Source of the DNA: an uncultured Caldilineaceae bacterium
GTDB lineage: Bacteria; Chloroflexota; Anaerolineae; Caldilineales; Caldilineaceae
DNA: 57,915 nt
Reading direction: 5' to 3'
Assembly (NCBI GenBank): GCA_964568485.1
Contig: CAZMRA010000001.1
Location: 4,701 to 62,615, forward strand
Part shown: piece by piece, positions 1 to 57,915 of the stretch
Layout: the number at the start of each line of letters is the position of its first letter
Numbering within the stretch: position 1 is the first letter of the stretch
Made by a program: the position numbers and the translations under genes
Notes under the pieces: generated by a model
What the model saw: the letters and a program-made list of their open reading frames with translations, nothing else
Databases searched by the model: none
What the model was told of the DNA's origin: nothing

Positions 1-2
1 GG

Positions 3-3000
3 TGCCGGTGAAGCGCCAAAGTGCCCGGGTACAGTCACATCCAGAATGCTCGGAACCAATGGCGCGTGGGCCACCACCGTGGTCGTGTAATTGACGCTGC
101 TCCCCGGTGCAACGAAGCGGCGGTCGGTGGCTGTGTAGATCGCAATCGGCGGCGTGTTGTAAACATTCGGGTGATAGGGGCGATTTTGGTTGTCGAGCCG
201 TTCACTCGGTGTCGTTGATTGCGCCAATTGTTTCTCGGCCAAGTCGGTGATGCCATCGCCATCGGCGTCGGCTTGGGTCGGGTCGGACGAGACGCGCACC
301 GTGAAGGGCGTGAGCGCGTTGATCTGCACATCCCAGCCGCCACTCCATGTGTTCAGCGGTGCACAAGTAGCTAGGTCGTGGTCACGATGCCACACCTCTT
401 CTCCGTCCAACAATCCATCATTGTCGGTATCGGCCAGGGCTGGATCGGTCATATAGAAGGCTTCTTGACGGTCGGTCAAGCCATCGCCATCGCTGTCGCA
501 CTGAACGAGCGAATAGGCAAAGCCCGCCGCGCGGCGTTGAAGCTCGAAAGCATCGCTCAAGCCATCCCCATCTGTATCCCACCCGCGATTTGTCGGGTCA
601 TCATTCGGATCCGGCCCACCGAATGCCGCATTGCGCAGACCATCGCCATCGGCATCTGCCATACCCGGGAAAGCTTGATCCCACGCCAGACCCAGCCCGC
701 GAGTCTTGCTAGCGAGCGTAATAAATTCGGCAAAGGTCGCCGGGAAAATGTCGTAGCGCATGGTATCGATCTGGCTCGACATATTGCCGCTCATGGTGCG
801 TGTGTGGCAGATCGGCACCACAAAGAACAAGAAGGGGATGATCCAACACTCGTAAGCGGGTAAGGCATAACCAATGTTGAGATGGAAAGAGGCTGTGCGA
901 TTCAGACCGGCTGTCAGGTTGAATCCGCCTACGGGCGTCGGTGTTGTATTCGCATACCCGCCATACATCGGCGTGGCAGCATATTTGTGATCCTCTTTCA
1001 CATTGAACCACTGCCCGCTCATCTGGTCGCGGCTGGCCGAAAGGGTTTGCGGCCCAGGCTGCGTGAGGCTGTAATTGACAGTGGATGAACGCAGATTATC
1101 TTTCGAGAAGAAATAGAGATAGAGATTGATGTAGATCCCGTTCGATGGGTCGGGGTTTTTGTGGACCACGTGGGTGGTGATGGGCATGGTGATCGAAAGC
1201 GCATTACCTTCCACAAACCCTTTTTCGGGATCCGCCAGTACTGTCTGTGGTGCACCGGGCGCAACGAGATCATTGCGATTGGTGTTGATCATCAAGTCAT
1301 AATTGTAGAGGAAATAGGCAATGGCTTTGATCGCCGTCGTGCCGAGGGTGAAACAGGCACCCCCCAGACCTGGTACTGTCCGCAGATCATCCACGCCTAG
1401 TTCGCAGACAGCGGTGAGAATCGCATCGATCGCGGCGACGAGGCCCACCAAAATCAAGCCAATCACCGTAGCCGAGAGAATGGCCAGCACGATCAGATAG
1501 ATGGTGGCGGCAATGGTTTCGGCCAGTGCTTTATTAAATTCCGGACTAAAGGCCGAAACTTTGTTGCTGACCATGCTGTAGATAAAGAAGCCCCAAACCA
1601 AGCCAATCACAATTACGGTGCCGATTACACTGGCATATTTGGAGGTACCCACCACTTCGGGTCGCGCGCTGTAGACCGATGCAGTCTGGCCCGCGGCCTT
1701 GAGCGAGGCGACCCAACTGCGCGCACTCAGCAACGGATCCAGCACCGCAAAGACCGTTTGCAGCGAAATAATGAAGGCGCGCAAGGCGATCTTGCCGCCC
1801 AAGTTACCTTCGCTAGCGTAATAACTGGCCGTCGCCAACCCGGCAATTGCCCCGGCTGCAGCAAGGGTGATCCCTGTCGCCGCAAGCCGATTGGTTTTGA
1901 AATTCTTGACCGTTAAAATCGCTCGCCCGCTGGCGCCACCACCCAAGCGGCGGACGGTAATGCCTAGCTGCTGGGTCACTGAAATTTTGTTGACATAGCG
2001 CGCCAAGATGGCGGCATTGCCCAAGGTGGTCATCAACGCCGCGCTGCCCGTGGCCGCGATGCGCACATTGTTGGCAAGCGACGTATCATTTTGCTGGCTG
2101 TAGCGGGCGGAGATCAGGTGATTGTCGAGCTGTACCGCTCGGTTGATGCCTTGACTGAGCGCTAGATCATAAAGCTGGGTGAGGAAGAGGCGGCCGCCCT
2201 CCACATCGGGATCAGCCGGATCACCCGGTTGGCTGACCGCGCCCGCGTAGCGTTGCGCCAGCTCATTCCAATAGAGCTCTGCATCGCAAGCCGCCCAACT
2301 GGCATTCGCATCGGCCTTGCAATAGTGTGTCCATTTAACGCCCACCATGGTGGTCATTGCGGCTTGTGTGCCGCTGCTTGGGTTCAGATCGACCGTCACA
2401 CCACTGGCTGTGGCGTTAATATGACCATCACCACTGCGTGCCGAATCCAAGCTGACCGACCGAGCACGTTGCTCGTAGGCAAAGAGCAACGTCGGCTTGA
2501 GGGTGTTGTTGGCTGCCCACGCGGCGTTGAATTCCGTATTCAGCACTTTGACCGTTTCGGTCATAGCTGTGAAGATGGCGGCTTGGTCAAAGGTGGGATA
2601 GCTCTGGCTCGTCACCCGCAGGATGTTGGGAATAGCCCACCGCTCATCTTCGCTGACTCCACCATTGCTTGTGCGGTTAAAGCGGCGACTCAACTCGCTG
2701 ATGGGGAAGTCGCGTTGATTGTTGCTGTCGTGGTCACTACCCGTGGTAAAGGTTTGGTCCAAGCCATAGGCTAGTGCGGCCAACGCACTACCTTCCCGCA
2801 GGAATGGACTATTATCTGGTAGCGTAGCCGTCGGGTCTTCGTAAACAATGGCTGTCGTCGCCCCATGTTGCTCGCTGACGCTCAAGCCAGTCAGATACCA
2901 ATCATCGTAATAGGTTTGCACCACTTGGGGCACGTTGCGTATGTAGCCATCTGCGCCGCAACCATCCGTTCCAGCGCTGCAAGGGAGATCGTTGAGTACC

Positions 3001-5084
3001 TGCACGGCCCAAACCAAGCGGATCTCGTGGGGTGAAGGCCAGCTGCCGCTGGGTAGATAGCGCATGCGTCCAGAGAAGGCAACGCGTTCCCCGGTCTGTT
3101 CGTTGGTGACCACGCTCAGCGGGACATAAACCACTTGATAACTGTTGTTGGCGGTCAGCGGGTTGGCGCTGATGTTGTAAGCAGTTAAGTCTGCTTGAGG
3201 TGGCAAGTTGGTGGTTGTGTCATTGATGCGCAACTCCAACATCGGGATCAGCTTCATGTCGCCGGTTTCTTCGTTGGCCCCGGCGCTGCGACCACTGGCG
3301 CTAGCTAGATCGGCATAGGTGTAGCCATCGGTATCTTGTACCTGACCGAGCTGGTCACGTGGCCAATCCAACACGCTTAAGGCAAACCAGAGATTTTTCG
3401 GATCGGTGGGGCGCAATTGAAAATCGACAAAGGTGGGCTGGTTGGCCGTCAGGTTGTTGATCGTCAATTGAAACGGGTTTGTATGGCTAAAACCTGATCC
3501 CGCACTTTTGGTAAAAGGCGAAAGATCAATTGAATCGGGCACGCCATCGCCATCGTTGTCTTCATCAAAGAGATCGGGCACGCCATCGCCATCGGTATCA
3601 TCAACCTGGCCATCACTATTGCCATCCCACTCGAGATCGTCGCTGATACCATCGTTGTTGCTATCTGCTTCGAGCGGATTGGTGTGCCACTGCTTGCCCC
3701 CGAACATAAAACCGGCCACTTCGACCGCATCAGAAATGCCATCTTCGTCGCTATCGGCAAACTCGGAGTCGGTGCCAATGCGCGCTTCCACAAAATCGCT
3801 CAACCCGTCATTATCGGTATCCACCCCAGAGTCGGTCAGTTGCAGATTGGGTGCTTGGGCGGCGGCAAGATTGGGGGACTGCAGATCGGCCAGCCCGATT
3901 CCGGCAGCTTGTAAGCTGGATTCGGCACTTTCTAGAGGATTGGCTTGCGGATTAAACTCGACTTGCCCAAGCCGATCGCTCAGCGCGTGCACTGAGTCGT
4001 AAACGGCCTCATCTTCTTCCCGACTGGCGGCTTTCGCCTGCTGAGTTGCCAAGAAGCTATCGATCTGCAAGGTAGTCAACACGGGGCTGATCACGAGGCT
4101 GAGAATGGTCGCCACAGCCAAGCTGGTTTGTACCAAACGACGCCGCCGCCAATAGAGGATGAGCGCGGCTAGCGCACACAGCATCATTCCACTGAGCACA
4201 AGGCCCACGGTTGGCAACCAGGGGGCTAGGTTCACATTACTCATGCTGAAGCCCGCAGACTGGTTCCCAGCGCCTGCCGTTTGGGCGCCGGTCTCCGCAT
4301 TCGTTACCCCAAAACGCGAAAAATCGACAACAATCTGGGCGTTGACAAATTCGCCGCGCTGTTCGGGGAACACCAGCTCGAGGATTTGGCGGATCGGCAG
4401 ACCATTCTTCCCAACCCACAACTCACCGGTGCCGGTCATGTCTCGATAGTACTCGGGTGTTTCCAGCCGAACGCCGGGCGGCAACTTCCCTTGGGCGCGC
4501 AAGGCGGCTTCCATCTGCTGGCGGACATAAGCGGCAAAGGTCGGCCCATCAATGGTGAAGCTGTAGCGTGTAAACGGAATTCCCCCGCGCACTTCCGGCG
4601 GATTTTCCGAAACCGTACGCACGGCGGCTAGGTAGGCCATAAAATCGCCCTGGGGAGCCAAGCCACCAATGATATCTTCGCTCAACTGCCATTCGCCGGC
4701 ACCGTTACGCGTGAAGGTTTGGCCCTCCTCGACCTTCACGGCGACGCCACTGTTCCCCTCCAAAACGCTGCCACTTTCAGACCAGATCTGCAACGCCAAC
4801 CGCTCGTTAACGAGATCAGTATAGCCTTCGAGGTGCAGACGGTCGCTCCGGCTTTGGCGACCAATATTGGTCACTTGTGCCACCGGCACTGTGATCTGGG
4901 TGACATCGCTGGTGAATTCGTATGAACCAGCCGCGCGGGCTTTCTCCCAAGCGGCGGTTACCGGATCTGGCGTAGCAACGGCCACGAGCTGGGGCCAGAG
5001 GCTTATTGTTCCCAGCGCCAGCAGCGCGGCCACAGCAATACATACCAAGGGCAGAAAATGGTGTTTTGGAGTTTGAAATTTCAT
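3..5084 (-). CDS. Very large polytopic membrane/surface protein with thrombospondin type-3-like Ca-binding repeats. More than 1690 aa lie in the window and the C-terminus is beyond the left edge.
   Basis: Not in the ORF track. Minus-strand ATG at 5084 is preceded by AAGGA (5090-5094). My translation, MKFQTPKHHFLPLVCIAVAALLALG..., stays open to nt 3 except for two compensating 1-nt frame offsets at about 3180 and 3000. DxDxDGxxD repeats (DTDNDGLSD, DSDEDGISD, DTDGDGVPD, DADGDGLRN, DSDGDGLTD, DADGDGITD) occur at about 3535-3821 and 243-656. Hydrophobic TM clusters lie at about 4080-4230 and 1290-1880. Confidence 0.75.
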   Translation of the reverse strand, partial: MKFQTPKHHFLPLVCIAVAALLALGTISLWPQLVAVATPDPVTAAWEKARAAGSYEFTSDVTQITVPVAQVTNIGRQSRSDRLHLEGYTDLVNERLALQIWSESGSVLEGNSGVAVKVEEGQTFTRNGAGEWQLSEDIIGGLAPQGDFMAYLAAVRTVSENPPEVRGGIPFTRYSFTIDGPTFAAYVRQQMEAALRAQGKLPPGVRLETPEYYRDMTGTGELWVGKNGLPIRQILELVFPEQRGEFVNAQIVVDFSRFGVTNAETGAQTAGAGNQSAGFSMSNVNLAPWLPTVGLVLSGMMLCALAALILYWRRRRLVQTSLAVATILSLVISPVLTTLQIDSFLATQQAKAASREEDEAVYDSVHALSDRLGQVEFNPQANPLESAESSLQAAGIGLADLQSPNLAAAQAPNLQLTDSGVDTDNDGLSDFVEARIGTDSEFADSDEDGISDAVEVAGFMFGGKQWHTNPLEADSNNDGISDDLEWDGNSDGQVDDTDGDGVPDLFDEDNDGDGVPDSIDLSPFTKSAGSGFSHTNPFQLTINNLTANQPTFVDFQLRPTDPKNLWFALSVLDWPRDQLGQVQDTDGYTYADLASASGRSAGANEETGDMKLIPMLELRINDTTTNLPPQADLTAYNISANPLTANNSYQVVYVPLSVVTNEQTGERVAFSGRMRYLPSGSWPSPHEIRLVWAVQVLNDLPCSAGTDGCGADGYIRNVPQVVQTYYDDWYLTGLSVSEQHGATTAIVYEDPTATLPDNSPFLREGSALAALAYGLDQTFTTGSDHDSNNQRDFPISELSRRFNRTSNGGVSEDERWAIPNILRVTSQSYPTFDQAAIFTAMTETVKVLNTEFNAAWAANNTLKPTLLFAYEQRARSVSLDSARSGDGHINATASGVTVDLNPSSGTQAAMTTMVGVKWTHYCKADANASWAACDAELYWNELAQRYAGAVSQPGDPADPDVEGGRLFLTQLYDLALSQGINRAVQLDNHLISARYSQQNDTSLANNVRIAATGSAALMTTLGNAAILARYVNKISVTQQLGITVRRLGGGASGRAILTVKNFKTNRLAATGITLAAAGAIAGLATASYYASEGNLGGKIALRAFIISLQTVFAVLDPLLSARSWVASLKAAGQTASVYSARPEVVGTSKYASVIGTVIVIGLVWGFFIYSMVSNKVSAFSPEFNKALAETIAATIYLIVLAILSATVIGLILVGLVAAIDAILTAVCELGVDDLRTVPGLGGACFTLGTTAIKAIAYFLYNYDLMINTNRNDLVAPGAPQTVLADPEKGFVEGNALSITMPITTHVVHKNPDPSNGIYINLYLYFFSKDNLRSSTVNYSLTQPGPQTLSASRDQMSGQWFNVKEDHKYAATPMYGGYANTTPTPVGGFNLTAGLNRTASFHLNIGYALPAYECWIIPFLFFVVPICHTRTMSGNMSSQIDTMRYDIFPATFAEFITLASKTRGLGLAWDQAFPGMADADGDGLRNAAFGGPDPNDDPTNRGWDTDGDGLSDAFELQRRAAGFAYSLVQCDSDGDGLTDRQEAFYMTDPALADTDNDGLLDGEEVWHRDHDLATCAPLNTWSGGWDVQINALTPFTVRVSSDPTQADADGDGITDLAEKQLAQSTTPSERLDNQNRPYHPNVYNTPPIAIYTATDRRFVAPGSSVNYTTTVVAHAPLVPSILDVTVPGHFGASPA

Positions 5085-5434
5085 ATACATCCTTATTAAA
5101 GGTAAGTGCCAGGGGCCCGGGAGCGTGCTTGAGTCTCGTGTTCGCTAATAAGAGATTACACGATTTATAACTAATTGATGAGCCTTACCAGCTTCTCTCA
5201 TCCCCTGAAAGTGTTAGCAGATGGGCACAAAGGGGTCGTTCGATTAAACACGAAAACAGGGAAAGTTGGCATCGTAGAACTGTACGATTTATTGACCAAT
5301 TTATAGCAGCCGGAAGGAAATCGCTAGACGGTGCTGGCTATCTACAGAGCGATACGCTCGTTGTTCCGTTGCCGTCAGCCGACTGGCTAGCCGATTTTCA
5401 TAGGGGATTTGTTGATCTGGTCCGATGGCAAAGT

Positions 5435-5462
5435 TTGCGATACTTTCGCGCTACGGTATAGT
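5435..5462 (+). promoter_or_regulatory. Candidate sigma70-type promoter upstream of the Rieske oxygenase gene
   Basis: TTGCGA (5435-5440), 16-nt spacer, TATAGT (5457-5462). Found by eye only. Confidence 0.25.
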
Positions 5463-5624
5463 ATTGCGTGTTGTCAGCGGTCGGCGCATACCGTAGTTGT
5501 ATCAATATCCTCGATGGCGAGTAATGTTCCTACGTGTGGTGATGTCCCTCAGTGGCCGACGCACATCTTGGCCACCGCACAACCTGTTCAATGATTAAGT
5601 GTTACGCCTAAAGGATTTTGCGCG

Positions 5625-6593
5625 ATGCTCCAAGATCCCATTCTGATCAATGATTGGCACCCGATTGCCCCCGTCTCTGCTCTAGCCGAAGGCGCTGTGA
5701 TGAGCGCCCGCCTCCTCGGTCAAGATCTTGTTTTATGGCGACTCAATGGACAAGTGATGGCCTGGCAGGATCTCTGTCTGCATCGTGGTACCCGGCTCTC
5801 GCTGGGGTGGGTATCGGGCGAGCGTTTGGTTTGTCCTTACCATGGCTGGGAATACAACAGTGCGGGTCGCTGTGCCTTAATGCCCGCGCATCCGAATCAA
5901 ACCCCGTCGACGAAAGCCAAAGTTTGCACCTATCGCACGTGCGAAGCATACGATTTGATCTGGGTCTCGCTGGGCGATCCTCAACAGGGCGTGCCTGCTT
6001 TCCCGGAATGGGAGCAACCTACCTATCGCAAGTTATTGGCTGGCCCCTATCAGGTCAACGCCAGTGGCCCACGCTTGATCGAAAACTTTTTGGACGTTGC
6101 CCACTTTCCCTTTGTGCATGAAGGTACTCTCGGTGCGCGTAGCCACCCTGAAATCGCCGATTACGAAGCAGAGATCGGGCCAGAGGGCGTGGTCGCACGT
6201 AATGTACGCATCTATCAGCCTGATCCTTATGGCACTGGGCAAGGGGATACGGTCGCCTACACCTACAAAGCCTTGCGTCCACTCACTGCCTATCTGTTCA
6301 AAGATTCCGAGACTCGCGGTCTTGCCATCTTGTTGATGGTCACGCCCCACGAAGTATTGAAAAGTACGGCGTGGATGTGGATTGCGATGAACTACGGCCA
6401 TGAAATACCCGCCGAGGAGTTGATTGCCTGGCAAGATGGCATCTTTGCGCAAGATAGACCAATTGTGGAGTCGCAGCGCCCCGAACTACTTCCACTAGAT
6501 CTTCAAGCCGAACTGCACCTCCGCAGTGATCGCACCGCCATTGCTTACCGGAAATGGCTCAACCAGCTTGGTCTCACCTTTGGTACGGCCTAA
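5625..6593 (+). CDS. Rieske [2Fe-2S] non-heme iron oxygenase (VanA/PAO-like short alpha subunit)
   Basis: Rieske ligand motifs CLHRG...CPYHGW. Mononuclear iron motif ENFLDVAHFPFVHEG. AAGGA lies 9 nt upstream of the ATG. Confidence 0.9.
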   Translation: MLQDPILINDWHPIAPVSALAEGAVMSARLLGQDLVLWRLNGQVMAWQDLCLHRGTRLSLGWVSGERLVCPYHGWEYNSAGRCALMPAHPNQTPSTKAKVCTYRTCEAYDLIWVSLGDPQQGVPAFPEWEQPTYRKLLAGPYQVNASGPRLIENFLDVAHFPFVHEGTLGARSHPEIADYEAEIGPEGVVARNVRIYQPDPYGTGQGDTVAYTYKALRPLTAYLFKDSETRGLAILLMVTPHEVLKSTAWMWIAMNYGHEIPAEELIAWQDGIFAQDRPIVESQRPELLPLDLQAELHLRSDRTAIAYRKWLNQLGLTFGTA

Positions 6594-6733
6594 ATTTTAT
6601 GAACCTGGGCATCTCTTTTCTTCGAGCGGAAAAGGGAATTCTCTCTTCGCGGGCTGAATTCCCTATGCGCCCCCTAAAGCTCGAGCGTTTTTATAATTTC
6701 TAATCACCATTGCAAGGAGCAAGAATTTTGGCT

Positions 6734-7774
6734 ATGAGACAAACCCTCTTGATCGCACTCTGTGCATTGCTGCTCGCTGCTTGTGCACCTGCGGCCACAC
6801 CAGCGGCACCGGTTCCTCAGGTTTCTACCGAAACTGAAACAGAAGCTGCTGAAGCTGTTGCCGAATCGAGTGAGAGCAAGGGAAAGATTGCTGTCGTGAT
6901 GCCCGGACCGCCAGATGACAACTCTTGGAACGAAGCCGCCTATAATGCGCTACAAGCGTTGCAAGGCCAAGGCTATGAGATCGCCTATTCCGAGAGCATT
7001 GCCGACGCTGATGCTGCCCGCATTCTGCGCGACTATGCCGAGCAGGGCTATCAAGTAGTGGTCGCCCACAGCTTCAGCTATCAAGATGCTGTCTTTCAGG
7101 TCGCTAGCGAATACCCCGATGTGAACTTCGCCTGGGCAGGTGGGATCAACAGCACCGCTACCAACGTCGCTGATTATGATCAACCCTTCTACCAGCCTGC
7201 GTATCTGGTTGGTATCCTGGCTGGCTACGTCTCTGAGAGCGGTGCCCTTGGAGCGCTCTATGGCTTCGATATCCCCGTCTGCCATTCGATGGGTGAAGCC
7301 CTGTTGGCCGGTGCCCAGTCCGTCAATCCCGACGCCACGCTGACCGTGACGGCAGTCGGCGATTGGATCGACGTGGCCAAGGCCAAAGAAGCCGCTTTGG
7401 CCCAAGCGGACACCGGCGTTGATTTCTGGTTGCAATGTGGTGAAGGCCCCGCCCTCGGTGCCATCGAAGCGGCCAAAGAGGTCGGTGGATTTGCCACGGG
7501 GTACGTCGGCGACATGACAGAAAATGGGCCAGAAGTTGTGTTGAGCAACATCGTTTGGAATATCCTGCCGCTCTTTGAGGACATGCTGACCCAAACGGCT
7601 GAGGGCACCTTTGATGGGCCCTGGTATCAATATGCCATTCCGGAAGGCGCGTTTGAGCTGCTGATCAACGAAGCGCTGGCTGACCAGATTCCGGCTGAAG
7701 CAATCGAAGCCATCGAAGCTGCCACGGCCCAGATTGCCGGCGGTGAATTGGTCGTCCCGTACGTGATCGAATAA
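6734..7774 (+). CDS. BMP-family (PnrA/Med-like) ABC transporter substrate-binding lipoprotein
   Basis: Lipoprotein signal MRQTLLIALCALLLAAC. BMP-like body. Start moved from the TTG at 6710 to the ATG at 6734, downstream of AAGGAG (6714-6719). Confidence 0.88.
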   Translation: MRQTLLIALCALLLAACAPAATPAAPVPQVSTETETEAAEAVAESSESKGKIAVVMPGPPDDNSWNEAAYNALQALQGQGYEIAYSESIADADAARILRDYAEQGYQVVVAHSFSYQDAVFQVASEYPDVNFAWAGGINSTATNVADYDQPFYQPAYLVGILAGYVSESGALGALYGFDIPVCHSMGEALLAGAQSVNPDATLTVTAVGDWIDVAKAKEAALAQADTGVDFWLQCGEGPALGAIEAAKEVGGFATGYVGDMTENGPEVVLSNIVWNILPLFEDMLTQTAEGTFDGPWYQYAIPEGAFELLINEALADQIPAEAIEAIEAATAQIAGGELVVPYVIE

Positions 7775-7843
7775 TCAGCGTGACGAGCGCCGAATAATCT
7801 TGTACGGATTGTGTTTCACGCATCAATGAACTAGTACGCGCCC

Positions 7844-9382
7844 ATGCCGCAGCCGTTGATTCAACTCAAAGGGCTTACCAAGCGTTTTCCTGGCGTGCTC
7901 GCCAACGAGCAAGTCGATCTCGACCTCTACGCGGGCGAGGTGCACAGCCTATTGGGCGAAAATGGCGCGGGAAAAAGTACACTGATGACCATGCTGGCTG
8001 GTTTATACCGGCCAGATGCTGGGGAGATCTGGGTACGAGGGCGCCGGGTGGATTTCCATTCGGCGCAAGATGCGATTCGCCAGGGCATTGACATGGTGCA
8101 CCAGCATTTTCAACTGGTGGCCAGTTTTACTGTCCTCGAAAATATCATCTTGGGCCAGCGCTCGCCTCGCGGCCCCCTCCTGCCCGATCGCCGCCAAGCG
8201 CGCGAGCGCATCTTGCAGCTGTCACGCCAGTACCGCCTTGATGTCAACCCCGATGCGTTGGTCTGGCAACTCTCAGTTGGTGAACAACAGCGCGTCGAGA
8301 TTCTCAAAGCGCTCTATCGCGGGGCCGAAGTCTTGATCCTCGATGAGCCAACTGCGGTACTCACCCCCCAGGAAGCGAATGATCTGCTCGAAATCATCCG
8401 CATGTTGACTGCCCAGGGCCGTGCGGTGATCTTTATCAGCCATAAGCTGCAAGAGGTTTTGGCGATCAGCGACCGGATTACGGTGCTGCGGGATGGCCGT
8501 GTGGTCGGCACCTTCCAGCCGGCGCAGAGTTCGGTCAGTCAAAGTGAAATTGTTCAATTGATGATCGGGCGTGAATTGGCCCCGCCCTTGGCTCGTCCCC
8601 CGCAACCTAGTGGTGAGCCGCGTTTGCGCGTTCATGATCTCTGGGTGCACGACGAGCGCGGCTTGCCCGCTGTGCGAGGCTTCGATTTGACCGTACATGG
8701 CGGCGAAATCGTCGGCGTGGCTGGCGTGGCTGGGAATGGGCAACGCGAGTTGGAAGAAGCCCTACGCGGCATCCGGTCGATTGCCCGTGGTCAAATCTTT
8801 ATCGGTGCAAACGAAGCAACCCACTGCCTACCCGCCGAACGCATTGCTCAGCGGGTCGCGCATATCCCTTCGGACCGCTATGCACATGGCTTGTTGGCCG
8901 ATATGAGTGTGGCCGAAAATCTGGTAATGGATCGATTGGCGGAGCCACCTTATACACAACGGGGCTTGTTGCGCTATCGGGCCATCTACGCGGCAGGTGA
9001 GCACTTGGTCCGCCAATTTGCCGTACGTACGCCTTCGATCTTGACCAACGCGGGCAAGCTGTCGGGTGGCAACGCTCAAAAGCTGGTGTTGGCGCGTGAA
9101 CTGGCCCGCAATCCACAAGTGTTGTTGGCGGCCCAACCGACTCGCGGCCTAGATATTAGCGCCATCGAAGCAGTACATCAACAACTACTGCAACAACGGG
9201 CGCAAGGCACGGCGATCTTGTTGATCTCCTCTGAACTTGACGAGATCTTTGCACTCAGCGACCGCGTGGCCGTATTGTACGAGGGGCAAATCATCGGCAT
9301 TACACCGGGAGATCCGGCCTATCAATCGGCAGTCGGTTTGATGATGGCTGGCGTGCCTGCGGAGAAAGCGCTCGGGCAATGA
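7844..9382 (+). CDS. ABC transporter ATP-binding protein with two fused ABC domains (sugar/nucleoside uptake type)
   Basis: Walker A GENGAGKST, signature LSVGEQQRV, Walker B LILDEP. The second domain has LSGGNAQK. Confidence 0.95.
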   Translation: MPQPLIQLKGLTKRFPGVLANEQVDLDLYAGEVHSLLGENGAGKSTLMTMLAGLYRPDAGEIWVRGRRVDFHSAQDAIRQGIDMVHQHFQLVASFTVLENIILGQRSPRGPLLPDRRQARERILQLSRQYRLDVNPDALVWQLSVGEQQRVEILKALYRGAEVLILDEPTAVLTPQEANDLLEIIRMLTAQGRAVIFISHKLQEVLAISDRITVLRDGRVVGTFQPAQSSVSQSEIVQLMIGRELAPPLARPPQPSGEPRLRVHDLWVHDERGLPAVRGFDLTVHGGEIVGVAGVAGNGQRELEEALRGIRSIARGQIFIGANEATHCLPAERIAQRVAHIPSDRYAHGLLADMSVAENLVMDRLAEPPYTQRGLLRYRAIYAAGEHLVRQFAVRTPSILTNAGKLSGGNAQKLVLARELARNPQVLLAAQPTRGLDISAIEAVHQQLLQQRAQGTAILLISSELDEIFALSDRVAVLYEGQIIGITPGDPAYQSAVGLMMAGVPAEKALGQ

Positions 9383-10446
9383 ACGGACAGTTCGTGGCTG
9401 AAGAAAAGTATCGCCCCGATGTTGCCCCGTTCCTCAGTTTGATGCGGGCATTGATTCCCGCCCTTATTGGGATTGGGCTGGCACTCGCCGTCGGGGCGAT
9501 CTTGATTGTCCTAGCTGGCGAAAATCCACTGACCGCCTACCGGGTGATGTTCGAGGGGGCAGTTGGCGGTCGTCGCCAGATCACCGAGACAGTGCTCAAG
9601 GCTTGCCCGCTGTTGATCATTGCGCTGGGTTTGGCGGTGGCCTTTCAGAGCCGAGTTTGGAATATCGGGGCGGAAGGACAATTTTTTATCGGCGCGCTCG
9701 GCGGCAGTTTGGTCGCCTTGCTACTGCCCGATCTGCCCCAAGGAGTGATGGTGCCCTTGGCCTTGCTGGCTGGGGTGATCGGCGGTGCTTTGTGGGCGCT
9801 CGTGCCTGGCCTCTTGCGCACCCGACGCGGCATCAGCGAGATCATTTCGACGTTGATGCTGAATTATATCGCCATCCTCTTTGTGCAATATTTGGCGCGT
9901 GGACCCCTGCAAGATCCGAAAGGGTTTCTGCCGGAATCGGCCCGCTTTGTGCCAGCTGCCCAATTGCCGATCTGGATTGCGCCGCGCATTCACATTGGGG
10001 TGCTGTTGGCCTTGCTGCTGGTGCCCGTAATCTATGTGTTGATCTGGCGGACGCCGCTCGGGTTTCAGTTGCGGGCAATTGGCTCCAAACCGACGGTCGC
10101 GCAATTCGTTGGGATAGATGTCGCCCGTGGCGTGATCTTGGCTTTGATGATCAGCGGGGCCTTTGCTGGGCTGGCGGGTGTGGTCGAAGTGATGACTTTG
10201 CACATGCGACTCAAGGCTGGGATCGGGGCTGGCTATGGCTTTACGGCCATTCTCGTGGCGCTGCTCGGGCGTATGAATCCCTTTGGCATTGTGTTGGCTG
10301 CACTCTTCTTTGCCGGTTTGACCATCGGCGCTGAGTCGCTGCATGTGGCGCTGCAACTGCCTGCCGCACTGGCGCAAGCCATTCAGGCGCTGATCGTCCT
10401 CTTTGTGTTGGGCACCGATGCCTTCTTCCGCTTGCGGCGCGCATAA
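9379..10446 (+). CDS. ABC transporter permease (BMP/ribose-type)
   Basis: Multi-TM protein. ATGA overlap with the upstream ATPase stop indicates translational coupling. Confidence 0.9.
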   Translation: MNGQFVAEEKYRPDVAPFLSLMRALIPALIGIGLALAVGAILIVLAGENPLTAYRVMFEGAVGGRRQITETVLKACPLLIIALGLAVAFQSRVWNIGAEGQFFIGALGGSLVALLLPDLPQGVMVPLALLAGVIGGALWALVPGLLRTRRGISEIISTLMLNYIAILFVQYLARGPLQDPKGFLPESARFVPAAQLPIWIAPRIHIGVLLALLLVPVIYVLIWRTPLGFQLRAIGSKPTVAQFVGIDVARGVILALMISGAFAGLAGVVEVMTLHMRLKAGIGAGYGFTAILVALLGRMNPFGIVLAALFFAGLTIGAESLHVALQLPAALAQAIQALIVLFVLGTDAFFRLRRA

Positions 10447-10457
10447 AGGAATTCACC

Positions 10458-11432
10458 TTGGATCTTTCAAGTATTCTGACTGCGAGTTTTTTGGTGGCGC
10501 TGATCACTGCGGGCATTCGTTTGGCCGTACCGATCCTGCTGGCTGTATTGGGCGAAATTGTCACCGAAAAGAGTGGTGTGCTCAATCTCGGTCTCGAAGG
10601 CATTATGTTGATGGGGGCGCTGGCCGGGTTTTTGAGTGCCTGGTGGTTGGAACAAGCCCAAGTCGCGCCGCTGTTCGCCGCCTGGGCCGGTTTGGGAGCC
10701 GGTGTGGTGGCTGGCGTAGGCATGGGATTGATCCTGGCGCTGTTGGCGATCAGCTTGCGTGCCGATCAGGTAATCGCCAGCGTGATGTTGGTCTTGTTGG
10801 GGCAGGGGCTCAGCAGTTATCTCTATCGGCAACAATTTAGCTCGCTGACGGCACGTATCGGTGGCTTGTCCACGTTCCCGATCCCCGGGTTGTCCGAGCT
10901 GCCGATTGTAGGGCCGATTCTGTTCAATCACAATCCGGCAGTTTATCTGACCATAGCCCTCGTGCCAGCAATCTGGTTTCTGCTGTATCACACCACTTTG
11001 GGGTTGAATATCCGCGCCGTGGGCGAAAATCCCGGGGCTGCCGAGGCTGCTGGCTTGAGCGTGGCGCGCATCCGTTATACCGCCACTTTGATCGGCGCTG
11101 GCTTGGCCGGGCTGGGTGGTGCGGTTCTGACAGTGGCTCAGTTGCAACTCTTCCGCGAAGAGATCACGGCTGGCCGCGGCTGGATCGCCGTGGCGTTGGT
11201 GATCTTCGCCCGCTGGCGACCGGGATTGGCCTTGGTGGGTGCGTTGCTCTTTGGCATTGCGGATGCCCTGCAACTGCGCATCCAAGCCCTGATTGGCAGC
11301 GATACTTCAGTCCCCTACGAATTGTTGTTGATGTTGCCCTACCTCTTGACCATCTTGGTGCTGCTGCGCGGCGTGCGCAACCAAGAGCGTCCGGCCAGCT
11401 TGGGCTTACCCTATCTGCGGGGTGAGCGGTAA
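10458..11432 (+). CDS. ABC transporter permease (second subunit)
   Basis: Multi-TM protein. TTG start lies 8 nt after AAGGA and 11 nt after the previous stop. Confidence 0.88.
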   Translation: MDLSSILTASFLVALITAGIRLAVPILLAVLGEIVTEKSGVLNLGLEGIMLMGALAGFLSAWWLEQAQVAPLFAAWAGLGAGVVAGVGMGLILALLAISLRADQVIASVMLVLLGQGLSSYLYRQQFSSLTARIGGLSTFPIPGLSELPIVGPILFNHNPAVYLTIALVPAIWFLLYHTTLGLNIRAVGENPGAAEAAGLSVARIRYTATLIGAGLAGLGGAVLTVAQLQLFREEITAGRGWIAVALVIFARWRPGLALVGALLFGIADALQLRIQALIGSDTSVPYELLLMLPYLLTILVLLRGVRNQERPASLGLPYLRGER

Positions 11433-11489
11433 GTCCTTCTGCTATACCCGTATGCGGTAGCTCGGTCAGAGATTCATCCAGCAATCTAC

Positions 11490-11518
11490 TTGACCATTCT
11501 TCGATGCGGTCGTACACT
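11490..11518 (+). promoter_or_regulatory. Candidate sigma70-type promoter for the NUDIX/NTase genes
   Basis: TTGACC (11490-11495), 17-nt spacer, TACACT (11513-11518). Found by eye only. Confidence 0.3.
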
Positions 11519-11601
11519 TTCCCTTCCTGCCGATCCGGCGCTTCCCAAGAGCTGACAGACTAATATCGTCTGGTGACCCCCTATGAAGGGATAGACAAGT
11601 T

Positions 11602-12033
11602 ATGGCGATGGCAATTCGAGTCCGAGCTTGTTTGGCTGTCCTTCACCAAGGTCGCATCTTATTGGTTCCTCATTATCAAACAGATGTGGGGAGTGTCCAG
11701 TGGAATGTGCCTGGCGGCCGGGTAGAATTTGGCGAAAGAGTAGAAGCGGCTGCACTTCGTGAATTTGAAGAAGAGACAGGGCTACGGGCACAGATCACAG
11801 GGCTGTTGATGGTGAGTGAGGTGATTCAACCAGCTAAACCCTGGCATAGCATCACCATTACCTATACAGGGCGGCTTCTGGATGGCCAACTCACCGCTGA
11901 GATTCATCCTGTGTACGGGCATAAAGAGCCGCAATGGTTTACGGCAGCGATGCTTGAGCAAGTCGAGTATCATCCAAGACCTGTCATAGAGAAGTTGTTG
12001 CGCCAGGGGTTTGATGAGTCGCTGGACACATAG
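11602..12033 (+). CDS. NUDIX hydrolase
   Basis: Nudix box GGRVEFGERVEAAALREFEEETGL. Confidence 0.9.
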   Translation: MAMAIRVRACLAVLHQGRILLVPHYQTDVGSVQWNVPGGRVEFGERVEAAALREFEEETGLRAQITGLLMVSEVIQPAKPWHSITITYTGRLLDGQLTAEIHPVYGHKEPQWFTAAMLEQVEYHPRPVIEKLLRQGFDESLDT

Positions 12034-12069
12034 CGAGCATAGGACACAAGATCGCGATAGGTTTGAGAA

Positions 12070-12792
12070 ATGATCGACAGAGAGCAAGCCTGGGCGATTG
12101 CACGTGAATTCGCTCAGGAGGTCGGAGCACGCTGGAACACAGATGTCCTAGCTGTCTTACTAATCGGTTCGCTAGCAACGGGTGCCTATCGACCAGGACG
12201 AAGTGACATAGATACTGTTGTGATTCTGCGTACTGGTGCAACTGGCTCAATTGATGCTGAGCTGAATCAGCTGCGCGACCACTACCAAGCAACCTACGCA
12301 ATTCCTAAAGGGTTTGGCGCTGTGATCTTGCGCGAGCCAGAGATTCGGCCCCCCTATTTGGAGATTGACATAGTTCCTGAAATCTTGCGGGTCATAGAGC
12401 AGGGCCAGCTTCTCTGGGGAGATATTAATCGATCCGTGATTCCTCGTCCATCCAATGAAGTAATCTCAGCTTATATTCACAAGTTTACAGAGTGGCTGCG
12501 GACTTACTATATCGATCAGCGACCAGCGGATGCTCGCACGATCGATGCGACGGTGAATACGATCCTCTATGAGCTGCGTTGTTGGCTATGGCAGGAGACT
12601 CGGATTTACGTTCTGGACAAGGGCGAAGTTGTTCAACGCGCTCGTACGCTGAAAGGGGCTAGTCACTTCGCCGAAATTTGGGTGAAACTTGAGCGCTATC
12701 TCAACGCGGGTAATGGGTTTGCGGATATAGAAGCAGCAGAACAGACCCTGCAGGACCTATCAAGCTTTGTGCGCAAGCGGAGTAATATTTGA
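12070..12792 (+). CDS. Nucleotidyltransferase-domain protein (AadA/ANT-like architecture)
   Basis: Pol-beta NTase motif LLIGSLATGAYRPGRSDIDTVVIL, followed by a helical C-terminal domain. Confidence 0.72.
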   Translation: MIDREQAWAIAREFAQEVGARWNTDVLAVLLIGSLATGAYRPGRSDIDTVVILRTGATGSIDAELNQLRDHYQATYAIPKGFGAVILREPEIRPPYLEIDIVPEILRVIEQGQLLWGDINRSVIPRPSNEVISAYIHKFTEWLRTYYIDQRPADARTIDATVNTILYELRCWLWQETRIYVLDKGEVVQRARTLKGASHFAEIWVKLERYLNAGNGFADIEAAEQTLQDLSSFVRKRSNI

Positions 12793-12909
12793 CTAGCAAC
12801 AAAAGGCCAAAATTGCAAGGTTCTTGCAAGGTAAGACCGCCAAAACTTGTGCTATAGTATCCATGGGTGATGTAGTAGGTTCAATTGTTTCTCCTTGTGG
12901 GTTGTGTGT

Positions 12910-12945
12910 ACAAAGCGGCTCGTCATATTCGGCGAGCCGCTTTGT
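12910..12945. terminator. Hairpin between convergent genes (bidirectional terminator candidate)
   Basis: ACAAAGCGGCTCG / CGAGCCGCTTTGT forms a 13-bp perfect stem. The U-run is weak. Confidence 0.55.
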
Positions 12946-12968
12946 ATTGGGTGGCCGACGCATAATGG

Positions 12969-14624
12969 TCAGCTGCTTTCTAGTTGCCGTTTACGGGATA
13001 ATTTTCCCGCTTCCAAGTTCCAGGTTTCTCCGGCGAAGCGCTGGATAAAATGCCGATCGTGCGAGATGGCGACGACTGGACCAGGGAAGCATGCCAAGGC
13101 ATTTTCGAACTCTTCCAACACATCTAAGCTGATGTGATTGGTCGGCTCGTCGAGCAAGAGTAGATTGGCCCGCTGTGCGATCAGGCGAGCAATCTGTAAT
13201 TTGCGTTTCTGGCCGACGCTCAGTGCGCCGATCGGTTTTTGCAAGTCCGGCCAGGTGAAGAGACCATATTGCAGCAACTCTGCTTTGATCGTCTCGGTAT
13301 CCCCGATGCGCCCTGCTCGGTAGGCTTCGAACAGCGTTTGCCCCCCGGTAATCTCGGCCTGTTCCTGATCCAGGTAGCCGATCACCACGCTGGCAGCAAT
13401 GAAGATTTCTCCCTCATCCGGCTGCTCCACGCCGGCTAGTAATTTGAGCAAGGTACTTTTGCCCGCACCATTTGGCCCGGTAATCACGATGCGGCTCGTT
13501 GGTCCGATGTCACAACTGACACCGTCCAAGATGAGACGTGAGCCATAGCTTTTACGCAGATTGCTGGCGTTCAACGGTATTTTGCTGACCAGCGCTTGCG
13601 GATCAAACTCTGGGTTGATGGTCAATTCGCTGGGCGGCTTGGGTATGGGATTGGCTTCGAGGCGCCGCAGCCGTTCTTCGTTGTTGCGAATTGTTCGTGA
13701 GATCGCGCTTTGTAGCTTTTCGCCCTTGAAGGTATAGGCAAATTTATCATTGTCGCGTGGCGCACGCTCAAAGGCATTTTGCCGACTCTTGGTCTGGATC
13801 AGCTTACGGAGCGTCCAGATCTCTTCTTGTTGTGCCCAATATTGTTCGACCCACTTGGCCCGTTCCTGCGCTTTGACTTGAGCATAAAATTCATAATTGC
13901 CTGTGTAGATCTTGGCTTCTTTGCTGTGTTCTTCAATTTCAACAATGCTACTCACCACTTGGTTCAGAAAGTGGCGGTCGTGCGAAACTACCAGTACGCC
14001 CCCGCGGAAGCGCTGTAAGTACTCTTCCAGCCACGTCAACGAGGTGATGTCCAGATGATTGGTCGGCTCGTCGAGCAACAAGAGATCAGGATTGCGCAAG
14101 AGTAAGGCGGCCAACCCGACTCGGGTCTTTTCGCCTCCGGAAAGCGTCGCCATCGGGCGTGTGCGCGGTAGATGATCAACCCCCAGACCAGCCAAAACTT
14201 CGGCTAGGCGGTGTTCCAGATCATACCCAACGCGGCGGTCGAACTCTTCACTGGCGACACTGTAGGCCGCCAGCAGCGCATCCAGATCTTGATCTGGTTG
14301 CGCCATGGCTAATTCTAGCTTACGCAGGCGTGTTTCAAGTTGGCGTAGCTCGCCCAAAGCGTGATCGATAAAGTCGGCAATACTCTGGCCATTTGCGTTT
14401 GCTAATACTTGCGGTAGATAACCGACATCGGCACCACTAGCAATCTGCCAAGTGCCACTGTCTGCGGCTACCTCGCCGGTGATAATTTTAAGCAGCGTGG
14501 ATTTGCCAACGCCATTGGCGCCGACCAAGCCAACTTTTTGCCCGGCAGCCACAGTGAAGCTAACGCCATTAAGCACCTGATTATCGCCATAGGCTTTTGA
14601 AAGTTGTTCTATTTTTACTAACAT
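12969..14624 (-). CDS. ABC-F family ATPase (possible ARE-type ribosome-protection protein)
   Basis: Two ABC domains ([29 protein letters not shown]; [28 protein letters not shown]) joined by a long charged linker. No TM segment. Start moved to the ATG at 14624, downstream of GGAGG (about 14631-14635). Confidence 0.9.
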   Translation of the reverse strand: MLVKIEQLSKAYGDNQVLNGVSFTVAAGQKVGLVGANGVGKSTLLKIITGEVAADSGTWQIASGADVGYLPQVLANANGQSIADFIDHALGELRQLETRLRKLELAMAQPDQDLDALLAAYSVASEEFDRRVGYDLEHRLAEVLAGLGVDHLPRTRPMATLSGGEKTRVGLAALLLRNPDLLLLDEPTNHLDITSLTWLEEYLQRFRGGVLVVSHDRHFLNQVVSSIVEIEEHSKEAKIYTGNYEFYAQVKAQERAKWVEQYWAQQEEIWTLRKLIQTKSRQNAFERAPRDNDKFAYTFKGEKLQSAISRTIRNNEERLRRLEANPIPKPPSELTINPEFDPQALVSKIPLNASNLRKSYGSRLILDGVSCDIGPTSRIVITGPNGAGKSTLLKLLAGVEQPDEGEIFIAASVVIGYLDQEQAEITGGQTLFEAYRAGRIGDTETIKAELLQYGLFTWPDLQKPIGALSVGQKRKLQIARLIAQRANLLLLDEPTNHISLDVLEEFENALACFPGPVVAISHDRHFIQRFAGETWNLEAGKLSRKRQLESS

Positions 14625-14640
14625 ACCGACCTCCTGCCCG

Positions 14641-14773
14641 AAAAAAATAACAGCCAGCGGGGTTGTCGCCCGTGGCTGTTGGCAAATTGGCAGATTGATC
14701 GATCCCATCGAATCACCAATCAAAAACAGCCACGGGACCGAAGACGGCCGTGGCTGTGCTGTGACTGTATCAT
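14641..14773 (-). promoter_or_regulatory. Transcription-attenuator-like leader with two terminator hairpins, an alternative antiterminator and a uORF
   Basis: On the sense strand, seg1 is ACAGCCACGG (14757-14748). Seg2 is CCCGUGGCUGUU (14736-14725), followed by U5. Seg3 is AACAGCCACGGG (14680-14669). Seg4 is CCCCGCUGGCUGUU (14662-14649), followed by AU7. Seg2 and seg3 are perfectly complementary over 12 nt. Confidence 0.55.
14720..14773 (-). CDS. Putative 17-aa leader peptide (MIQSQHSHGRLRSRGCF) within the ABC-F leader
   Basis: ATG at 14773, TGA ending at 14720. Codons 5-17 span seg1 and seg2 of the attenuator. No convincing SD. Confidence 0.3.
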   Translation of the reverse strand: MIQSQHSHGRLRSRGCF

Positions 14774-14874
14774 TCGTAGGTAGCACTGTGCTTAGCGGTC
14801 GACTCGCCCCTTGGATTCTATCCAAATCAACACAGTGTTGCTTACCATTGGTAACAGATTTCCTTTAGAAAAGT

Positions 14875-14897
14875 TTGTACAAAACAAATCTTGTACA
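14875..14897. promoter_or_regulatory. Direct repeat of TTGTACA (operator-like) in the ABC-F / sqdB divergent region
   Basis: TTGTACA at 14875-14881 and at 14891-14897. Each copy contains the palindrome TGTACA. Confidence 0.3.
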
Positions 14898-15186
14898 CCC
14901 TACTACGGTTTGGTGTGTGCTGTCAAAAATCAGTGGGCTCGATTGATGCTTATTTTATGCCATTGAGGGGCTGGATCGCTGGTTTATTACTCTGCTAATT
15001 TGCAAAAGTGGCAGGATATAGTAATCTTGAGGTACTGAATCAAGAGCATCTCGGAACAACGATTGGCCGGTTGGATCGGGCTGCAAATGTTTGAATCAGC
15101 ACAAAGTATAGATGCATAGTCTATCCCGAATATGAGTGCGATGACCTGAATTTAGCTGCTATGCTGGGCGCAGAATTTCAGGATAG

Positions 15187-16398
<1,212 letters not shown>

Positions 16399-16415
16399 GC
16401 ACTTGTTTTCATAGC

Positions 16416-16446
16416 AAAGGCGACCAACACGGTCGCCTTTTTGTTT
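16416..16446. terminator. Bidirectional intrinsic terminator between sqdB and sqdX
   Basis: AAAGGCGACC-aacac-GGTCGCCTTT forms a 10-bp stem, followed by TTTTTGTTT. Confidence 0.8.
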
Positions 16447-16469
16447 ACGTTGTGTGCTGTAGACCACCG

Positions 16470-17627
16470 TTAGGTCATCGACGGCACGAGCGGGCCAATC
16501 CCCCCACTTTGGCGAAAACAGCGGATCGCCAGCCGGTAATAGTCAATGAGCTGATCCATCGTGGCTTGCCAAGGGCGGCTACGGGCATGCGCCAGGGCGT
16601 CGTCTGCCATCTTCGCCAGCAACTGGGGTTGGTCGCGCAGCCGTTGGACGAGTGCCGTTATCTGCTCGGGGCGCTCGGGATCAAAGAAAAAGCCATTGAC
16701 ACCGTCATTGATAATGTCGAGTACGCCACCAGTACGTGCGGCGATCACTGGCATTCGGCAAGCCATGGCCTCTAAGGCCACAAGGCCAAAGGTTTCTGTG
16801 GTGGAAGGGAAGAGAAAGAGATCGGCCGCACGATAGGCCGCTACCAGATCATCTCCCCGCATATAACCGGGGAAGGTGGTGGGGGTGTTACGGTAGTATT
16901 CCTTTAGCTTGTCGTGGCTCGGCCCATGACCAATCATTGCCAAGCGCACACCTGGCACGCGGAAGAGGGGATCGCGCAAGGTTTCGAGCCCTTTTTCTGG
17001 TGCTTGTCGACCAACATAGACCGCGAGCAGATCGTCGGGGTGGCCGTCGGTGAGGCGCTCGCGCAGCGCTTGATCCCGCGGGCCGGGCTTAAACCGCTCG
17101 ATATCAACCCCACGTTGCCACCAACGGACGCGGCGAAACCCGTGCGCCCGGAGATCCTTCAAGATGGCCGTGGAAGGGCAAAGATTGAGCGAAGCCTGGT
17201 TGTGTAGTGAGCGCATATAAAACCAGAGCAGCGGGCTCAAAAAGCCACCCCCGTAATGTTGGGCATAACGGGCCAAGTCGGTGTGGAATGAGGCCACAAC
17301 CGGCACCTTTAATTTTTTGGCATACGAGAGGCCGAAGGGTCCCAGAAAAAAGGGATTGACGACATGTACAAGATCCGGCTGAAAGGCTTGGACGCGCTCC
17401 CAGACCCAGCGCTTGGGAATATTGACGCGCAATTCCGGGTAGAGGGGCAACCTGGGCCCACCCACACCAACGATCTCTGCGCCAGCATAAGTCGCAGGGC
17501 CACCCGGCGGCCCAAATAAGATCACTTGATGGCCGTGCTCTTGGAGCCGTTCCAGGGCCTGGCACAAAATGCTAACAATGCCATCAATTTTGGGTAGAAA
17601 AGTTTCGGTGAAGATCGCAATCTTCAT
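16470..17627 (-). CDS. sqdX: Sulfoquinovosyl-diacylglycerol synthase (GT4 glycosyltransferase, SqdX type)
   Basis: MKIAIFTETFLPKIDGIV... and the later stretches YPEL, HVVNP, VASFHT, WQRGVD and ETFGLVALEAMA closely follow cyanobacterial SqdX as I recall it. The gene is convergent with sqdB. Confidence 0.87.
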   Translation of the reverse strand: MKIAIFTETFLPKIDGIVSILCQALERLQEHGHQVILFGPPGGPATYAGAEIVGVGGPRLPLYPELRVNIPKRWVWERVQAFQPDLVHVVNPFFLGPFGLSYAKKLKVPVVASFHTDLARYAQHYGGGFLSPLLWFYMRSLHNQASLNLCPSTAILKDLRAHGFRRVRWWQRGVDIERFKPGPRDQALRERLTDGHPDDLLAVYVGRQAPEKGLETLRDPLFRVPGVRLAMIGHGPSHDKLKEYYRNTPTTFPGYMRGDDLVAAYRAADLFLFPSTTETFGLVALEAMACRMPVIAARTGGVLDIINDGVNGFFFDPERPEQITALVQRLRDQPQLLAKMADDALAHARSRPWQATMDQLIDYYRLAIRCFRQSGGIGPLVPSMT

Positions 17628-17742
17628 GGTACATCTATCTCCTTCGGGCTCCCTACGTACTCGCGCTATTTTCTCGGGTAACCCGTTTTAAGTTAGCCGC
17701 TGCTTCGCCTGGGCTAACCGACGCGCGTTCATGAACGATACA

Positions 17743-18414
17743 TTAGGTTTGGGGTGGCAACACAAAGCCCTGGGCAATGCTCTGCAAAGAAGGGCCGCTA
17801 GCGGCTGGTGGCAGATTCGTGGCTGGGGGTGTAGTTGCTCCTGGCGGCTGGTTGAGCAGCGACACCAATTGCGAGGTTGTCCGCTCATCAACCTGATAGT
17901 CGCCTTGTAGCCAACTTAGCACCGAGCGCATGGCTTTCCGGTCATCCGCGTTTAGCTTCTTGTAGTCATCGTTTAGCTTGCGAATGAATGATGTGCGGGC
18001 TTGGGCGCTAAGTTGTTCCCCAATCAGCGGCACTTTGCTGGACAAGAAGGCTAGGACGATCGAGCGCAACGCTTCGCTACCTTCACTACCGATGATCAAC
18101 AAAACCCCACGCATCAGCTCGGTGGTTTCATAAGTCTCATCAGCGAATTTTTTGAGATCAGTCGTCAGCGAGACACTGCGACTGGAGCTTTTGGCCGTTG
18201 TGCTCTTTTTTTGCGTCGTTGTCTTTTTGTTGGTTGTCTTTTTATTCGTTGTCTTTTTTTCTGCAGCTGTCTTTTTTGCCGCAGTGCTTTTCTTCGCGGT
18301 GGTTTTCTTTGCCGTGCTCTTCTTGGCAGTCGTCTTTTTCGCGGTTGTCTTTTTGGTCGTTTTCTTATTACTGGTGCTCGTCGTCTTGCCGCGCGTTACT
18401 TCCTCTTCGGCCAT
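17743..18414 (-). CDS. Protein with a histone-H1-like Lys/Thr/Ala repeat N-terminus and an unknown C-terminal domain
   Basis: MAEEEVTRGKTTSTSNKKTTKKTTAKKTTAKKSTAKKTTAKKSTAAKKTAAEKKTTNKKTTNKKTTTQKK..., followed by about 140 aa of non-repetitive sequence. GAGGTGG SD. Confidence 0.8.
   Translation of the reverse strand: MAEEEVTRGKTTSTSNKKTTKKTTAKKTTAKKSTAKKTTAKKSTAAKKTAAEKKTTNKKTTNKKTTTQKKSTTAKSSSRSVSLTTDLKKFADETYETTELMRGVLLIIGSEGSEALRSIVLAFLSSKVPLIGEQLSAQARTSFIRKLNDDYKKLNADDRKAMRSVLSWLQGDYQVDERTTSQLVSLLNQPPGATTPPATNLPPAASGPSLQSIAQGFVLPPQT
18189..18390 (-). repeat. Imperfect tandem coding repeat (about 12-15 nt units encoding KKTT/AKKTT)
   Basis: The plus strand shows reiterated GTTGTCTTTTT-like units. 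These also create the spurious plus-strand ORFs at 18152-18468. Confidence 0.7.
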
Positions 18415-18527
18415 TGTCCCACCTCGCTTCTGCTCCCTGAAACAGGGTTGATGATCTTGTCGCTATAAAACCATAGATTGCATGAATTTGCACGATTGAA
18501 CTGGTACAACATGCAAATGCGCGTCGT

Positions 18528-19142
18528 TCAGTTGCTGATAGTCTCGCTGCTGGTCACGGTAAGTGTGGTCGTGATCCCAGTCGTGAAGGGTATGGTGAGC
18601 CCGAGTGTATTGCTGAGCGCAAGCGTTGGTGTTGGCAGTAAGATCAGATTGGTGGTAGTGGCTGTTGCGGTTGGGCTCAGCGTTATGGTTGTGGTGATGG
18701 GCTCAACGAGGGTGTTATCGGTGATGGGTTCAGTTGTCGTCACCGCCGTGGTGATGGTGAGCGGCATTGTCGTGCTGATCGGCAAGGTGACTTCAGTTTC
18801 TGTAAGTGTTGGCGTTACTGCTGGCTCCGGCGTTGCGGTATCAGTGATCACCGGCGTCGTTGAGGGCGTTTCAGTCGGCGGCTCTAGGGTTTCGATGGTA
18901 GGCTCGGCGACCAATACGGCCAAGGTTGGTGTCAAGGTCATCGTCTCAACTAGTAGAACTGCAGGCTCACCCGCATTGGGTGGCTCGGGCTCGTTGGGCA
19001 TCCAGGCCGACGGCGCATAATTGTTCAAGTAAACCGGGATCGAAACCAGGATCATAAAGAGGATCACGCCGATCATATAGCCATAGAGGCGTGCCCGCCG
19101 GTGCGGAGGTACAGGGTGGCGAGGATCAAATGGCTGTTGCAT
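18528..19142 (-). CDS. Single-pass membrane protein with a Thr/Pro-rich low-complexity ectodomain
   Basis: TM segment YMIGVILFMILVSIPVYL, followed by TP-rich sequence (TETPSTTPVITDTATPEPAVTPTLTETE...). Confidence 0.7.
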   Translation of the reverse strand: MQQPFDPRHPVPPHRRARLYGYMIGVILFMILVSIPVYLNNYAPSAWMPNEPEPPNAGEPAVLLVETMTLTPTLAVLVAEPTIETLEPPTETPSTTPVITDTATPEPAVTPTLTETEVTLPISTTMPLTITTAVTTTEPITDNTLVEPITTTITLSPTATATTTNLILLPTPTLALSNTLGLTIPFTTGITTTLTVTSSETISN

Positions 19143-19245
19143 GAGCGACCTGACTAACGAGCATGCTTGCGCTGCGAATGATGATGTCTCGGCTAAGCTT
19201 GTATGAGCAGATAACCTAGAACATCATCATACCGCAGATGGCCGC

Positions 19246-21258
19246 TTATAACAATTGTCGCGGGATCGACTTCAGCCAGCGCCGCTGGTGGAAAGGCACA
19301 CCATCCATGGTAATGTCGAGTTGGATGGTGACGTGGAAATTGTGTTCATCGCTTTCGATCTGCCCGCGGGCGCGGGTGTTGATCTCCCGTTCGGGCCAGT
19401 GCAAAGTCACTTGGCTCAGCCCGCGGATGGTGGCGCGTGCCGGGTTCTTTTCAAAGACCGAGGTGGTGGCCTCTGCTGAACTGGTATAGGTCAGGGTGTC
19501 GCTCACGCGCACATAACCGCTGCGCTGCAGGTGAACTTCGGTCTTGTTTTCCATGTAATCCCGCGTGACTCGCCAAACTGGGCGTTCACTGTGACCACTG
19601 ATTGTGCTGGGGATGGTTGGCGGTGGCAGGAACTGCGGCGTGGGGAGGGCTTCGGTTTGCGGCCCCACCGTCGGCAAGATCACGCTGGAGGCCTGGTCGC
19701 CGCCAAAATAGATGTGCCCCGTATAGAGCTTGGGCGACGGCCACGAGTTGGGATAATCCGCGCCGTTGATGCTAATGCGGATGCGATGACCCGGCGCAAA
19801 GATCCAGCTGGTGGCGTCAAGCAAAAAGTTGACCGAGTACATCCGGCCTGGCTCCAGGGGCTCGGGCGTTTCGTGGGAGTTGCGATGGGTTAAGTTGAGC
19901 ACGCCTTTGGTAACCAATGCCGCCTGACCATCGGGCGCGATATCGGTCAGCCGCACAACGACAAAGGCGACATCCGCTGTGGCGGCAATGTGCAGTTTGG
20001 CTTCAGGGTACCCAAGGATTTCCAGCGGCTCGCTGAGCAGATCACTGGTCCAATTGAGTGAATAGGCATCCTCCACTCGCTGATCCATCGGCAAGATATG
20101 TGGACTGGCCGCGGAAAAGAGGCCAAAGCTTGTGCCCACTGTGGGGTTGTATTCATAACTGGCCGAACCAGCTTCATTGGGCCGTTCGGTTTGCAAGGCT
20201 TCATCTGCTGCCAAATAAAAGGGTTGCGCTATGCCGCGCTCTACCGGCCAGCTGGTTTCATAACGCCAAAAACCACTGGTCAATGGGCGGTCGGCTTGTG
20301 GCGGATCGTATTCTTGCACATAGATGCAGATGGGCGGCTCGCTCATCACCCCGTTATCGATATCTTTCAACCAATAGTCATACCAGCGCACCATCTCGTG
20401 GAGGTGGTCGATACGTGGGCCGGGGACGCCGACATCCGGCCGAGCGTGCAGCCAAGGGCCGATCAGCAACTTTTTGGGGGCTGTCAGGCCAGCAAAGGTG
20501 CGCAAATTGCAATTCGTATAGCCGTCGCGCCAGCCGCCGATCAGAAAAGTGGCCGCGGTGATCGCCGTGTAATCTTCGCAGAGTGACCCTTGGCGCCAAT
20601 AATCGTTGTAAACGTGATTGGACTCCCAGTCCAGCAGCCACGGTTCAGCCTCGAGATGATCGGCCCAAACCTGCGCCCAGCGTTCGCCAACCGCCTCGTA
20701 ATAGGGCGGCAGCGAATTCTGCACAACCATCGACAAGCCATAGGTGGCCATGTCGTAGAGCATCTGCATGGTTCCACCTTTGTAATGGCAATCGTCGGTG
20801 TAGCGATTGTCAGTGAAATACATGGGGCAGATGGCCTTGAGCGCGGGTGGGCGATGCATCGCTACTTGAAGCGAGTTAAAGCCCCCATAGGAAGTGCCAA
20901 ACATGCCCACTTTGCCGGTGCACCATGCTTGGCTTGCCATCCACGCGATCGCTTCGACCCCATCCAATTGCTCTTGCACTGAATACTCGTCGATGGCTGT
21001 GCCATCCGAACTGCCGGTGCCGCGCACATCGAGCTGAATCGAGACATAACCGTGTTGGGCAAGGTAGTGGTGATAGCGCGCCCCGCCTGCGGTCAGATCG
21101 TCTTTGCGATAGGGCAGATATTCGAAGAGGGCCGGGAATTGCCCGGGCGCATCGGGCATGTAGAGCGTGGCATCCAATTCAATGCCGTCGGACATGGGGA
21201 TACGAACATGCTTGACGACCCGTACAGCGTACGGCGCTTCTATGGCGTTGCCGGACAT
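19246..21258 (-). CDS. CocE/NonD family hydrolase (S15 X-Pro dipeptidyl-peptidase-like)
   Basis: The N-terminus IPMSDGIELDATLYMP...YLPYRKDD...DVRGTGSSDG and the nucleophile elbow GTSYGG are typical of CocE/NonD. Confidence 0.9.
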   Translation of the reverse strand: MSGNAIEAPYAVRVVKHVRIPMSDGIELDATLYMPDAPGQFPALFEYLPYRKDDLTAGGARYHHYLAQHGYVSIQLDVRGTGSSDGTAIDEYSVQEQLDGVEAIAWMASQAWCTGKVGMFGTSYGGFNSLQVAMHRPPALKAICPMYFTDNRYTDDCHYKGGTMQMLYDMATYGLSMVVQNSLPPYYEAVGERWAQVWADHLEAEPWLLDWESNHVYNDYWRQGSLCEDYTAITAATFLIGGWRDGYTNCNLRTFAGLTAPKKLLIGPWLHARPDVGVPGPRIDHLHEMVRWYDYWLKDIDNGVMSEPPICIYVQEYDPPQADRPLTSGFWRYETSWPVERGIAQPFYLAADEALQTERPNEAGSASYEYNPTVGTSFGLFSAASPHILPMDQRVEDAYSLNWTSDLLSEPLEILGYPEAKLHIAATADVAFVVVRLTDIAPDGQAALVTKGVLNLTHRNSHETPEPLEPGRMYSVNFLLDATSWIFAPGHRIRISINGADYPNSWPSPKLYTGHIYFGGDQASSVILPTVGPQTEALPTPQFLPPPTIPSTISGHSERPVWRVTRDYMENKTEVHLQRSGYVRVSDTLTYTSSAEATTSVFEKNPARATIRGLSQVTLHWPEREINTRARGQIESDEHNFHVTIQLDITMDGVPFHQRRWLKSIPRQLL

Positions 21259-21292
21259 GGTTTCCTTCTTGTTGTGAAAATGACAAAGAAGA

Positions 21293-22120
21293 TTAGTGGG
21301 TCAGCCCCAGCGGTGTCAGCTCGGCGTGTACGTAATCGAGTACGGCTGTTTCTAACGCAGCTGGATAGGCAAAGCCATGCCGATGGGCGATGTCTGGTCC
21401 GACCTGTTGCATGATGTGGGCCAGGGCCAAGTGGGCTTTGGCCATCTCGGCGGTGGTAAGGCCATTCATGCTGAGTGCTGCTTCAAGTTGTTGACGGCTG
21501 TCGCCGGGCAGATAGTTATTCAAGTGCTTGACGCCTCGGTCGCGCACAATCCCATAGCCGCTCAGCAGAATATCCGTCAGTAGATTGATCTCAATCCCCA
21601 GCCCGAAGACACCGATGATCAACTCGCTGCGGCCAACCCCCGCGGGGAGTAAGGAGATGCAGCGCCAGAACTCTTGGATCAGCCCCTCAAGCCGCGCTGC
21701 AACGGCGGCGGGATCAGCAGCTGGCGCGGCGGCGTCAAAGGAAAGTGCGTCAGGTTGGGCTAAAAGTACCCGCGCCTTCGCTGGATCAATCGACTTGCTG
21801 GCATCATTGTGTAACCAGATGTCGAGGCGCAAGCCATCGACGGTCAATGCATTGATCATGCGGCCGTCGAACATCAGCTTATAAAGCACCAATGGCCGGA
21901 TCTCGTTCAGCCACGCCTCCGCACCGGTGCGGAAACGCTCTACTTGCTCCGGCATCAGCAGCAGATGGATGTCCAAATCTGAATAGCGGTCGGCTTGGCC
22001 ACGTCCAAAGCTGCCTTCAAGCCAGGCTGCGCGGATGGCAGCTTCGGCTTGGAGTTTTTGTGTCAATGTTTGCAGATACTCCCCTTGCATCGGGGTCGGG
22101 GCTTCAATTGGATTGTTCAT
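21293..22120 (-). CDS. Nucleotidyltransferase, ANT(6)/AadK-like architecture
   Basis: LEGSFGRGQADRYSDLDIHLLL NTase motif. A downstream EFWRCISLLPAGVGRSELIIGV resembles the AadK EFW...KGLARNE region. Confidence 0.68.
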   Translation of the reverse strand: MNNPIEAPTPMQGEYLQTLTQKLQAEAAIRAAWLEGSFGRGQADRYSDLDIHLLLMPEQVERFRTGAEAWLNEIRPLVLYKLMFDGRMINALTVDGLRLDIWLHNDASKSIDPAKARVLLAQPDALSFDAAAPAADPAAVAARLEGLIQEFWRCISLLPAGVGRSELIIGVFGLGIEINLLTDILLSGYGIVRDRGVKHLNNYLPGDSRQQLEAALSMNGLTTAEMAKAHLALAHIMQQVGPDIAHRHGFAYPAALETAVLDYVHAELTPLGLTH

Positions 22121-22123
22121 TGG

Positions 22124-23287
22124 TCATCCTTCTACAAAGCGGCAAAAGCGTTCGAGCGCCGGTTCGAGCACACTCATGTCCGACGCCGTACAGAGCCGCA
22201 CGGAACCTTCGCCGCCTGCGCCAAAGGCGACGCCAGGGGCCACCGAAACCTTGGTCGCGCGCAGCAGATCCAGCGCAAACTGGAAAGAATCATCCACCCC
22301 GCTGATGCGTGGGAACAGATAAAACGCCCCATCGGGTTTGGGCACATGCACACCCTTGGTACTGGTCAAGGCTTGATAGCAAAAGTCGAGCCGCTCATGG
22401 AAGAGTTCGGCGCGGGCTGCGATTTCATCCTCGCCATGCTTGAGGGCAAATTCGCCCGCTTTTTGCACAAAGGTGGCGGCATGCGAGATGATAAACTCAT
22501 TCAGCGGCGTGGCCTGCTCGATCAGATCGCGCCGGCTGATGGCCCACCCCAAGCGCCAGCCAGTCATGCAGTAGCTCTTCGAGAAAGATTGCACGACGAT
22601 CACAGCATCTTCACGCGTGCACAGCCGCAAGATCGACGGCGCTACGGGGCCGTGAAAGTAGATCCGCTCGTACACTTCATCGGCCAGCAGCCATAAGCGG
22701 TGGCGGCGACAAAAAGCGAGTAATTGTTGCTGCTCTTCGGCGGTGGCCACCCAGCCCAACGGATTGGAGGGCGAGGTATAGATCAACAAGCGCGTGTGCT
22801 CGGTGATCGCCGCTTCGAGTGCGGCAAAATCGATGGCAAAGCGCTCACCATCCACCTGCAGTGGGATCTCGATCGGCGTAGCGCCGTACAATTTGACGAT
22901 CTCGCCGCCATTGGGCCAGTTGGGGCTGAGGATCAACGCCTCGTCACCGGGGTTGAGGGTGCAGCGGATGGTGACGTTGAGGGCTTGCACGCCGGACGCC
23001 GTGACGATCACTTCGCTGGCCGGGTCCACAGTGACGTTGTGCAGCTCCGCCACCTTCTCGGCGATCGCTTGACGTAAACTGGGCAAACCGGCATTTTCAC
23101 TGTAGTAGGTGTAGCCAGCCGCCAACGCTGCCTCGGCCGCCGCTTTGATCGGTGCTGGCGTGGGCAAGTTCGACTCACCAAAATGGAGCTTGTAGACGCC
23201 CTCCATGCCAAAGGCCACATCCGCTACGGCACGGATCAGCGATGGTTGAATGCGACTTAACGAGGAAGCTAAACTGATTGCGCTCAT
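22124..23287 (-). CDS. PLP-dependent aminotransferase, class I (aspartate/aromatic type)
   Basis: PLP-lysine motif SFSKSYCMTGWRLGW. Also has the NP and PGD motifs. Confidence 0.9.
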   Translation of the reverse strand: MSAISLASSLSRIQPSLIRAVADVAFGMEGVYKLHFGESNLPTPAPIKAAAEAALAAGYTYYSENAGLPSLRQAIAEKVAELHNVTVDPASEVIVTASGVQALNVTIRCTLNPGDEALILSPNWPNGGEIVKLYGATPIEIPLQVDGERFAIDFAALEAAITEHTRLLIYTSPSNPLGWVATAEEQQQLLAFCRRHRLWLLADEVYERIYFHGPVAPSILRLCTREDAVIVVQSFSKSYCMTGWRLGWAISRRDLIEQATPLNEFIISHAATFVQKAGEFALKHGEDEIAARAELFHERLDFCYQALTSTKGVHVPKPDGAFYLFPRISGVDDSFQFALDLLRATKVSVAPGVAFGAGGEGSVRLCTASDMSVLEPALERFCRFVEG

Positions 23288-23378
23288 GGTGGCTGATTTC
23301 CTAGCAAGTACAGTGAATATACCGGTTTTGGAATAGAAGATGGCCCGTTGCGGATTGCATTAGGCGTGCATCCAGTGA

Positions 23379-24152
23379 TTAGCGGTCGGTCGCAACGACA
23401 TCGGCACTGATTTGCAGCTTCTCCCATGTCTCGTCTGTCTCGAGTGTGACCACGCGGAAGACTTCGGCGTAGGTCATCTCTTTGCCCTTGGCGGCTTCTG
23501 CACCCCAACTGCGCAACATGCCATCTACATCCCATTCGCCCAACTGGCTGACATGTTTATGTAGAGCTTCCAACTTCAGATCCATCGTCTCGCTGATATC
23601 GACCCAAGTGCTGCCTGGAGAACCTTCGCCCCAATTCATGGCATAGACTTTGCGGACTTTGTGCGCCTTCAAGCCTTCTTCGGCCAATTCCTCAAAGAGG
23701 TGAGGTTGACCCGCTGCGGGGAAGATTGCATCGATTGTGGCATAGGCCACGGCGCGATGGTCGGGGTGATTGATGTAATTCTCGCCGGCCCAGAGCACCG
23801 TGGGATCGGTGGTTACGACCACTTCGGGCCGAAATTGGCGGATCTGGCGGACGATCTTTTTGCGCAGAGCCATGGTGTTTTCGACCATGCCATCGGGTTC
23901 GCGGAAAAAGACCACATCGTGCACGCCGACCACAGCCGCGGCCGCGACCTGCTCGGCTTCGCGAATTTCTGCAGCTTGGGCCCGGGTAATGTCCGGTTTG
24001 GCAATCCCAACATCGCCGCTAGTGACCAAGACATAACGCACGGTGCACCCATCGCGCACCCAGCGCGCAATGGTGCCAGCACAACCAAATTCAATATCAT
24101 CGGGGTGAGCCATCACCACCATGGCTCGTTTCGGTGTATAGGGATTCCGCAT
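23379..24152 (-). CDS. PIG-L/LmbE family N-acetylglucosaminyl deacetylase
   Basis: [15 protein letters not shown] motif. Start moved to the ATG at 24152, which has GGAG 7 nt upstream. The 58-aa extension in the ORF track is unsupported. Confidence 0.85.
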
Positions 24153-24475
24153 CTGTAAACTCCATTTTTCTGTAAGTATCTTGCGGATGGCAAGTTTGTT
24201 GGTTTCACCGGTTGCTGGCTGCTTGCAATGGGTTTGTAGTATCTGGTGGAGCTTTTGAGACACCTGCCTTTGCGCAGACAGACTGAACCGGACGGTAGTT
24301 AGTAACGTTATTGTAGGCATTGCCATCCATTCTTGCTAATTGGCATACAGAAACGGCAGACAATGGCGCGCTGGATTCGCAAGTCGAGCGCCGTAAGCGC
24401 ATCATCATGCCAGTTGCGTCATGCGCCCCGAAGATACGTTACTAGCTTCTCCCTAGCGCAAAGGAACGAGGTGCT

Positions 24476-25381
24476 ATGATTCAGGCGAACTTATTGCCCC
24501 CGCAGGTCGCGTCCGCTCAGATCCGCACCGTGATCGGGTTGATCAGCGACACCCATATCCCCGAACGGTATGCGGCTTTGCCCGAGACCGTCTTGACTAT
24601 CTTCCGCGGGGTTGATCTGATCCTGCATGCGGGGGATGTGGGCGATCTCGTCGTGTTGGATCAGTTGAGCCAGTGCGCACCAGTAATCGCAGTGCATGGG
24701 AACGATGAACCTGCCGCTATCCAGCGGGAATTGCCCTACCAGCAAGTGGTGACCGTGGCCGGGCAACGAATTTTGCTCTGGCACAGCCATTATGTGGACC
24801 GGGTGGACGAACTCGATTCGCGGCGCGGCGACGAGCTGCTCAGCAAGTTGGGGCGTTCGGTGCAGCGGGCCAAACGGGCCGGCGCAACGGTGGCCGTCTT
24901 TGGTCATTGGCACATTCCACTGCTGTACGAAGCCGAAGGTGTCTTGGTCATCAATCCGGGCGCAATTGCGGCGAGTAGTATCTTCACCCGCCAGGTGCGG
25001 CAGACCGTGGCCTTGCTCTTTTTGCTGGCAGATGGCAGCGCCCAAGTGCGGCATGTGGATCTCGCTGAGCCGACCACCAGTTTTCCCCTCACGCCCCTCA
25101 CCCGTGAACCCGGTTTTGCCGCCGCGGCCAGCCCCTACTCGGCATCGATCCTTTCGCCTGCATTACAAGCAAACTTCGCTGCCCTGCGAGCGATCGGCGA
25201 AACGATCACGCGGCCTTACGCCCTGCCGCCATTCTTGCGGATGGCGCATCGCTGCTGGGCAGGGCAACAAGCCGAGATCACCTATGCCGATTTGCTGGCC
25301 GAAGTCGAGGCTGATGAGGAGCTACCCACCCGGATCAAGGAGCGCTATTTGGCCTTGCTGCGGGCGCTGCCGATCACGTAA
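24476..25381 (+). CDS. Metallophosphoesterase (YfcE/MJ0936-like) with an unassigned C-terminal extension of about 110 aa
   Basis: Motifs ISDTHIP, HAGDVGD, VHGNDE and GHWH. GAGGTG SD. Confidence 0.8.
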   Translation: MIQANLLPPQVASAQIRTVIGLISDTHIPERYAALPETVLTIFRGVDLILHAGDVGDLVVLDQLSQCAPVIAVHGNDEPAAIQRELPYQQVVTVAGQRILLWHSHYVDRVDELDSRRGDELLSKLGRSVQRAKRAGATVAVFGHWHIPLLYEAEGVLVINPGAIAASSIFTRQVRQTVALLFLLADGSAQVRHVDLAEPTTSFPLTPLTREPGFAAAASPYSASILSPALQANFAALRAIGETITRPYALPPFLRMAHRCWAGQQAEITYADLLAEVEADEELPTRIKERYLALLRALPIT

Positions 25382-25395
25382 GGAACACCCAAGAT

Positions 25396-25435
25396 GCGAT
25401 TGGCGAGCGGAGCCACTTCCACGCTCGCCAATCGC
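25396..25435. terminator. 14-bp hairpin between convergent genes
   Basis: GCGATTGGCGAGCG-12 nt-CGCTCGCCAATCGC. No clear U-run. Confidence 0.5.
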
Positions 25436-25447
25436 TGGATCCTCTCG

Positions 25448-26794
25448 TTAGATGGCTCCGGGCGGGCCGAAATTGGCCGTCGTGTCATCCAGCACCAGCA
25501 CCCAATCGGGGCCATCGACCGGGGGAATAAAGCTGACGCGCATATGGGCATGCACTTCACCAATCGACGTAGCTATGCCCGTGCGTGGGTTGTACCACCA
25601 GGCTTGAAAATTGCTGTTTCCAATCCGACTCAGTTCAATGGTTACTTGGGCGCGTAGCGGGAGGTAGACAAAGGCATAGTGGCCTTCAGCGTCGCGGGTG
25701 GCTTGCACGTGACTTTCGGCATCACCCGCAGGCGAGACCAAAATGTCCTGGGCAGGGATGCGGGTCAACTGGGGCCGCGATTCGATCAAGTCGCGCAGGA
25801 ATTGTACTTGGTTGGCGCCGGGTCGCTCGATTGCTTCTTGCCAAGTGCACTCAGCATGGTTATGGGGCGCACGGGGTGGCGCATAAAATTGCCAAACCGA
25901 GTGATGCCCATAGGTGACGCCGCAGCCGCCCGCAAAGACCGAGCGATAGAGCTGTTTGCGAACATCATAATCCCGATAATAGCCGTTGCTGCTATTCCAG
26001 TTAGGCCAGGGATTGACCGGATGATCTTCGTAATTGGGCTCGCCATCGAGGGTGGGCTTGGCCGGTTCTAGAGCGTAATCATGGCTGATCATATCCCAGA
26101 CTGCGGTATCGCGGCCCGATCCATGGCCCGATTGCATCATGTTAAAATCGAGCCATTCTTCGTTGTGCAGCCAAGTGGAGCTGGTTTGGCGGCCGTTGGG
26201 ATGATACGTCTTGAGCGTGCGGAATCCGGCACCCGCGTCGATCCCGGCAGCCATGGCTGCCCACAAGGGGAGATAATCATTCTGTTCGTGCACCGCCGGG
26301 CGATCACCGCCCAGGATCCACACAATGTTACTCTGGTTGGCATAGCGCCGTCCCAAAAATTCCCCGTAGGCGCGTGCGTTTTCAACGGTAAAGACCACCG
26401 GGCCCACACCCCACTGACCATGATTGACCTTGTCGCCCCAAGTTGGCAGCAGGCCGATGTATAATTCATAGCGCGCAGCGAGCTCGATCAATTCATCCAC
26501 ATAGGCAAAATAGGCCTCGTTGGGACGGGTCGGGTCGTCGTCGAGCAGCGGGGTCTCGCCGTAGGCATTGGGCGTGTGCAACCCATCAAATTCGGCGAGC
26601 GCTACTGCTTGGATCACCGTAAAGCGCTGGCGTTGACGAGTGGCAAAATAGTGTTTGGCCTCCTCCCGCGTGAGGCGATGAAAGAGCTCCCAAGCGGTAT
26701 CGGCGAGCCAAAAGAAGGGCTTACCATCGACGGTGGTTAGCATGCGCTGATTGGCGCTCACTTGCAGACGGGGCAACGGATTTGCTTGCGTCAT
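25448..26794 (-). CDS. DUF4038 / glycoside hydrolase family 140-like protein
   Basis: The N-terminal [23 protein letters not shown]...FTVIQAVAL pattern is typical of DUF4038 (GH140), with a C-terminal beta domain. Confidence 0.78.
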
Positions 26795-27025
26795 CGGGCA
26801 ATTATCCTTTGGTAGCGCCGCAAGCCTGAATTTTAGCTAACGTTTGCGGCTGATAACTTTTATTGGTTTGGTTGACTGAATGTTTGGGGTCGATCTTTGC
26901 GCACTTTGCCTATCGATTATACCATAGACCGCTGTTATGCTGAGCGCGTCAGTAATGACGACGCACCTTGTAAGTTCAGGCACGAATTCTTCGCCGAACA
27001 GATCCTGCTTACCACGGATATCACC

Positions 27026-27823
27026 ATGCCTGCGACCGAATTAGACCGTTTGGTTGATACTGTACTGGCTACTAGCAAATACCGCGCGATCGCACCAGAT
27101 TTGGTGCGCAACGTGGGTGCTCAGGAATTGGACAAGCGTCGTACGTTCAAAGAAGCGATCAAAGCGACCAAAAACAAACTCCACCAAATTGCTGCCGTCT
27201 ACCAGACCGGGCACATTCGCTACGACTATTGGCTACAACAGCTGCGCGACGCTCCGAATCAGCCTGCGCTACAAGCGGCGTGTGCCTCTACCATGGCCCA
27301 CCATGTCTCGACCCGCGAGCGTTTGCCGTTCATCGAATCGTTTTATACGACGCTCTTTACTGGGCTCCCGCCAATCAACACGATTTTGGATCTAGCGTGT
27401 GGCTTAAATCCGCTTGCCATCCCGTGGATGGGCTTGGCCGGTGATGTGCGTTACATCGCTTATGATATTTATCGTGATCAGGCTGACTTTTTGAATCGAG
27501 CATTTCCCTTGTTGGGCGTGCGTGGACGGGCCCATGTGGTGGATCTCCTGCAACAGTCGGTTCTCCCAACCACCGATGTAGCACTACTGCTCAAGACCAT
27601 TCCCTGCTTGGAACAAGCGGACAAGGATATTGGTCAGCGTCTCTTCAACCAGATCGACGCTCCGGTCTTGATCATTTCCTTCCCGCTGCGTAGTTTGGGC
27701 GGCCACGAAAAAGGGATGTGCGAGCACTACGAACGCCACTTTTACGAATTGGTCGCGGGGCGCGACTGGACGATCGATCGTTATGTCTTCCAGAGCGAGT
27801 TGGTCTATCGTATCCGCCGCTAA
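27026..27823 (+). CDS. 16S rRNA (guanine1405-N7)-methyltransferase, FmrO/Rmt/Arm/Kgm family (aminoglycoside-resistance type)
   Basis: SKYRAIAPDLVRNV, HHVSTRERL, ILDLACGLNPLAI, DVALLLKTIPCLE and ISFPLRSLGGHEKGM line up block for block with RmtB/ArmA as I recall them. Start moved to the ATG at 27026. Confidence 0.85.
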   Translation: MPATELDRLVDTVLATSKYRAIAPDLVRNVGAQELDKRRTFKEAIKATKNKLHQIAAVYQTGHIRYDYWLQQLRDAPNQPALQAACASTMAHHVSTRERLPFIESFYTTLFTGLPPINTILDLACGLNPLAIPWMGLAGDVRYIAYDIYRDQADFLNRAFPLLGVRGRAHVVDLLQQSVLPTTDVALLLKTIPCLEQADKDIGQRLFNQIDAPVLIISFPLRSLGGHEKGMCEHYERHFYELVAGRDWTIDRYVFQSELVYRIRR

Positions 27824-28091
27824 ATCATCCAGCGGTTGTGTTTTGGCCAATAGCGTATCCAAGTAGCCGAAGCCCTGGCGAGCTGCTTGGTGGCTATTTG
27901 TTTAGACAATTCCCCATCATGTACAATTCCCTCACCTTTCGCCCATAGAACTCCTCAATCTGATGACGCTGGACCGTTTTTGACCTTGTTCATTGTTGTC
28001 ATCGTGTGGGCCTGCAAGCCATTTCATTCAACGCTTTTCCAAAACAACTTCAGATCTGCTGTTCGAGTGAGAGGACAGAGGAGGATGCTAC

Positions 28092-29240
28092 ATGAATCGT
28101 CGTGAGTTTATCCAGAATTTGGCGATCCGTACCAGCGCAGCCACTGCCTTGGGGATCGCCGTAGGTTGTACTGCGCAAGAAGTTGCGCCCCTCCCATCGC
28201 CACAAGCGATTGCGCAAGCGGATGATACCGGTAGCTTGCCTACCATCAACTGGGAGATGGCAACCAGCTGGCCAGTGTCGCTGGATATCATCTTTGGCAG
28301 TGCCCAATATTTTGCCGATCGGGTGGCTGAACTGACCGGCGGGCGCTTTACCATCACCGCACGTGCGGCGGGCGAGATAGCTCCTGGTCTCGAAGTGCTG
28401 AATGTAGTCGAACAGAATGCCGTGCAGATCGGCCACACGGCTGCCTATTATTACATCGGACGTAGCCCCGTCTTGGCCTTTGGGACAGCGGTGCCATTTG
28501 GCTTGACCGCCCAAGAACAAAATACCTGGCTCTATAATGGCGGTCTGGAACTGCTGCAGGAGATCTATGCCGAGAAATTCGGGGTGATCCAATTCCCTGC
28601 AGGGAATACGGGCGCACAGATGGGTGGCTGGTTCCGCAATGAGATCAACACCGTGGCCGACCTGCAAGGGTTGATTATGCGCATTCCCGGTCTGGGTGGA
28701 CAGGTGATGTCTCGCTTGGGCGTGACGGTGCAATCGCTGGCCGCCGGGGAGATCTTCCAAGCATTGCAAACCGGTACGCTCGATGCGGCGGAATGGGTAG
28801 GACCGTATGATGATGAAAAGTTGGGCTTAAATCAGGTTGCTAGCCATTACTATTATCCAGGTTGGTGGGAGCCGAGCGCTTCGCTCGAGGTGCAGATCAA
28901 TTTGGGTGAATGGGAGAAGTTGCCCTCCTTCTACCAAGAGGTGATCAAATCGGCAGCAGCGGAAGCGAATCTCATCATGTTGGGTCGCTACGAACAGGGC
29001 AATGCGGAAGCATTGACCCGTTTGGTCGAATCGGGCACTATCCTTTCGGCCTATAGCGACGAGATCTTGAATGCGGCTTACGAGGCGTCGTTCGCCATTT
29101 ACGACGAGTTAGCCGCCAGCGATGCCGACTTCAAGCGCGTATATGATCATTGGCTGAACTTCCGTTCGGCGCTCCAGCAGTGGCACGACATCAACGAAGG
29201 TGGCTTCACCCGCTTCCTGCACGGGAAGATGGGCAGCTAA
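28092..29240 (+). CDS. TRAP transporter substrate-binding protein (DctP family, Tat signal)
   Basis: [11 protein letters not shown] twin-arginine-like signal. DctP-type body. GGAGGA SD. Confidence 0.9.
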
Positions 29241-29247
29241 TTGCCTA

Positions 29248-29281
29248 GCGAGTGGCAGATGTGTCCCCGTTTGCCACTCGC
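29248..29281. terminator. 10-bp hairpin between the convergent TRAP genes
   Basis: GCGAGTGGCA-14 nt-TGCCACTCGC. No U-run. Confidence 0.45.
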
Positions 29282-29316
29282 CATCCCTCCTCACGCCCCG
29301 CCTAAACCTCGAATGA

Positions 29317-30654
29317 TTACCGTATCTTTGACATCTGCACCAGCCACGTGACTGACTCGGGGAAGATCATCACGATGATCAAGACGGCGATGGTCACAAA
29401 CATAAAGGGTATGGCCCCACGGAAGATATCTTGTAACGTGACCTCTGGCGGTGCCACGCTGCTGAGAAAAAAGAGGGTAAAGCCCACCGGCGGTGAGAGA
29501 TAAGCCGTGAGCAAGTTGATGCACATCAGAATGCCGAACCAGGTTAGATCAATCCCTAACAGCAAGCAAACCGGCACAAAGATTGGCATGACAATAAAAC
29601 AGATTTCGATAAATTCGAGAAAAATCCCCAGCAAAAAGACGATAACCATGCTGAAGATGAGGAAACTCCAATAACCGCCGGGGATACTCGCCAGCAGATC
29701 GACCAGCAGGCGGGTACCGCCCAACCCATCAAAGACAAGCGAGAAGATGGTCGAGCCAAAGAGAATTAATACGACCAGGCTGACAATGCGTAGCGTGTCG
29801 ACCGCTGCATCTCTGAGCAGTGCCCAGTTGAGTTTGCCATAGGCCAGGGCCAACAGAATGCCACCAAACGCCCCGACAGCGCCAGCCTCGCTGGGTGTGG
29901 CCAACCCGGCATAAATGCTGCCCAAGGTAGCGACGATCAATAAGAGGGTGGGTAACAGTGCCTTGACCACCCGCAGCCACAACCGTCCCCCGTAATCAGC
30001 AAGTAGATCTGACGAAATCGGTGGGGCCAGGTGCGGCTTGAGATAGCCAACGCCGACACAATAGAGGCCATACGCTGCGGTCAGGATCAGGCTGGGAATG
30101 ATCGAGCCGATGAAGAGATCACCCAACGGTACCCCGAGTTGGTCGGCTAGCACAACCAAAACGGTAGCTGGTGGAATCAACTGGGTGATTGTGCCGGCGG
30201 AGGCGATGGCACCCGTTGCCAGGGCTTTGTCATACCCCGCACGTAACATGACGGGCAATGAGATCAAACCCATGGCAATCACACTAGCTGCGACTACACC
30301 AGTGGCTGCCCCCAAAAGTGTGCCGACAATGACCACGCCGAGCGCCAAGCCACCCGGAATGCGCCCAAAGAGAATGCCGACCGTCTCAAGCAGATCCTCG
30401 GCCAGGCCAGATTTTTCCAACAGCGCCCCCATGTAGACAAAATAGGGGATTGATAGATAGGTGTAATCGTTCATGGTGCCAAACCAACGGCTTGGCAAGG
30501 TTAACAGCAATTCGAGCCGGAAAATCCCCAGTGCAAAGCCAAGGACGGCAAAACCGATCGCTGTGCCAGCGAAGGTAGGACCAATCGGATAGCCCATCGC
30601 CAAGGTGGCGAAGATGCCGGCAAACATCAAAATTGAAAGCCAGTGAAGATCCAC
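29317..30654 (-). CDS. TRAP transporter large permease (DctM family)
   Basis: 445-aa polytopic protein. GTG start after GGGGAGG. Confidence 0.9.
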   Translation of the reverse strand: MDLHWLSILMFAGIFATLAMGYPIGPTFAGTAIGFAVLGFALGIFRLELLLTLPSRWFGTMNDYTYLSIPYFVYMGALLEKSGLAEDLLETVGILFGRIPGGLALGVVIVGTLLGAATGVVAASVIAMGLISLPVMLRAGYDKALATGAIASAGTITQLIPPATVLVVLADQLGVPLGDLFIGSIIPSLILTAAYGLYCVGVGYLKPHLAPPISSDLLADYGGRLWLRVVKALLPTLLLIVATLGSIYAGLATPSEAGAVGAFGGILLALAYGKLNWALLRDAAVDTLRIVSLVVLILFGSTIFSLVFDGLGGTRLLVDLLASIPGGYWSFLIFSMVIVFLLGIFLEFIEICFIVMPIFVPVCLLLGIDLTWFGILMCINLLTAYLSPPVGFTLFFLSSVAPPEVTLQDIFRGAIPFMFVTIAVLIIVMIFPESVTWLVQMSKIR

Positions 30655-30764
30655 ACAAACCTCCCCGCACGAGTGTGAGTAGTAGGTCTATCAAGAACGC
30701 ATCCAGAGTTCTGCGCTTGGCGTTGCCGGAGATGTTGGCTGCGCAATCCCTTTGGATTCGGTGC

Positions 30765-31361
30765 TTAATCGATCGTCTGCTGTTCGTAATGTTCTAAATG
30801 GGCGAGGTGATCGTCCTCGGCCACGCCGAGAATCACTGCAAGATGTTTGATCAATTCAGAGATGCCCTGAATGATCAGCAGCGCAAAGGCCACAATAATC
30901 ATCGATTTGATCGGTGCGCGTGGCAGCCCGCCGGGATCGGGTGACACTTCCCACGGACCCCAAGTGCCGTTAGGACGTAAACCCCAGGAAGCCAGCACAG
31001 GTGTATAGGTCACATAAATGGCCAGAAAACAGAAGGGCAAGAGGAATAACAAGGCGCCGATCAGATTGATCCACGCGCGTTGACGCACACTGAATTTCGT
31101 GTAGAGAAAATCTACGCGGACGTGGTTATTGCGTTTGAGGACGAAACTGAACCCCAGCAAGAAGATGATGGAATAGAGATACCATTGGCCTTCGATCAGG
31201 GCATTGAAGGAGAGATTTTGGCCAATCAAGCGCGACAAATAACGGGTCGCGACATTGTATACCCCGATGGCCAGCAGGAGTGTCACCAAGACGACACCCA
31301 ACTTACCCACAAATTCCGAGAATGCGTCAATCGCAGCGGAGAGCTTGAGTAGCAGGCGCAA
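30765..31361 (-). CDS. TRAP transporter small permease (DctQ family)
   Basis: About 4 TM segments. TTG start lies 6 nt after AAGGAG. The nearby ATG at 31366 is out of frame. Confidence 0.85.
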   Translation of the reverse strand: MRLLLKLSAAIDAFSEFVGKLGVVLVTLLLAIGVYNVATRYLSRLIGQNLSFNALIEGQWYLYSIIFLLGFSFVLKRNNHVRVDFLYTKFSVRQRAWINLIGALLFLLPFCFLAIYVTYTPVLASWGLRPNGTWGPWEVSPDPGGLPRAPIKSMIIVAFALLIIQGISELIKHLAVILGVAEDDHLAHLEHYEQQTID

Positions 31362-31804
31362 ATCATTTCTCCTTTACGAAGTTAAGGAGTGTTCAAATCG
31401 ATTGTCTAAAAAGGGTAGTAACAGCCAGTCTGCTTTATGGATACTCGTTCTGCCCACGACCTGTACGCGATTGTCTCGCAGTTATCTCAAAATTAATTGT
31501 GGCTCGTGTATGCCAGCGCATACACTGGGGCAAACAGAGAGTTTGAGATAGTTTAGCGTTTGGGAGAGGCCGATCAATGGGTTGGTCAGTCTCAGGGTGG
31601 GTAAACGGAATTACAGCGTTGAAGTATCGCCAGATTCGTAAGAGTTGTCAATTTGGCCTGCTTTTGATCAAGAAAGTGGCCTACCTCTTACTGCACATCG
31701 CTCATGGGTTTGCTGCAATCCAACCCGCTGCTTATAATCAACGCAACAGCTCGAACTCGGTACGTAAACCCTAACCTGCGTGCCCAGCACGTCCAACTAA
31801 TTCT

Positions 31805-32791
31805 GTGCGAAAAAATACATCGACCCAGCTTCAAACCTTGCGCTCCCTTGCCGATCAACCGGCTGCGCAAAAAGAATATGCAGTTACCTTGCTCTCTGAA
31901 CGCTTGGGCAACGAAGTGATCCTGAGCGCACTGCAAGCCCTCGGTCAGTCACCGCCGGCAACCGCACGGCCAGGGTTGATCGCACTCTATCAGGTCTACG
32001 AGCAAAAAGGGACACGGCGGGACCCCGCCGCGAATCTGCGTGCGCAGATCCTGCGCGTCTTACGCCCTCTGGTTCAACCAGAAGATGTGCCGCTACTGCT
32101 ACAAGCCACCGAGACCTATGTCTTTCCGCCCCCGGCACGACTTGAGGAAGGGGCTGCGCTGCGTTCGGCTGCGCTCAATGCGCTGGCCGAGGTAGACGAG
32201 ACGTTAAGCCGCTACCATGCAGTGCGTCTGCTGGCCGATAAATATACCGACCCAATGTCGGGCGAGCCGGCCCTAACTGCGGCGCGTCTGTTGGCTGCGT
32301 ACGAAGAAAGCACGGTGCTCTATTTTTATGTAATGCAAGAGCTGGCCCAGCCTGTGCCCGAAGTGCTCTCCGAGGCTCTGCGCGGGTTGATCCGTCTCCC
32401 TGAAGCTTGCTTACCTCGGGTGATCGAGCGCTATGAGAGCTCTCCACATGCGGTTGTGCTGGTGGGCCTGTTCGATCTACTTTTACAGCACCGCAGTGGT
32501 CCATACGGTTGGGATTTCATCCGTACATTTTTGCGCTCTACGCAGCAAGTGGATGCTTATCAATACCTCGTAACCATTTTGCTCACTCAAGGGCGCGAGC
32601 AAGGGCTGACTGTACTACTCGAGGCCATCGCCACCGAGTTCGATCCTGCTCGTCTTACCATCCTCGAACTGGTTTTGCCATTGTTCGCAACGTTGCCAGC
32701 GATTCAAGCTGCCTTGCAACAAGTTCAAGAACGGCTTGCTCGTTTACCCGACCGGCGTACAAATTTATCATCCCGCTCTAGAAACCGCTGA
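31805..32791 (+). CDS. HEAT/ARM-like repeat protein of unknown function
   Basis: Reiterated helical Leu/Ala-rich repeats (for example LRAQILRVLRPL..., LRSAALNALAEV..., AVRLLADKY...). The GTG start is uncertain. The stop lies 6 nt before menA. Confidence 0.62.
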   Translation: MRKNTSTQLQTLRSLADQPAAQKEYAVTLLSERLGNEVILSALQALGQSPPATARPGLIALYQVYEQKGTRRDPAANLRAQILRVLRPLVQPEDVPLLLQATETYVFPPPARLEEGAALRSAALNALAEVDETLSRYHAVRLLADKYTDPMSGEPALTAARLLAAYEESTVLYFYVMQELAQPVPEVLSEALRGLIRLPEACLPRVIERYESSPHAVVLVGLFDLLLQHRSGPYGWDFIRTFLRSTQQVDAYQYLVTILLTQGREQGLTVLLEAIATEFDPARLTILELVLPLFATLPAIQAALQQVQERLARLPDRRTNLSSRSRNR

Positions 32792-32797
32792 TTCTTC

Positions 32798-33688
32798 ATG
32801 ACAACATATACTCGCCCACAAGTGTGGTTGCTGGCCGCTCGCCCCAAAACCCTGCCCGCTGCGCTCGGTCCTGTTGTGGTTGGGACTGCGTTGGCCGCGG
32901 CTGCGCAACAGTTTCGCGCTGGCCCGGCTATCGCTGCACTGCTCGTCGCCCTCCTCTTGCAGATCGGCAGCAACTTTGCCAATGACTATTTTGACTTCTT
33001 CCGGGGGGCCGACCAACAGGATCGGCTTGGCCCCACGCGCGTGACGGCCAGCGGCTTGATCACGCCTAAGGAGATGCAATGGGGCATGGTGGTGGTCTTT
33101 GGGGCTGCCACACTGGTTGGCCTCTATCTACTGGTGATCGGTGGCTGGCCCGTTGCGCTGATTGGGCTAAGTGCTATCTTAGCCGCACTGGCCTACACTG
33201 GTGGTCCATTGCCCTTTGGTTATTATGGCTTGGGTGATCTGTTCGTATTTATCTTTTTTGGTTTGGTGGCTGTGGGTGGCACCTATTATGTGCAAACTTT
33301 ATCGCTCACGCCGCTGGTATTGTGGACAGCCGTTGCGCCGGGTTTGCTGATCACCGCGATCTTGGTGGTGAACAACCTGCGCGACTTGGAGACTGATCGC
33401 CGCGCCAATAAACGAACGCTGGCCGTCTTCATCGGTGCCCAGGCCACACGGTATCAATATCTGCTCTTGATGATTGTCGCCTATTTGGTGCCGTTGGGCT
33501 TGTGGGTGGGCGCGGGGAAATCGGTTTGGGTCCTGCTGCCGTTGCTTACCTTGCCGCTCGCCGTTCGTTTGATCCGTACCTTGTGGCGCGCCAATACAGG
33601 GCCGGTCTTCAACGCAACATTGGCGGGAACAGCCCAGCTGAGCTTTTTATTTAGTCTCTTGTTGGCAGTAGGTTTGTGGATCTCGTAG
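32798..33688 (+). CDS. menA: 1,4-dihydroxy-2-naphthoate polyprenyltransferase
   Basis: UbiA-fold protein with NFANDYFDFFRGADQQDRLGP and a second NNLRDLETD motif. 8-9 TM segments. Confidence 0.9.
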   Translation: MTTYTRPQVWLLAARPKTLPAALGPVVVGTALAAAAQQFRAGPAIAALLVALLLQIGSNFANDYFDFFRGADQQDRLGPTRVTASGLITPKEMQWGMVVVFGAATLVGLYLLVIGGWPVALIGLSAILAALAYTGGPLPFGYYGLGDLFVFIFFGLVAVGGTYYVQTLSLTPLVLWTAVAPGLLITAILVVNNLRDLETDRRANKRTLAVFIGAQATRYQYLLLMIVAYLVPLGLWVGAGKSVWVLLPLLTLPLAVRLIRTLWRANTGPVFNATLAGTAQLSFLFSLLLAVGLWIS

Positions 33689-33716
33689 AGTCGCAAACCG
33701 TTGCGACTCTACGAGA
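33681..33716. terminator. 16-bp perfect hairpin overlapping the menA stop (bidirectional terminator candidate)
   Basis: TCTCGTAGAGTCGCAA-accg-TTGCGACTCTACGAGA. No U-run. Confidence 0.55.
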
Positions 33717-33728
33717 GATGTGTAGAAA

Positions 33729-35411
33729 TTATTGCGTGAGTGCAGTGATCAGATCGTTGGCACTATCAAGGCGAGCATTGCCTCGGGCCAGTTCAATAAA
33801 CGCCTCATCGAAGAGCGTTGTATCCTGCTCTTCCATTCCCTGGCTTAACAAGGTGGCGGCTGCCTCGTAGCTGGTGGCTGCTTGGGCGAGCCTATCTTGC
33901 ACCGGTTGCAACAAGGTGGTTGGTGCCAAGCCTTGTACCCGTGTATTGGTCGCTCGTAACAACGCAATCGCCGTCGTCATCGATTGAACCCACTGGGCAT
34001 CTTGCAGCAGTGGCTGATTTTGGCTGGCCTGGACCAACAGGTCGTCGATCTCAGTCAACGAGTTATCGTAGCGCTCCAGCAACTCATCGACATCAACTAA
34101 ATAGAGGCGATCGGCTACCCCGAGCGGCGCTGGGGCTGCCGGAGTTGGTGCGGCCGAATCCGTTGTCGTCACCGTTTCCGTCGTTGTGATCGGGGTTGTC
34201 GGTGTGATAGGCTCAGTCACAGGTGGCGGCTGATTTGGATCAAAGAGTGGTACGTCGGTGATAGCGGGCGGATTGGCGATCAAGAAGCTCGCGATCCAGC
34301 CTCCATTGTCGAGCAAGAACCAATCGCCAGCTTCGTTGCGGGCTACAATAGTAAGCTCTTGGCCGGTGATTGTACCGCCGATGATCGGGAACTCCAGCCC
34401 AGGCCCGCTGCGCAAATTGGCATCCACGGTAACAGTTGGCGGCAGCCCAGGCGGGGCGACCTCTGCGGGGGGCTCAGCAGGCTCTGCCGGTGGTGGGGTT
34501 GGCGTCGCTGTTGGCAAAAGGATCGGCGCTGCAGGGGTGGCCGGAACAGTCTGCGCTCGGGCTGTTGCGGTCGCCTGAACAGCAACAATCAGCGGGTCCC
34601 CGGCCACAGGAGGATTGGCCGGCGGATTGTCCAGCAGCGCTACTGCGATCCATGCGCCAGTGTCGAGCAAGTACCAAGTACCATCAGCACTGACTCCAGT
34701 AACCACTGCGGGTTGGCCCGGCCCAAGCTGACCAACTTGCTCAAAGGCAACGCCGGGGCCAGCGCGTAAATTGGCGGTCACATTGGTCGTGCTAGCGATG
34801 GACCCAATTGCTGGCCCCGTTGCACTGGTTGGGGTGACCGGTGCCGTGATGGTGAGGTCACTGGTCGGCACGATCGAACTGGTTTGGGTCAGTATCGATG
34901 TTTCAGTGGCCGCTTCACTCGTGGTAATGCCCGTAGTACTGGTAATCTCTTGGGGCGAAGTAATGCCCAACGTTGCCGTGATCGTGTCGCTGAGTGGCAC
35001 TTGCAACGGCGTAATGACCAAAGTGGCTGAAGGGATCGTCCCGAGGCTCAGTGAAACTGGCACGGTGACCGTAATCCCATCTGCCAAGCTCAGCGTGACC
35101 GACGCGGTGACCGTCGAAGTTAAGGTCTGAGTGGCCACAAAATTTAGATTCAAGACCAACGTGAGGGGCACGGTCTGGGTAAGCGTTGTGGTCGTTACGG
35201 CGTCTGTTGCCCCAAGCGTCAGTGTCACTGGCACGGTCTGACTTATCTGTACAGCAAGCGGCTGTAGCAATGGCTCAGCGAGCGGTGATGGGGGACGTAG
35301 ATCGCGAATCAATTGCGCAGGTGGGGCAGCAGACACTGGCATTTGTAAAAGAAAAATAGCGAGCGTAAGATGCGCGATGAATATGGCATAGATAAAAAGT
35401 TTTCGGTTCAT
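33729..35411 (-). CDS. Secreted or anchored protein with a Thr-rich beta-repeat region and two bacterial SH3 domains
   Basis: Signal/anchor FIYAIFIAHLTLAIFLL. Two SH3b-like units: ANLRAGPGVAFEQVGQL...DGTWYLLDTGAWI and ANLRSGPGLEFPIIG...AGDWFLLDNGGWI. Confidence 0.8.
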   Translation of the reverse strand: MNRKLFIYAIFIAHLTLAIFLLQMPVSAAPPAQLIRDLRPPSPLAEPLLQPLAVQISQTVPVTLTLGATDAVTTTTLTQTVPLTLVLNLNFVATQTLTSTVTASVTLSLADGITVTVPVSLSLGTIPSATLVITPLQVPLSDTITATLGITSPQEITSTTGITTSEAATETSILTQTSSIVPTSDLTITAPVTPTSATGPAIGSIASTTNVTANLRAGPGVAFEQVGQLGPGQPAVVTGVSADGTWYLLDTGAWIAVALLDNPPANPPVAGDPLIVAVQATATARAQTVPATPAAPILLPTATPTPPPAEPAEPPAEVAPPGLPPTVTVDANLRSGPGLEFPIIGGTITGQELTIVARNEAGDWFLLDNGGWIASFLIANPPAITDVPLFDPNQPPPVTEPITPTTPITTTETVTTTDSAAPTPAAPAPLGVADRLYLVDVDELLERYDNSLTEIDDLLVQASQNQPLLQDAQWVQSMTTAIALLRATNTRVQGLAPTTLLQPVQDRLAQAATSYEAAATLLSQGMEEQDTTLFDEAFIELARGNARLDSANDLITALTQ

Positions 35412-35575
35412 ACCTTGCCCCTTTGGCGCTGGGTAGAGGGATAAAAAATCATCCGTAAATCCTGGATGTGGCTCCCGAAACGTAAGGTAACCAAACCTAT
35501 TGGCGCAGAATTTATGGATAGATGGTCAATCGAAGTGAGCGACATGCGCTATCATACAGTGTAGCTGAATTATAG

Positions 35576-35634
35576 AAAAAAGACAATGCCCGGCTTTTGA
35601 TTGAGGGCAATCACGAAGTTAAAAATGCCGGGCA
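35576..35634 (-). terminator. Possible terminator downstream of the GNAT gene
   Basis: TGCCCGGC/GCCGGGCA stem with a nested TGATTG/CAATCA stem, followed by a U-run on the minus strand. The loop is large, so the call is weak. Confidence 0.35.
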
Positions 35635-35647
35635 AGTAGCAGCCACG

Positions 35648-36109
35648 TTATTCGCTGTGTTTGGTTGCGCCGTTGAGAGAATAATTCCCAAACTGCAAGA
35701 GGGTCTCCGGATGGCTTGGTGGGCCAAAGCCAAAATGCTCATAAAGCTTATGGGCGTCTAAGGTACGCAAAAGCCAGACTGGAACCACCTTCAGCTCGGG
35801 ATGACTCAAGGCGGTCTGAACGAGCCACTTGCCTAGCCCACGCCCACGATGCTTTTGCAACACAAAAAGATCGGCCATATAGAGGAACGTGGTATAATCC
35901 GTGATGACGCGCACGAATCCCACTTGCTTGCCACTTTGCTCATAAAGACCAAAGCAGAGCGAATGGTTAAGACTGCGCTGGACTGCGGCAAGCGAGCGCC
36001 CTTTGGCCCAATAGGATTCTTCTGTCAAAAATCGGTGAATTTCGAAGATGTCTAGCCGCTGCCGATCAGTGCTGATCGTGTAGTTGCCTTGCTGCCATTC
36101 GTAAATCAT
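35648..36109 (-). CDS. GNAT family N-acetyltransferase
   Basis: Acetyl-CoA motif QKHRGRGLGKWLV. Confidence 0.85.
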   Translation of the reverse strand: MIYEWQQGNYTISTDRQRLDIFEIHRFLTEESYWAKGRSLAAVQRSLNHSLCFGLYEQSGKQVGFVRVITDYTTFLYMADLFVLQKHRGRGLGKWLVQTALSHPELKVVPVWLLRTLDAHKLYEHFGFGPPSHPETLLQFGNYSLNGATKHSE

Positions 36110-36312
36110 ACGTTTTTTCTGTTTCCATTGTTAAGTAGTTAATAAATAATAAGCCAGGCTGGTTTGCATCAAGCCACTGTGGGGTAGCAACTGTCGTTGA
36201 TGGCCTGGAATCTTTACTTTGTAAGGATTACAATCGTAAATTTAGCTGTTAATTAGCACAAACTGTCTAGCGTTCTGTAGTAATAGACGGAATCATTCAT
36301 TGGATGTAACGC

Positions 36313-37992
36313 ATGAGCACAAAAGTTATTTACTCAATGTCTGGTGTCGGCAAAACCTATCCGCCGAACCGACAAGTTTTACGTGATATCAGCCTTTCCT
36401 ATTTTTATGGTGCCAAAATTGGCGTTCTTGGGTTGAATGGCTCAGGCAAGAGCACGCTGTTGCGTATCATGGCGGGGGTTGAGAAAGACTACAATGGCGA
36501 GACCATGCTCACCCCCGGTTATACAATTGGCTACTTGGAACAAGAGCCACTCTTGGACAACACCAAAACCGTGCGCAGCGTAGTTGAGGAAGGGGTACAA
36601 GAAGTCGTCGACGCTCTGCGCGAATTTGACGAGATCAATCTTAAATTTGGCGAAGAGCTCACCCCCGAAGAGATGGATAAGCTGATCGAGCGCCAAGGTG
36701 AAGTGCAAGAGAAGCTCGACGCCCTGAATGCTTGGGATCTGGATAGTCGTCTCGAATTGGCCATGGATGCGTTGCGCTGTCCACCGGGTGATACTCCGAT
36801 CGCTGTCTTGTCGGGTGGTGAGCGCCGTCGTGTCGCGCTCTGCCGCCTCTTGCTCAAAGCCCCAGATATTTTGTTGCTGGATGAGCCTACCAACCACTTG
36901 GATGCTGAGTCGGTCGCCTGGTTGGAAAACCACTTGCAAGAATATCCTGGCACAGTGATCGCCGTCACCCATGATCGCTACTTTTTGGACAATGTCGCCG
37001 GGTGGATCTTGGAGCTGGATCGTGGTCATGGGATTCCCTGGCGGGGGAATTATTCCTCCTGGTTGGAACAAAAGCAGGCCCGCTTGGCACTTGAAGAAAA
37101 GAGTGAAGCAGCTCGCCAGAAGACTCTGCAGCGCGAATTGGAATGGTTGCGCATGGCCCCCAAGGCTCGCCAAGCCAAAAACAAAGCGCGTATCACCCGC
37201 TATAACGAGTTGGTGGCCCAAGAACGCGAACGAGCGAACGAAGACCGCGAAATTTTTATCGCGCCCGGGCCCCGCCTTGGGGATGTGGTGATCCAAGCTG
37301 AAGGACTCAGCAAGACGTATGGCGATAACGTACTCTACGAAAATCTGAGTTTTGTCGTTCCCCCTGGCGCCATTGTTGGGATCATCGGGCCAAACGGGGC
37401 GGGGAAAAGTACCCTCTTCCGCATGATCGTCGGCCAGGAGCAGCCTGATCAGGGGGCAATCACGCTGGGTAGCACTGTAAAACTCGCTTATGTCGATCAA
37501 AGTCGCGAATCGCTGGATGGTAACAAGACGGTCTGGGAAGAGATTTCCGATGGGAATGAACAGTTGCAGATCGGCGAACGCTTGATCAACTCACGAGCGT
37601 ATGTGGCACGTTTTAATTTTTCTGGGACCGATCAACAGAAGAAGATCGGCGCGCTCTCTGGTGGAGAACGCAATCGTGTACACCTGGCGAAAATGCTAAA
37701 GTCGGGCGCAAATGTGATTCTGCTGGACGAGCCGAGCAACGATCTGGATGTAAACACCCTGCGTGCCCTCGAAGATGCGCTCGAATCGTTTGCTGGTTCG
37801 GCTTTGATCATCTCACACGATCGCTGGTTTTTGGATCGTATTGCGACACACATTCTCGCCTTCGAAGGTGACAGCCAGGTCTATTGGTTCCCCGGCAACT
37901 ATACCGAATACGAAGAAGATCGGCGCCGGCGTCTCGGACCCGCCGCGGATCGCCCCCATCGGATCACCTATCGCAAATTGCGCCGTGCCTGA
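36313..37992 (+). CDS. ettA: Energy-dependent translational throttle protein EttA (ABC-F)
   Basis: Near-collinear with E. coli EttA as I recall it: [107 protein letters not shown]. Confidence 0.95.
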
Positions 37993-38034
37993 GCGGTTAG
38001 GTAGGTTACCGTGTAACGATTGATGATAGGCAAT

Positions 38035-38076
38035 AAAAATGGCGACAACTAATAACCGTTGTCGCCATTTTTGTTG
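38035..38076. terminator. Bidirectional intrinsic terminator
   Basis: AAAAATGGCGACAAC-8 nt-GTTGTCGCCATTTTT forms a 15-bp stem flanked by A/T runs. Confidence 0.85.
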
Positions 38077-38121
38077 ATTGAGCACCCCTCAGCGCGATCA
38101 GGTTGGCTTAGGTTAGGCGAA

Positions 38122-39162
38122 TTAGCGGATGATCACTGGCAAGAAGAGATCATTGGCGCTGACATCGCCGATCAGCGGATCGTCCGAGCGGGTCAGATCA
38201 AGCGCATTGTCACTCATATTGCTAGCATCGTCCACATAAGGATCATCAATTTCGATTACCCCAGCCGCGTTGGCGGTTTGCTGCTCACTGCTGGCCACCA
38301 AAGCATCACTTTCAAGATTCCCAAAGCGGACATAAACTAACTTGGCCGGTCGAGCTTCGAATTGATAACACGCTTGGTTGCCAAAATTGGGATCTAGCGT
38401 GCCAGGCTGGGTGTTGTTCCAGCCGTCGCGACTGCTTTCGCAGAGCGTATAGCTACCTGGCACAACCCCGGTGAAGTTCACCTTGCCGTAGATATTGCTG
38501 GTGCCACTTGTCACGGTTTCACCCGCCGCATTGTAGAGCGTGAAGACCCAACCCGGCAATCCGCCTTCGCCACGGTTGCGCTCGCCGTTGTTGTTACTGT
38601 CGTGATATTTACGGACTCGAATTGTACTTTCTCGCTGATTGCGGAATGTACAAGTAATCTCGTCGTTATAATTGGCGGTGATGGTAACAAAGGCTCCAGC
38701 TAGATTGGGTTCGGTGATTCCCCCCTCACAGGCTATGTCTACTAGGATCCACCGATCTGGTACTAACTGGCCAACCTGATAGGTGCCCGGTCGTACGCGG
38801 AACCGCTTATAACTATCATCGTCATCCTTCTTCTTTCGACCTTTATCCCGATCATCGTCGTCATCCTCTAAATCAAATTTGCCCAGGTCGCCCGCAAAAT
38901 CAAAGTCACGGCCGGTTGCAGGGTCAGCTTCTAGACGAATGATGATGCGCGGTCGTTCGCAGGGTACTGTTCCGGGCAACGTTGTACCTGGGACTGTTCC
39001 GTTGGGATCGCATCCGGGGATGGTCTTCCCCTCGACACTATTGCTTTCTTGATGGAGGTTGAGCTGCTCGATCTGGTGGGCATAAGCGGCTGCGGGAATC
39101 AAGATGAAGAGCCCAATCAGGCCGATAAGTAGCGTACGGAGCGAGTAAAATCGATGCTGCAT
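38122..39162 (-). CDS. Secreted protein with SdrD-B/prealbumin-like fold domains and a mixed-charge block
   Basis: Signal LLIGLIGLFILIPAAAYA. SdrD-B-like HDSNNNGERNRGEGGLPGWVFTLYNAAGETV...GKVNFTGVVPGSYTLCE. Charge block EDDDDDRDKGRKKKDDDD. Start moved to the ATG at 39162, after AAGGA. Confidence 0.78.
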   Translation of the reverse strand: MQHRFYSLRTLLIGLIGLFILIPAAAYAHQIEQLNLHQESNSVEGKTIPGCDPNGTVPGTTLPGTVPCERPRIIIRLEADPATGRDFDFAGDLGKFDLEDDDDDRDKGRKKKDDDDSYKRFRVRPGTYQVGQLVPDRWILVDIACEGGITEPNLAGAFVTITANYNDEITCTFRNQRESTIRVRKYHDSNNNGERNRGEGGLPGWVFTLYNAAGETVTSGTSNIYGKVNFTGVVPGSYTLCESSRDGWNNTQPGTLDPNFGNQACYQFEARPAKLVYVRFGNLESDALVASSEQQTANAAGVIEIDDPYVDDASNMSDNALDLTRSDDPLIGDVSANDLFLPVIIR

Positions 39163-39475
39163 GGATCGTCCTTTCGATGTAAGAGCGTGAAGCAAGGGCG
39201 TTCTCAGAGTATAGCTAGACTTCCATTTGAGATCGAACTGGTGATGAACTCCTACGGCATACGAGTTGATGACTGCAAGCTAGAGGAAGGGATCGCGCTG
39301 TTTGGTGCTCAGGCAGCTCAACTTGAGCAGAGTTGTGCTGCCTGGCTTAGAATGGGGTCGGATTGGGGATGTTACTGTAACTGCGCTTACATTTTCTTAA
39401 GCAATAGAGCGATCTGTATCCTGATCTATATCGCTCGCTTGCTCTGGCACAAACTGAGGTCAGGAATGAGCCCGG

Positions 39476-40528
39476 TTAGCCCTGTTTATAGTGTAGATCA
39501 CTCAGGGAGCGCAGGCGCTCAGCCGCTTGCTCGGGCGTGATGTCGCGCTGGGGATTGCCGAGCATCTCATAGCCGACCATAAATTTTTTTACGGTCGCTG
39601 AGCGCAACAAGGGCGGGTAGAAATGGGCATGCAATTGCCAATGGCGATAATCGCCGCTCTCGGTCGGCTGCCCATGCCAGCCCATGGAATAGGGGAAACT
39701 GGTCTCAAACAAGTTGTCATAGCGGGTGAGCAAGCGCTTGAGGATCTGGGCTAGATCGGTCCGCTCCGCGGCAGTAAGGGCTGGCAGCTCGGTGACATGG
39801 CGTCGCGGCAACAGCAGAACTTCGTAGGGCCAGACCGCCCAATAGGGCACCAAGGCTACCCAGTGCGCCTGCTCGATTACAATCCGTTCTTGTTGCTCGA
39901 GTTCAGCAGCGAGATAATCGAGCAATAGTGGTCGCTGCTGCTCGGCATAATAGGTACGCTGCGTTTGATCCTCTTTGGCTGGTTCTTGTGGTACACGGTG
40001 GTTTGCCCACAGTTGACCATGCGGATGGGGATTGGAGCTGCCCATGGCCGCGCCTTTGTTTTCAAAGAGCTGAACATAGCCAATGTCGGGGCGGCTGCCT
40101 AGCTCGGCGATCTGTTCGGCCCAGACATCCACCACTCGCTCGATAGCGGCTACCTCCATTTCGGGTAGGGTGAGATCGTGACGGGGGCTAAAGCAGATCA
40201 CCCGGCAGATGCCACTCTCCGCTTCGGCTTGAAAGAGCTTGCCTTGGCTCACTACCTGGTTTGGGCTGTTGGGTAGCAGCGCGGCAAAGTCATTGTCGAA
40301 GACATACGTGCCCTCGTACGCTGGGTTGCGCAGACCCCCCGCTCGTTCATTGCCGGGGCAGAGATAACAGGTCGGCTCGTACGCTGGCCGCGTGTCCGCA
40401 GGTAGCCGCTCGACCTGGCCTTGCCAGGGACGTTTAGTGCGGTGCGGTGAAACCAGCACCCAATCTCCAGTCAGGATATTGCGGCGGCGATGTGGGTGTT
40501 CGGTAGGGTCAAATTCCGGTGTGGACAT
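39476..40528 (-). CDS. galT: Galactose-1-phosphate uridylyltransferase
   Basis: [39 protein letters not shown] and the catalytic NPHPHGQ. ATG at 40528 preferred over the TTG at 40537. Confidence 0.92.
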
Positions 40529-40585
40529 AACCTTCAACTCTCTTGGAACTGGCTACGAAAGCCTCATGCTCGGGCCAGCGCTCGT

Positions 40586-41485
40586 TCAATGGGTGTTCTG
40601 TGCTGCTAATTCGGCAAGGGCCAGTGCGCCCAGTACGCCCGCGCGATTACCCAATTGGGGCGGTACGATATATTGCTCGGGTTCCTTCAGCAGACGCGGG
40701 GCTTGGATATAGCCATTCAGCAAGCTGTGCACCTCCCGGCGGATCAAGGGGAACAGCTTGCTTTGCGACATCACGCCGCCCCCCATGATGATCCGCTGCG
40801 GTGAGAGCAGGCAGATCAAGTTCACCAAACCGAGCCCTAGATAGTGGGCTTCTAATTCCCAGGCGGGGTGATTGGACGGCAACTGTTCCGCCCGTTTCCC
40901 CCAGCGCCCCTCAAAGGCTGGACCAGCCGCCAGCCCTTCCCAACAATCGCCGTGATAGGGGCAATAACCGGCGTAGGGATCGGCATCCCAGTTGTGCGGA
41001 ATCAGCATATGGCCCATTTCGGGGTGAAGCAGCCCGTGGATCAACTTGCCATTGACCATGCCGCCTCCACCCAACCCGGTGCCGACGGTGAGATAGACAA
41101 AGGTATCGAGACCTTGCCCCGCGCCCCAACGATACTCCCCCAGCGCCGCGCCATTCACATCGGTATCAAAGCCCACTGGTAGCCCGAGCGCTTGGTGGAG
41201 TGGCCCCACCATATCGGTCTGGCCCCAGTTAGGCTTGGGTGTGGTGGTGATATAGCCAAAGGTGGGCGACTGCGGATCGGGGTCAACGGGTCCAAAGGAG
41301 GCGATCCCGATCGCTGTGAGGGGTGTTGATTCATGCTGTGCGCGGAAAAACTCAATGGCCCGGCGAATGGTTTCGGTGGGTGTGGTGGTGGCAAACCGGG
41401 TTTCGGCTCGAATGTCATCTGGTCCGCTGCCTACAGCGCAGACAAATTTGGTACCTCCTGCTTCAATTCCACCGTACAGCTTCAT
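40586..41485 (-). CDS. ROK family fructokinase (GmuE/ScrK-like)
   Basis: The [17 protein letters not shown]-terminus is typical of ROK fructokinases. AAGGAG SD. Confidence 0.87.
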
Positions 41486-41560
41486 TCACCTGCTCCTTTG
41501 TGTGTGGAGCTGAATCCCATCACTGCGGGCAGCTCCGGTGATTGCTGGTTTGCTAATAAG

Positions 41561-42436
41561 TTATGCACTGGGAGGTGCTGGCTCAGCGTTCCCAGTGGCT
41601 AAGGCGACAAACCCTGCTTGTGACCAGTTAGCTCGTTCCCCGATGCGTTCGTGGAGCCAAGTGTAGAGTTGGCGGGCCGCGGTTTCGGCGCGCCAATCGC
41701 CCCATTGTTGCGTGTCATAGATCTGCGCGACTGTGGTGGCGGCAGTGCGCTTGCCCTGTTGCCCATCCCCGCTGACGTAGCTATCCACAATCACCCGGTC
41801 GCCGTGCTCGAGCAAGATCTGGCCAAATTGCTCAACATCCGAATAGGGCAAGCACGGGCTGACCGTGATCTGCACCTGGAGACCAGCTTGCTGAGCAGCG
41901 CGCAAGGTAGCTAATCGCTGCTCGATCGAGGGGCAGCGTGGGGTGAGGGCCCGCCGCACATTCTCACGGTCGGTTTCGAGTGTAAAATTGAGCCAACAGG
42001 CCGGCCCTAACTCGCGGATCAGTGCAAAATCATCCGCCACCAGGGGCGAACGAGTTTGGATCACCAACAGCCGCGGCGGGTATTCGGCAAAGACCTGCAG
42101 ACAAGCCCGACTCAAGCGCCATTGTCGTTCGGCGCCTTGGTAGGGATCGGTCGCGCTCGACATGAAGATGGCCAATTCGCCGAGGCGGTTGGCCGCTGCC
42201 AAGCGCTTGAGCTCGCGGCGCAACTGTTCGGCGATGCCCGTGCGCGGATGCACATAGTCGCCCCAAGCCTGGGCCGGCTGATGAAACCGGTGGACAGTCA
42301 TCCCCTGCACATAGCAATAGCTGCACCCAAAACGACAGCCGATATAGGGTTGCAGCGTATGGCTGAACCCGCTCAAAAAACCGCCTGTTTTGGTGAGCGC
42401 GCCCGATGCGGGGCGGGGCGAAAGTTCGAAGGTCAC
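41561..42436 (-). CDS. Radical SAM protein (SPL/Rv2578c-like, COG1533 type)
   Basis: CRFGCSYC (CxxxCxxC) cluster near the N-terminus. GTG start lies 1 nt after the upstream stop. Confidence 0.83.
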   Translation of the reverse strand: MTFELSPRPASGALTKTGGFLSGFSHTLQPYIGCRFGCSYCYVQGMTVHRFHQPAQAWGDYVHPRTGIAEQLRRELKRLAAANRLGELAIFMSSATDPYQGAERQWRLSRACLQVFAEYPPRLLVIQTRSPLVADDFALIRELGPACWLNFTLETDRENVRRALTPRCPSIEQRLATLRAAQQAGLQVQITVSPCLPYSDVEQFGQILLEHGDRVIVDSYVSGDGQQGKRTAATTVAQIYDTQQWGDWRAETAARQLYTWLHERIGERANWSQAGFVALATGNAEPAPPSA

Positions 42437-42437
42437 G

Positions 42438-43058
42438 CTATTCCCCAGGCTGGACTAGTTGCCCCGTCACCAACCACTGCTCGATGGCCGGGCGAGTCAA
42501 CGTCCAATCGTGATGCACTAGTGCGGCGATGCCACAGCTTTGTGCGGCGGCGACATTTTCGGCGATGTCGTCGATAAAGAGAGCCTGCTCCGCGGAAACG
42601 TCGAGAATTTCTAGCGCCAACCGGTAGATCTCGGGGTCTGGTTTGGCAAGGCCAACTTCGTTGCTCAGCACCACCAGATCAAACTCCTTCAACTCGGGCA
42701 GATATTCATCGAGCCAGTAGGCATGAGCCTCGTTGGTGTTGCTGATGATCCCGACTGTGACTTCGGGGCGCTGCTGCAATTCTATGGCATAGGCCAAGGC
42801 TGCATCGTTGCGGGCTAAGCCTGCTGCGAAGGCCATAAAGAAAGCTTCCTCATCCTCGCCGATGGGCAGGTGCTGGCGGTAATGATTGAGCAGATCCGCC
42901 GCGCTCAATTCGCCGACGCCCAGTTGGCTAGACAAGGCGTGGTAGAGGGTTTGCACTTGTTGCGGCTCGCATTGACCCAATGTGCCAACAGCAGCAAGGG
43001 TTTGGTTGTGGTCGTACTGTATCAACACATTACCAAGATCAAACAGAATCGCACGCAT
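42438..43058 (-). CDS. HAD superfamily hydrolase (subfamily IA)
   Basis: Motif I ILFDLGNVL, motif III-like K, and the FIDDIAENV motif. Confidence 0.85.
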   Translation of the reverse strand: MRAILFDLGNVLIQYDHNQTLAAVGTLGQCEPQQVQTLYHALSSQLGVGELSAADLLNHYRQHLPIGEDEEAFFMAFAAGLARNDAALAYAIELQQRPEVTVGIISNTNEAHAYWLDEYLPELKEFDLVVLSNEVGLAKPDPEIYRLALEILDVSAEQALFIDDIAENVAAAQSCGIAALVHHDWTLTRPAIEQWLVTGQLVQPGE

Positions 43059-43250
43059 AGCTGGCTCTCTTGCAACTCTAGCGAAAGGAATACGTAATTA
43101 TGATAGAACTATTATAACAAAGAGTGTGGACCTATTCGTAAACTGATAACAGCACTCGAAGAAGCGGGCAAGGGTTGCAAAATCGACATTCCCGAATCCT
43201 GCATGAGCGGTTCACGAATTGCCACAAAGTTTTTTAGATGAGGTGGATTG

Positions 43251-43619
43251 ATGAGTCTCTTAGGTAATATCATTTGGTTGGTTTTTGGTGGCTTGATCGC
43301 AGGTGTGATCTACATTCTCTGTGGTTTGTTACTCTGCGTCACGATTATCGGTATTCCCTTTGGCATACAAGCGATCAAGATTGGCTTTGCTACCTTTGCT
43401 CCTTTTGGCAAAGAGGTAGTCGAGTTGCCCAATGCCAACAGCGCGCTGCGGCTGATCTTTAATGTAATCTGGATTGTGCTAGTTGGTTGGGAACTCACTG
43501 TGGCCCATCTCATCTTCGCCTTGATCTTGGGGATCACGATTGTTGGGATTCCGTTCGCCAAGCAACACATCAAGCTGATCCCATTGGCGCTGCTTCCCTT
43601 TGGCCGCGATTTACGCTAA
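43251..43619 (+). CDS. yccF: YccF family inner-membrane protein
   Basis: Duplicated IIGIPFG / IVGIPFA YccF motifs. ATG at 43251 after GAGGTGG. Confidence 0.85.
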   Translation: MSLLGNIIWLVFGGLIAGVIYILCGLLLCVTIIGIPFGIQAIKIGFATFAPFGKEVVELPNANSALRLIFNVIWIVLVGWELTVAHLIFALILGITIVGIPFAKQHIKLIPLALLPFGRDLR

Positions 43620-43693
43620 AGGCCGGTACTCGCATGGTCTCTCTACAATTGAGCCATTTCTCGCCCTCTGGTGTATGCTACGGGGCAATGAAT

Positions 43694-43719
43694 GGGTAGT
43701 TCGGACTACCTGTTTTATT
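43694..43719 (+). terminator. Short intrinsic terminator after yccF
   Basis: GGTAGT-tcgg-ACTACC followed by TGTTTTATT. Confidence 0.45.
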
Positions 43720-43832
43720 GCGACGATTGGCTAAACTAGAAGCATCTCAAGATTCGGTTGTGGCTTGAGTAATTGTTTATCTACCTAGTAAGCCCGAATG
43801 ATTTTGAGATAAGTACTAGAGGGGTGATTCGC

Positions 43833-44996
43833 ATGCGTCATAACTTTGATGAGACCATTGAACGACGCGGTACTGATAGCGCAAAATGGCACTATTATGG
43901 TGAAGATGTGCTGCCTATGTGGGTAGCCGATATGGATTTCCGCTCGCCTGAACCCGTCATCCGGGCGTTGCACGAGCGGGTTGAGCATGGCGTCTTTGGT
44001 TATGCCCTGGATTCGCCGGAGCTGCGCCAAGTCATCTGCGAGCGCATGGCTAGCCGGCATAACTGGCAAATTGAACCAAGCGATATCGTCTTTTTGCCCG
44101 GGCTGGTGACCGGCCTAAATCTGGTGAGCCGAGCGATTGGCGAGCCGGGGGATGGTGTGCTGGTCACCACGCCGGTGTATCCTCCCTTCCTGTCGGCACC
44201 GACCAATCAGGGCCGCGAATTGCATCAAGCCGAACTCGCGGTTGAAGTAACGGATCGACAGCTGCGCTACACGGTGGATACCGATGCCTTTGCCGCGGCC
44301 ATTCAACCCAATACTCGCCTCTTTTTGCTCTGTAATCCTCACAACCCCATTGGCCGCGCCTATCAGCGCGATGAACTCTTGTCCATGGCTGAGCTCTGCT
44401 TGCGCAACAATATGTTCATCTGCGCTGATGAGATCCACAGCGATCTGCAACTGGGCGATTCCCGCCATATTCCACTGGCCAGCCTCGACCCAGAAATTGC
44501 TGCGCGGACCGTTACGCTGATCGCCCCGAGCAAAACATACAATCTGCCTGGATTGGGCTGCAGTGCAGCGATTATCCAAAATCCAGAATTGCGCCAGCAA
44601 GTGACTCAAGCCGCCGCTGGGATCGTGCCCCATGTCAACGCTTTGGGCTATGTCGCGGCCCTGGCTGCTTATCGAGATAGCGAAGAGTGGTTGCAAGATC
44701 TGCTGGTCTACTTGACGGAAAACCGCGACCTCGTGGTGAACTTCCTGCGCGAGAAGTTACCCGCTGTCCGCTTTACCAATCCCGAAGCGACTTATTTGGC
44801 CTGGCTGGATTGCCGGGGTCTTGAATTGGAAACGACACCGCAGCAATTTTGTCTGGATCAGGCCAAAGTGGCACTGAATGGCGGTGAAGCCTTTGGCCGT
44901 GGTGGCGAAGGCTTTGTGCGCCTCAACTTCGGCTGTCCGCGTCCCCTGTTGAAGCAAGGTTTAGCTCGTTTGCAAGCAGCTTTCCTCGAGAGCTAA
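43833..44996 (+). CDS. PLP-dependent C-S lyase (MalY/PatB cystathionine beta-lyase family)
   Basis: MRHNFDETIERRGTDSAKW...MWVADMDF N-terminus and SKTYNLPGL PLP-lysine motif. Start moved to the ATG at 43833, after GAGGGG. Confidence 0.9.
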   Translation: MRHNFDETIERRGTDSAKWHYYGEDVLPMWVADMDFRSPEPVIRALHERVEHGVFGYALDSPELRQVICERMASRHNWQIEPSDIVFLPGLVTGLNLVSRAIGEPGDGVLVTTPVYPPFLSAPTNQGRELHQAELAVEVTDRQLRYTVDTDAFAAAIQPNTRLFLLCNPHNPIGRAYQRDELLSMAELCLRNNMFICADEIHSDLQLGDSRHIPLASLDPEIAARTVTLIAPSKTYNLPGLGCSAAIIQNPELRQQVTQAAAGIVPHVNALGYVAALAAYRDSEEWLQDLLVYLTENRDLVVNFLREKLPAVRFTNPEATYLAWLDCRGLELETTPQQFCLDQAKVALNGGEAFGRGGEGFVRLNFGCPRPLLKQGLARLQAAFLES

Positions 44997-45145
44997 ACTC
45001 GAAACCCCCTGTTCATTGATGCGGTAAGGCTATTTCCCCTAAATAGTCGCAATGAACAAGTGAATTTTGTAGCGTACGTCCGGGGAGCGGTTCATCACCA
45101 CTCCCCACGATCGTCCCCCACCTGACTATTTGCTGGCGGAGCGCT

Positions 45146-46165
45146 ATGACCAACAACAACCCAATTCCCCGCTATCAAGCTACATACCGGCGCGATGAAT
45201 TGCAGCTCATCTGTGATTATGCTCGGGAAGGGCGTTCGCTCGCCTTTGTGGGCGTGGCCGGTGTGGGCAAGTCGAATATTACGAACTTTCTGCGTTTTGA
45301 TCCATACGGCTACAAGCCGACCTATCTCGGCGAGGCCACCGACACCATCCTCTTCCCCTTTATGGACGGCAATGTCTGGAACCGTACGCCGCTGGGGCTG
45401 TGGGAGCAATTGTTGGCTGATCTCGAGCATAGTAGTGCGGATCTGCCACTCCCACCGCGTGACGAGAAAATCGTCCAGCTTTCGGAGGAGCAGCGCGTTT
45501 TTAGTGCCCTGCGCAATCACATCCACTGGTTGACGGCCGAGCATGGCCGCCAGATCATGTTCATCTTGGATGATTTTGACAATCTGTTGCGCTTTGGCCC
45601 CTTGACTATGCTGGAGCAGCTGTATACGCTGCGCTTGGCCGGGAACCAAAACAAGCTCAGCTATTTGATCTTTGTGAAGCGGCTGCCCGCGGCTTTGGGT
45701 CGTGCATTGCCGCTGAATGATCATGCCAAGTTTTACGATCTGTTCAAGCGCGACATCTATCCGCTCAAACCCTACGAGCACGAAGACATCGCTCAGATGT
45801 TGCGCTTCCTTAACGAGAACTCCGGTCGCCCGCTGCGGGCCAAAGATCTCGCCCTGATTGGCGACAAGCTGAGCGGAGGACATCCTGGCCTGGCCAAAGT
45901 GATCTTCAATCTGTGGCGCCGCGAAATGCCCGGCGAGGAGGAGGATCTAGTGCGCCACTTCAGCCAGCAGCCCGATGTGCTAGAAGAGTGTCGCCGCATC
46001 ATCGAACAGTTGCACCCCGAAGAACAAGCGACCGCCCGCCAGTTGGCCCACGGGCAAGCGTGCGATCCAGATTACGCGCAGCTTTTGGTGTGGCGTGGGC
46101 TCTTGAGCGATGTCGAAATCCCGACTTGGTTCAGCCCCCTGATGCCCGCCTATTTGCGGCAGTAG
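45146..46165 (+). CDS. Minimal STAND/NB-ARC-like P-loop NTPase with no sensor or effector domain
   Basis: Walker A GVAGVGKS (aa 36-43). Walker B IMFILDDFD (aa 137-145). Sensor-I-like YLIFVKR. IYPLKPYEHEDIAQML (LxPLxxxEA-like). GxP motif GGHPGLA (aa 244-250). Confidence 0.78.
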   Translation: MTNNNPIPRYQATYRRDELQLICDYAREGRSLAFVGVAGVGKSNITNFLRFDPYGYKPTYLGEATDTILFPFMDGNVWNRTPLGLWEQLLADLEHSSADLPLPPRDEKIVQLSEEQRVFSALRNHIHWLTAEHGRQIMFILDDFDNLLRFGPLTMLEQLYTLRLAGNQNKLSYLIFVKRLPAALGRALPLNDHAKFYDLFKRDIYPLKPYEHEDIAQMLRFLNENSGRPLRAKDLALIGDKLSGGHPGLAKVIFNLWRREMPGEEEDLVRHFSQQPDVLEECRRIIEQLHPEEQATARQLAHGQACDPDYAQLLVWRGLLSDVEIPTWFSPLMPAYLRQ

Positions 46166-46200
46166 TTTCGTGCTGTCTGGCCAAAAACGGAGAAATGCAG

Positions 46201-47154
46201 ATGGAACCTACAATCATGATCGTTGGCTTGCTTATCTTGCTGCTGATTGGCCTCTGGATCGGGCTCCGCATCCTCGGGGTGCGCGTAATCACTGTAAAGG
46301 ATGGGCAGCAATTGGTGGTTTCTCGCCTGGGCCGCATTCACCGCATCCTGACGCCTGGGCCGCGGATCTTCTTTGCTGGGTTTGAACGCATTGAGGGTGA
46401 GCTGGATGTGCGCGAGCAGCCCCATAATTTTTTTGTTGACGGCCTATTTATGAGCGATGTGCCGTTCGGATACACGCTAAATATCTGGTATCGCAACGAT
46501 CTGCTGGCCGCCAGCCAAGGCGATGACAATCGCTGGCGCGAACTGGCTCTTTTTAGCGATGAGGAACGCAAGGCCCAAGCCAGTGAGAAGCTGCGCAATG
46601 CCTTAACCCGCTGCTTGCACGAACTGGAGGCGAAGCAACCCGCGCCGCAAGATAGCCCATTGGTCGCGCGCATCTTGCCGATCTTCCCCGGCACGTCCGC
46701 CAATGAAACGCTGTTGCAGCGCCTGCAAAATGAACTGAGCAAGGCGTGGCCGTCGATTGGCATTCTGCCCTCCAGCCAACACCCGATCATCCTAAACAAA
46801 GTGCACTTGGGCAAGGATCTGCGTGAACTCTTCTCGTTGGGGCGCACCGCCAGCCAGATGCGCGAACTGTTGCCTAATCTTTCGTCCGAGTCGATCCTGC
46901 GTATGTTCGGCTCGATCGAGGGGCTGGATATGTCGCACATGCGCGAGCTGACGCTGCGTCAAGCTGGGGATACTGCCGCTGAATTGCGCATTGGGGAAGG
47001 GGAGGAGGTCGAAGCCGAGATCCGGGCCGCGCCCAAACCGCAGCGAACGCCCGCAGCGCCTGTCGCTAGCCCAGTGAGTGCCGATACTGTCCCGCTGGAA
47101 CAACTACGCAAAGAGGATTTGCGTTTGCTCAAGCAGGTGCCCCGGGCCTCTTGA
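46201..47154 (+). CDS. Divergent SPFH/band-7-like membrane protein
   Basis: N-terminal [20 protein letters not shown], followed by [45 protein letters not shown] (SPFH-like), a coiled-coil-like segment and a Pro/Ala-rich tail. Start placed at the ATG at 46201 (or 46195), after GGAG at 46188-46191. Confidence 0.68.
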
Positions 47155-48388
47155 TGTTCTCCTCGGAGACAGCGATGTGTGATTCTTGTTGTTGCTGTTG
47201 CCGAGCAGTGGCTCGATTGACCACTTGCACTGCTACAAAGGCGATCACAATATAGACAACAGCAGTACCCGCAAAGACCCCTCGCATCCCGAACCAGAGG
47301 GCAATGGCTGCCCCAATCATCGGAGCTACGGCGCGGGCTGAGGCCTGGATGCTATTGTCCAGCCCGTAAGTCGCACCGTGGTTGCCTGCCGGTGCCCAGA
47401 GATTCATCAACGCAGCGGTCGCCGGCATCAATCCACCAACCGCAATACCCGCCAAGGCTTGGAAGAAGACCAAATGCCAAGCCGAAGTTGCCAATGCTTG
47501 GGGAATGTAAAAGAAGCCCGCCGCAATGGCCGAGATGATCAAAATGCGGTTGTGCCCGCGTTGATCGCCGAGCCGCCCGAGCCAGCTCGCGGCAATGGCG
47601 CTAGTAAAGGCGGTGGCTCCTTGCACAAAGCCGGTCATGGTCGCGGCGCCCTGTTCGGTACCCAACAAACTCACCACAAATAGCGAGGTAATGGGGACGG
47701 TGATGGTTGCACCCAAGCTACGCAAAAAGGTCAGCGTATAGAGCCCCAACATGCCCGGCGCACTGATCAGCGAACGATAGCTGCTCCAGAATGAAGCTTG
47801 TTGATGGCGCGGCGCCGGTTTGAAGTCTTCCTCCACCCAAATAACGGCGGCGATACCGGCCAGCCCTAACAGCACGGCCGTGATCCAAAAACTCTCGCGG
47901 AAGCCAAAGGCGTCCCCCAGCACCCCGCCCAGGATCGGTCCGATCGAGACGCCGACCCAGCGCGAGGTTTGTAGCAGCCCCATTGCCTCACCCGAATGCT
48001 GCCGCGGCGTAGAGCCAGCTACCAGAGCATTGGCAGCCGAAATCACTCCACTGACACACCCTTGGATCGCCCGCAGAACGACCAATTGCTCGGCATTTTG
48101 GGCAAATCCCATCAGCGCCAACAGGATCGCTCCGCCGATGGTCGCGCGCTCGAGCATGATTTTGCGCCCGTGCCGATCCGAAAGCGAGCCCCAAATCGGC
48201 GAGGCGATCATCATGGTGATGGCTTGCGAGGAAAAGACCAGGCCCGCCCAAAATTCGATGTTGCCACCGCTGGCGACACCAAGTTCATTGACGTATAAGG
48301 GCAAGAAGGGAAAGACCAGGCTAAAGCCCGCAGTCGATAAGAGCTGTACGACAAAGACCACGTAAAGATTGCGGCGCCAAGCAGACAC
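47129..48388 (-). CDS. MFS transporter, DHA1/MdtG-like efflux family
   Basis: [17 protein letters not shown]...[10 protein letters not shown] closely parallels E. coli MdtG. GTG at 48388, 6 nt after GGAGG, preferred over the TTG at 48415. Confidence 0.87.
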
Positions 48389-48509
48389 AATTCCCCTCCC
48401 CCAGTTAGCTGTCAAAAAGGCATTGCAAGGCTTCTCGCCCCGAATTGGTTAGATAGTTGATTGGTTGTCTCAGGGCGAGAAGGATGGACTACGCAGGTGC
48501 AGCGATTAC

Positions 48510-48530
48510 TTTGTCATTCGTATTGACAAA
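48510..48530. promoter_or_regulatory. Perfect 7-7-7 palindrome (operator candidate) upstream of the MFS gene
   Basis: TTTGTCA-ttcgtat-TGACAAA. Confidence 0.35.
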
Positions 48531-48596
48531 ATGGTTTGCTAACCAAAGTATAGGGGGAAGCCGAGGATGTTGCAATAATTTACTTGGCTGATTCGC

Positions 48597-49367
48597 TCAG
48601 TTTTCGGAGAAGGGGCGAGCCGGCGTTTGGGCAAGGTGGCGCGCCAAGGCCAACCCCGCATACGGTGAAAGGCCGAGCGGTTGATAGCCTAAGTCGCGGG
48701 CAGCTTGATCGCCAAAGAGGGCCGCGAGGATTGTAGGTTGATCACTAGCATTGAGGAGCGGCTCCAAAACTTGGCGTGTATAGGCCAGATCCTCTGCATC
48801 CAAGGTTGGGCTGGTGGCGCCGCCGCGTTGCCTAGCATAGCCTTCCTGGGCCAGCCACTCGGCCAAGGTGTGCGCTGGGCCGTGCTGTTGCAAATAGACA
48901 ACACGATAGAGGCAAGTCAGCACGTCGCAACGCACTTGCTCGGCCATGTAGGCTTGACTCGTCCAAAACCAGACCGTGATCCATGGCTGCGGCCAAACAC
49001 GCGGGCGCTGCAGGATAGGCGATTGCCGATAGCTGTACTCTTTGGTGTAGCGATTGGTCCACCCACCCTGCGCATCGTCGACCACGATCAGCGAGACGCG
49101 AAAATCGCCCGGCACGCTGGCGGTGTTGGCTTGGACTTGCTGCACAGCTTCTGCCGCAATCCCTTCGGCGTCAAGCGCCACCAACTGCTCAACGAAAGGC
49201 AACAAATGATCTTTGCCCATGGGGTTGATCTCGGTCAGGGGCAATTCGAGATCGTTCTTTTCCTCATTGAGCATGGTGCGCAGATAGCTATGAAAGCGTT
49301 CCATGGTGCGCGGCTGCTGATAGAGCTCGCGCTGTACAGCTAGAAGTGGGATGAAAGTTAGGTTCAT
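48597..49367 (-). CDS. Hypothetical protein with no recognisable domain
   Basis: 256-aa ORF with the local codon bias. Its ATG overlaps the upstream stop (ATGA). Confidence 0.7.
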   Translation of the reverse strand: MNLTFIPLLAVQRELYQQPRTMERFHSYLRTMLNEEKNDLELPLTEINPMGKDHLLPFVEQLVALDAEGIAAEAVQQVQANTASVPGDFRVSLIVVDDAQGGWTNRYTKEYSYRQSPILQRPRVWPQPWITVWFWTSQAYMAEQVRCDVLTCLYRVVYLQQHGPAHTLAEWLAQEGYARQRGGATSPTLDAEDLAYTRQVLEPLLNASDQPTILAALFGDQAARDLGYQPLGLSPYAGLALARHLAQTPARPFSEN

Positions 49368-49948
49368 GGCGTTTCGCTAGAATTCTCTATGCAGTGTGTG
49401 CAGATCAAAGCGGCTCGCAATGACCCATTACTCGTCAAAGTTGTGTTGAGATCTTGCACCACCAGGACATCACTTTCGCCGCAAAAATCACACTTTCCAC
49501 GGATCTTGGTCGGCGATTTGGCCGCGAGCCACAATTCGACGTGTTCTCGTTCTCGGCGTTCAGCTAATGCCTTACCCATGATAAATTCAGCGAACTTACG
49601 CACTTTGGGATCGCGCTCTTGATGATAAATCTGCTCCAGCGTCTCAAAGGCGGCCGGATCGTTGGGCAAGCCGCCATCTTCCCAGGTGTGCCAGGCCGCA
49701 TAGCGCACTTTCGGCTCGGGGTCTGCCATCATGCGGAAGATGGCTTCCCACACCGCAGGAATGCGGGCCTGAATGTGGCAAGGGCAGAGATATTTGGCGG
49801 CGAGCAAGCGTTCTTCCACATCGACACTGCATGACATGGTGAGCAAATCGTCGATCTCGGCGCGGCTGACTTTCTCTTCGCCCGGTCGGTGGGCGGCTTT
49901 CTGGTGTTTGTTCTTGCTTAGGGTTTTACGCATTGCTTGTTTTCGCAT
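49364..49948 (-). CDS. HEAT-like repeat protein with a C-terminal CxxC...CxxC zinc ribbon
   Basis: VEERLLAAKYL..., EPKVRYAAWHTW and DPKVRKFAEF helical repeats. CDFCG...CTHC. ATG at 49948 after GGAGGG. Confidence 0.7.
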   Translation of the reverse strand: MRKQAMRKTLSKNKHQKAAHRPGEEKVSRAEIDDLLTMSCSVDVEERLLAAKYLCPCHIQARIPAVWEAIFRMMADPEPKVRYAAWHTWEDGGLPNDPAAFETLEQIYHQERDPKVRKFAEFIMGKALAERREREHVELWLAAKSPTKIRGKCDFCGESDVLVVQDLNTTLTSNGSLRAALICTHCIENSSETP

Positions 49949-50016
49949 TCTCTCACCCTCCACTCAATCTTGCTTCGCTTCCAGAGCGAGGCTACAAGTA
50001 CAGACCCGTGCACCAT

Positions 50017-50997
50017 TTACACCTGCCAAAGCTGTTCGGCCAGCGCCGCTAGAGAAGGCGCAGTCGCCACTATATCAGCTGGGGCGGCTTCCAGTACGTC
50101 AAATTCGTGTAGCAATGTGTGGCTCATGGCACGTCGTACAAACAACGCACTTGTAGTCGCTTCTCCGCCGTAGCTCGTCAAAAATTGGCGCAACAAGTTC
50201 CGATCGGTTCGAAAAAGCCCTAGGTGCAGCGCCACCAATTCATAGTGCCAATCGCCCACCCGCGCATCGCCAAAGTCGATGATGCCGCGGGGCTGCCAGC
50301 ACCCGTCAACAAATTCCCCCAACACATGATCGTGATTGAGATCGGCGTGAATTAAGCACCAACGAGCAGGCGGCTCGATCAGCAACTCATCGGGCAGCAG
50401 ATAGTTTGGGAGCTCGGCGAGCAGGTGAGCGGGCAGACGACCCCACTGTTGGTGACGTGCCACACAGGCCAGCCGCCGGTCGCGGATGAACTCGCTGAAT
50501 TCAGGGCGGCTCTGCTGAAGCAAGCCACTTTGGGCCAGCGGTAAGTTGTGGAAACGCCGCAAGCAATTGCCTAACCAACTGGCCAAACGCAGCGCATCCG
50601 CTCGACTTGCCTGCGTACTCACCTCGCCCCAACTGACGCCAGGAACCCGGCTGAGGATGAGATAGGGCCACTCACCGTCGGTGAAAAGCCGACCCGCTGC
50701 ACGGAGTCGTGGCGCCGGAAGCGCATCGGCGGTGGCGAGCAACTCGTAGATCGCCCGTTCGTGCGCAAAGCTGCGTTCTCCGTCAAAGAGCTTGCTCTCG
50801 AAAAACTTGATCACCACACCCGCGGCCCCATCATCCACCACAAAGACGGGATTGGTACCAGCCATGCCCGCCTGCAGACCATGCAGCGGAATTCCATACC
50901 GCGCACAGACTGCCTCAATATACGGCCGCCAGTACGCAACCTGCGTGAACAGGGCGCCATATTCTTGCGGTGAGTGATAAACCGGTTTTTGCAGCAT
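50017..50997 (-). CDS. Aminoglycoside phosphotransferase (APH) family kinase
   Basis: Catalytic loop LIHADLNHDHVL and IIDFGDARVGD. Confidence 0.85.
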   Translation of the reverse strand: MLQKPVYHSPQEYGALFTQVAYWRPYIEAVCARYGIPLHGLQAGMAGTNPVFVVDDGAAGVVIKFFESKLFDGERSFAHERAIYELLATADALPAPRLRAAGRLFTDGEWPYLILSRVPGVSWGEVSTQASRADALRLASWLGNCLRRFHNLPLAQSGLLQQSRPEFSEFIRDRRLACVARHQQWGRLPAHLLAELPNYLLPDELLIEPPARWCLIHADLNHDHVLGEFVDGCWQPRGIIDFGDARVGDWHYELVALHLGLFRTDRNLLRQFLTSYGGEATTSALFVRRAMSHTLLHEFDVLEAAPADIVATAPSLAALAEQLWQV

Positions 50998-51021
50998 TGA
51001 GCATTCCCAGCCCTATGGGGT

Positions 51022-51936
51022 TTACTTCATCAAATCAGCCAACAATTCGGCCAGAGCTATCATCTCTTGCCACCAACGGCTATTCTCTTCATAGTCCCAC
51101 CACCCACAGAGCACCGCTTGAGCAATTCCCCAACCGAGGATGCGTTGGCGGTCAAACCCCAGTTCGCTCGCCAACAGATGCACACGGCGGGCTTGCACCC
51201 GGCGATCCTGTACGAGTTCGGGTCGGGGATTGCACAGCAGGGCGCCGATGTCATAGGCCGGTTCGCCGACCAGCCCTTTCGGATCAATGGCTAACCAAAG
51301 CTCGCGTTCGGCACTCAGGATGTTGAAATGGTGCAAGTCGCCATGTAACAACACCGGTTCCGCTGCTGAGGCCAGCAGCTCGGCGTAGAGGGATTCGGCC
51401 TGCTCCACCAACTTGGTCGGGAATGGCCCCGTGCCGCCGCCAAAGTGGGTGCGCAATTCAGCCAGTCCGTTGGCCCAGGTGGCAATCGTCGGGAAGGGAT
51501 GATCCGCAGGCACGGGCCGCCACAACTGGCGCATGACCGTGGCCGCAATGCACGTCGCCGCTTCATCATCTTCAACGGTGCTGAGCATCACCCCCGGTTG
51601 CAGCCGCTCTAACAGGAGGATGCCTTGCTCCGCATCGCTGTCGAGCAAGCGGCAGATCCCGTGGCCGGCATAAAGCCGCAGGGCCTCAATCTCGGCGTTG
51701 ATCTCTTTGTTGGGCACGCCCAACTTCAGCATGACTGGTGTCCCATCGCTACGCATAGCTGGGGCCACATAGTTGTAGGAGAGATTCGCCACCGGTGCGT
51801 GGATAGTCAGCGACCAACGCCGCTCACACTCGGCGAGTAGCTGGGGCAATTGCTCCAGCCAGGCGCGGGCCTGCTCTCCGTACAAGGCTTGTTGCGTCCG
51901 GATAAACTCCTCGGGTAGCGGATACTTCACGCTCAT
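51022..51936 (-). CDS. APH(6)/StrB-like streptomycin 6-kinase family protein
   Basis: LLHGDLHHFNILSA...WLAIDPKGLVGEPAYDIG parallels StrB LHGDLHHENIM...WLVIDPVGLVGE. Confidence 0.87.
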   Translation of the reverse strand: MSVKYPLPEEFIRTQQALYGEQARAWLEQLPQLLAECERRWSLTIHAPVANLSYNYVAPAMRSDGTPVMLKLGVPNKEINAEIEALRLYAGHGICRLLDSDAEQGILLLERLQPGVMLSTVEDDEAATCIAATVMRQLWRPVPADHPFPTIATWANGLAELRTHFGGGTGPFPTKLVEQAESLYAELLASAAEPVLLHGDLHHFNILSAERELWLAIDPKGLVGEPAYDIGALLCNPRPELVQDRRVQARRVHLLASELGFDRQRILGWGIAQAVLCGWWDYEENSRWWQEMIALAELLADLMK

Positions 51937-51947
51937 AAACGGGTCTG

Positions 51948-52457
51948 CTATTTGTTGGCCGCAGTTTGGCGCTGCTCATTGATAAAGACGACGTAATCTA
52001 AATCGCCAGGCGAATGGCCCAATTCCGTAAGCAAGGCGGCGATCTCGCTGCGATGCTGGGTCCCATGATTGAGGACTTGCAGCATCAATTGGTCCAACCG
52101 GAAAGAGCCGGGGATCCCCATCCGGTTCACATAGTGCACGTCACGCTCTAGATCGTCATCGTTGAGTGTGGCCAGGTAGGCTGTAATTTGTTCCTTCTGC
52201 TCGCGCCAAGCCGTTCGGATGCTCTCTATCGTGGCGGTATCAATGGCAATGGCGGGTGGAATCGTTGCGCTACCCAGCCAGCGCGACAGCCAAATTGCCT
52301 GCGCTTCGACCATGTGCACAAGCGTGGTCCGCAGGTTGATGCTCCCGAACGAGGCGGTGGCGAACTGCTCGGGTGATAAGCGTTCCGCCATCGTTAGGAT
52401 GCGCTCATTCGCCCACCAGTTGTAATCATAGAGATGTTGAATATCCGCAACTTGCAT
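51948..52457 (-). CDS. DinB family protein
   Basis: YNWWANERIL and the HMVEAQ/HGTQHR His triad pattern. ATG at 52457, 6 nt after GAGGAG. Confidence 0.85.
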   Translation of the reverse strand: MQVADIQHLYDYNWWANERILTMAERLSPEQFATASFGSINLRTTLVHMVEAQAIWLSRWLGSATIPPAIAIDTATIESIRTAWREQKEQITAYLATLNDDDLERDVHYVNRMGIPGSFRLDQLMLQVLNHGTQHRSEIAALLTELGHSPGDLDYVVFINEQRQTAANK

Positions 52458-52505
52458 TTGTGACTCCTCTAGCAATTGAGAGTAGTAGTGAACCAGCGCT
52501 AGGGA

Positions 52506-53261
52506 TTACGGCGCATCGATGCCAATCAGGTAGAGCACATCGTTGCGGCTAAACGTAAAGCCCAACTTTTCGGCTACCCGTCGGCTCGCCAGATTGTCGG
52601 TCGAAGTCGACCAACTAGGAATGTGCCCCCGTGCTTGGATGTCGGCGCAGAGGCCGCCCGAGCAAGCGACATTCAAGCCCAATCCGCGGAATTCTGGTTC
52701 GGTGACCACGCCAATATCTTCGTATTCGTCGCCCAGGAAAAAGGTACAGGCTACCGACACCAATTTATTATTCGTGAATGCGCCCCAGGCATAGCCGCTG
52801 GCCGCCAGCTCGGCCGCGCTCGGCCAGGTTTTGTAAATCCAGTTGGCCTCGTGGTTGAGATTGGTTAAAGCATCCGTATCTGCTTGCGCCAAGCGTCGCA
52901 CCAGAAAATCGTCGGGCACACTGTAGCGTGGAAAATCTTCCAGCTCATAGATGATCCGCTCCCAGGGTGCCGTTTCTGGCCCAAAGGTGGCTTCGAGCAA
53001 GGGCAAGAAGTCGCTAGGCGCGTCCAGGAAGCCGTGTACCATGTCGCGCAGATCGCTTTCGCTCAACGCGGATGGTTCCCCGCGCAATAGATAATTGCCA
53101 GCCACTTCGCCCAAGACCACGTTGGCTTGCGGCCAGCGATCCACCCAGGCTCGGCCATGTCCTGTATTGATCAAATGTTTGCCCAAAGTGATGGGGCCGG
53201 GTTCCTCGGGTGTGAACCAAGGTCGCAATTCTGCAAAGTGTGCTTGTTCGAGTTGGATCAT
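52506..53261 (-). CDS. GNAT family acetyltransferase (two-domain type)
   Basis: C-terminal EFRGLGLNVACSGGL...STSTDNLASRRVAEKLGF. Confidence 0.8.
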   Translation of the reverse strand: MIQLEQAHFAELRPWFTPEEPGPITLGKHLINTGHGRAWVDRWPQANVVLGEVAGNYLLRGEPSALSESDLRDMVHGFLDAPSDFLPLLEATFGPETAPWERIIYELEDFPRYSVPDDFLVRRLAQADTDALTNLNHEANWIYKTWPSAAELAASGYAWGAFTNNKLVSVACTFFLGDEYEDIGVVTEPEFRGLGLNVACSGGLCADIQARGHIPSWSTSTDNLASRRVAEKLGFTFSRNDVLYLIGIDAP

Positions 53262-53366
53262 GATTGTGGTCTCCCATCAATTGAATGAGATTCTTGTCAA
53301 ACGTCAACCATCTTAGCTCATGCACATTTCGCGTTTGACGAATTATGCGCCAATTCCTTGATCTCG

Positions 53367-54170
53367 TTAAAGCTTTGCCAAAAAATTCAGCACCAGTTGA
53401 TTGAACAATGTCGGTTGCTCCATGCTGGGCAGATGCGCCGTGCCTGTAATCACTGCTGTTTGCGCCCCAGCAATGGTTCGCCCCATCAACTCGGTGGCGT
53501 GGATCATCGCTGGCCGATCCAGATCGCCACTGATGATCAAGGTGGGCACGCGCACTTGCTCGAGCCGCGTAGCCGCAGGCGGGTCGAGCGGTTGATATTC
53601 TCCCAACTCGAGTGCCTCGTTGCGCAGGGTGATTGTATCCATCTCGCGCACACGTTGACGCAATACTGTATCCACTTGATCGGGCGTGCGGTGCGGGCCG
53701 TCCACCCACATCTGCACCTCCAACTCGGCCACGCCTGCATAATCGCCCGCATCAAACTTGGCATACATTTCTTCGCGCTGCGGGGGCGGCTTGCTGACAA
53801 ATTCGTCGCCGCTGGGTTGACAGGCCACCAGCACGAGCGCACTCGTCCGTGCGGGATAGGCCAGGGCAAAATCGAGCGCCGTGGTGCCTCCCATCGAGCA
53901 GCCGCAAAGCTGCGCCTGCGGAATGTCGAGATAATTGAGCAGTTGCAACAGATCAGCATGGTGGGAATAAGGGTTATCTACGAGCGCAGTTTGCCCATAG
54001 CCACGCAGATCATAACGCACGACGCGATAATGCTGCGCAAAAGTGGCAAATTGCTCGTCCCACATACGTGAATCGGCGATGCCGGCATGGAGCAATACCA
54101 AAGGTCGGCCTTCGCCAACAACTTCATAATAAAATTCTGTACCGTCTGATGCAGCAAACTTTTTTGTCAT
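53367..54170 (-). CDS. Alpha/beta-fold hydrolase
   Basis: HAGIADSRMW oxyanion region and GCSMGG nucleophile elbow. ATG at 54170 avoids a 35-nt overlap. Confidence 0.85.
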   Translation of the reverse strand: MTKKFAASDGTEFYYEVVGEGRPLVLLHAGIADSRMWDEQFATFAQHYRVVRYDLRGYGQTALVDNPYSHHADLLQLLNYLDIPQAQLCGCSMGGTTALDFALAYPARTSALVLVACQPSGDEFVSKPPPQREEMYAKFDAGDYAGVAELEVQMWVDGPHRTPDQVDTVLRQRVREMDTITLRNEALELGEYQPLDPPAATRLEQVRVPTLIISGDLDRPAMIHATELMGRTIAGAQTAVITGTAHLPSMEQPTLFNQLVLNFLAKL

Positions 54171-54177
54171 ATTGTTC

Positions 54178-55014
54178 TTATAATGCATGTCCACCGGAGA
54201 CTTTGACCACATTCCCGGTCAGCCAGCGCGCCTGGTGAGAGGCGAGAAAAACGATCGCATCGGCGATCTCGTCCGGTTGACCCAGCCGCCGCATCGCAAT
54301 CTCGTTCACCAACCACTCCTCGACATCGGCGGGAATGTAGCCGGTCTGCGTCGGTCCCGGCGCAACCGTGTTGATGGTAATGCCCAACGGCCCGATCTCG
54401 TACGCAATGCTGCGGGTGAACGCCTCGATCGCTGCCTTGCTCGCTCCATAGCTGATCTGCCCTGGAAAACATTGCGACGAATCGGTGCTCAGGTTGATGA
54501 TGCGGCCATCGCGTCCGCCACGCTGTTGATAACGGCGCACAAACTCGGCAATCATCAATATGGTGCCTTGGGCGTTGACGGCGAAGGTGTGTTGTAATGC
54601 TTGCGCCGAGATGGTGAAGATCGTGTCGGGATCCTCGTAATGGGCGGCATTGTTGACCAAGACATCAACCGGGCCAAAGGTCTGCTCGACTTGATCGAAC
54701 AGAGCAACGATTTGGGTAGCATCGGTCAAGTCTGCCTCGAGTGCGGCGGCGCGGCCACCTTCTGCCAGAATTTCTTGGACAACCTGCTCCGCGGTGAGGG
54801 TGCGCAAGCCATGATACAACGCCATGCTGGGCTCCTTGGCAGCAAGCGCTTCCTCCATGCTGATCCCATACGGCTCCGGTGCGGTGCGCAAATAGGTGAT
54901 GAAGACCTTCGCTCCTTGGCGGGCAAAGGCGCGTGCAGCTGATGCGCCAATACCATGTGGGTTGTTGGCGCCAGTGATGAGCACCGTTTTGTCTTGCAGC
55001 TGTGGATCGATCAT
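54178..55014 (-). CDS. SDR family oxidoreductase
   Basis: ITGANNPHGIG cofactor motif, NNAA and YGASKAA (YxxxK). Confidence 0.9.
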   Translation of the reverse strand: MIDPQLQDKTVLITGANNPHGIGASAARAFARQGAKVFITYLRTAPEPYGISMEEALAAKEPSMALYHGLRTLTAEQVVQEILAEGGRAAALEADLTDATQIVALFDQVEQTFGPVDVLVNNAAHYEDPDTIFTISAQALQHTFAVNAQGTILMIAEFVRRYQQRGGRDGRIINLSTDSSQCFPGQISYGASKAAIEAFTRSIAYEIGPLGITINTVAPGPTQTGYIPADVEEWLVNEIAMRRLGQPDEIADAIVFLASHQARWLTGNVVKVSGGHAL

Positions 55015-55520
55015 AATGGATGCTCCTTCCCCATCGCGCTCAGGAGTTGTGTTACGACGTCCTCGACTGGCTGTTCACTGTTATCGATGCGCTGATCGTA
55101 CTCGTGCAATTGCTGCTGCCAACCATACAACAAACGCACTTCGTCATCGGTGAGGATTTGGCCCCGTTTCTGATTGCGGCTGAGGGCTTCCGCCAACGCA
55201 GGTAACAAGAGCACAATCTTCGCATCAAATTGCTGCAATGCTCGCCGGTAGATGCTCGCCGTCTCGTCAGTCAGCACATCCAAAATCACAACATCATAGC
55301 CAGCTTGCTGAAAATTTTGGGCCAACAAACAGGCATTCTGCGCTCCGAGCCGCAACTGGGCCATGCCGGCTTCGCCCTGCCAAGGTGGAATATGCGGCTG
55401 CACCACCATCGACCGGATCAGATCGACATCGATCACCACACAGCGGGGCAGGCGAGCGGCCAGCTGGGATCCAGTCGTGTTTTTGCCTGCGGCGGGCGGA
55501 CCAGTCAGGATCAAGATCAT
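55011..55520 (-). CDS. Small P-loop kinase (AAA_33 / chloramphenicol-phosphotransferase-like fold)
   Basis: LILTGPPAAGKNT Walker A. 169 aa. ATGA coupling to the SDR gene. Confidence 0.72.
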   Translation of the reverse strand: MILILTGPPAAGKNTTGSQLAARLPRCVVIDVDLIRSMVVQPHIPPWQGEAGMAQLRLGAQNACLLAQNFQQAGYDVVILDVLTDETASIYRRALQQFDAKIVLLLPALAEALSRNQKRGQILTDDEVRLLYGWQQQLHEYDQRIDNSEQPVEDVVTQLLSAMGKEHPL

Positions 55521-55538
55521 GCGTGGTTATCCACAAGC

Positions 55539-56600
55539 CTATAGCTGGAAAAATTGCCGTAAGCCGCCACTATACAAGTGGTTGAACGCGTCGGTCGAGT
55601 CCAGAAATTGATCCACCGCGCCGAGGTGTTCGGGCAACGCCAGCACTTCCGCGCCGCGGATGGCGGCGCGCAGGGCCTCCACAAAGTGATCGGCACCGCT
55701 CACTTGAAACGGCCGGGTGTAATAGGGTCGCACCGTTGGCTCAATCGGCGGCGTGAGCCCCAGCGCATTCTGCTTGTTCGCCATGTATTCATAGGCAGCA
55801 CTAAGATGTCGCTCGCGTTCCGGCCACGACTGGGCGGCGGTGATAGCGAGGAACATGGGCCGCAATTCGTTGGCGCAAGCCAATTGCCCAAAGGCCGTGC
55901 CAAACCATTTGATGTAGGGCGCATATTGCCGTTCTTGCAGAAAGGCGAGCTTCATCAAATCATGAACCAGGCGAGCGGCGACCCAGCGCGAGCCGAGCTC
56001 ATCCCCCGTCTGGCCACAGCGCCCCATAAACGCTTGTTCCTCAGCGATGCGTTTCCACTGGGCGGCGAGCAGATAGAGCCACACATCGTGTGGATAGTAT
56101 GCCAGCCGCTCTCGCAGCAGTGTCAGCTGCCCCAGCCCATCGTGGAAGACGCGGCCGCGTGCCAGGGTCAATAACACGTAATCCGGCACGCGCAGCCAAT
56201 CGATGGCCCGGATTTCGCCGAAGGGATCAAACTGCAGATAGCGGCGCAAAAAGTCCTCGACGGTCGTGATGAGGACACTGTGCGCATTCGGCGCGGGCTG
56301 ATCATCTGGTTGCGCCATGTTGAGCGGATACCCATGAATGGCGAGTGGCAAGGCTGCGCGCAACTGGTGGTCGAGCGCAGCCCGGTGAGTTGCATGATCC
56401 GCTGGTGCCAGAAAAAGTTGCAACCGCGGCCCCCAATTGTGATCGGTGGATTGGTCGTCGTCAAAACCCAGCACCTCGGAGCCAGGACCGAGCAAAGCCG
56501 CCGAATAGATCAGTTGCGGAAAGTGCGCGGTCAAGATGGGCTTGACGGCCTCCTCATAAAAGGTCTCGCTCAGCTCAAGCCCGCGCAATGTAGGCTTCAT
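55539..56600 (-). CDS. DUF4037-type nucleotidyltransferase-fold protein
   Basis: LLGPGSEVLGFDDDQSTDHNWGPRL (GS...DxD NTase signature) followed by a long helical domain. Confidence 0.78.
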   Translation of the reverse strand: MKPTLRGLELSETFYEEAVKPILTAHFPQLIYSAALLGPGSEVLGFDDDQSTDHNWGPRLQLFLAPADHATHRAALDHQLRAALPLAIHGYPLNMAQPDDQPAPNAHSVLITTVEDFLRRYLQFDPFGEIRAIDWLRVPDYVLLTLARGRVFHDGLGQLTLLRERLAYYPHDVWLYLLAAQWKRIAEEQAFMGRCGQTGDELGSRWVAARLVHDLMKLAFLQERQYAPYIKWFGTAFGQLACANELRPMFLAITAAQSWPERERHLSAAYEYMANKQNALGLTPPIEPTVRPYYTRPFQVSGADHFVEALRAAIRGAEVLALPEHLGAVDQFLDSTDAFNHLYSGGLRQFFQL

Positions 56601-57373
56601 GGGGATGCCGCTTCTTGTTGTCGCTGCCAGGCGACGACATCTTGATAACGAACCGTACCGCCAAAAAGATCCAGTGCACTACCGATGGTGAGATCGACGC
56701 GGCCGCGGCCGAGCGCCTTCACCCGCTCCAAGTCGCTGAAGGCGGTCACTCCGCCGGCGTAGGTGACGGGCAGCGGCGACCACTCGCCCAACCGTTCGAC
56801 CAGCTCATCCTCAATGCCCATGCGTTTGCCTTCCACATCCACCCCGTGCACCAGAAATTCAGCACAGGAGCTGGCTAATTGTTCCAGCGTCTCAGCGGTG
56901 ACTGCCAGCGTAGTAAAGCGCTGCCAGCGGTCGCTGACCACCCAATAGTTGTCATCCCGCCACCGGCAACTGAGATCGAGCACCAGCCGCTCGCGGCCCA
57001 CTGCCTGCACCAGTTCGGCGAGCCGGCTCTCATCCAGCGCGCCGTCGCGAAAGATGTACGAGGTGACAATCACATGGCTGGCGCCCGCGTCGAGATATTC
57101 CACTGCATTCTCCGGTGTGATGCCGCCCCCCATGTGCATGCCGCCTGGGTAGGTGCGCAGGGCTGCCAGGCCTGCTTCTCGATTGCCTGGCCCCAGGGCG
57201 ATCACATGGCCGCCGGGCAGATTGTCGCGGCGGTATAGCTCGGCAAAATAACTCGACGGGCGCTCGCTCTCGAAATTGGTCACGCTCCCTTGGGGATCGT
57301 CATCGCGCAGGGTAGAACCGACGATCTGCACCACTCGGCCCGCCCGTAAATCAATACACGGTCTAAATCGCAT
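56597..57373 (-). CDS. hisA: ProFAR isomerase of the eukaryote-like HIS6 type (HisA family)
   Basis: MRFRPCIDLRAGRVVQIVGSTL...TNFES..PSSYFAELYRRD...GGHVIALGPGN...VLDLSCR...FLVHGVDVEGK...VTYAGG...GRVDLTIGSALDLFGG is collinear with yeast His6 as I recall it. Start at the ATG at 57373, after GAAGG. Confidence 0.85.
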   Translation of the reverse strand: MRFRPCIDLRAGRVVQIVGSTLRDDDPQGSVTNFESERPSSYFAELYRRDNLPGGHVIALGPGNREAGLAALRTYPGGMHMGGGITPENAVEYLDAGASHVIVTSYIFRDGALDESRLAELVQAVGRERLVLDLSCRWRDDNYWVVSDRWQRFTTLAVTAETLEQLASSCAEFLVHGVDVEGKRMGIEDELVERLGEWSPLPVTYAGGVTAFSDLERVKALGRGRVDLTIGSALDLFGGTVRYQDVVAWQRQQEAASP

Positions 57374-57384
57374 ACCTTCGTTCC

Positions 57385-57915
57385 TTATGCTGGCTTGCGG
57401 GCTTCGATCAGATATTTCCAAGCCGTGAAGCGCAAGGCCTCGCCCGCTACCAACTGTTCTTGTAACTGCCACAATGCCGACTGGTGGGTGGCGACCGAAA
57501 AGCCGGGCACCAACCACGGCACTGCTTTCAAATAATAGACGATTGTCGCCACATCGCTAAAGGTCAGCGCGCCCGACCACTCTTCGGCATTCACAATTTC
57601 GAGCCCAGCGGCCTGTAAGCGAGGCAGATACCTCTCCGGCGTCGCATCGGGCCATTGGGGTTTGGCCCCAAAGACCGCTAGCAGATCGTGCGCCCACAGG
57701 CCGTGGACTTGCTGCGTCAGAAAAGTACCGCCGGGAGCCAGCATGCGTGCCACCTCGGCTGGATTGAAGGATGCATGGCGATTCAAGATCAGGTCAAACT
57801 CCTCATCGGCAAAGGGTTGGGGCCCATCCTCCGCAGAGGCGACCTCGAAGACCGTCACGCCCAGCGGAGCCAAACGTTCGCTCGCCAACTGGAAATTGGG
57901 CGGATAGCTTTCCGT
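57385..57915 (-). CDS. Class I SAM-dependent methyltransferase (N-terminus beyond the right edge)
   Basis: The frame stays open to the window end. Post-II/III region FDLILNRHASFNPAEVARMLAPGGTFL. Confidence 0.68.
   Translation of the reverse strand, partial: TESYPPNFQLASERLAPLGVTVFEVASAEDGPQPFADEEFDLILNRHASFNPAEVARMLAPGGTFLTQQVHGLWAHDLLAVFGAKPQWPDATPERYLPRLQAAGLEIVNAEEWSGALTFSDVATIVYYLKAVPWLVPGFSVATHQSALWQLQEQLVAGEALRFTAWKYLIEARKPA

Follow-up and report, generated by a model that had tools for sequence, protein, structure and literature searches.

The gene for a 551-aa ABC-F ATPase in the 57,915-nt stretch of Caldilineaceae DNA analysed here (the window) is probably controlled by ribosome-mediated transcription attenuation of the vmlR type, extended by a two-step relay; this reading of an ARE-like ABC-F gene comes from the leader sequence and its relatives. 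Switches of this kind are already known from Gram-positive bacteria, and the two-terminator leader family described below is in neither Rfam nor the literature searched. A sequence-only reading of the window had proposed a four-segment attenuator at 14773..14641. This interval reads as the 3′ half of an mRNA leader of about 265 nt, and the functional unit extends on the (−) strand from about 14926 (promoter) to 14622. The proposed order of elements is a Shine–Dalgarno (SD)-led upstream ORF (uORF) of 18 codons with element E in its last codons, a small hairpin, terminators T1 and T2 with the same stem, and the ribosome-binding site of the ABC-F gene.

14897..14926, (−) strand: putative sigma-70-type promoter (−35 TTGACA 14926..14921, 18-nt spacer, −10 TAGGGT 14902..14897)
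14792..14865, (−) strand: conserved uORF including its SD (AAGGA 14865..14861, ATG 14848, TAA 14794..14792)
14784..14837, (−) strand: candidate anti-antiterminator of the window, CACUGUGUU 14837..14829 with AGCACAGUG 14792..14784
14799..14814, (−) strand: element E, CCAAGGGGCGAGUCGA, within the last uORF codons; candidate 5′ strand of antiterminator 1
14720..14773, (−) strand: 17-codon ORF of the sequence-only reading, MIQSQHSHGRLRSRGCF, most likely untranslated
14716..14757, (−) strand: terminator 1 (T1), hairpin 14757..14726, U5 14726..14722, GAUUGG 14721..14716
14669..14736, (−) strand: candidate antiterminator 2 (relay), CCCGUGGCUGUU 14736..14725 with AACAGCCACGGG 14680..14669, 12 perfect bp
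14641..14680, (−) strand: terminator 2 (T2), hairpin 14680..14649 with one bulged C, A-U7 14648..14641
14625..14703, (−) strand: predicted SD-sequestering helix around T2, from the minimum free energy (MFE) fold of the full leader
12969..14624, (−) strand: the regulated gene, a 551-aa ABC-F ATPase of ribosomal-protection-like type by HMM match

The ABC-F gene and its tandem terminators

Read from the sequence, transcription would start near 14890, which gives the leader length of about 265 nt. The promoter hexamers are kept in four same-genus leaders (TTGACA, TAAGGT) with a variable spacer between them; a consensus promoter scan missed the putative promoter because of its 18-nt spacer. As the sequence-only reading had noted, no same-strand gene lies upstream, the neighbour being a divergent sqdB. 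The ABC-F gene starts at ATG 14624 behind an SD, GGAGG, at 14634..14630. A longer product starting at TTG 14825, in a frame that stays open across the leader, was rejected: orthologues align from ATG 14624, with the GGAGG SD, and in the orthologue comparison the leader sequence is not conserved as protein.

The product is a soluble twin-NBD protein with an interdomain linker (two ABC_tran domains and ABC_tran_Xtn) that may well protect ribosomes, judging by its profile matches. It scores 435 bits against NCBIfam NF000355, a generic ribosomal-protection HMM with a cut-off of 380, and only 357 bits against the EttA model; NCBI labels its orthologues “ABC-F type ribosomal protection protein [Caldilineaceae].” The protein scores highest against NF000171 (the TlrC/CarA/OleB/SrmB “producer” family), whose cut-off of 800 it misses with 482 bits, and the remaining ARE models give 150–270 bits against cut-offs of 680–1450. 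The protein passes the cut-off of no named ARE subfamily (Vga, Lsa, Msr, Sal, OptrA, CplR, TlrC/CarA/OleB/SrmB), so that an ARE classification by HMM score stands at the generic level and falls at that of a named subfamily. Identity to Streptomyces and Nocardia homologues is 38–40%. Solved structures were uninformative for subfamily assignment, since the nearest (EttA, YheS, VmlR and PoxtA) tie at about equal scores. Besides this protein, the genome encodes a distinct EttA and at least one more ABC-F protein; the true EttA lies within the window (970 bits against a cut-off of 807), which bears out the earlier claim of a housekeeping ettA there.

Both hairpins named in the sequence-only reading, the first followed by U5 and the second by A-U7, are real in sequence and in RNAfold and are kept in 25 leaders. 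The arms of T1, ACAGCCACGG/CCGUGGCUGU (segments 1 and 2, 5′ and 3′, respectively), form 10 bp plus a CCG-UCUU-CGG extension, with a folding energy of −22.1 kcal/mol (RNAfold). In the alignment, 96.7% of T1 cells are paired, with double changes at four pairs. Downstream, UGAUUG (14722..14717, overlapping the last U of the T1 run) pairs with CAGUCA (14767..14762) in the MFE structure. T2, with arms AACAGCCA-CGGG / CCCG-C-UGGCUGUU and −18.8 kcal/mol, is kept in same-genus relatives, and its U-run ends 6 nt 5′ of GGAGG. These are GC-rich stems of 10–12 bp followed by U5 or U7, both conserved, as expected of premature intrinsic terminators, and termination probably occurs at each. The 186-nt leader fold as a whole has z = −5.45 relative to dinucleotide shuffles, with 0/200 shuffles as good.

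The two terminators are coupled by sequence. The 3′ arm of T1, CCCGUGGCUGUU, and the 5′ arm of T2, AACAGCCACGGG, are perfectly complementary over 12 nt, again as the sequence-only reading had it, and this 2:3 duplex (−25.2 kcal/mol) is stronger than T1 (−22.7) or T2 (−20.4) computed as duplexes. Across 22 leaders, 2:3 partners pair better within their own leader than with those of other genomes (−20.3 vs. −18.9 kcal/mol; permutation P = 0.005). In the window, the T1–T2 spacer may also mask the SD of the ABC-F gene: the model fold places AUCGAUC (14703..14697) against GGUCGGU (14631..14625) and UCUGCC (14694..14689) against GGCAGG (14638..14633), a predicted helix that covers GGAGG 14634..14630. 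One same-genus leader (L024) has a longer CCUGCCAG/CUGGCAGG form of this helix, which is not general in the leader family because T2 is often distant from the gene.

Could the pair act without regulation, as plain terminators or insulators, or be hairpins that arose by chance, with no switching in either case? The energy balance fits such a view, as the OFF fold of the full leader (−102.9 kcal/mol) is the thermodynamic minimum and the ON fold (−87.4) is 15.5 kcal/mol less stable, so that ON must be a co-transcriptional kinetic state. There is nothing upstream on the (−) strand to terminate, though, a constitutive double terminator would silence a conserved SD-led gene, and the conserved uORF, the E:E′ pairing described below and the 2:3 pairing all argue for alternative folds. 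We consider the absence of switching extremely improbable.

The upstream reading frame and the alternative pairings

A short SD-led uORF of the sort found in ARE ABC-F attenuators is present in the leader and predicted to be translated. It spans 14848..14792 (18 codons) and encodes MVSNTVLIWIESKGRVDR. Relatives within the genus (MAGTTVLIQIESKERVDR) retain its start, stop and frame, as do leaders at 73% ABC-F identity (MSSNTVLIRYRSQGRVRRLAQW, MIDTTILILRSRGRVYDPA). Counting SD-led uORFs that end 8–75 nt before T1, we find one of 12–25 codons in 24/25 leaders; shuffles gave 4.0 ± 1.8 and the reverse complement gave 4. No run of a single residue is conserved among the 24 uORF peptides, and the genes behind the leaders are not biosynthetic; both results speak against an amino-acid attenuator of the trp/his/leu type. 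Nor do we accept conservation of the uORF peptides as proof of an arrest peptide, because the conserved N-terminal xNT[GD] codons and E also serve as helix strands in the RNA and E occurs in all three reading frames.

This uORF differs from the one in the sequence-only reading, which took a ribosome on a 17-codon ORF (14773..14720), running through segments 1 and 2, as the sensor of a four-segment attenuator. That ORF is present, with its end in the first U-run, and the 1:2, 2:3 and 3:4 complementarities on which that proposal was built are real. It has no SD, however (upstream sequence CAGUGCUACCUACGA), and at its start codon the four other sequences of the genus (L024, L241, L242, L243) have ACG for ATG. 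Its stop would likewise shift in these relatives, where the length of the U-run differs. No other leader compared has an ORF through hairpin 1. The frame is most likely untranslated and outside the mechanism, and a ribosome crossing segments 1–2 is not the sensor, since the ORF named for that role is specific to the window and lacks an SD. As the four-segment scheme also leaves the conserved upstream uORF and E unaccounted for, we regard it as very improbable. What survives of it is a ribosome-dependent leader, a specialised ABC-F paralogue and the 2:3 pairing as antiterminator of T2; the sensor uORF does not.

Element E covaries with T1. Its partner, E′, is the inner 5′ strand of T1 (~14751..14738). 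E always falls inside the last uORF codons, with all three reading frames represented among the leaders. The E:E′ duplex reaches −16.8 kcal/mol within genomes vs. −13.5 between genomes (permutation P < 5e-5), and the sequences themselves differ among genera, with partner pairs such as GAGUGCGCC/GGUGCACUC, GAGUUUGUCCG/CGGACAAGCUC and GGGAACUGCCUG/CAGGCAUUCCC. In the raw alignment, 7/11 pairs show compensatory changes and 75.8% of cells are paired (70.2 ± 1.6% in shuffles, 33–60% in slid controls); register shifts in the MAFFT alignment blur this fixed-column count, and the alignment-free comparison within and between genomes is the better measure. The pairing is weak in the window (−12.3 kcal/mol, rank 7/25; L024 ranks 12/25), and in the nascent RNA of the window E:E′ becomes the MFE structure only when the uORF start is masked.

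A second helix, which closes the uORF into a stem-loop, would compete with E:E′. In the window, CACUGUGUU in the early uORF codons pairs with AGCACAGUG in the stop-codon region, giving 9 bp in the MFE of both the whole leader and the ribosome-free nascent RNA, and both strands are invariant in five same-genus sequences. The equivalent helix of other genera, unlike that of the window, joins the SD/start region to the E region. Closing helices average −19.3 kcal/mol within genomes vs. −17.3 between genomes (P = 0.004), and in many leaders they reach −20 to −33 kcal/mol, with partners that change together. When a ribosome at the uORF start is simulated by masking, pairing of the 5′ half of T1 with upstream RNA rises from a mean of 8.0 to 12.1 bp; an antiterminator 1 of at least 7 bp is predicted in 23/24 start-masked leaders, vs. 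14/24 with no ribosome and 17/24 with a ribosome at the stop, so that MFE predictions do not cleanly separate the leader states. A mutually exclusive antiterminator tied to the position of the ribosome on the uORF is predicted by these folds, weakly so in the window's own genus.

We propose the following mechanism, in which six segments would pair: the ribosome-binding region of the uORF, E, the two arms of T1 and the two arms of T2. T1 would itself be regulated, by an antiterminator (E:E′) that begins upstream of 14773..14641. With no ribosome at the uORF start, the start region would pair with the E/stop region as an anti-antiterminator; if a ribosome translated on to the stop codon unhindered, it would cover E. 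In both OFF cases T1 would form and halt RNA polymerase, and any read-through of T1 would meet T2, with the T1–T2 spacer of the window masking the ABC-F SD as well. In the ON state, the ribosome would be arrested at the uORF start or immediately beyond it, where it would cover the 5′ strand of the anti-antiterminator. Candidate triggers are lincosamide, streptogramin-A, pleuromutilin and similar drugs, as on known ARE leaders. The freed E would then pair with the inner 5′ strand of T1 (antiterminator 1), and the 3′ arm of T1, left single-stranded, would capture the 5′ arm of T2 (antiterminator 2, the 2:3 pairing). One sensing event would disable both terminators. That ribosome stalling is the signal, and which drugs would induce, we infer by analogy with the known systems.

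The anti-antiterminator is the least secure step, since 14/24 leaders are predicted to form antiterminator 1 even when ribosome-free. These folds suit a simpler translation-coupled attenuator that has no anti-antiterminator, where E:E′ would form whenever the uORF is not translated through and the leader would report general translation capacity (few ribosomes, an initiation block or any stall before E) in place of start-codon arrest. The closing helix also gives the weakest of the three covariation tests, with a small effect. Its length in many leaders and the joint changes of its partners are, on the other hand, hard to reconcile with the simpler scheme, as is the ribosome-free nascent fold of the window, which leaves the T1 arm unpaired; the vmlR precedent, too, has an anti-antiterminator (PMC9226507). 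We judge the simpler attenuator unlikely and retain start-codon arrest with an anti-antiterminator as the preferred reading.

The leader family and the genes behind it

The leader is conserved at orthologous loci. The same tandem terminators, with the core GGYCACRG/CYGTGRCC, recur before ABC-F orthologues in 25 leaders, which represent at least nine Caldilineaceae genera (GTDB). Litorilinea-type genera carry the leader; one genus (g21) gave no leader match in any sampled genome, several single-contig genomes included. Homologous leaders also precede MsbA/BmrCD-like ABC exporters, an ABC-2 exporter ATPase, an MFS pump, a RIO kinase, a methyltransferase and GNAT acetyltransferases. Exporters of the bmrCD type are the commonest non-ABC-F genes, and the genes behind homologous leaders are of types typical of antibiotic-induced regulons. 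Genomes carry up to seven copies, and copy numbers are lower bounds because the covariance model (R1) missed two leaders, C28 and C79, that a pattern search found. Some paralogous leaders have three terminators with the same stem, and a single-hairpin version stands before an ABC-2 exporter. Searches against Rfam 15 returned nothing above noise for window positions 14000..15400 (E ≤ 10) and only sub-threshold miRNA-hairpin noise for six related leaders, and we found no description of the two-terminator leader family in the full-text literature searched.

The terminator stems are near-invariant in sequence across genera and paralogous leaders, and not merely in structure, and such strong conservation could reflect a trans-acting factor. 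The GGCCACGG/CCGUGGCC hairpins, two or three per leader in several leaders per genome, might bind one RNA-binding protein or form part of a riboswitch, so that factor- or ligand-dependent antitermination would control the whole gene set and the uORF would have no sensing role. The conserved GAUUGG that often follows the U-run would fit, as would the conservation of the single-hairpin ABC-2 exporter leader, which the 2:3 constraint cannot explain. Yet the loops of T2 are not conserved across leaders, the apical part of T1 covaries with E, the uORF is conserved far above chance, and no Rfam family matches; mutual complementarity among four segments would in itself keep the sequence from changing fast. 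The hairpin is also no genome-wide repeat: a REP-like element was rejected on finding two exact sites in 4.7 Mb, with 49 one-mismatch sites per strand vs. 30 for a control pattern. On balance, a factor or ligand is quite unlikely, and attenuation sensed through the uORF is preferred.

The window sequence occurs in metagenomes from habitats of the manure, compost and activated-sludge type. One 151-nt metatranscriptome piece spans 14808..14658, from the uORF end through T1 into T2; it is a single low-depth contig and could be DNA carry-over. Manure metatranscriptomes yielded only a few low-depth contigs, and the runs of a related complete genome look like DNA because their depth is flat.

A wider reading, which we hold tentatively at somewhat less than even chances, is that this relay-attenuator RNA family constitutes a translation-stress regulon free of transcription factors, with a uORF sensor for each gene and a domino chain of terminators. 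Such a regulon would extend from Caldilineaceae into at least two further families of their class, and its targets would include ABC-F proteins, BmrCD-like and ABC-2 exporters, an MFS pump, a RIO kinase, a SAM methyltransferase and RimJ/L-like acetyltransferases. One arrest would be passed along two or three same-stem terminators by strand exchange (E:E′ to 2:3 to 4:5), which, if true, would give a very tight OFF and a full ON state.

Ribosome-mediated attenuation of ABC-F and exporter genes is a means of antibiotic sensing in several Gram-positive bacteria, and the studied cases that we found in the literature are all from Firmicutes or Actinobacteria. The present leader would extend it to Chloroflexota, a phylum plentiful in manure, compost and activated sludge, all of them habitats with a heavy load of veterinary antibiotics. 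The conserved RNA family could serve to find inducible resistance-type genes in uncultured Anaerolineae. It also yields a list of apparently co-regulated genes, among them a bacterial RIO kinase and acetyltransferases of the RimJ/L type, for which a tie to translation stress would be new, and a natural terminator relay may interest synthetic biology for its tightened OFF state.

Comparison with known attenuators

The closest parallel in proposed logic, and in the order of elements before an ABC-F gene, is the vmlR leader of B. subtilis. There, an SD-led uORF within an anti-antiterminator hairpin is followed by a pause hairpin, a terminator and an SD-sequestering hairpin, and a ribosome arrested at the start of the three-codon uORF (MIN) induces the gene through a single terminator (PMC9226507). 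The Caldilineaceae leaders differ in having uORFs of 12–25 codons and two same-stem terminators (three in some paralogous leaders) coupled by 2:3 pairing; they have no sequence similarity to vmlR, and the Chloroflexota leader is multi-copy.

The sequence-only reading had tied such attenuators to Firmicutes, where they are indeed documented, but this is too narrow, as they also occur in Streptomyces (PMC12421871, PMC8546547). The are5sc, tiaA and lmrC leaders combine a uORF with a premature terminator and place the uORF ribosome-binding site inside an alternative hairpin (PMC12421871, PMC8546547), and LSAP drugs induce are5sc and tiaA by arresting the ribosome on the start codon (PMC12421871). 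The ABC-F protein of the window is closest to this actinobacterial group, by the “producer” model and by identity (38–40%), while remaining under the family cut-off (482 vs. 800). The Streptomyces ARE5 leaders differ in their uORFs of 3–9 codons and single terminators, and we detected no leader homology.

Exporter leaders offer a further parallel. Ribosome-targeting drugs induce the B. subtilis heterodimeric ABC exporter bmrCD via a leader peptide and terminator (the bmrB-bmrCD leader), and exporters of this type are what most often follows the Caldilineaceae leader family after ABC-F genes. The ermK leader of B. licheniformis has two terminators. We know of no evidence, for bmrCD or ermK, of same-sequence relay terminators or of one leader family serving several gene classes per genome.

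The target list resembles that of whiB7/wblC of Actinobacteria (cited in PMC12421871), a uORF-terminator sensor of translation stress that ultimately switches on ABC-F proteins, exporters, acetyltransferases and methyltransferases. In that system, the leader controls one transcription factor, which activates the regulon. The Caldilineaceae genes, in contrast, each appear to carry their own RNA sensor, and no WhiB-like factor is implied.

Tandem predicted terminators before an ABC-F gene

The 586-bp spacer between sqdB (15211..16398, plus strand) and the divergent ABC-F gene (ATG 14624, minus strand) includes the interval 14641-14773, which is part of a real, conserved regulatory RNA. The spacer holds two predicted terminator hairpins with U-runs, T1 and T2, present as the sequence-only reading had described them, and the perfect complementarity claimed between the T1 3′ arm (CCCGUGGCUGUU, 14736..14725) and the T2 5′ arm (AACAGCCACGGG, 14680..14669), here called 2:3, is confirmed. 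From the end of the A-U7 that follows T2 it is 6 nt to GGAGG and 16 nt to the ABC-F ATG.

Features of the window leader
14848..14792, minus: conserved upstream ORF (uORF), AAGGA Shine-Dalgarno sequence (SD), peptide MVSNTVLIWIESKGRVDR
14837..14829 with 14792..14784, minus: equivalent of the uORF closing helix in the predicted fold, codons 4–7 with the stop region
14757..14726, minus: T1, arms ACAGCCACGG/CCGUGGCUGU plus a CCG-UCUU-CGG tip, then U5
14680..14649, minus: T2, one bulged C, then A-U7

Leader conservation at orthologous loci had been set beforehand as one point on which the attenuator claim could fall, and we found tandem intrinsic-terminator-like hairpins 5′ of orthologous ABC-F genes in 25 leaders from at least nine GTDB genera. 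Across these leaders both hairpins share the stem core GGYCACRG/CYGUGRCC, each with a U-run, and T1 pairing over 21 sequences reaches 96.7%, with double changes at four pairs. The 2:3 duplex is strong in all leaders (−14 to −25 kcal/mol), is stronger in the window than either terminator duplex, and shows a slight but significant gain for own over other-genome partners (−20.3 vs. −18.9, permutation P = 0.005). The fold of a 186-nt stretch gives z = −5.45, and an Rfam search of the leader region returned no match. A dispersed repeat was ruled out as the source of the hairpin, whose exact pattern occurs twice in the 4.7-Mb assembly (49 one-mismatch occurrences per strand vs. 30 for a control pattern).

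The downstream protein passes the NCBIfam "ribosomal protection-like ABC-F" model (435 bits vs. a cut-off of 380); its nearest group is actinomycete TlrC/CarA/OleB/SrmB, yet it falls under that model's cut-off. Orthologues (53–91% identity) were found only in Caldilineaceae (Chloroflexota), the family of the MAG from which the window comes, followed by Streptomyces and Nocardia proteins at 38–40%. The window's second ABC-F (36313..37992), previously called a separate housekeeping ettA, is indeed a true EttA. ORF finders list a 618-aa ABC-F from TTG 14825, the frame being open for 67 codons 5′ of the ATG; this start was rejected in favour of 14624, to which both the orthologue alignments and the GGAGG SD point. 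At two loci of the closest other genus (ABC-F identity 73%), a GNAT acetyltransferase gene (Acetyltransf_1; L245:2068-3024, L246:2508-3458) lies 3′ of the ABC-F gene on the same strand and is possibly co-transcribed with it under the same leader; in L245 the T2 U-run is apparently lost.

Many metagenomes from manure, compost, and sludge contain sequence nearly identical to window positions 12800..15300. A few manure metatranscriptome contigs cover the ABC-F coding region at low depth, which makes expression of the gene in these habitats probable; the sole transcript evidence for the leader is one 151-nt metatranscriptome contig (14808..14658).

An upstream ORF and its RNA element

The sequence-only reading was right in kind in proposing an attenuator, but took the wrong sensor and left the architecture incomplete. 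Its four-segment mechanism, with a 17-codon ORF (14773..14720) as sensor, is highly improbable: this ORF has no SD, its ATG is ACG in four other same-genus sequences, the U-run containing its stop differs in length among them, and no ORF runs through T1 in the other leaders compared. Farther upstream, an SD-led uORF ending 23–55 nt 5′ of T1 is present in 24/25 leaders, vs. 4.0 ± 1.8 in dinucleotide shuffles and 4 on the reverse complement. The window copy is kept within the genus as MAGTTVLIQIESKERVDR and is recognizable at 73% ABC-F identity (MSSNTVLIRYRSQGRVRR..., MIDTTILILRSRGRV...).

Inside the last uORF codons, ~35–50 nt 5′ of T1, lies an element, E (common form GGAGUGCGCCU), that is conserved though read in all three frames across leaders; the constraint therefore acts on RNA. 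E is complementary to E′, which takes in the T1 loop and inner 5′ strand, and the two change together between genera (GAGUGCGCC / GGUGCACUC; GAGCGCGCC / GGUGUGCUU; GAGUUUGUCCG / CGGACAAGCUC; CGAGUACGCCG / CGGACGUACUCG; GGGAACUGCCUG / CAGGCAUUCCC). An alignment-free test gave −16.8 kcal/mol for own and −13.5 for other-genome partners, with 0/20,000 permutations as good. On the raw MAFFT alignment, compensatory changes are seen at 7/11 pairs, and the paired share of cells is 75.8%, vs. 70.2 ± 1.6% in shuffles and 33–60% in slid controls. E′ sits between the T1 arms and joins the 3′ arm almost directly; from this geometry, E:E′ and complete T1 should be mutually exclusive. In the window the duplex is weak (−12.3 kcal/mol), and a ribosome mask at the start codon is the one condition under which E (14814..14799) is predicted to pair with T1.

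A protein-binding site is an alternative reading of the nearly invariant stem sequence; we consider it improbable given the variable T2 loops, the covariation of the T1 tip with E, and the conservation of the uORF.

In one subset of uORF 3′ ends (L040, L025, L247-L250), E encodes R-S-A-P-[VI] or G-A-P-I, and the C-termini are RVDR in the window (14814..14792) and PVDR in L247. Arg/Ala/Pro-rich C-termini are reminiscent of RAPP/RAGP-type arrest peptides; since the frame of E differs in other leaders, such ends may be a by-product of RNA constraint.

The uORF is predicted to fold into a long stem-loop, a candidate anti-antiterminator, through pairing of its SD/start region with E or the stop-codon region (in many leaders, −20 to −33 kcal/mol; −19.3 for own vs. 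−17.3 for other partners, P = 0.004). Nascent RNAs of 24 leaders, ending at the T1 loop, were folded with and without ribosome masks: pairing of the T1 5′ half with upstream RNA averaged 12.1 bp with a footprint at the uORF start (≥7 bp in 23/24), 8.0 bp with no ribosome (14/24), and 7.5 bp when the footprint lay at the stop codon (17/24). A simpler switch that dispenses with this anti-antiterminator is rather unlikely.

GAUUGG (or UAUUGG) often follows terminator U-runs (window T1, L004, L025, L014, and the C28 and C95 leaders tabulated below); the window's UGAUUG (14722..14717) is predicted to pair with CAGUCA (14767..14762) just 5′ of T1, lengthening the hairpin across the U-run. A 9-bp hairpin (UGUACAAGA-UUUG-UUUUGUACA, 14875..14897) with two TGTACA copies lies directly 3′ of the putative −10 box, at the predicted leader 5′ end; it is only partially conserved within the genus.

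Related leaders before other genes

The leader type recurs in the window's genome, each copy with a promoter, an SD-led uORF, an E-like element, often followed by CGGUAA, and then terminators of the same core.

Homologous leaders on other contigs of the assembly
C28:28879-29139 (L105:2380-2640), plus: RIO1-domain kinase; two GCCRCGG hairpins, U-runs, GAUUGG/UAUUGG
C95 (L106:1990-2185): ABC-2-type exporter ATPase with two permease genes; one terminator
C79:2700-3260: MFS-like gene
C109:4750-5250: solute-binding protein
C122, minus: MsbA-like ABC exporter; three tandem terminators, reverse-complement offsets 4748-4780, plus-strand 9154-9241

The C28 leader carries the SD-led uORF MAVQVKSFAQFDHPSMRLLLNR and then the element GAUGCGCCUAC...AAUCGGUAA; the gene after it has a RIO1 domain (Pfam 2.3e-34), and in two further genomes (L236, L238) the leader likewise stands before RIO-kinase copies. 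The three C122 terminators have a related, imperfectly conserved stem core in common. A covariance model spanning E to T1 found copies in 48/81 Caldilineaceae genomes and 18/26 genera, up to seven per genome, and in two further families of the class. Among 20 non-ABC-F copies inspected, the downstream gene is an ABC_membrane+ABC_tran exporter in ~12 cases, a RIO kinase in two, an ABC-2 ATPase in one, and a SAM methyltransferase in one. Such a set of genes is similar to antibiotic-induced regulons, which argues for translation stress as the signal.

At four loci of another family of the class (L247-L250, ~1370-1660), the same leader precedes a gene resembling, by eye only, a RimJ/RimL-type GNAT acetyltransferase. 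Its SD there is GAAAGGAG and its uORF has 27–32 codons, with the C-terminus ...RSAPV(R/D)R*; the element is CGUAGUGCGCCUG and the terminator CAGCCGCGG or GACCACGG.

A candidate relay and known attenuators

For the full window leader, the OFF fold has the lowest energy (−102.9 vs. −87.4 kcal/mol with 2:3 enforced), and therefore the ON state must be set cotranscriptionally. In the predicted OFF fold the T1–T2 spacer (14703..14689) pairs with the ABC-F SD region (14638..14625). We propose that the leader acts as a vmlR-like ribosome-mediated attenuator with a relay. E would block T1, and the unpaired T1 3′ arm would capture the T2 5′ arm, removing two terminators by one sensing event; where T1 formed, T2 would form as well and catch leak.

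In Bacillus subtilis, the vmlR leader has its uORF within the anti-antiterminator, after which come another hairpin, a terminator, and an SD-sequestering helix; induction is by ribosome arrest at the uORF start (PMC9226507). The window leader would work in this way, with the relay as an addition, and is also similar to the are5sc and tiaA leaders of Streptomyces (PMC12421871). Ribosome-mediated attenuation is a known kind of system; the new part, on our model, is a multicopy relay attenuator, in Chloroflexota.

Follow-up and report, generated by a model that had tools for sequence, protein, structure and literature searches.

Work on switches of the STAND/NLR type has usually dealt with large single-chain proteins whose sensor and effector lie in cis, and SPFH scaffolds are known mainly together with NfeD or FtsH partners; to our knowledge, most bacterial SPFH proteins still have no defined function. 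The locus described here raises the question of whether a small STAND-like NTPase, encoded directly upstream of a divergent SPFH membrane protein, forms a functional unit with it, and if so in what kind of system the two might act. We refer to the genes as A and B and to the whole 57.9-kb stretch of DNA analysed as the window; the features that define the locus are as follows.

45010..45058, + strand: nested hairpin 3' of the aminotransferase gene, a weak terminator candidate by its fold
45146..46165, + strand: gene A, 339 aa, with an ATG start and a TAG stop at 46163-46165 (list of open reading frames)
46166..46200, + strand: A-B spacer, 35 nt, with GGAGA at 46189-46193, 7 nt 5' of the B ATG
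46201..47154, + strand: gene B, 317 aa, ATG at 46201, encoding a divergent SPFH/Band-7 membrane protein

A preliminary description of this DNA had placed the two genes at these positions, 35 nt apart, and both the open reading frames and the sequence bear this out; the same 339-aa and 317-aa products are also present in four other assemblies, as called by an independent gene caller. The 210 database homologues of A, about 340 aa long (best E=1e-81), and the B homologues found at all related loci show that both are genuine genes, not open reading frames that arose by chance. In the window they are flanked by genes for a YccF-domain protein, an aminotransferase and an MFS transporter; housekeeping genes on the flanks also include GalT and a ROK kinase. 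The nested hairpin that had been reported upstream of the pair is present, but it is a weak candidate for a terminator: the fold of the 151-nt leader is not significantly stronger than that of shuffled sequence (z=-1.3), a terminator scan made no call at 45010-45058, and the hairpin has diverged in a relative with 89% identity (L001), with no conservation there. An Rfam search of the hairpin region returned no match.

That the pairing should be conserved in related genomes was central to the proposal, and it holds without exception in the loci examined. In all 57 informative loci, defined as those with an A of about 330-350 aa and with downstream DNA present, the gene right after the A homologue, in the same orientation, is a B homologue. 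All but one of these loci come from Chloroflexota MAGs, of the orders Caldilineales and Anaerolineales, and the recovered loci contain one canonical A-B pair per MAG. The gap between the genes has a median of 12 nt in the relatives and is 50 nt or less in 48 of the 57, and the gene order persists down to identities of 25% for A and about 19% for B. Divergence of A and divergence of B are correlated (r=0.91), for which shared vertical descent could suffice as a cause. We conclude that A and B are an obligate, co-inherited pair in the Caldilineales and Anaerolineales, and that they are probably co-translated. No description of such a pair was found in the searchable literature on SPFH proteins with STAND proteins, SPFH proteins in anti-phage systems, SPFH gene neighbourhoods or nSTAND1.

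Protein A and its place among the STAND NTPases

The sequence features of A are distributed along its whole length.

45251..45274, + strand: Walker A motif GVAGVGKS, A residues 36-43; K42 is found in 46 of 47 orthologues and both glycines in 47 of 47, where 47 is the number of sequences having a residue at that column
45554..45580, + strand: Walker B motif IMFILDDFD, A residues 137-145; D142 is found in 48 of 48 orthologues, and position 143 is D or E in 48 of 48
45875..45895, + strand: GGHPGLA, in the lid, A residues 244-250, a degenerate STAND 'GxP' motif
45947..46162, + strand: C-terminal winged helix, residues 268-339, acidic (pI 5.1), from the secondary structure of the model

Every motif quoted for A in the preliminary description is present in the translation, including, beside those listed, YLIFVKR (residues 173-179) and IYPLKPYEHEDIAQML (residues 204-219). 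Within the lid motif, G244 and H246 are invariant and a proline occurs in only 3 of 48 orthologues, the others mostly having alanine (29) or serine (16); paralogues of the nSTAND1 type have TGGYPALL at this position. R163 is also invariant among the orthologues, as are L289, R317 and G318 of the winged helix, and H290, a candidate counterpart of the STAND 'MHD' histidine, is found in 47 of 48 orthologues but is missing from the paralogues. The family alignment contains no conserved Box-VII arginine finger after the fourth strand.

An AlphaFold model of A (pLDDT 86.6, pTM 0.84) consists of a P-loop domain, a helical lid and a winged helix, and is matched by Foldseek over 320-400 columns to Cdc6/Orc1 (1fnn, 2qby), the archaeal MNS-type ATPases 2qen and 2fna, and CED-4. 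Its three domains occupy all 339 residues, and a search for any other Pfam domain (repeat sensor, effector or DNA-binding) found none, in keeping with the earlier view that A has neither a repeat sensor nor an effector. A match to the effector-associated domain EAD2 was rejected as a chance one (E=0.02, in 1 of 24 family members). The lengths of the homologues are strikingly uniform: the 120 listed of the 210 are 328-367 aa long, with query coverage of 93-100%, and the top ~60 representatives from a library of 1.84 billion proteins are 330-346 aa where full length. As some 200 homologues are all about 340 aa, A is not a truncated regulator, and the possibility that it is a broken piece of a LAL/MalT-type protein, which the preliminary description had raised against itself, is excluded by this uniformity; the model, too, is that of an intact three-domain protein. 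On the strength of the model, A is a complete, stand-alone and bare nucleotide-binding module of the STAND class, with a putative capacity to oligomerize.

Assignment to that class, according to the criteria of Leipe et al. 2004, depends on the level at which the comparison is made. A alone scores 30.2 bits with AAA_16 (cut-off 32.6) and matches no curated STAND profile at threshold, and single-sequence searches of Pfam, NCBIfam, PADLOC and the PDB returned only sub-threshold AAA_16 and AAA_22. At the family level the Pfam matches are to AAA_22, AAA_16, nSTAND6 (12 of 24 members) and NACHT (11 of 24), the last two with weak E-values. Paralogues retrieved with a profile of A and aligning over all of it do, however, pass the nSTAND1 threshold (27.6-40.9 bits against 27.1). 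By sequence comparison A is a STAND protein whose closest clade is nSTAND1, an assignment that is firm only by way of these paralogues, since A's own profile matches are sub-threshold. The sister group of A is made up of the A-type module fused to Trans_reg_C, and related modules occur fused to OmpR-type DNA-binding, Ser/Thr kinase, TIR or TCAD9 domains; the TIR fusions are P0249 and P0199, and in P0199 an A-like module is joined to a TCAD9 domain in one protein.

Anchor, SPFH domain and tail of protein B

The features of B run from an N-terminal anchor to a conserved terminal peptide.

46210..46272, + strand: single N-terminal transmembrane helix, approximately residues 4-24, Kyte-Doolittle maximum 2.76, predicted N-out/C-in
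46282..46809, + strand: SPFH domain, approximately residues 28-203, with an N-terminal signature that aligns to QmcA and HflK
46963..47094, + strand: Pro/Ala-rich linker, approximately residues 255-298, pLDDT 30-42, probably disordered
47095..47142, + strand: C-terminal peptide, with the family pattern L-[TS]-x-x-D-L-x-[VIL]-L-K-R-V-P

Both the N-terminal anchor and the Pro/Ala tail had been recognized previously, and the hydrophobic helix (2.76) and the sequence agree with this. Across the B family, lysines plus arginines average 0.02 on the N-terminal side of the helix and 2.7 in the 15 residues that follow it, and from this distribution of charge (the positive-inside rule) the SPFH domain is predicted to face the cytoplasm. 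The copy of B in the window scores 16 bits against Pfam Band_7, below the cut-off of 23.6, which was all that the corresponding single-sequence searches gave for B; at the family level Band_7 is matched by 19 of 25 members (best E=4.5e-11), and a family profile finds QmcA (1.7e-9) and HflK (1.9e-5), with stomatin also matched. The top 49 Foldseek matches of B in the PDB all have the SPFH fold (stomatin, prohibitin, HflK/C, flotillin and major vault protein), and against isolated SPFH domains the TM-score reaches 0.70 on the target. As had been proposed, B is a genuine member of the SPFH/Band-7 proteins, though a divergent one.

The boundaries of its parts differ from those first drawn. An SPFH core had been placed in the first 90 aa only, whereas the domain extends over approximately residues 28-203, and in the model it is made up of two long strands (73-99), then four helices (109-186), then further strands (188-203). 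The coiled-coil-like segment that was said to follow the core is not borne out, the long helices being part of the SPFH domain itself; residues 205-254 are predicted to form only short helices, with disorder thereafter. The quality of this model is moderate (pLDDT 68, from a six-sequence alignment), the alignment being shallow because a word-indexed homologue search with B, profile included, retrieved only 4-6 relatives; the B homologues used here were collected from the DNA downstream of A homologues. The linker is hypervariable across the family in both length and sequence. In the terminal peptide, L310 and K311 are invariant and L302 is nearly so (25-sequence alignment), and the motif can be recognized in a distant clade as PLTxxxMxxLK. 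A supposed correspondence between a Ser/Thr in this motif and the presence of a kinase-like neighbour was dropped, as inspection revealed counter-examples.

Signalling neighbours, a proposed role and its alternatives

At 27 of the 33 fully flanked loci the pair adjoins genes encoding sensor kinases or receiver-plus-kinase-like (TCAD9) proteins, and a kinase-like c3 or c7 gene lies beside it at 24. Typical neighbours are a histidine kinase with multiple GAF domains and a protein with a TCAD9/APH kinase-like domain, the N-terminus of which resembles a receiver domain by eye, and these signalling genes recur in two different orders. The full 57.9-kb window contains none of the GAF kinase, the TCAD9 protein or the other recurrent partners, and a few relatives are likewise without kinase neighbours within reach, so that the link to kinases is facultative. 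The 'two-gene module' of the preliminary description thus stands as far as the A-B pair is concerned but understates the system, as most relatives adjoin histidine kinases and receiver/kinase-like genes. It was correct in reporting no NfeD partner: NfeD is absent from the window neighbours (by Pfam), which are the YccF-domain protein, the aminotransferase and the MFS transporter, and from the recurrent neighbour clusters that were scanned. Flanks common to the related loci encode MFS proteins, a CPBP protease and polyphosphate kinase. At one locus (L046) an A paralogue with a DNA-binding domain lies about 1 kb upstream of the pair, the sole such case in 57 loci.

The reading that we put first, with confidence somewhat short of even, is that scaffolding by B and docking of A on its tail make up a lineage-specific, membrane-linked signalling switch rather than an anti-phage device. 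By analogy with other SPFH proteins, B may oligomerize at the inner face of the membrane; this is assumed, as the moderate model (pLDDT 68) has no long cage-building coiled coil. The flexible B tails would then display many copies of the C-terminal peptide as candidate docking sites for soluble A, and if the tail does dock A, B would serve in trans as the platform, and perhaps also as the sensor, which classical STAND proteins have in cis. There is a precedent for a partner that reads an SPFH tail, in that the PH1510 protease recognizes the C-terminal region of PH1511. The state of the scaffold in the membrane and the ATP/ADP state and self-association of A would be coupled, and the neighbouring phosphorelay and kinase-like proteins may give input or output. 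As a tentative and more specific suggestion, the pair could be a split STAND complex in which the cytoplasm-facing SPFH protein replaces the repeat sensor as a multivalent platform on the membrane, its tail gates ATP-dependent assembly of A, and the state of the membrane is coupled in this way to a phosphorelay of GAF kinase and TCAD9 kinase in these multicellular, filamentous hosts.

Alternatively, A and B could be a conflict or anti-phage (abortive-infection) system, in which the STAND protein senses an invader and oligomerizes and the SPFH protein is a membrane-directed effector or superstructure. The lifestyle of the hosts, which we take to be filamentous Chloroflexota, would suit this, and Avs/NLR-like immunity in bacteria has STAND NTPases at its core. 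The nSTAND1 clade was itself defined in predicted counter-invader systems (PMC8195603), A-like modules are fused to TIR (P0249, P0199), a domain typical of conflict systems, and both the TCAD9 domain of the neighbours and Band7-like 'superstructure' domains are known from NTP-dependent conflict systems of multicellular bacteria (PMC7159879). However, PADLOC-DB v2 (including Avs/AVAST) gave no match for A, B or nine neighbours and relatives, the recurrent neighbours among them, and no copy was found in 2.9 million viral contigs. Neighbour annotation gave no defence-island context in the window or in the relatives: the window flanks are housekeeping genes (GalT, ROK kinase, aminotransferase, MFS) and the related loci have the MFS, CPBP protease and polyphosphate kinase flanks. 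The loci recovered also have one canonical pair per MAG, with a divergence that looks vertical and not patchy, A is without sensor repeats, and no toxic effector domain is recognizable in A or B. The role in defence that the preliminary description had entertained, and the location in defence islands that went with it, are not upheld; an anti-phage system seems unlikely, and the pair looks like membrane-linked signalling, not phage defence.

It is about equally improbable that A is a dedicated ATPase for assembly, disassembly or quality control, which loads, remodels or dismantles B oligomers as AAA+ proteins do on membrane polymers. The strict 1:1 operon pairing and tight spacing are consistent with this, SPFH cages do work with an AAA+ partner (HflK/C-FtsH, PDB 7vhp, 9cz2), and the fold of A resembles that of loader or initiator AAA+ proteins (Cdc6/Orc1, MuB and TnsC by Foldseek), but the proteins nearest to A are STAND regulators of the switch type, joined to OmpR DNA-binding or kinase domains, rather than remodellers, no pore-loop or substrate-threading features were noticed in A, and the Box-VII arginine finger is not conserved after the fourth strand. 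A third possibility, suggested by analogy with PspA-PspF, is that B holds A at the membrane and that freed A would pair with DNA-binding paralogues or bind DNA itself, thereby altering gene expression. We consider this very doubtful: the winged helix retained in the model of A is acidic (pI 5.1), and although the sister group of A carries Trans_reg_C and L046 has a NOD plus OmpR-type paralogue about 1 kb upstream of the pair, a DNA-binding paralogue is nearby at only 1 of 57 loci. That A and B are chance neighbours, their adjacency functionally meaningless, is effectively refuted by the neighbourhood analysis, in which 57 of 57 loci keep the order with a median gap of 12 nt while every other flanking gene varies.

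The pair overturns no principle, and its function is one that we infer. As a bare switch module hard-wired to an SPFH protein, it nevertheless offers a small two-protein system for communication between SPFH proteins and soluble partners, with the B tail as a concrete candidate docking peptide. The Anaerolineae are abundant in wastewater and sediment communities and we know of almost no genetics for them; the histidine kinases and TCAD9 kinase-like proteins beside the pair provide a functional lead for their uncharacterized gene families.

Comparison with known systems

Over its full length, A can be aligned with the N-terminal ~340 residues of members of the nSTAND1 clade (PF20703; Kaur et al. 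2021, PMC8195603); the Walker motifs are common to both, and the window copy also has their GG-x-P lid motif. Known members of that clade carry output or sensor domains (OmpR-type, Ser/Thr kinase, TIR, TCAD9) and A has none; the GxP proline is mostly lost in the A family, which is locked instead to a separate SPFH gene. The three-domain nucleotide switch of A is also that of the MalT/LAL/AfsR-type STAND regulators and of the archaeal Orc1/Cdc6 and MNS ATPases. The MalT/LAL proteins have TPR-like sensors and a LuxR helix-turn-helix, whereas A is without a sensor, and Orc1/Cdc6 combine a basic, DNA-binding winged helix with an arginine finger, where the winged helix of A is acidic and a Box-VII arginine is not conserved.

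Among SPFH systems, Bacillus subtilis YdjI/SamI with PspA (PMC8581546; bioRxiv 10.64898/2026.02.06.704340) resembles B in being a reported SPFH membrane adaptor in a stress-signalling operon; the components reported for it are the ESCRT-III-like PspA and small membrane proteins, with no NTPase switch, unlike A-B. HflK/C-FtsH also joins an SPFH scaffold to a P-loop ATPase of the AAA+ lineage, and HflK and HflC are among the matches of B. FtsH, however, is a hexameric protease that is embedded in the membrane and has pore loops, whereas A is soluble, of the switch type and without a protease domain, and HflK/C faces the periplasm whereas B is predicted to face the cytoplasm. The SPFH-NfeD operons (E. 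coli QmcA-YbbJ, PDB 8z5g; Pyrococcus PH1511-PH1510) are like A-B in that two genes encode an anchored SPFH protein and its dedicated partner, and QmcA is the nearest profile match of B (E=1.7e-9). In those operons the partner is a membrane NfeD protein, whereas here it is a soluble STAND ATPase encoded upstream of the SPFH gene, and the moderate model of B shows, instead of the long coiled coil, a probably disordered linker that ends in a conserved terminal peptide.

The gene pair and its conservation

As had been proposed from the sequence alone, gene A (encoding a STAND-type NTPase) and gene B (encoding an SPFH/Band-7 protein) are co-directional in the window, with the start of B 35 nt after the stop of A. 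Four further assemblies of this organism, processed with an independent gene caller, gave identical products. The features concerned are as follows.

45146-46165, + strand: gene A, ORF of 339 aa
46201-47154, + strand: gene B, 317 aa; ATG at 46201 is the most plausible start, with GGAGA 7 nt before it
45010-45058: nested hairpin 3′ of the aminotransferase gene
47129-48415, − strand: MFS transporter gene, convergent with gene B

The preliminary description read the nested hairpin as a sign that the pair is its own transcription unit. The hairpin exists, but it is weak evidence for this: the 151-nt leader folds no better than shuffled sequence (z=−1.3), a terminator scan makes no call at the hairpin, and it has diverged in L001, the closest related locus (89 % identical). 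Stronger evidence is the gap of 149 nt that precedes A; among the relatives the upstream co-directional gene lies at a median distance of 133 nt, compared with 12 nt between A and B. We note a second, GC-rich hairpin (GGGGAG-N13-CTCCCC, 45082-45106), 40–64 nt upstream of the A start codon, which unlike the first is nearly identical in L001; it could be a 5′-leader element, two sequences being too few to judge. The 3′ ends of B and the MFS transporter gene overlap by 26 nt (47129-47154), leaving no space for separate terminators, and the same MFS family lies 3′ of the pair in 11 loci, window included. A 262 aa antisense ORF overlapping A (45095-45883, − strand) resembles the shadow ORFs common in GC-rich genes, and nothing was found to support it as a gene.

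A pattern scan of 185,579 species-representative genomes yielded 68 loci; all bins but one, labelled Aminicenantes, are Chloroflexota MAGs (Caldilineales, Anaerolineales, Ca. Amarolinea and Litorilinea). A B homologue directly follows A on the same strand in 57 of the 57 loci that have an A of about 330–350 aa and downstream DNA (profile iteration; 50 by single-sequence search), and the conservation of the pairing is thus borne out; two loci run into a contig edge, and the copies in three nanopore-derived MAGs are frameshifted. The intergenic gap is 50 nt or less in 48 of the 57. Divergence of A is correlated with that of B (r=0.91), B being the faster-evolving partner (mean pairwise identity 29 %, versus 39 % for A). 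The operon pairing is obligate.

Protein A, a predicted nucleotide switch

When A was searched alone, only sub-threshold matches to AAA_16 (30.2 bits, cut-off 32.6) and AAA_22 were obtained, with no match in NCBIfam, PADLOC or PDB sequences. A set of 5.8 billion proteins contains 210 homologues, and among the matches listed those with a named source are all from Chloroflexota (Caldilineaceae, Anaerolineae). The possibility that A is a truncation was rejected, since the short architecture is stable: the 120 homologues listed are 328–367 aa long at 93–100 % coverage. All five motifs originally quoted for A are at their expected positions in the translation, and in the alignment the Walker A and Walker B (LDDFD) motifs, R163 and the GGH motif are invariant or nearly so, as are an (E)CxR-I...LH..EQ block and an RG-LL...WFSP wing. 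The assignment of the GxP lid motif is supported by homology, the position of GGH[A/S/P] in A being that of TGGYPALL in longer paralogues, although the proline itself is kept in only three of 48 A orthologues. The nucleotide site, in a bare switch module, is conserved and probably active. In two Anaerolineae orthologues (P0091 and P0093) the Walker A lysine is replaced by glutamine (GIGQSN) in an otherwise conserved protein, and these may be nucleotide-binding-deficient variants.

An AlphaFold model of A made with the family alignment is confident (pLDDT 86.6, pTM 0.84) and contains a P-loop domain, a helical lid (212–259) and a winged helix (268–338). Foldseek matches it in the PDB to archaeal Cdc6/Orc1 (1fnn, 1.8e-7; 2qby), eukaryotic ORC subunits, the archaeal ATPases 2qen (TM 0.57) and 2fna, and CED-4; the predicted fold is the three-domain module common to initiator AAA+ and STAND proteins. 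An Orc1/Cdc6-like DNA-binding initiator is argued against by the acidic winged helix (pI 5.1) and by the lack of a conserved arginine at the Box-VII position of the alignment. Secondary Pfam matches among 24 family members are to STAND families, namely nSTAND6 (12), NACHT (11) and NPHP3_N (10), together with NB-ARC, ATPase_2 and nSTAND1/5. We conclude that A is probably a bare STAND nucleotide-binding oligomerization module (NOD), related to nSTAND1.

When 1.84 billion representatives were searched exhaustively with the profile, 1557 relatives were found (148 at E≤1e-30), of which the top 60 or so are A-type, 330–346 aa where full length. A second tier consists mainly of proteins of about 440–465 aa, whose first ~340 residues align to the whole of A; these exceed the curated nSTAND1 threshold and have an added C-terminal OmpR-type DNA-binding domain, and B is absent beside them. 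The same module also occurs in kinase–NOD (Ser/Thr kinase), kinase–NOD–OmpR and TIR–NOD architectures. P0199 (1784 aa) joins an A-like NOD, OmpR DNA-binding, TCAD9 (kinase-like) and TIR domains in one protein and P0249 (527 aa) joins TIR and NOD; these fusions tie the clade to transcription control as well as to conflict-type effectors.

Protein B, a membrane-anchored SPFH protein

The window copy of B alone gives a 16-bit Band_7 match (residues 31–79) and a marginal match to QmcA. An alignment was built from B homologues encoded in the DNA that follows A homologues, and the SPFH-like character first suspected was upheld: Band_7 matches 19 of 25 members (best 4.5e-11), and the profile matches QmcA (1.7e-9), HflK (1.9e-5), HflC and stomatin. 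From N- to C-terminus the family has a membrane helix, the classic opening of SPFH proteins (VPEEERLVIYRLGRFxRxAGPG), a conserved core, a linker that is rich in Pro/Ala and varies in length, and a conserved terminal peptide, L-[TS]-x-x-D-L-x-[VIL]-L-K-R-V-P, in which L310 and K311 are invariant; the single strongly hydrophobic N-terminal helix and the Pro/Ala-rich tail agree with the anchored topology first described. The AlphaFold model (pLDDT 68, from a shallow six-sequence alignment) is confident at residues 70–250 and has SPFH-fold proteins exclusively as its top 49 PDB matches. The SPFH domain occupies about residues 28–203; residues 26–66, which bear the sequence signature, are poorly modelled and 257–317 are of low confidence. 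A coiled-coil-like segment had also been proposed, but the model has short helices and no long coiled coil at 205–254. Across 51 members the mean number of Lys+Arg residues is 0.02 ahead of the membrane helix and 2.7 in the next 15 residues, so the positive-inside rule predicts that the SPFH domain and the tail face the cytoplasm, where A is.

Neighbouring genes, possible function and known systems

Two genes recur beside the pair in its relatives, encoding a histidine kinase of about 1125 aa with three GAF domains (29 loci) and a TCAD9/APH kinase-like protein of about 525 aa (28 loci; TCAD9 57.8 bits, cut-off 40) whose N-terminus is receiver-like by eye, with no Pfam Response_reg match at E≤0.001. 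The two accompany the pair in roughly half of the loci; examples, absent from the window, are at L044:2941-6318 and L007:6382-7953. The two genes lie either upstream in the same orientation, where genes for a PocR-type kinase and a stand-alone receiver often precede them, or downstream in convergent orientation, which suggests an ancestral six-gene signalling cluster. A second kinase-like family (about 850 aa) is present in ten loci, directly upstream of A in seven. Of 33 loci flanked by 5 kb or more on each side, 27 have at least one of these signalling genes and 24 a kinase-like gene; the linkage to phosphorelay and kinase-like genes is frequent irrespective of gene order. The pair stands as proposed, but in most genomes the module is probably larger than two genes. 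The window is one of the few loci that lack a signalling neighbour, none being present close to the pair or in the full 57.9 kb. The remaining recurrent flanks are housekeeping genes (MFS transporter, class-I/II aminotransferase, CPBP protease, polyphosphate kinase, Mrp antiporter subunits, ABM monooxygenase). The transporter and aminotransferase are found beside the pair in the window too; the gene order there is GalT, ROK kinase, radical-SAM, HAD, YccF, aminotransferase, A, B, MFS, an unknown protein, a HEAT-repeat protein, two APH-type kinases, DinB and GNAT. No NfeD gene was found beside the pair in the window, as the preliminary description had stated, or among the recurrent neighbours.

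Several further neighbours may be mentioned. The two tandem APH-type kinase genes (50017-50997 and 51022-51936, − strand), 3–5 kb downstream of the pair with DinB and GNAT genes next, score 95.7 bits (APH) and 161.5 bits (APH_6_hur), and their products have no similarity to the TCAD9 and kinase-like neighbours of other loci. A STAND-like ATPase of about 960 aa with an ATPase_2-like domain and, by eye, a membrane-spanning N-terminus directly follows B in five loci (e.g. L003:10179-13064); another, of about 518 aa with a 150 aa N-terminal domain of no known family, lies beside the convergent kinase genes in seven (e.g. L055:14566-16122). In five loci (e.g. L022:5697-7607) the gene immediately before A belongs to a ~636 aa family with no match in Pfam or PADLOC searches; by eye, its N-terminal region is Cys-rich and it has hydrophobic segments. 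AT skew in the window deviates markedly from a flat background at 9000-12000 (−0.23), 17000-20000 (−0.19) and 28000-31000 (+0.21).

As to function, we infer, tentatively, that B would be a membrane platform displaying its terminal peptide to dock A, and so would give in trans what STAND proteins usually hold in cis; the nucleotide state and assembly of A would be coupled to the B scaffold, with the kinase neighbours as input or read-out. In one natural fusion, P0199, TCAD9 is joined to an A-like module. An abortive-infection or conflict system could be imagined from the TIR fusions in the wider clade and the pedigree of TCAD9 and nSTAND1 in such systems, but every context test is against it; this reading is unlikely, and the defence option of the preliminary description is unsupported. 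It is equally doubtful that A is a dedicated assembly ATPase for B, and a PspA/PspF-like sequestration switch acting via the DNA-binding paralogues is more doubtful still. That the adjacency is meaningless is scarcely credible. The original observation is confirmed, and its interpretation, apart from defence, is supported; the pair offers a compact, testable system for the coupling of SPFH proteins to ATPases.

No description of the pair was found in open-access full text, although absence there is not proof. The paper defining nSTAND1 (Kaur et al. 2021; PMC8195603) contains no SPFH link, and a survey of prokaryotic SPFH families (Hinderhofer et al.) mentions no ATPase partner. ‘Ternary’ conflict systems include vWA proteins with fused Band7-like domains (Kaur et al.; PMC7159879), an arrangement different from that of A and B. 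Both superfamilies, the nSTAND1-related STAND proteins and SPFH, are known, but their combination here is unlike the SPFH partnerships with NfeD, FtsH and PspA/YdjGHI, as far as the accessible text describes them, and unlike described STAND architectures.
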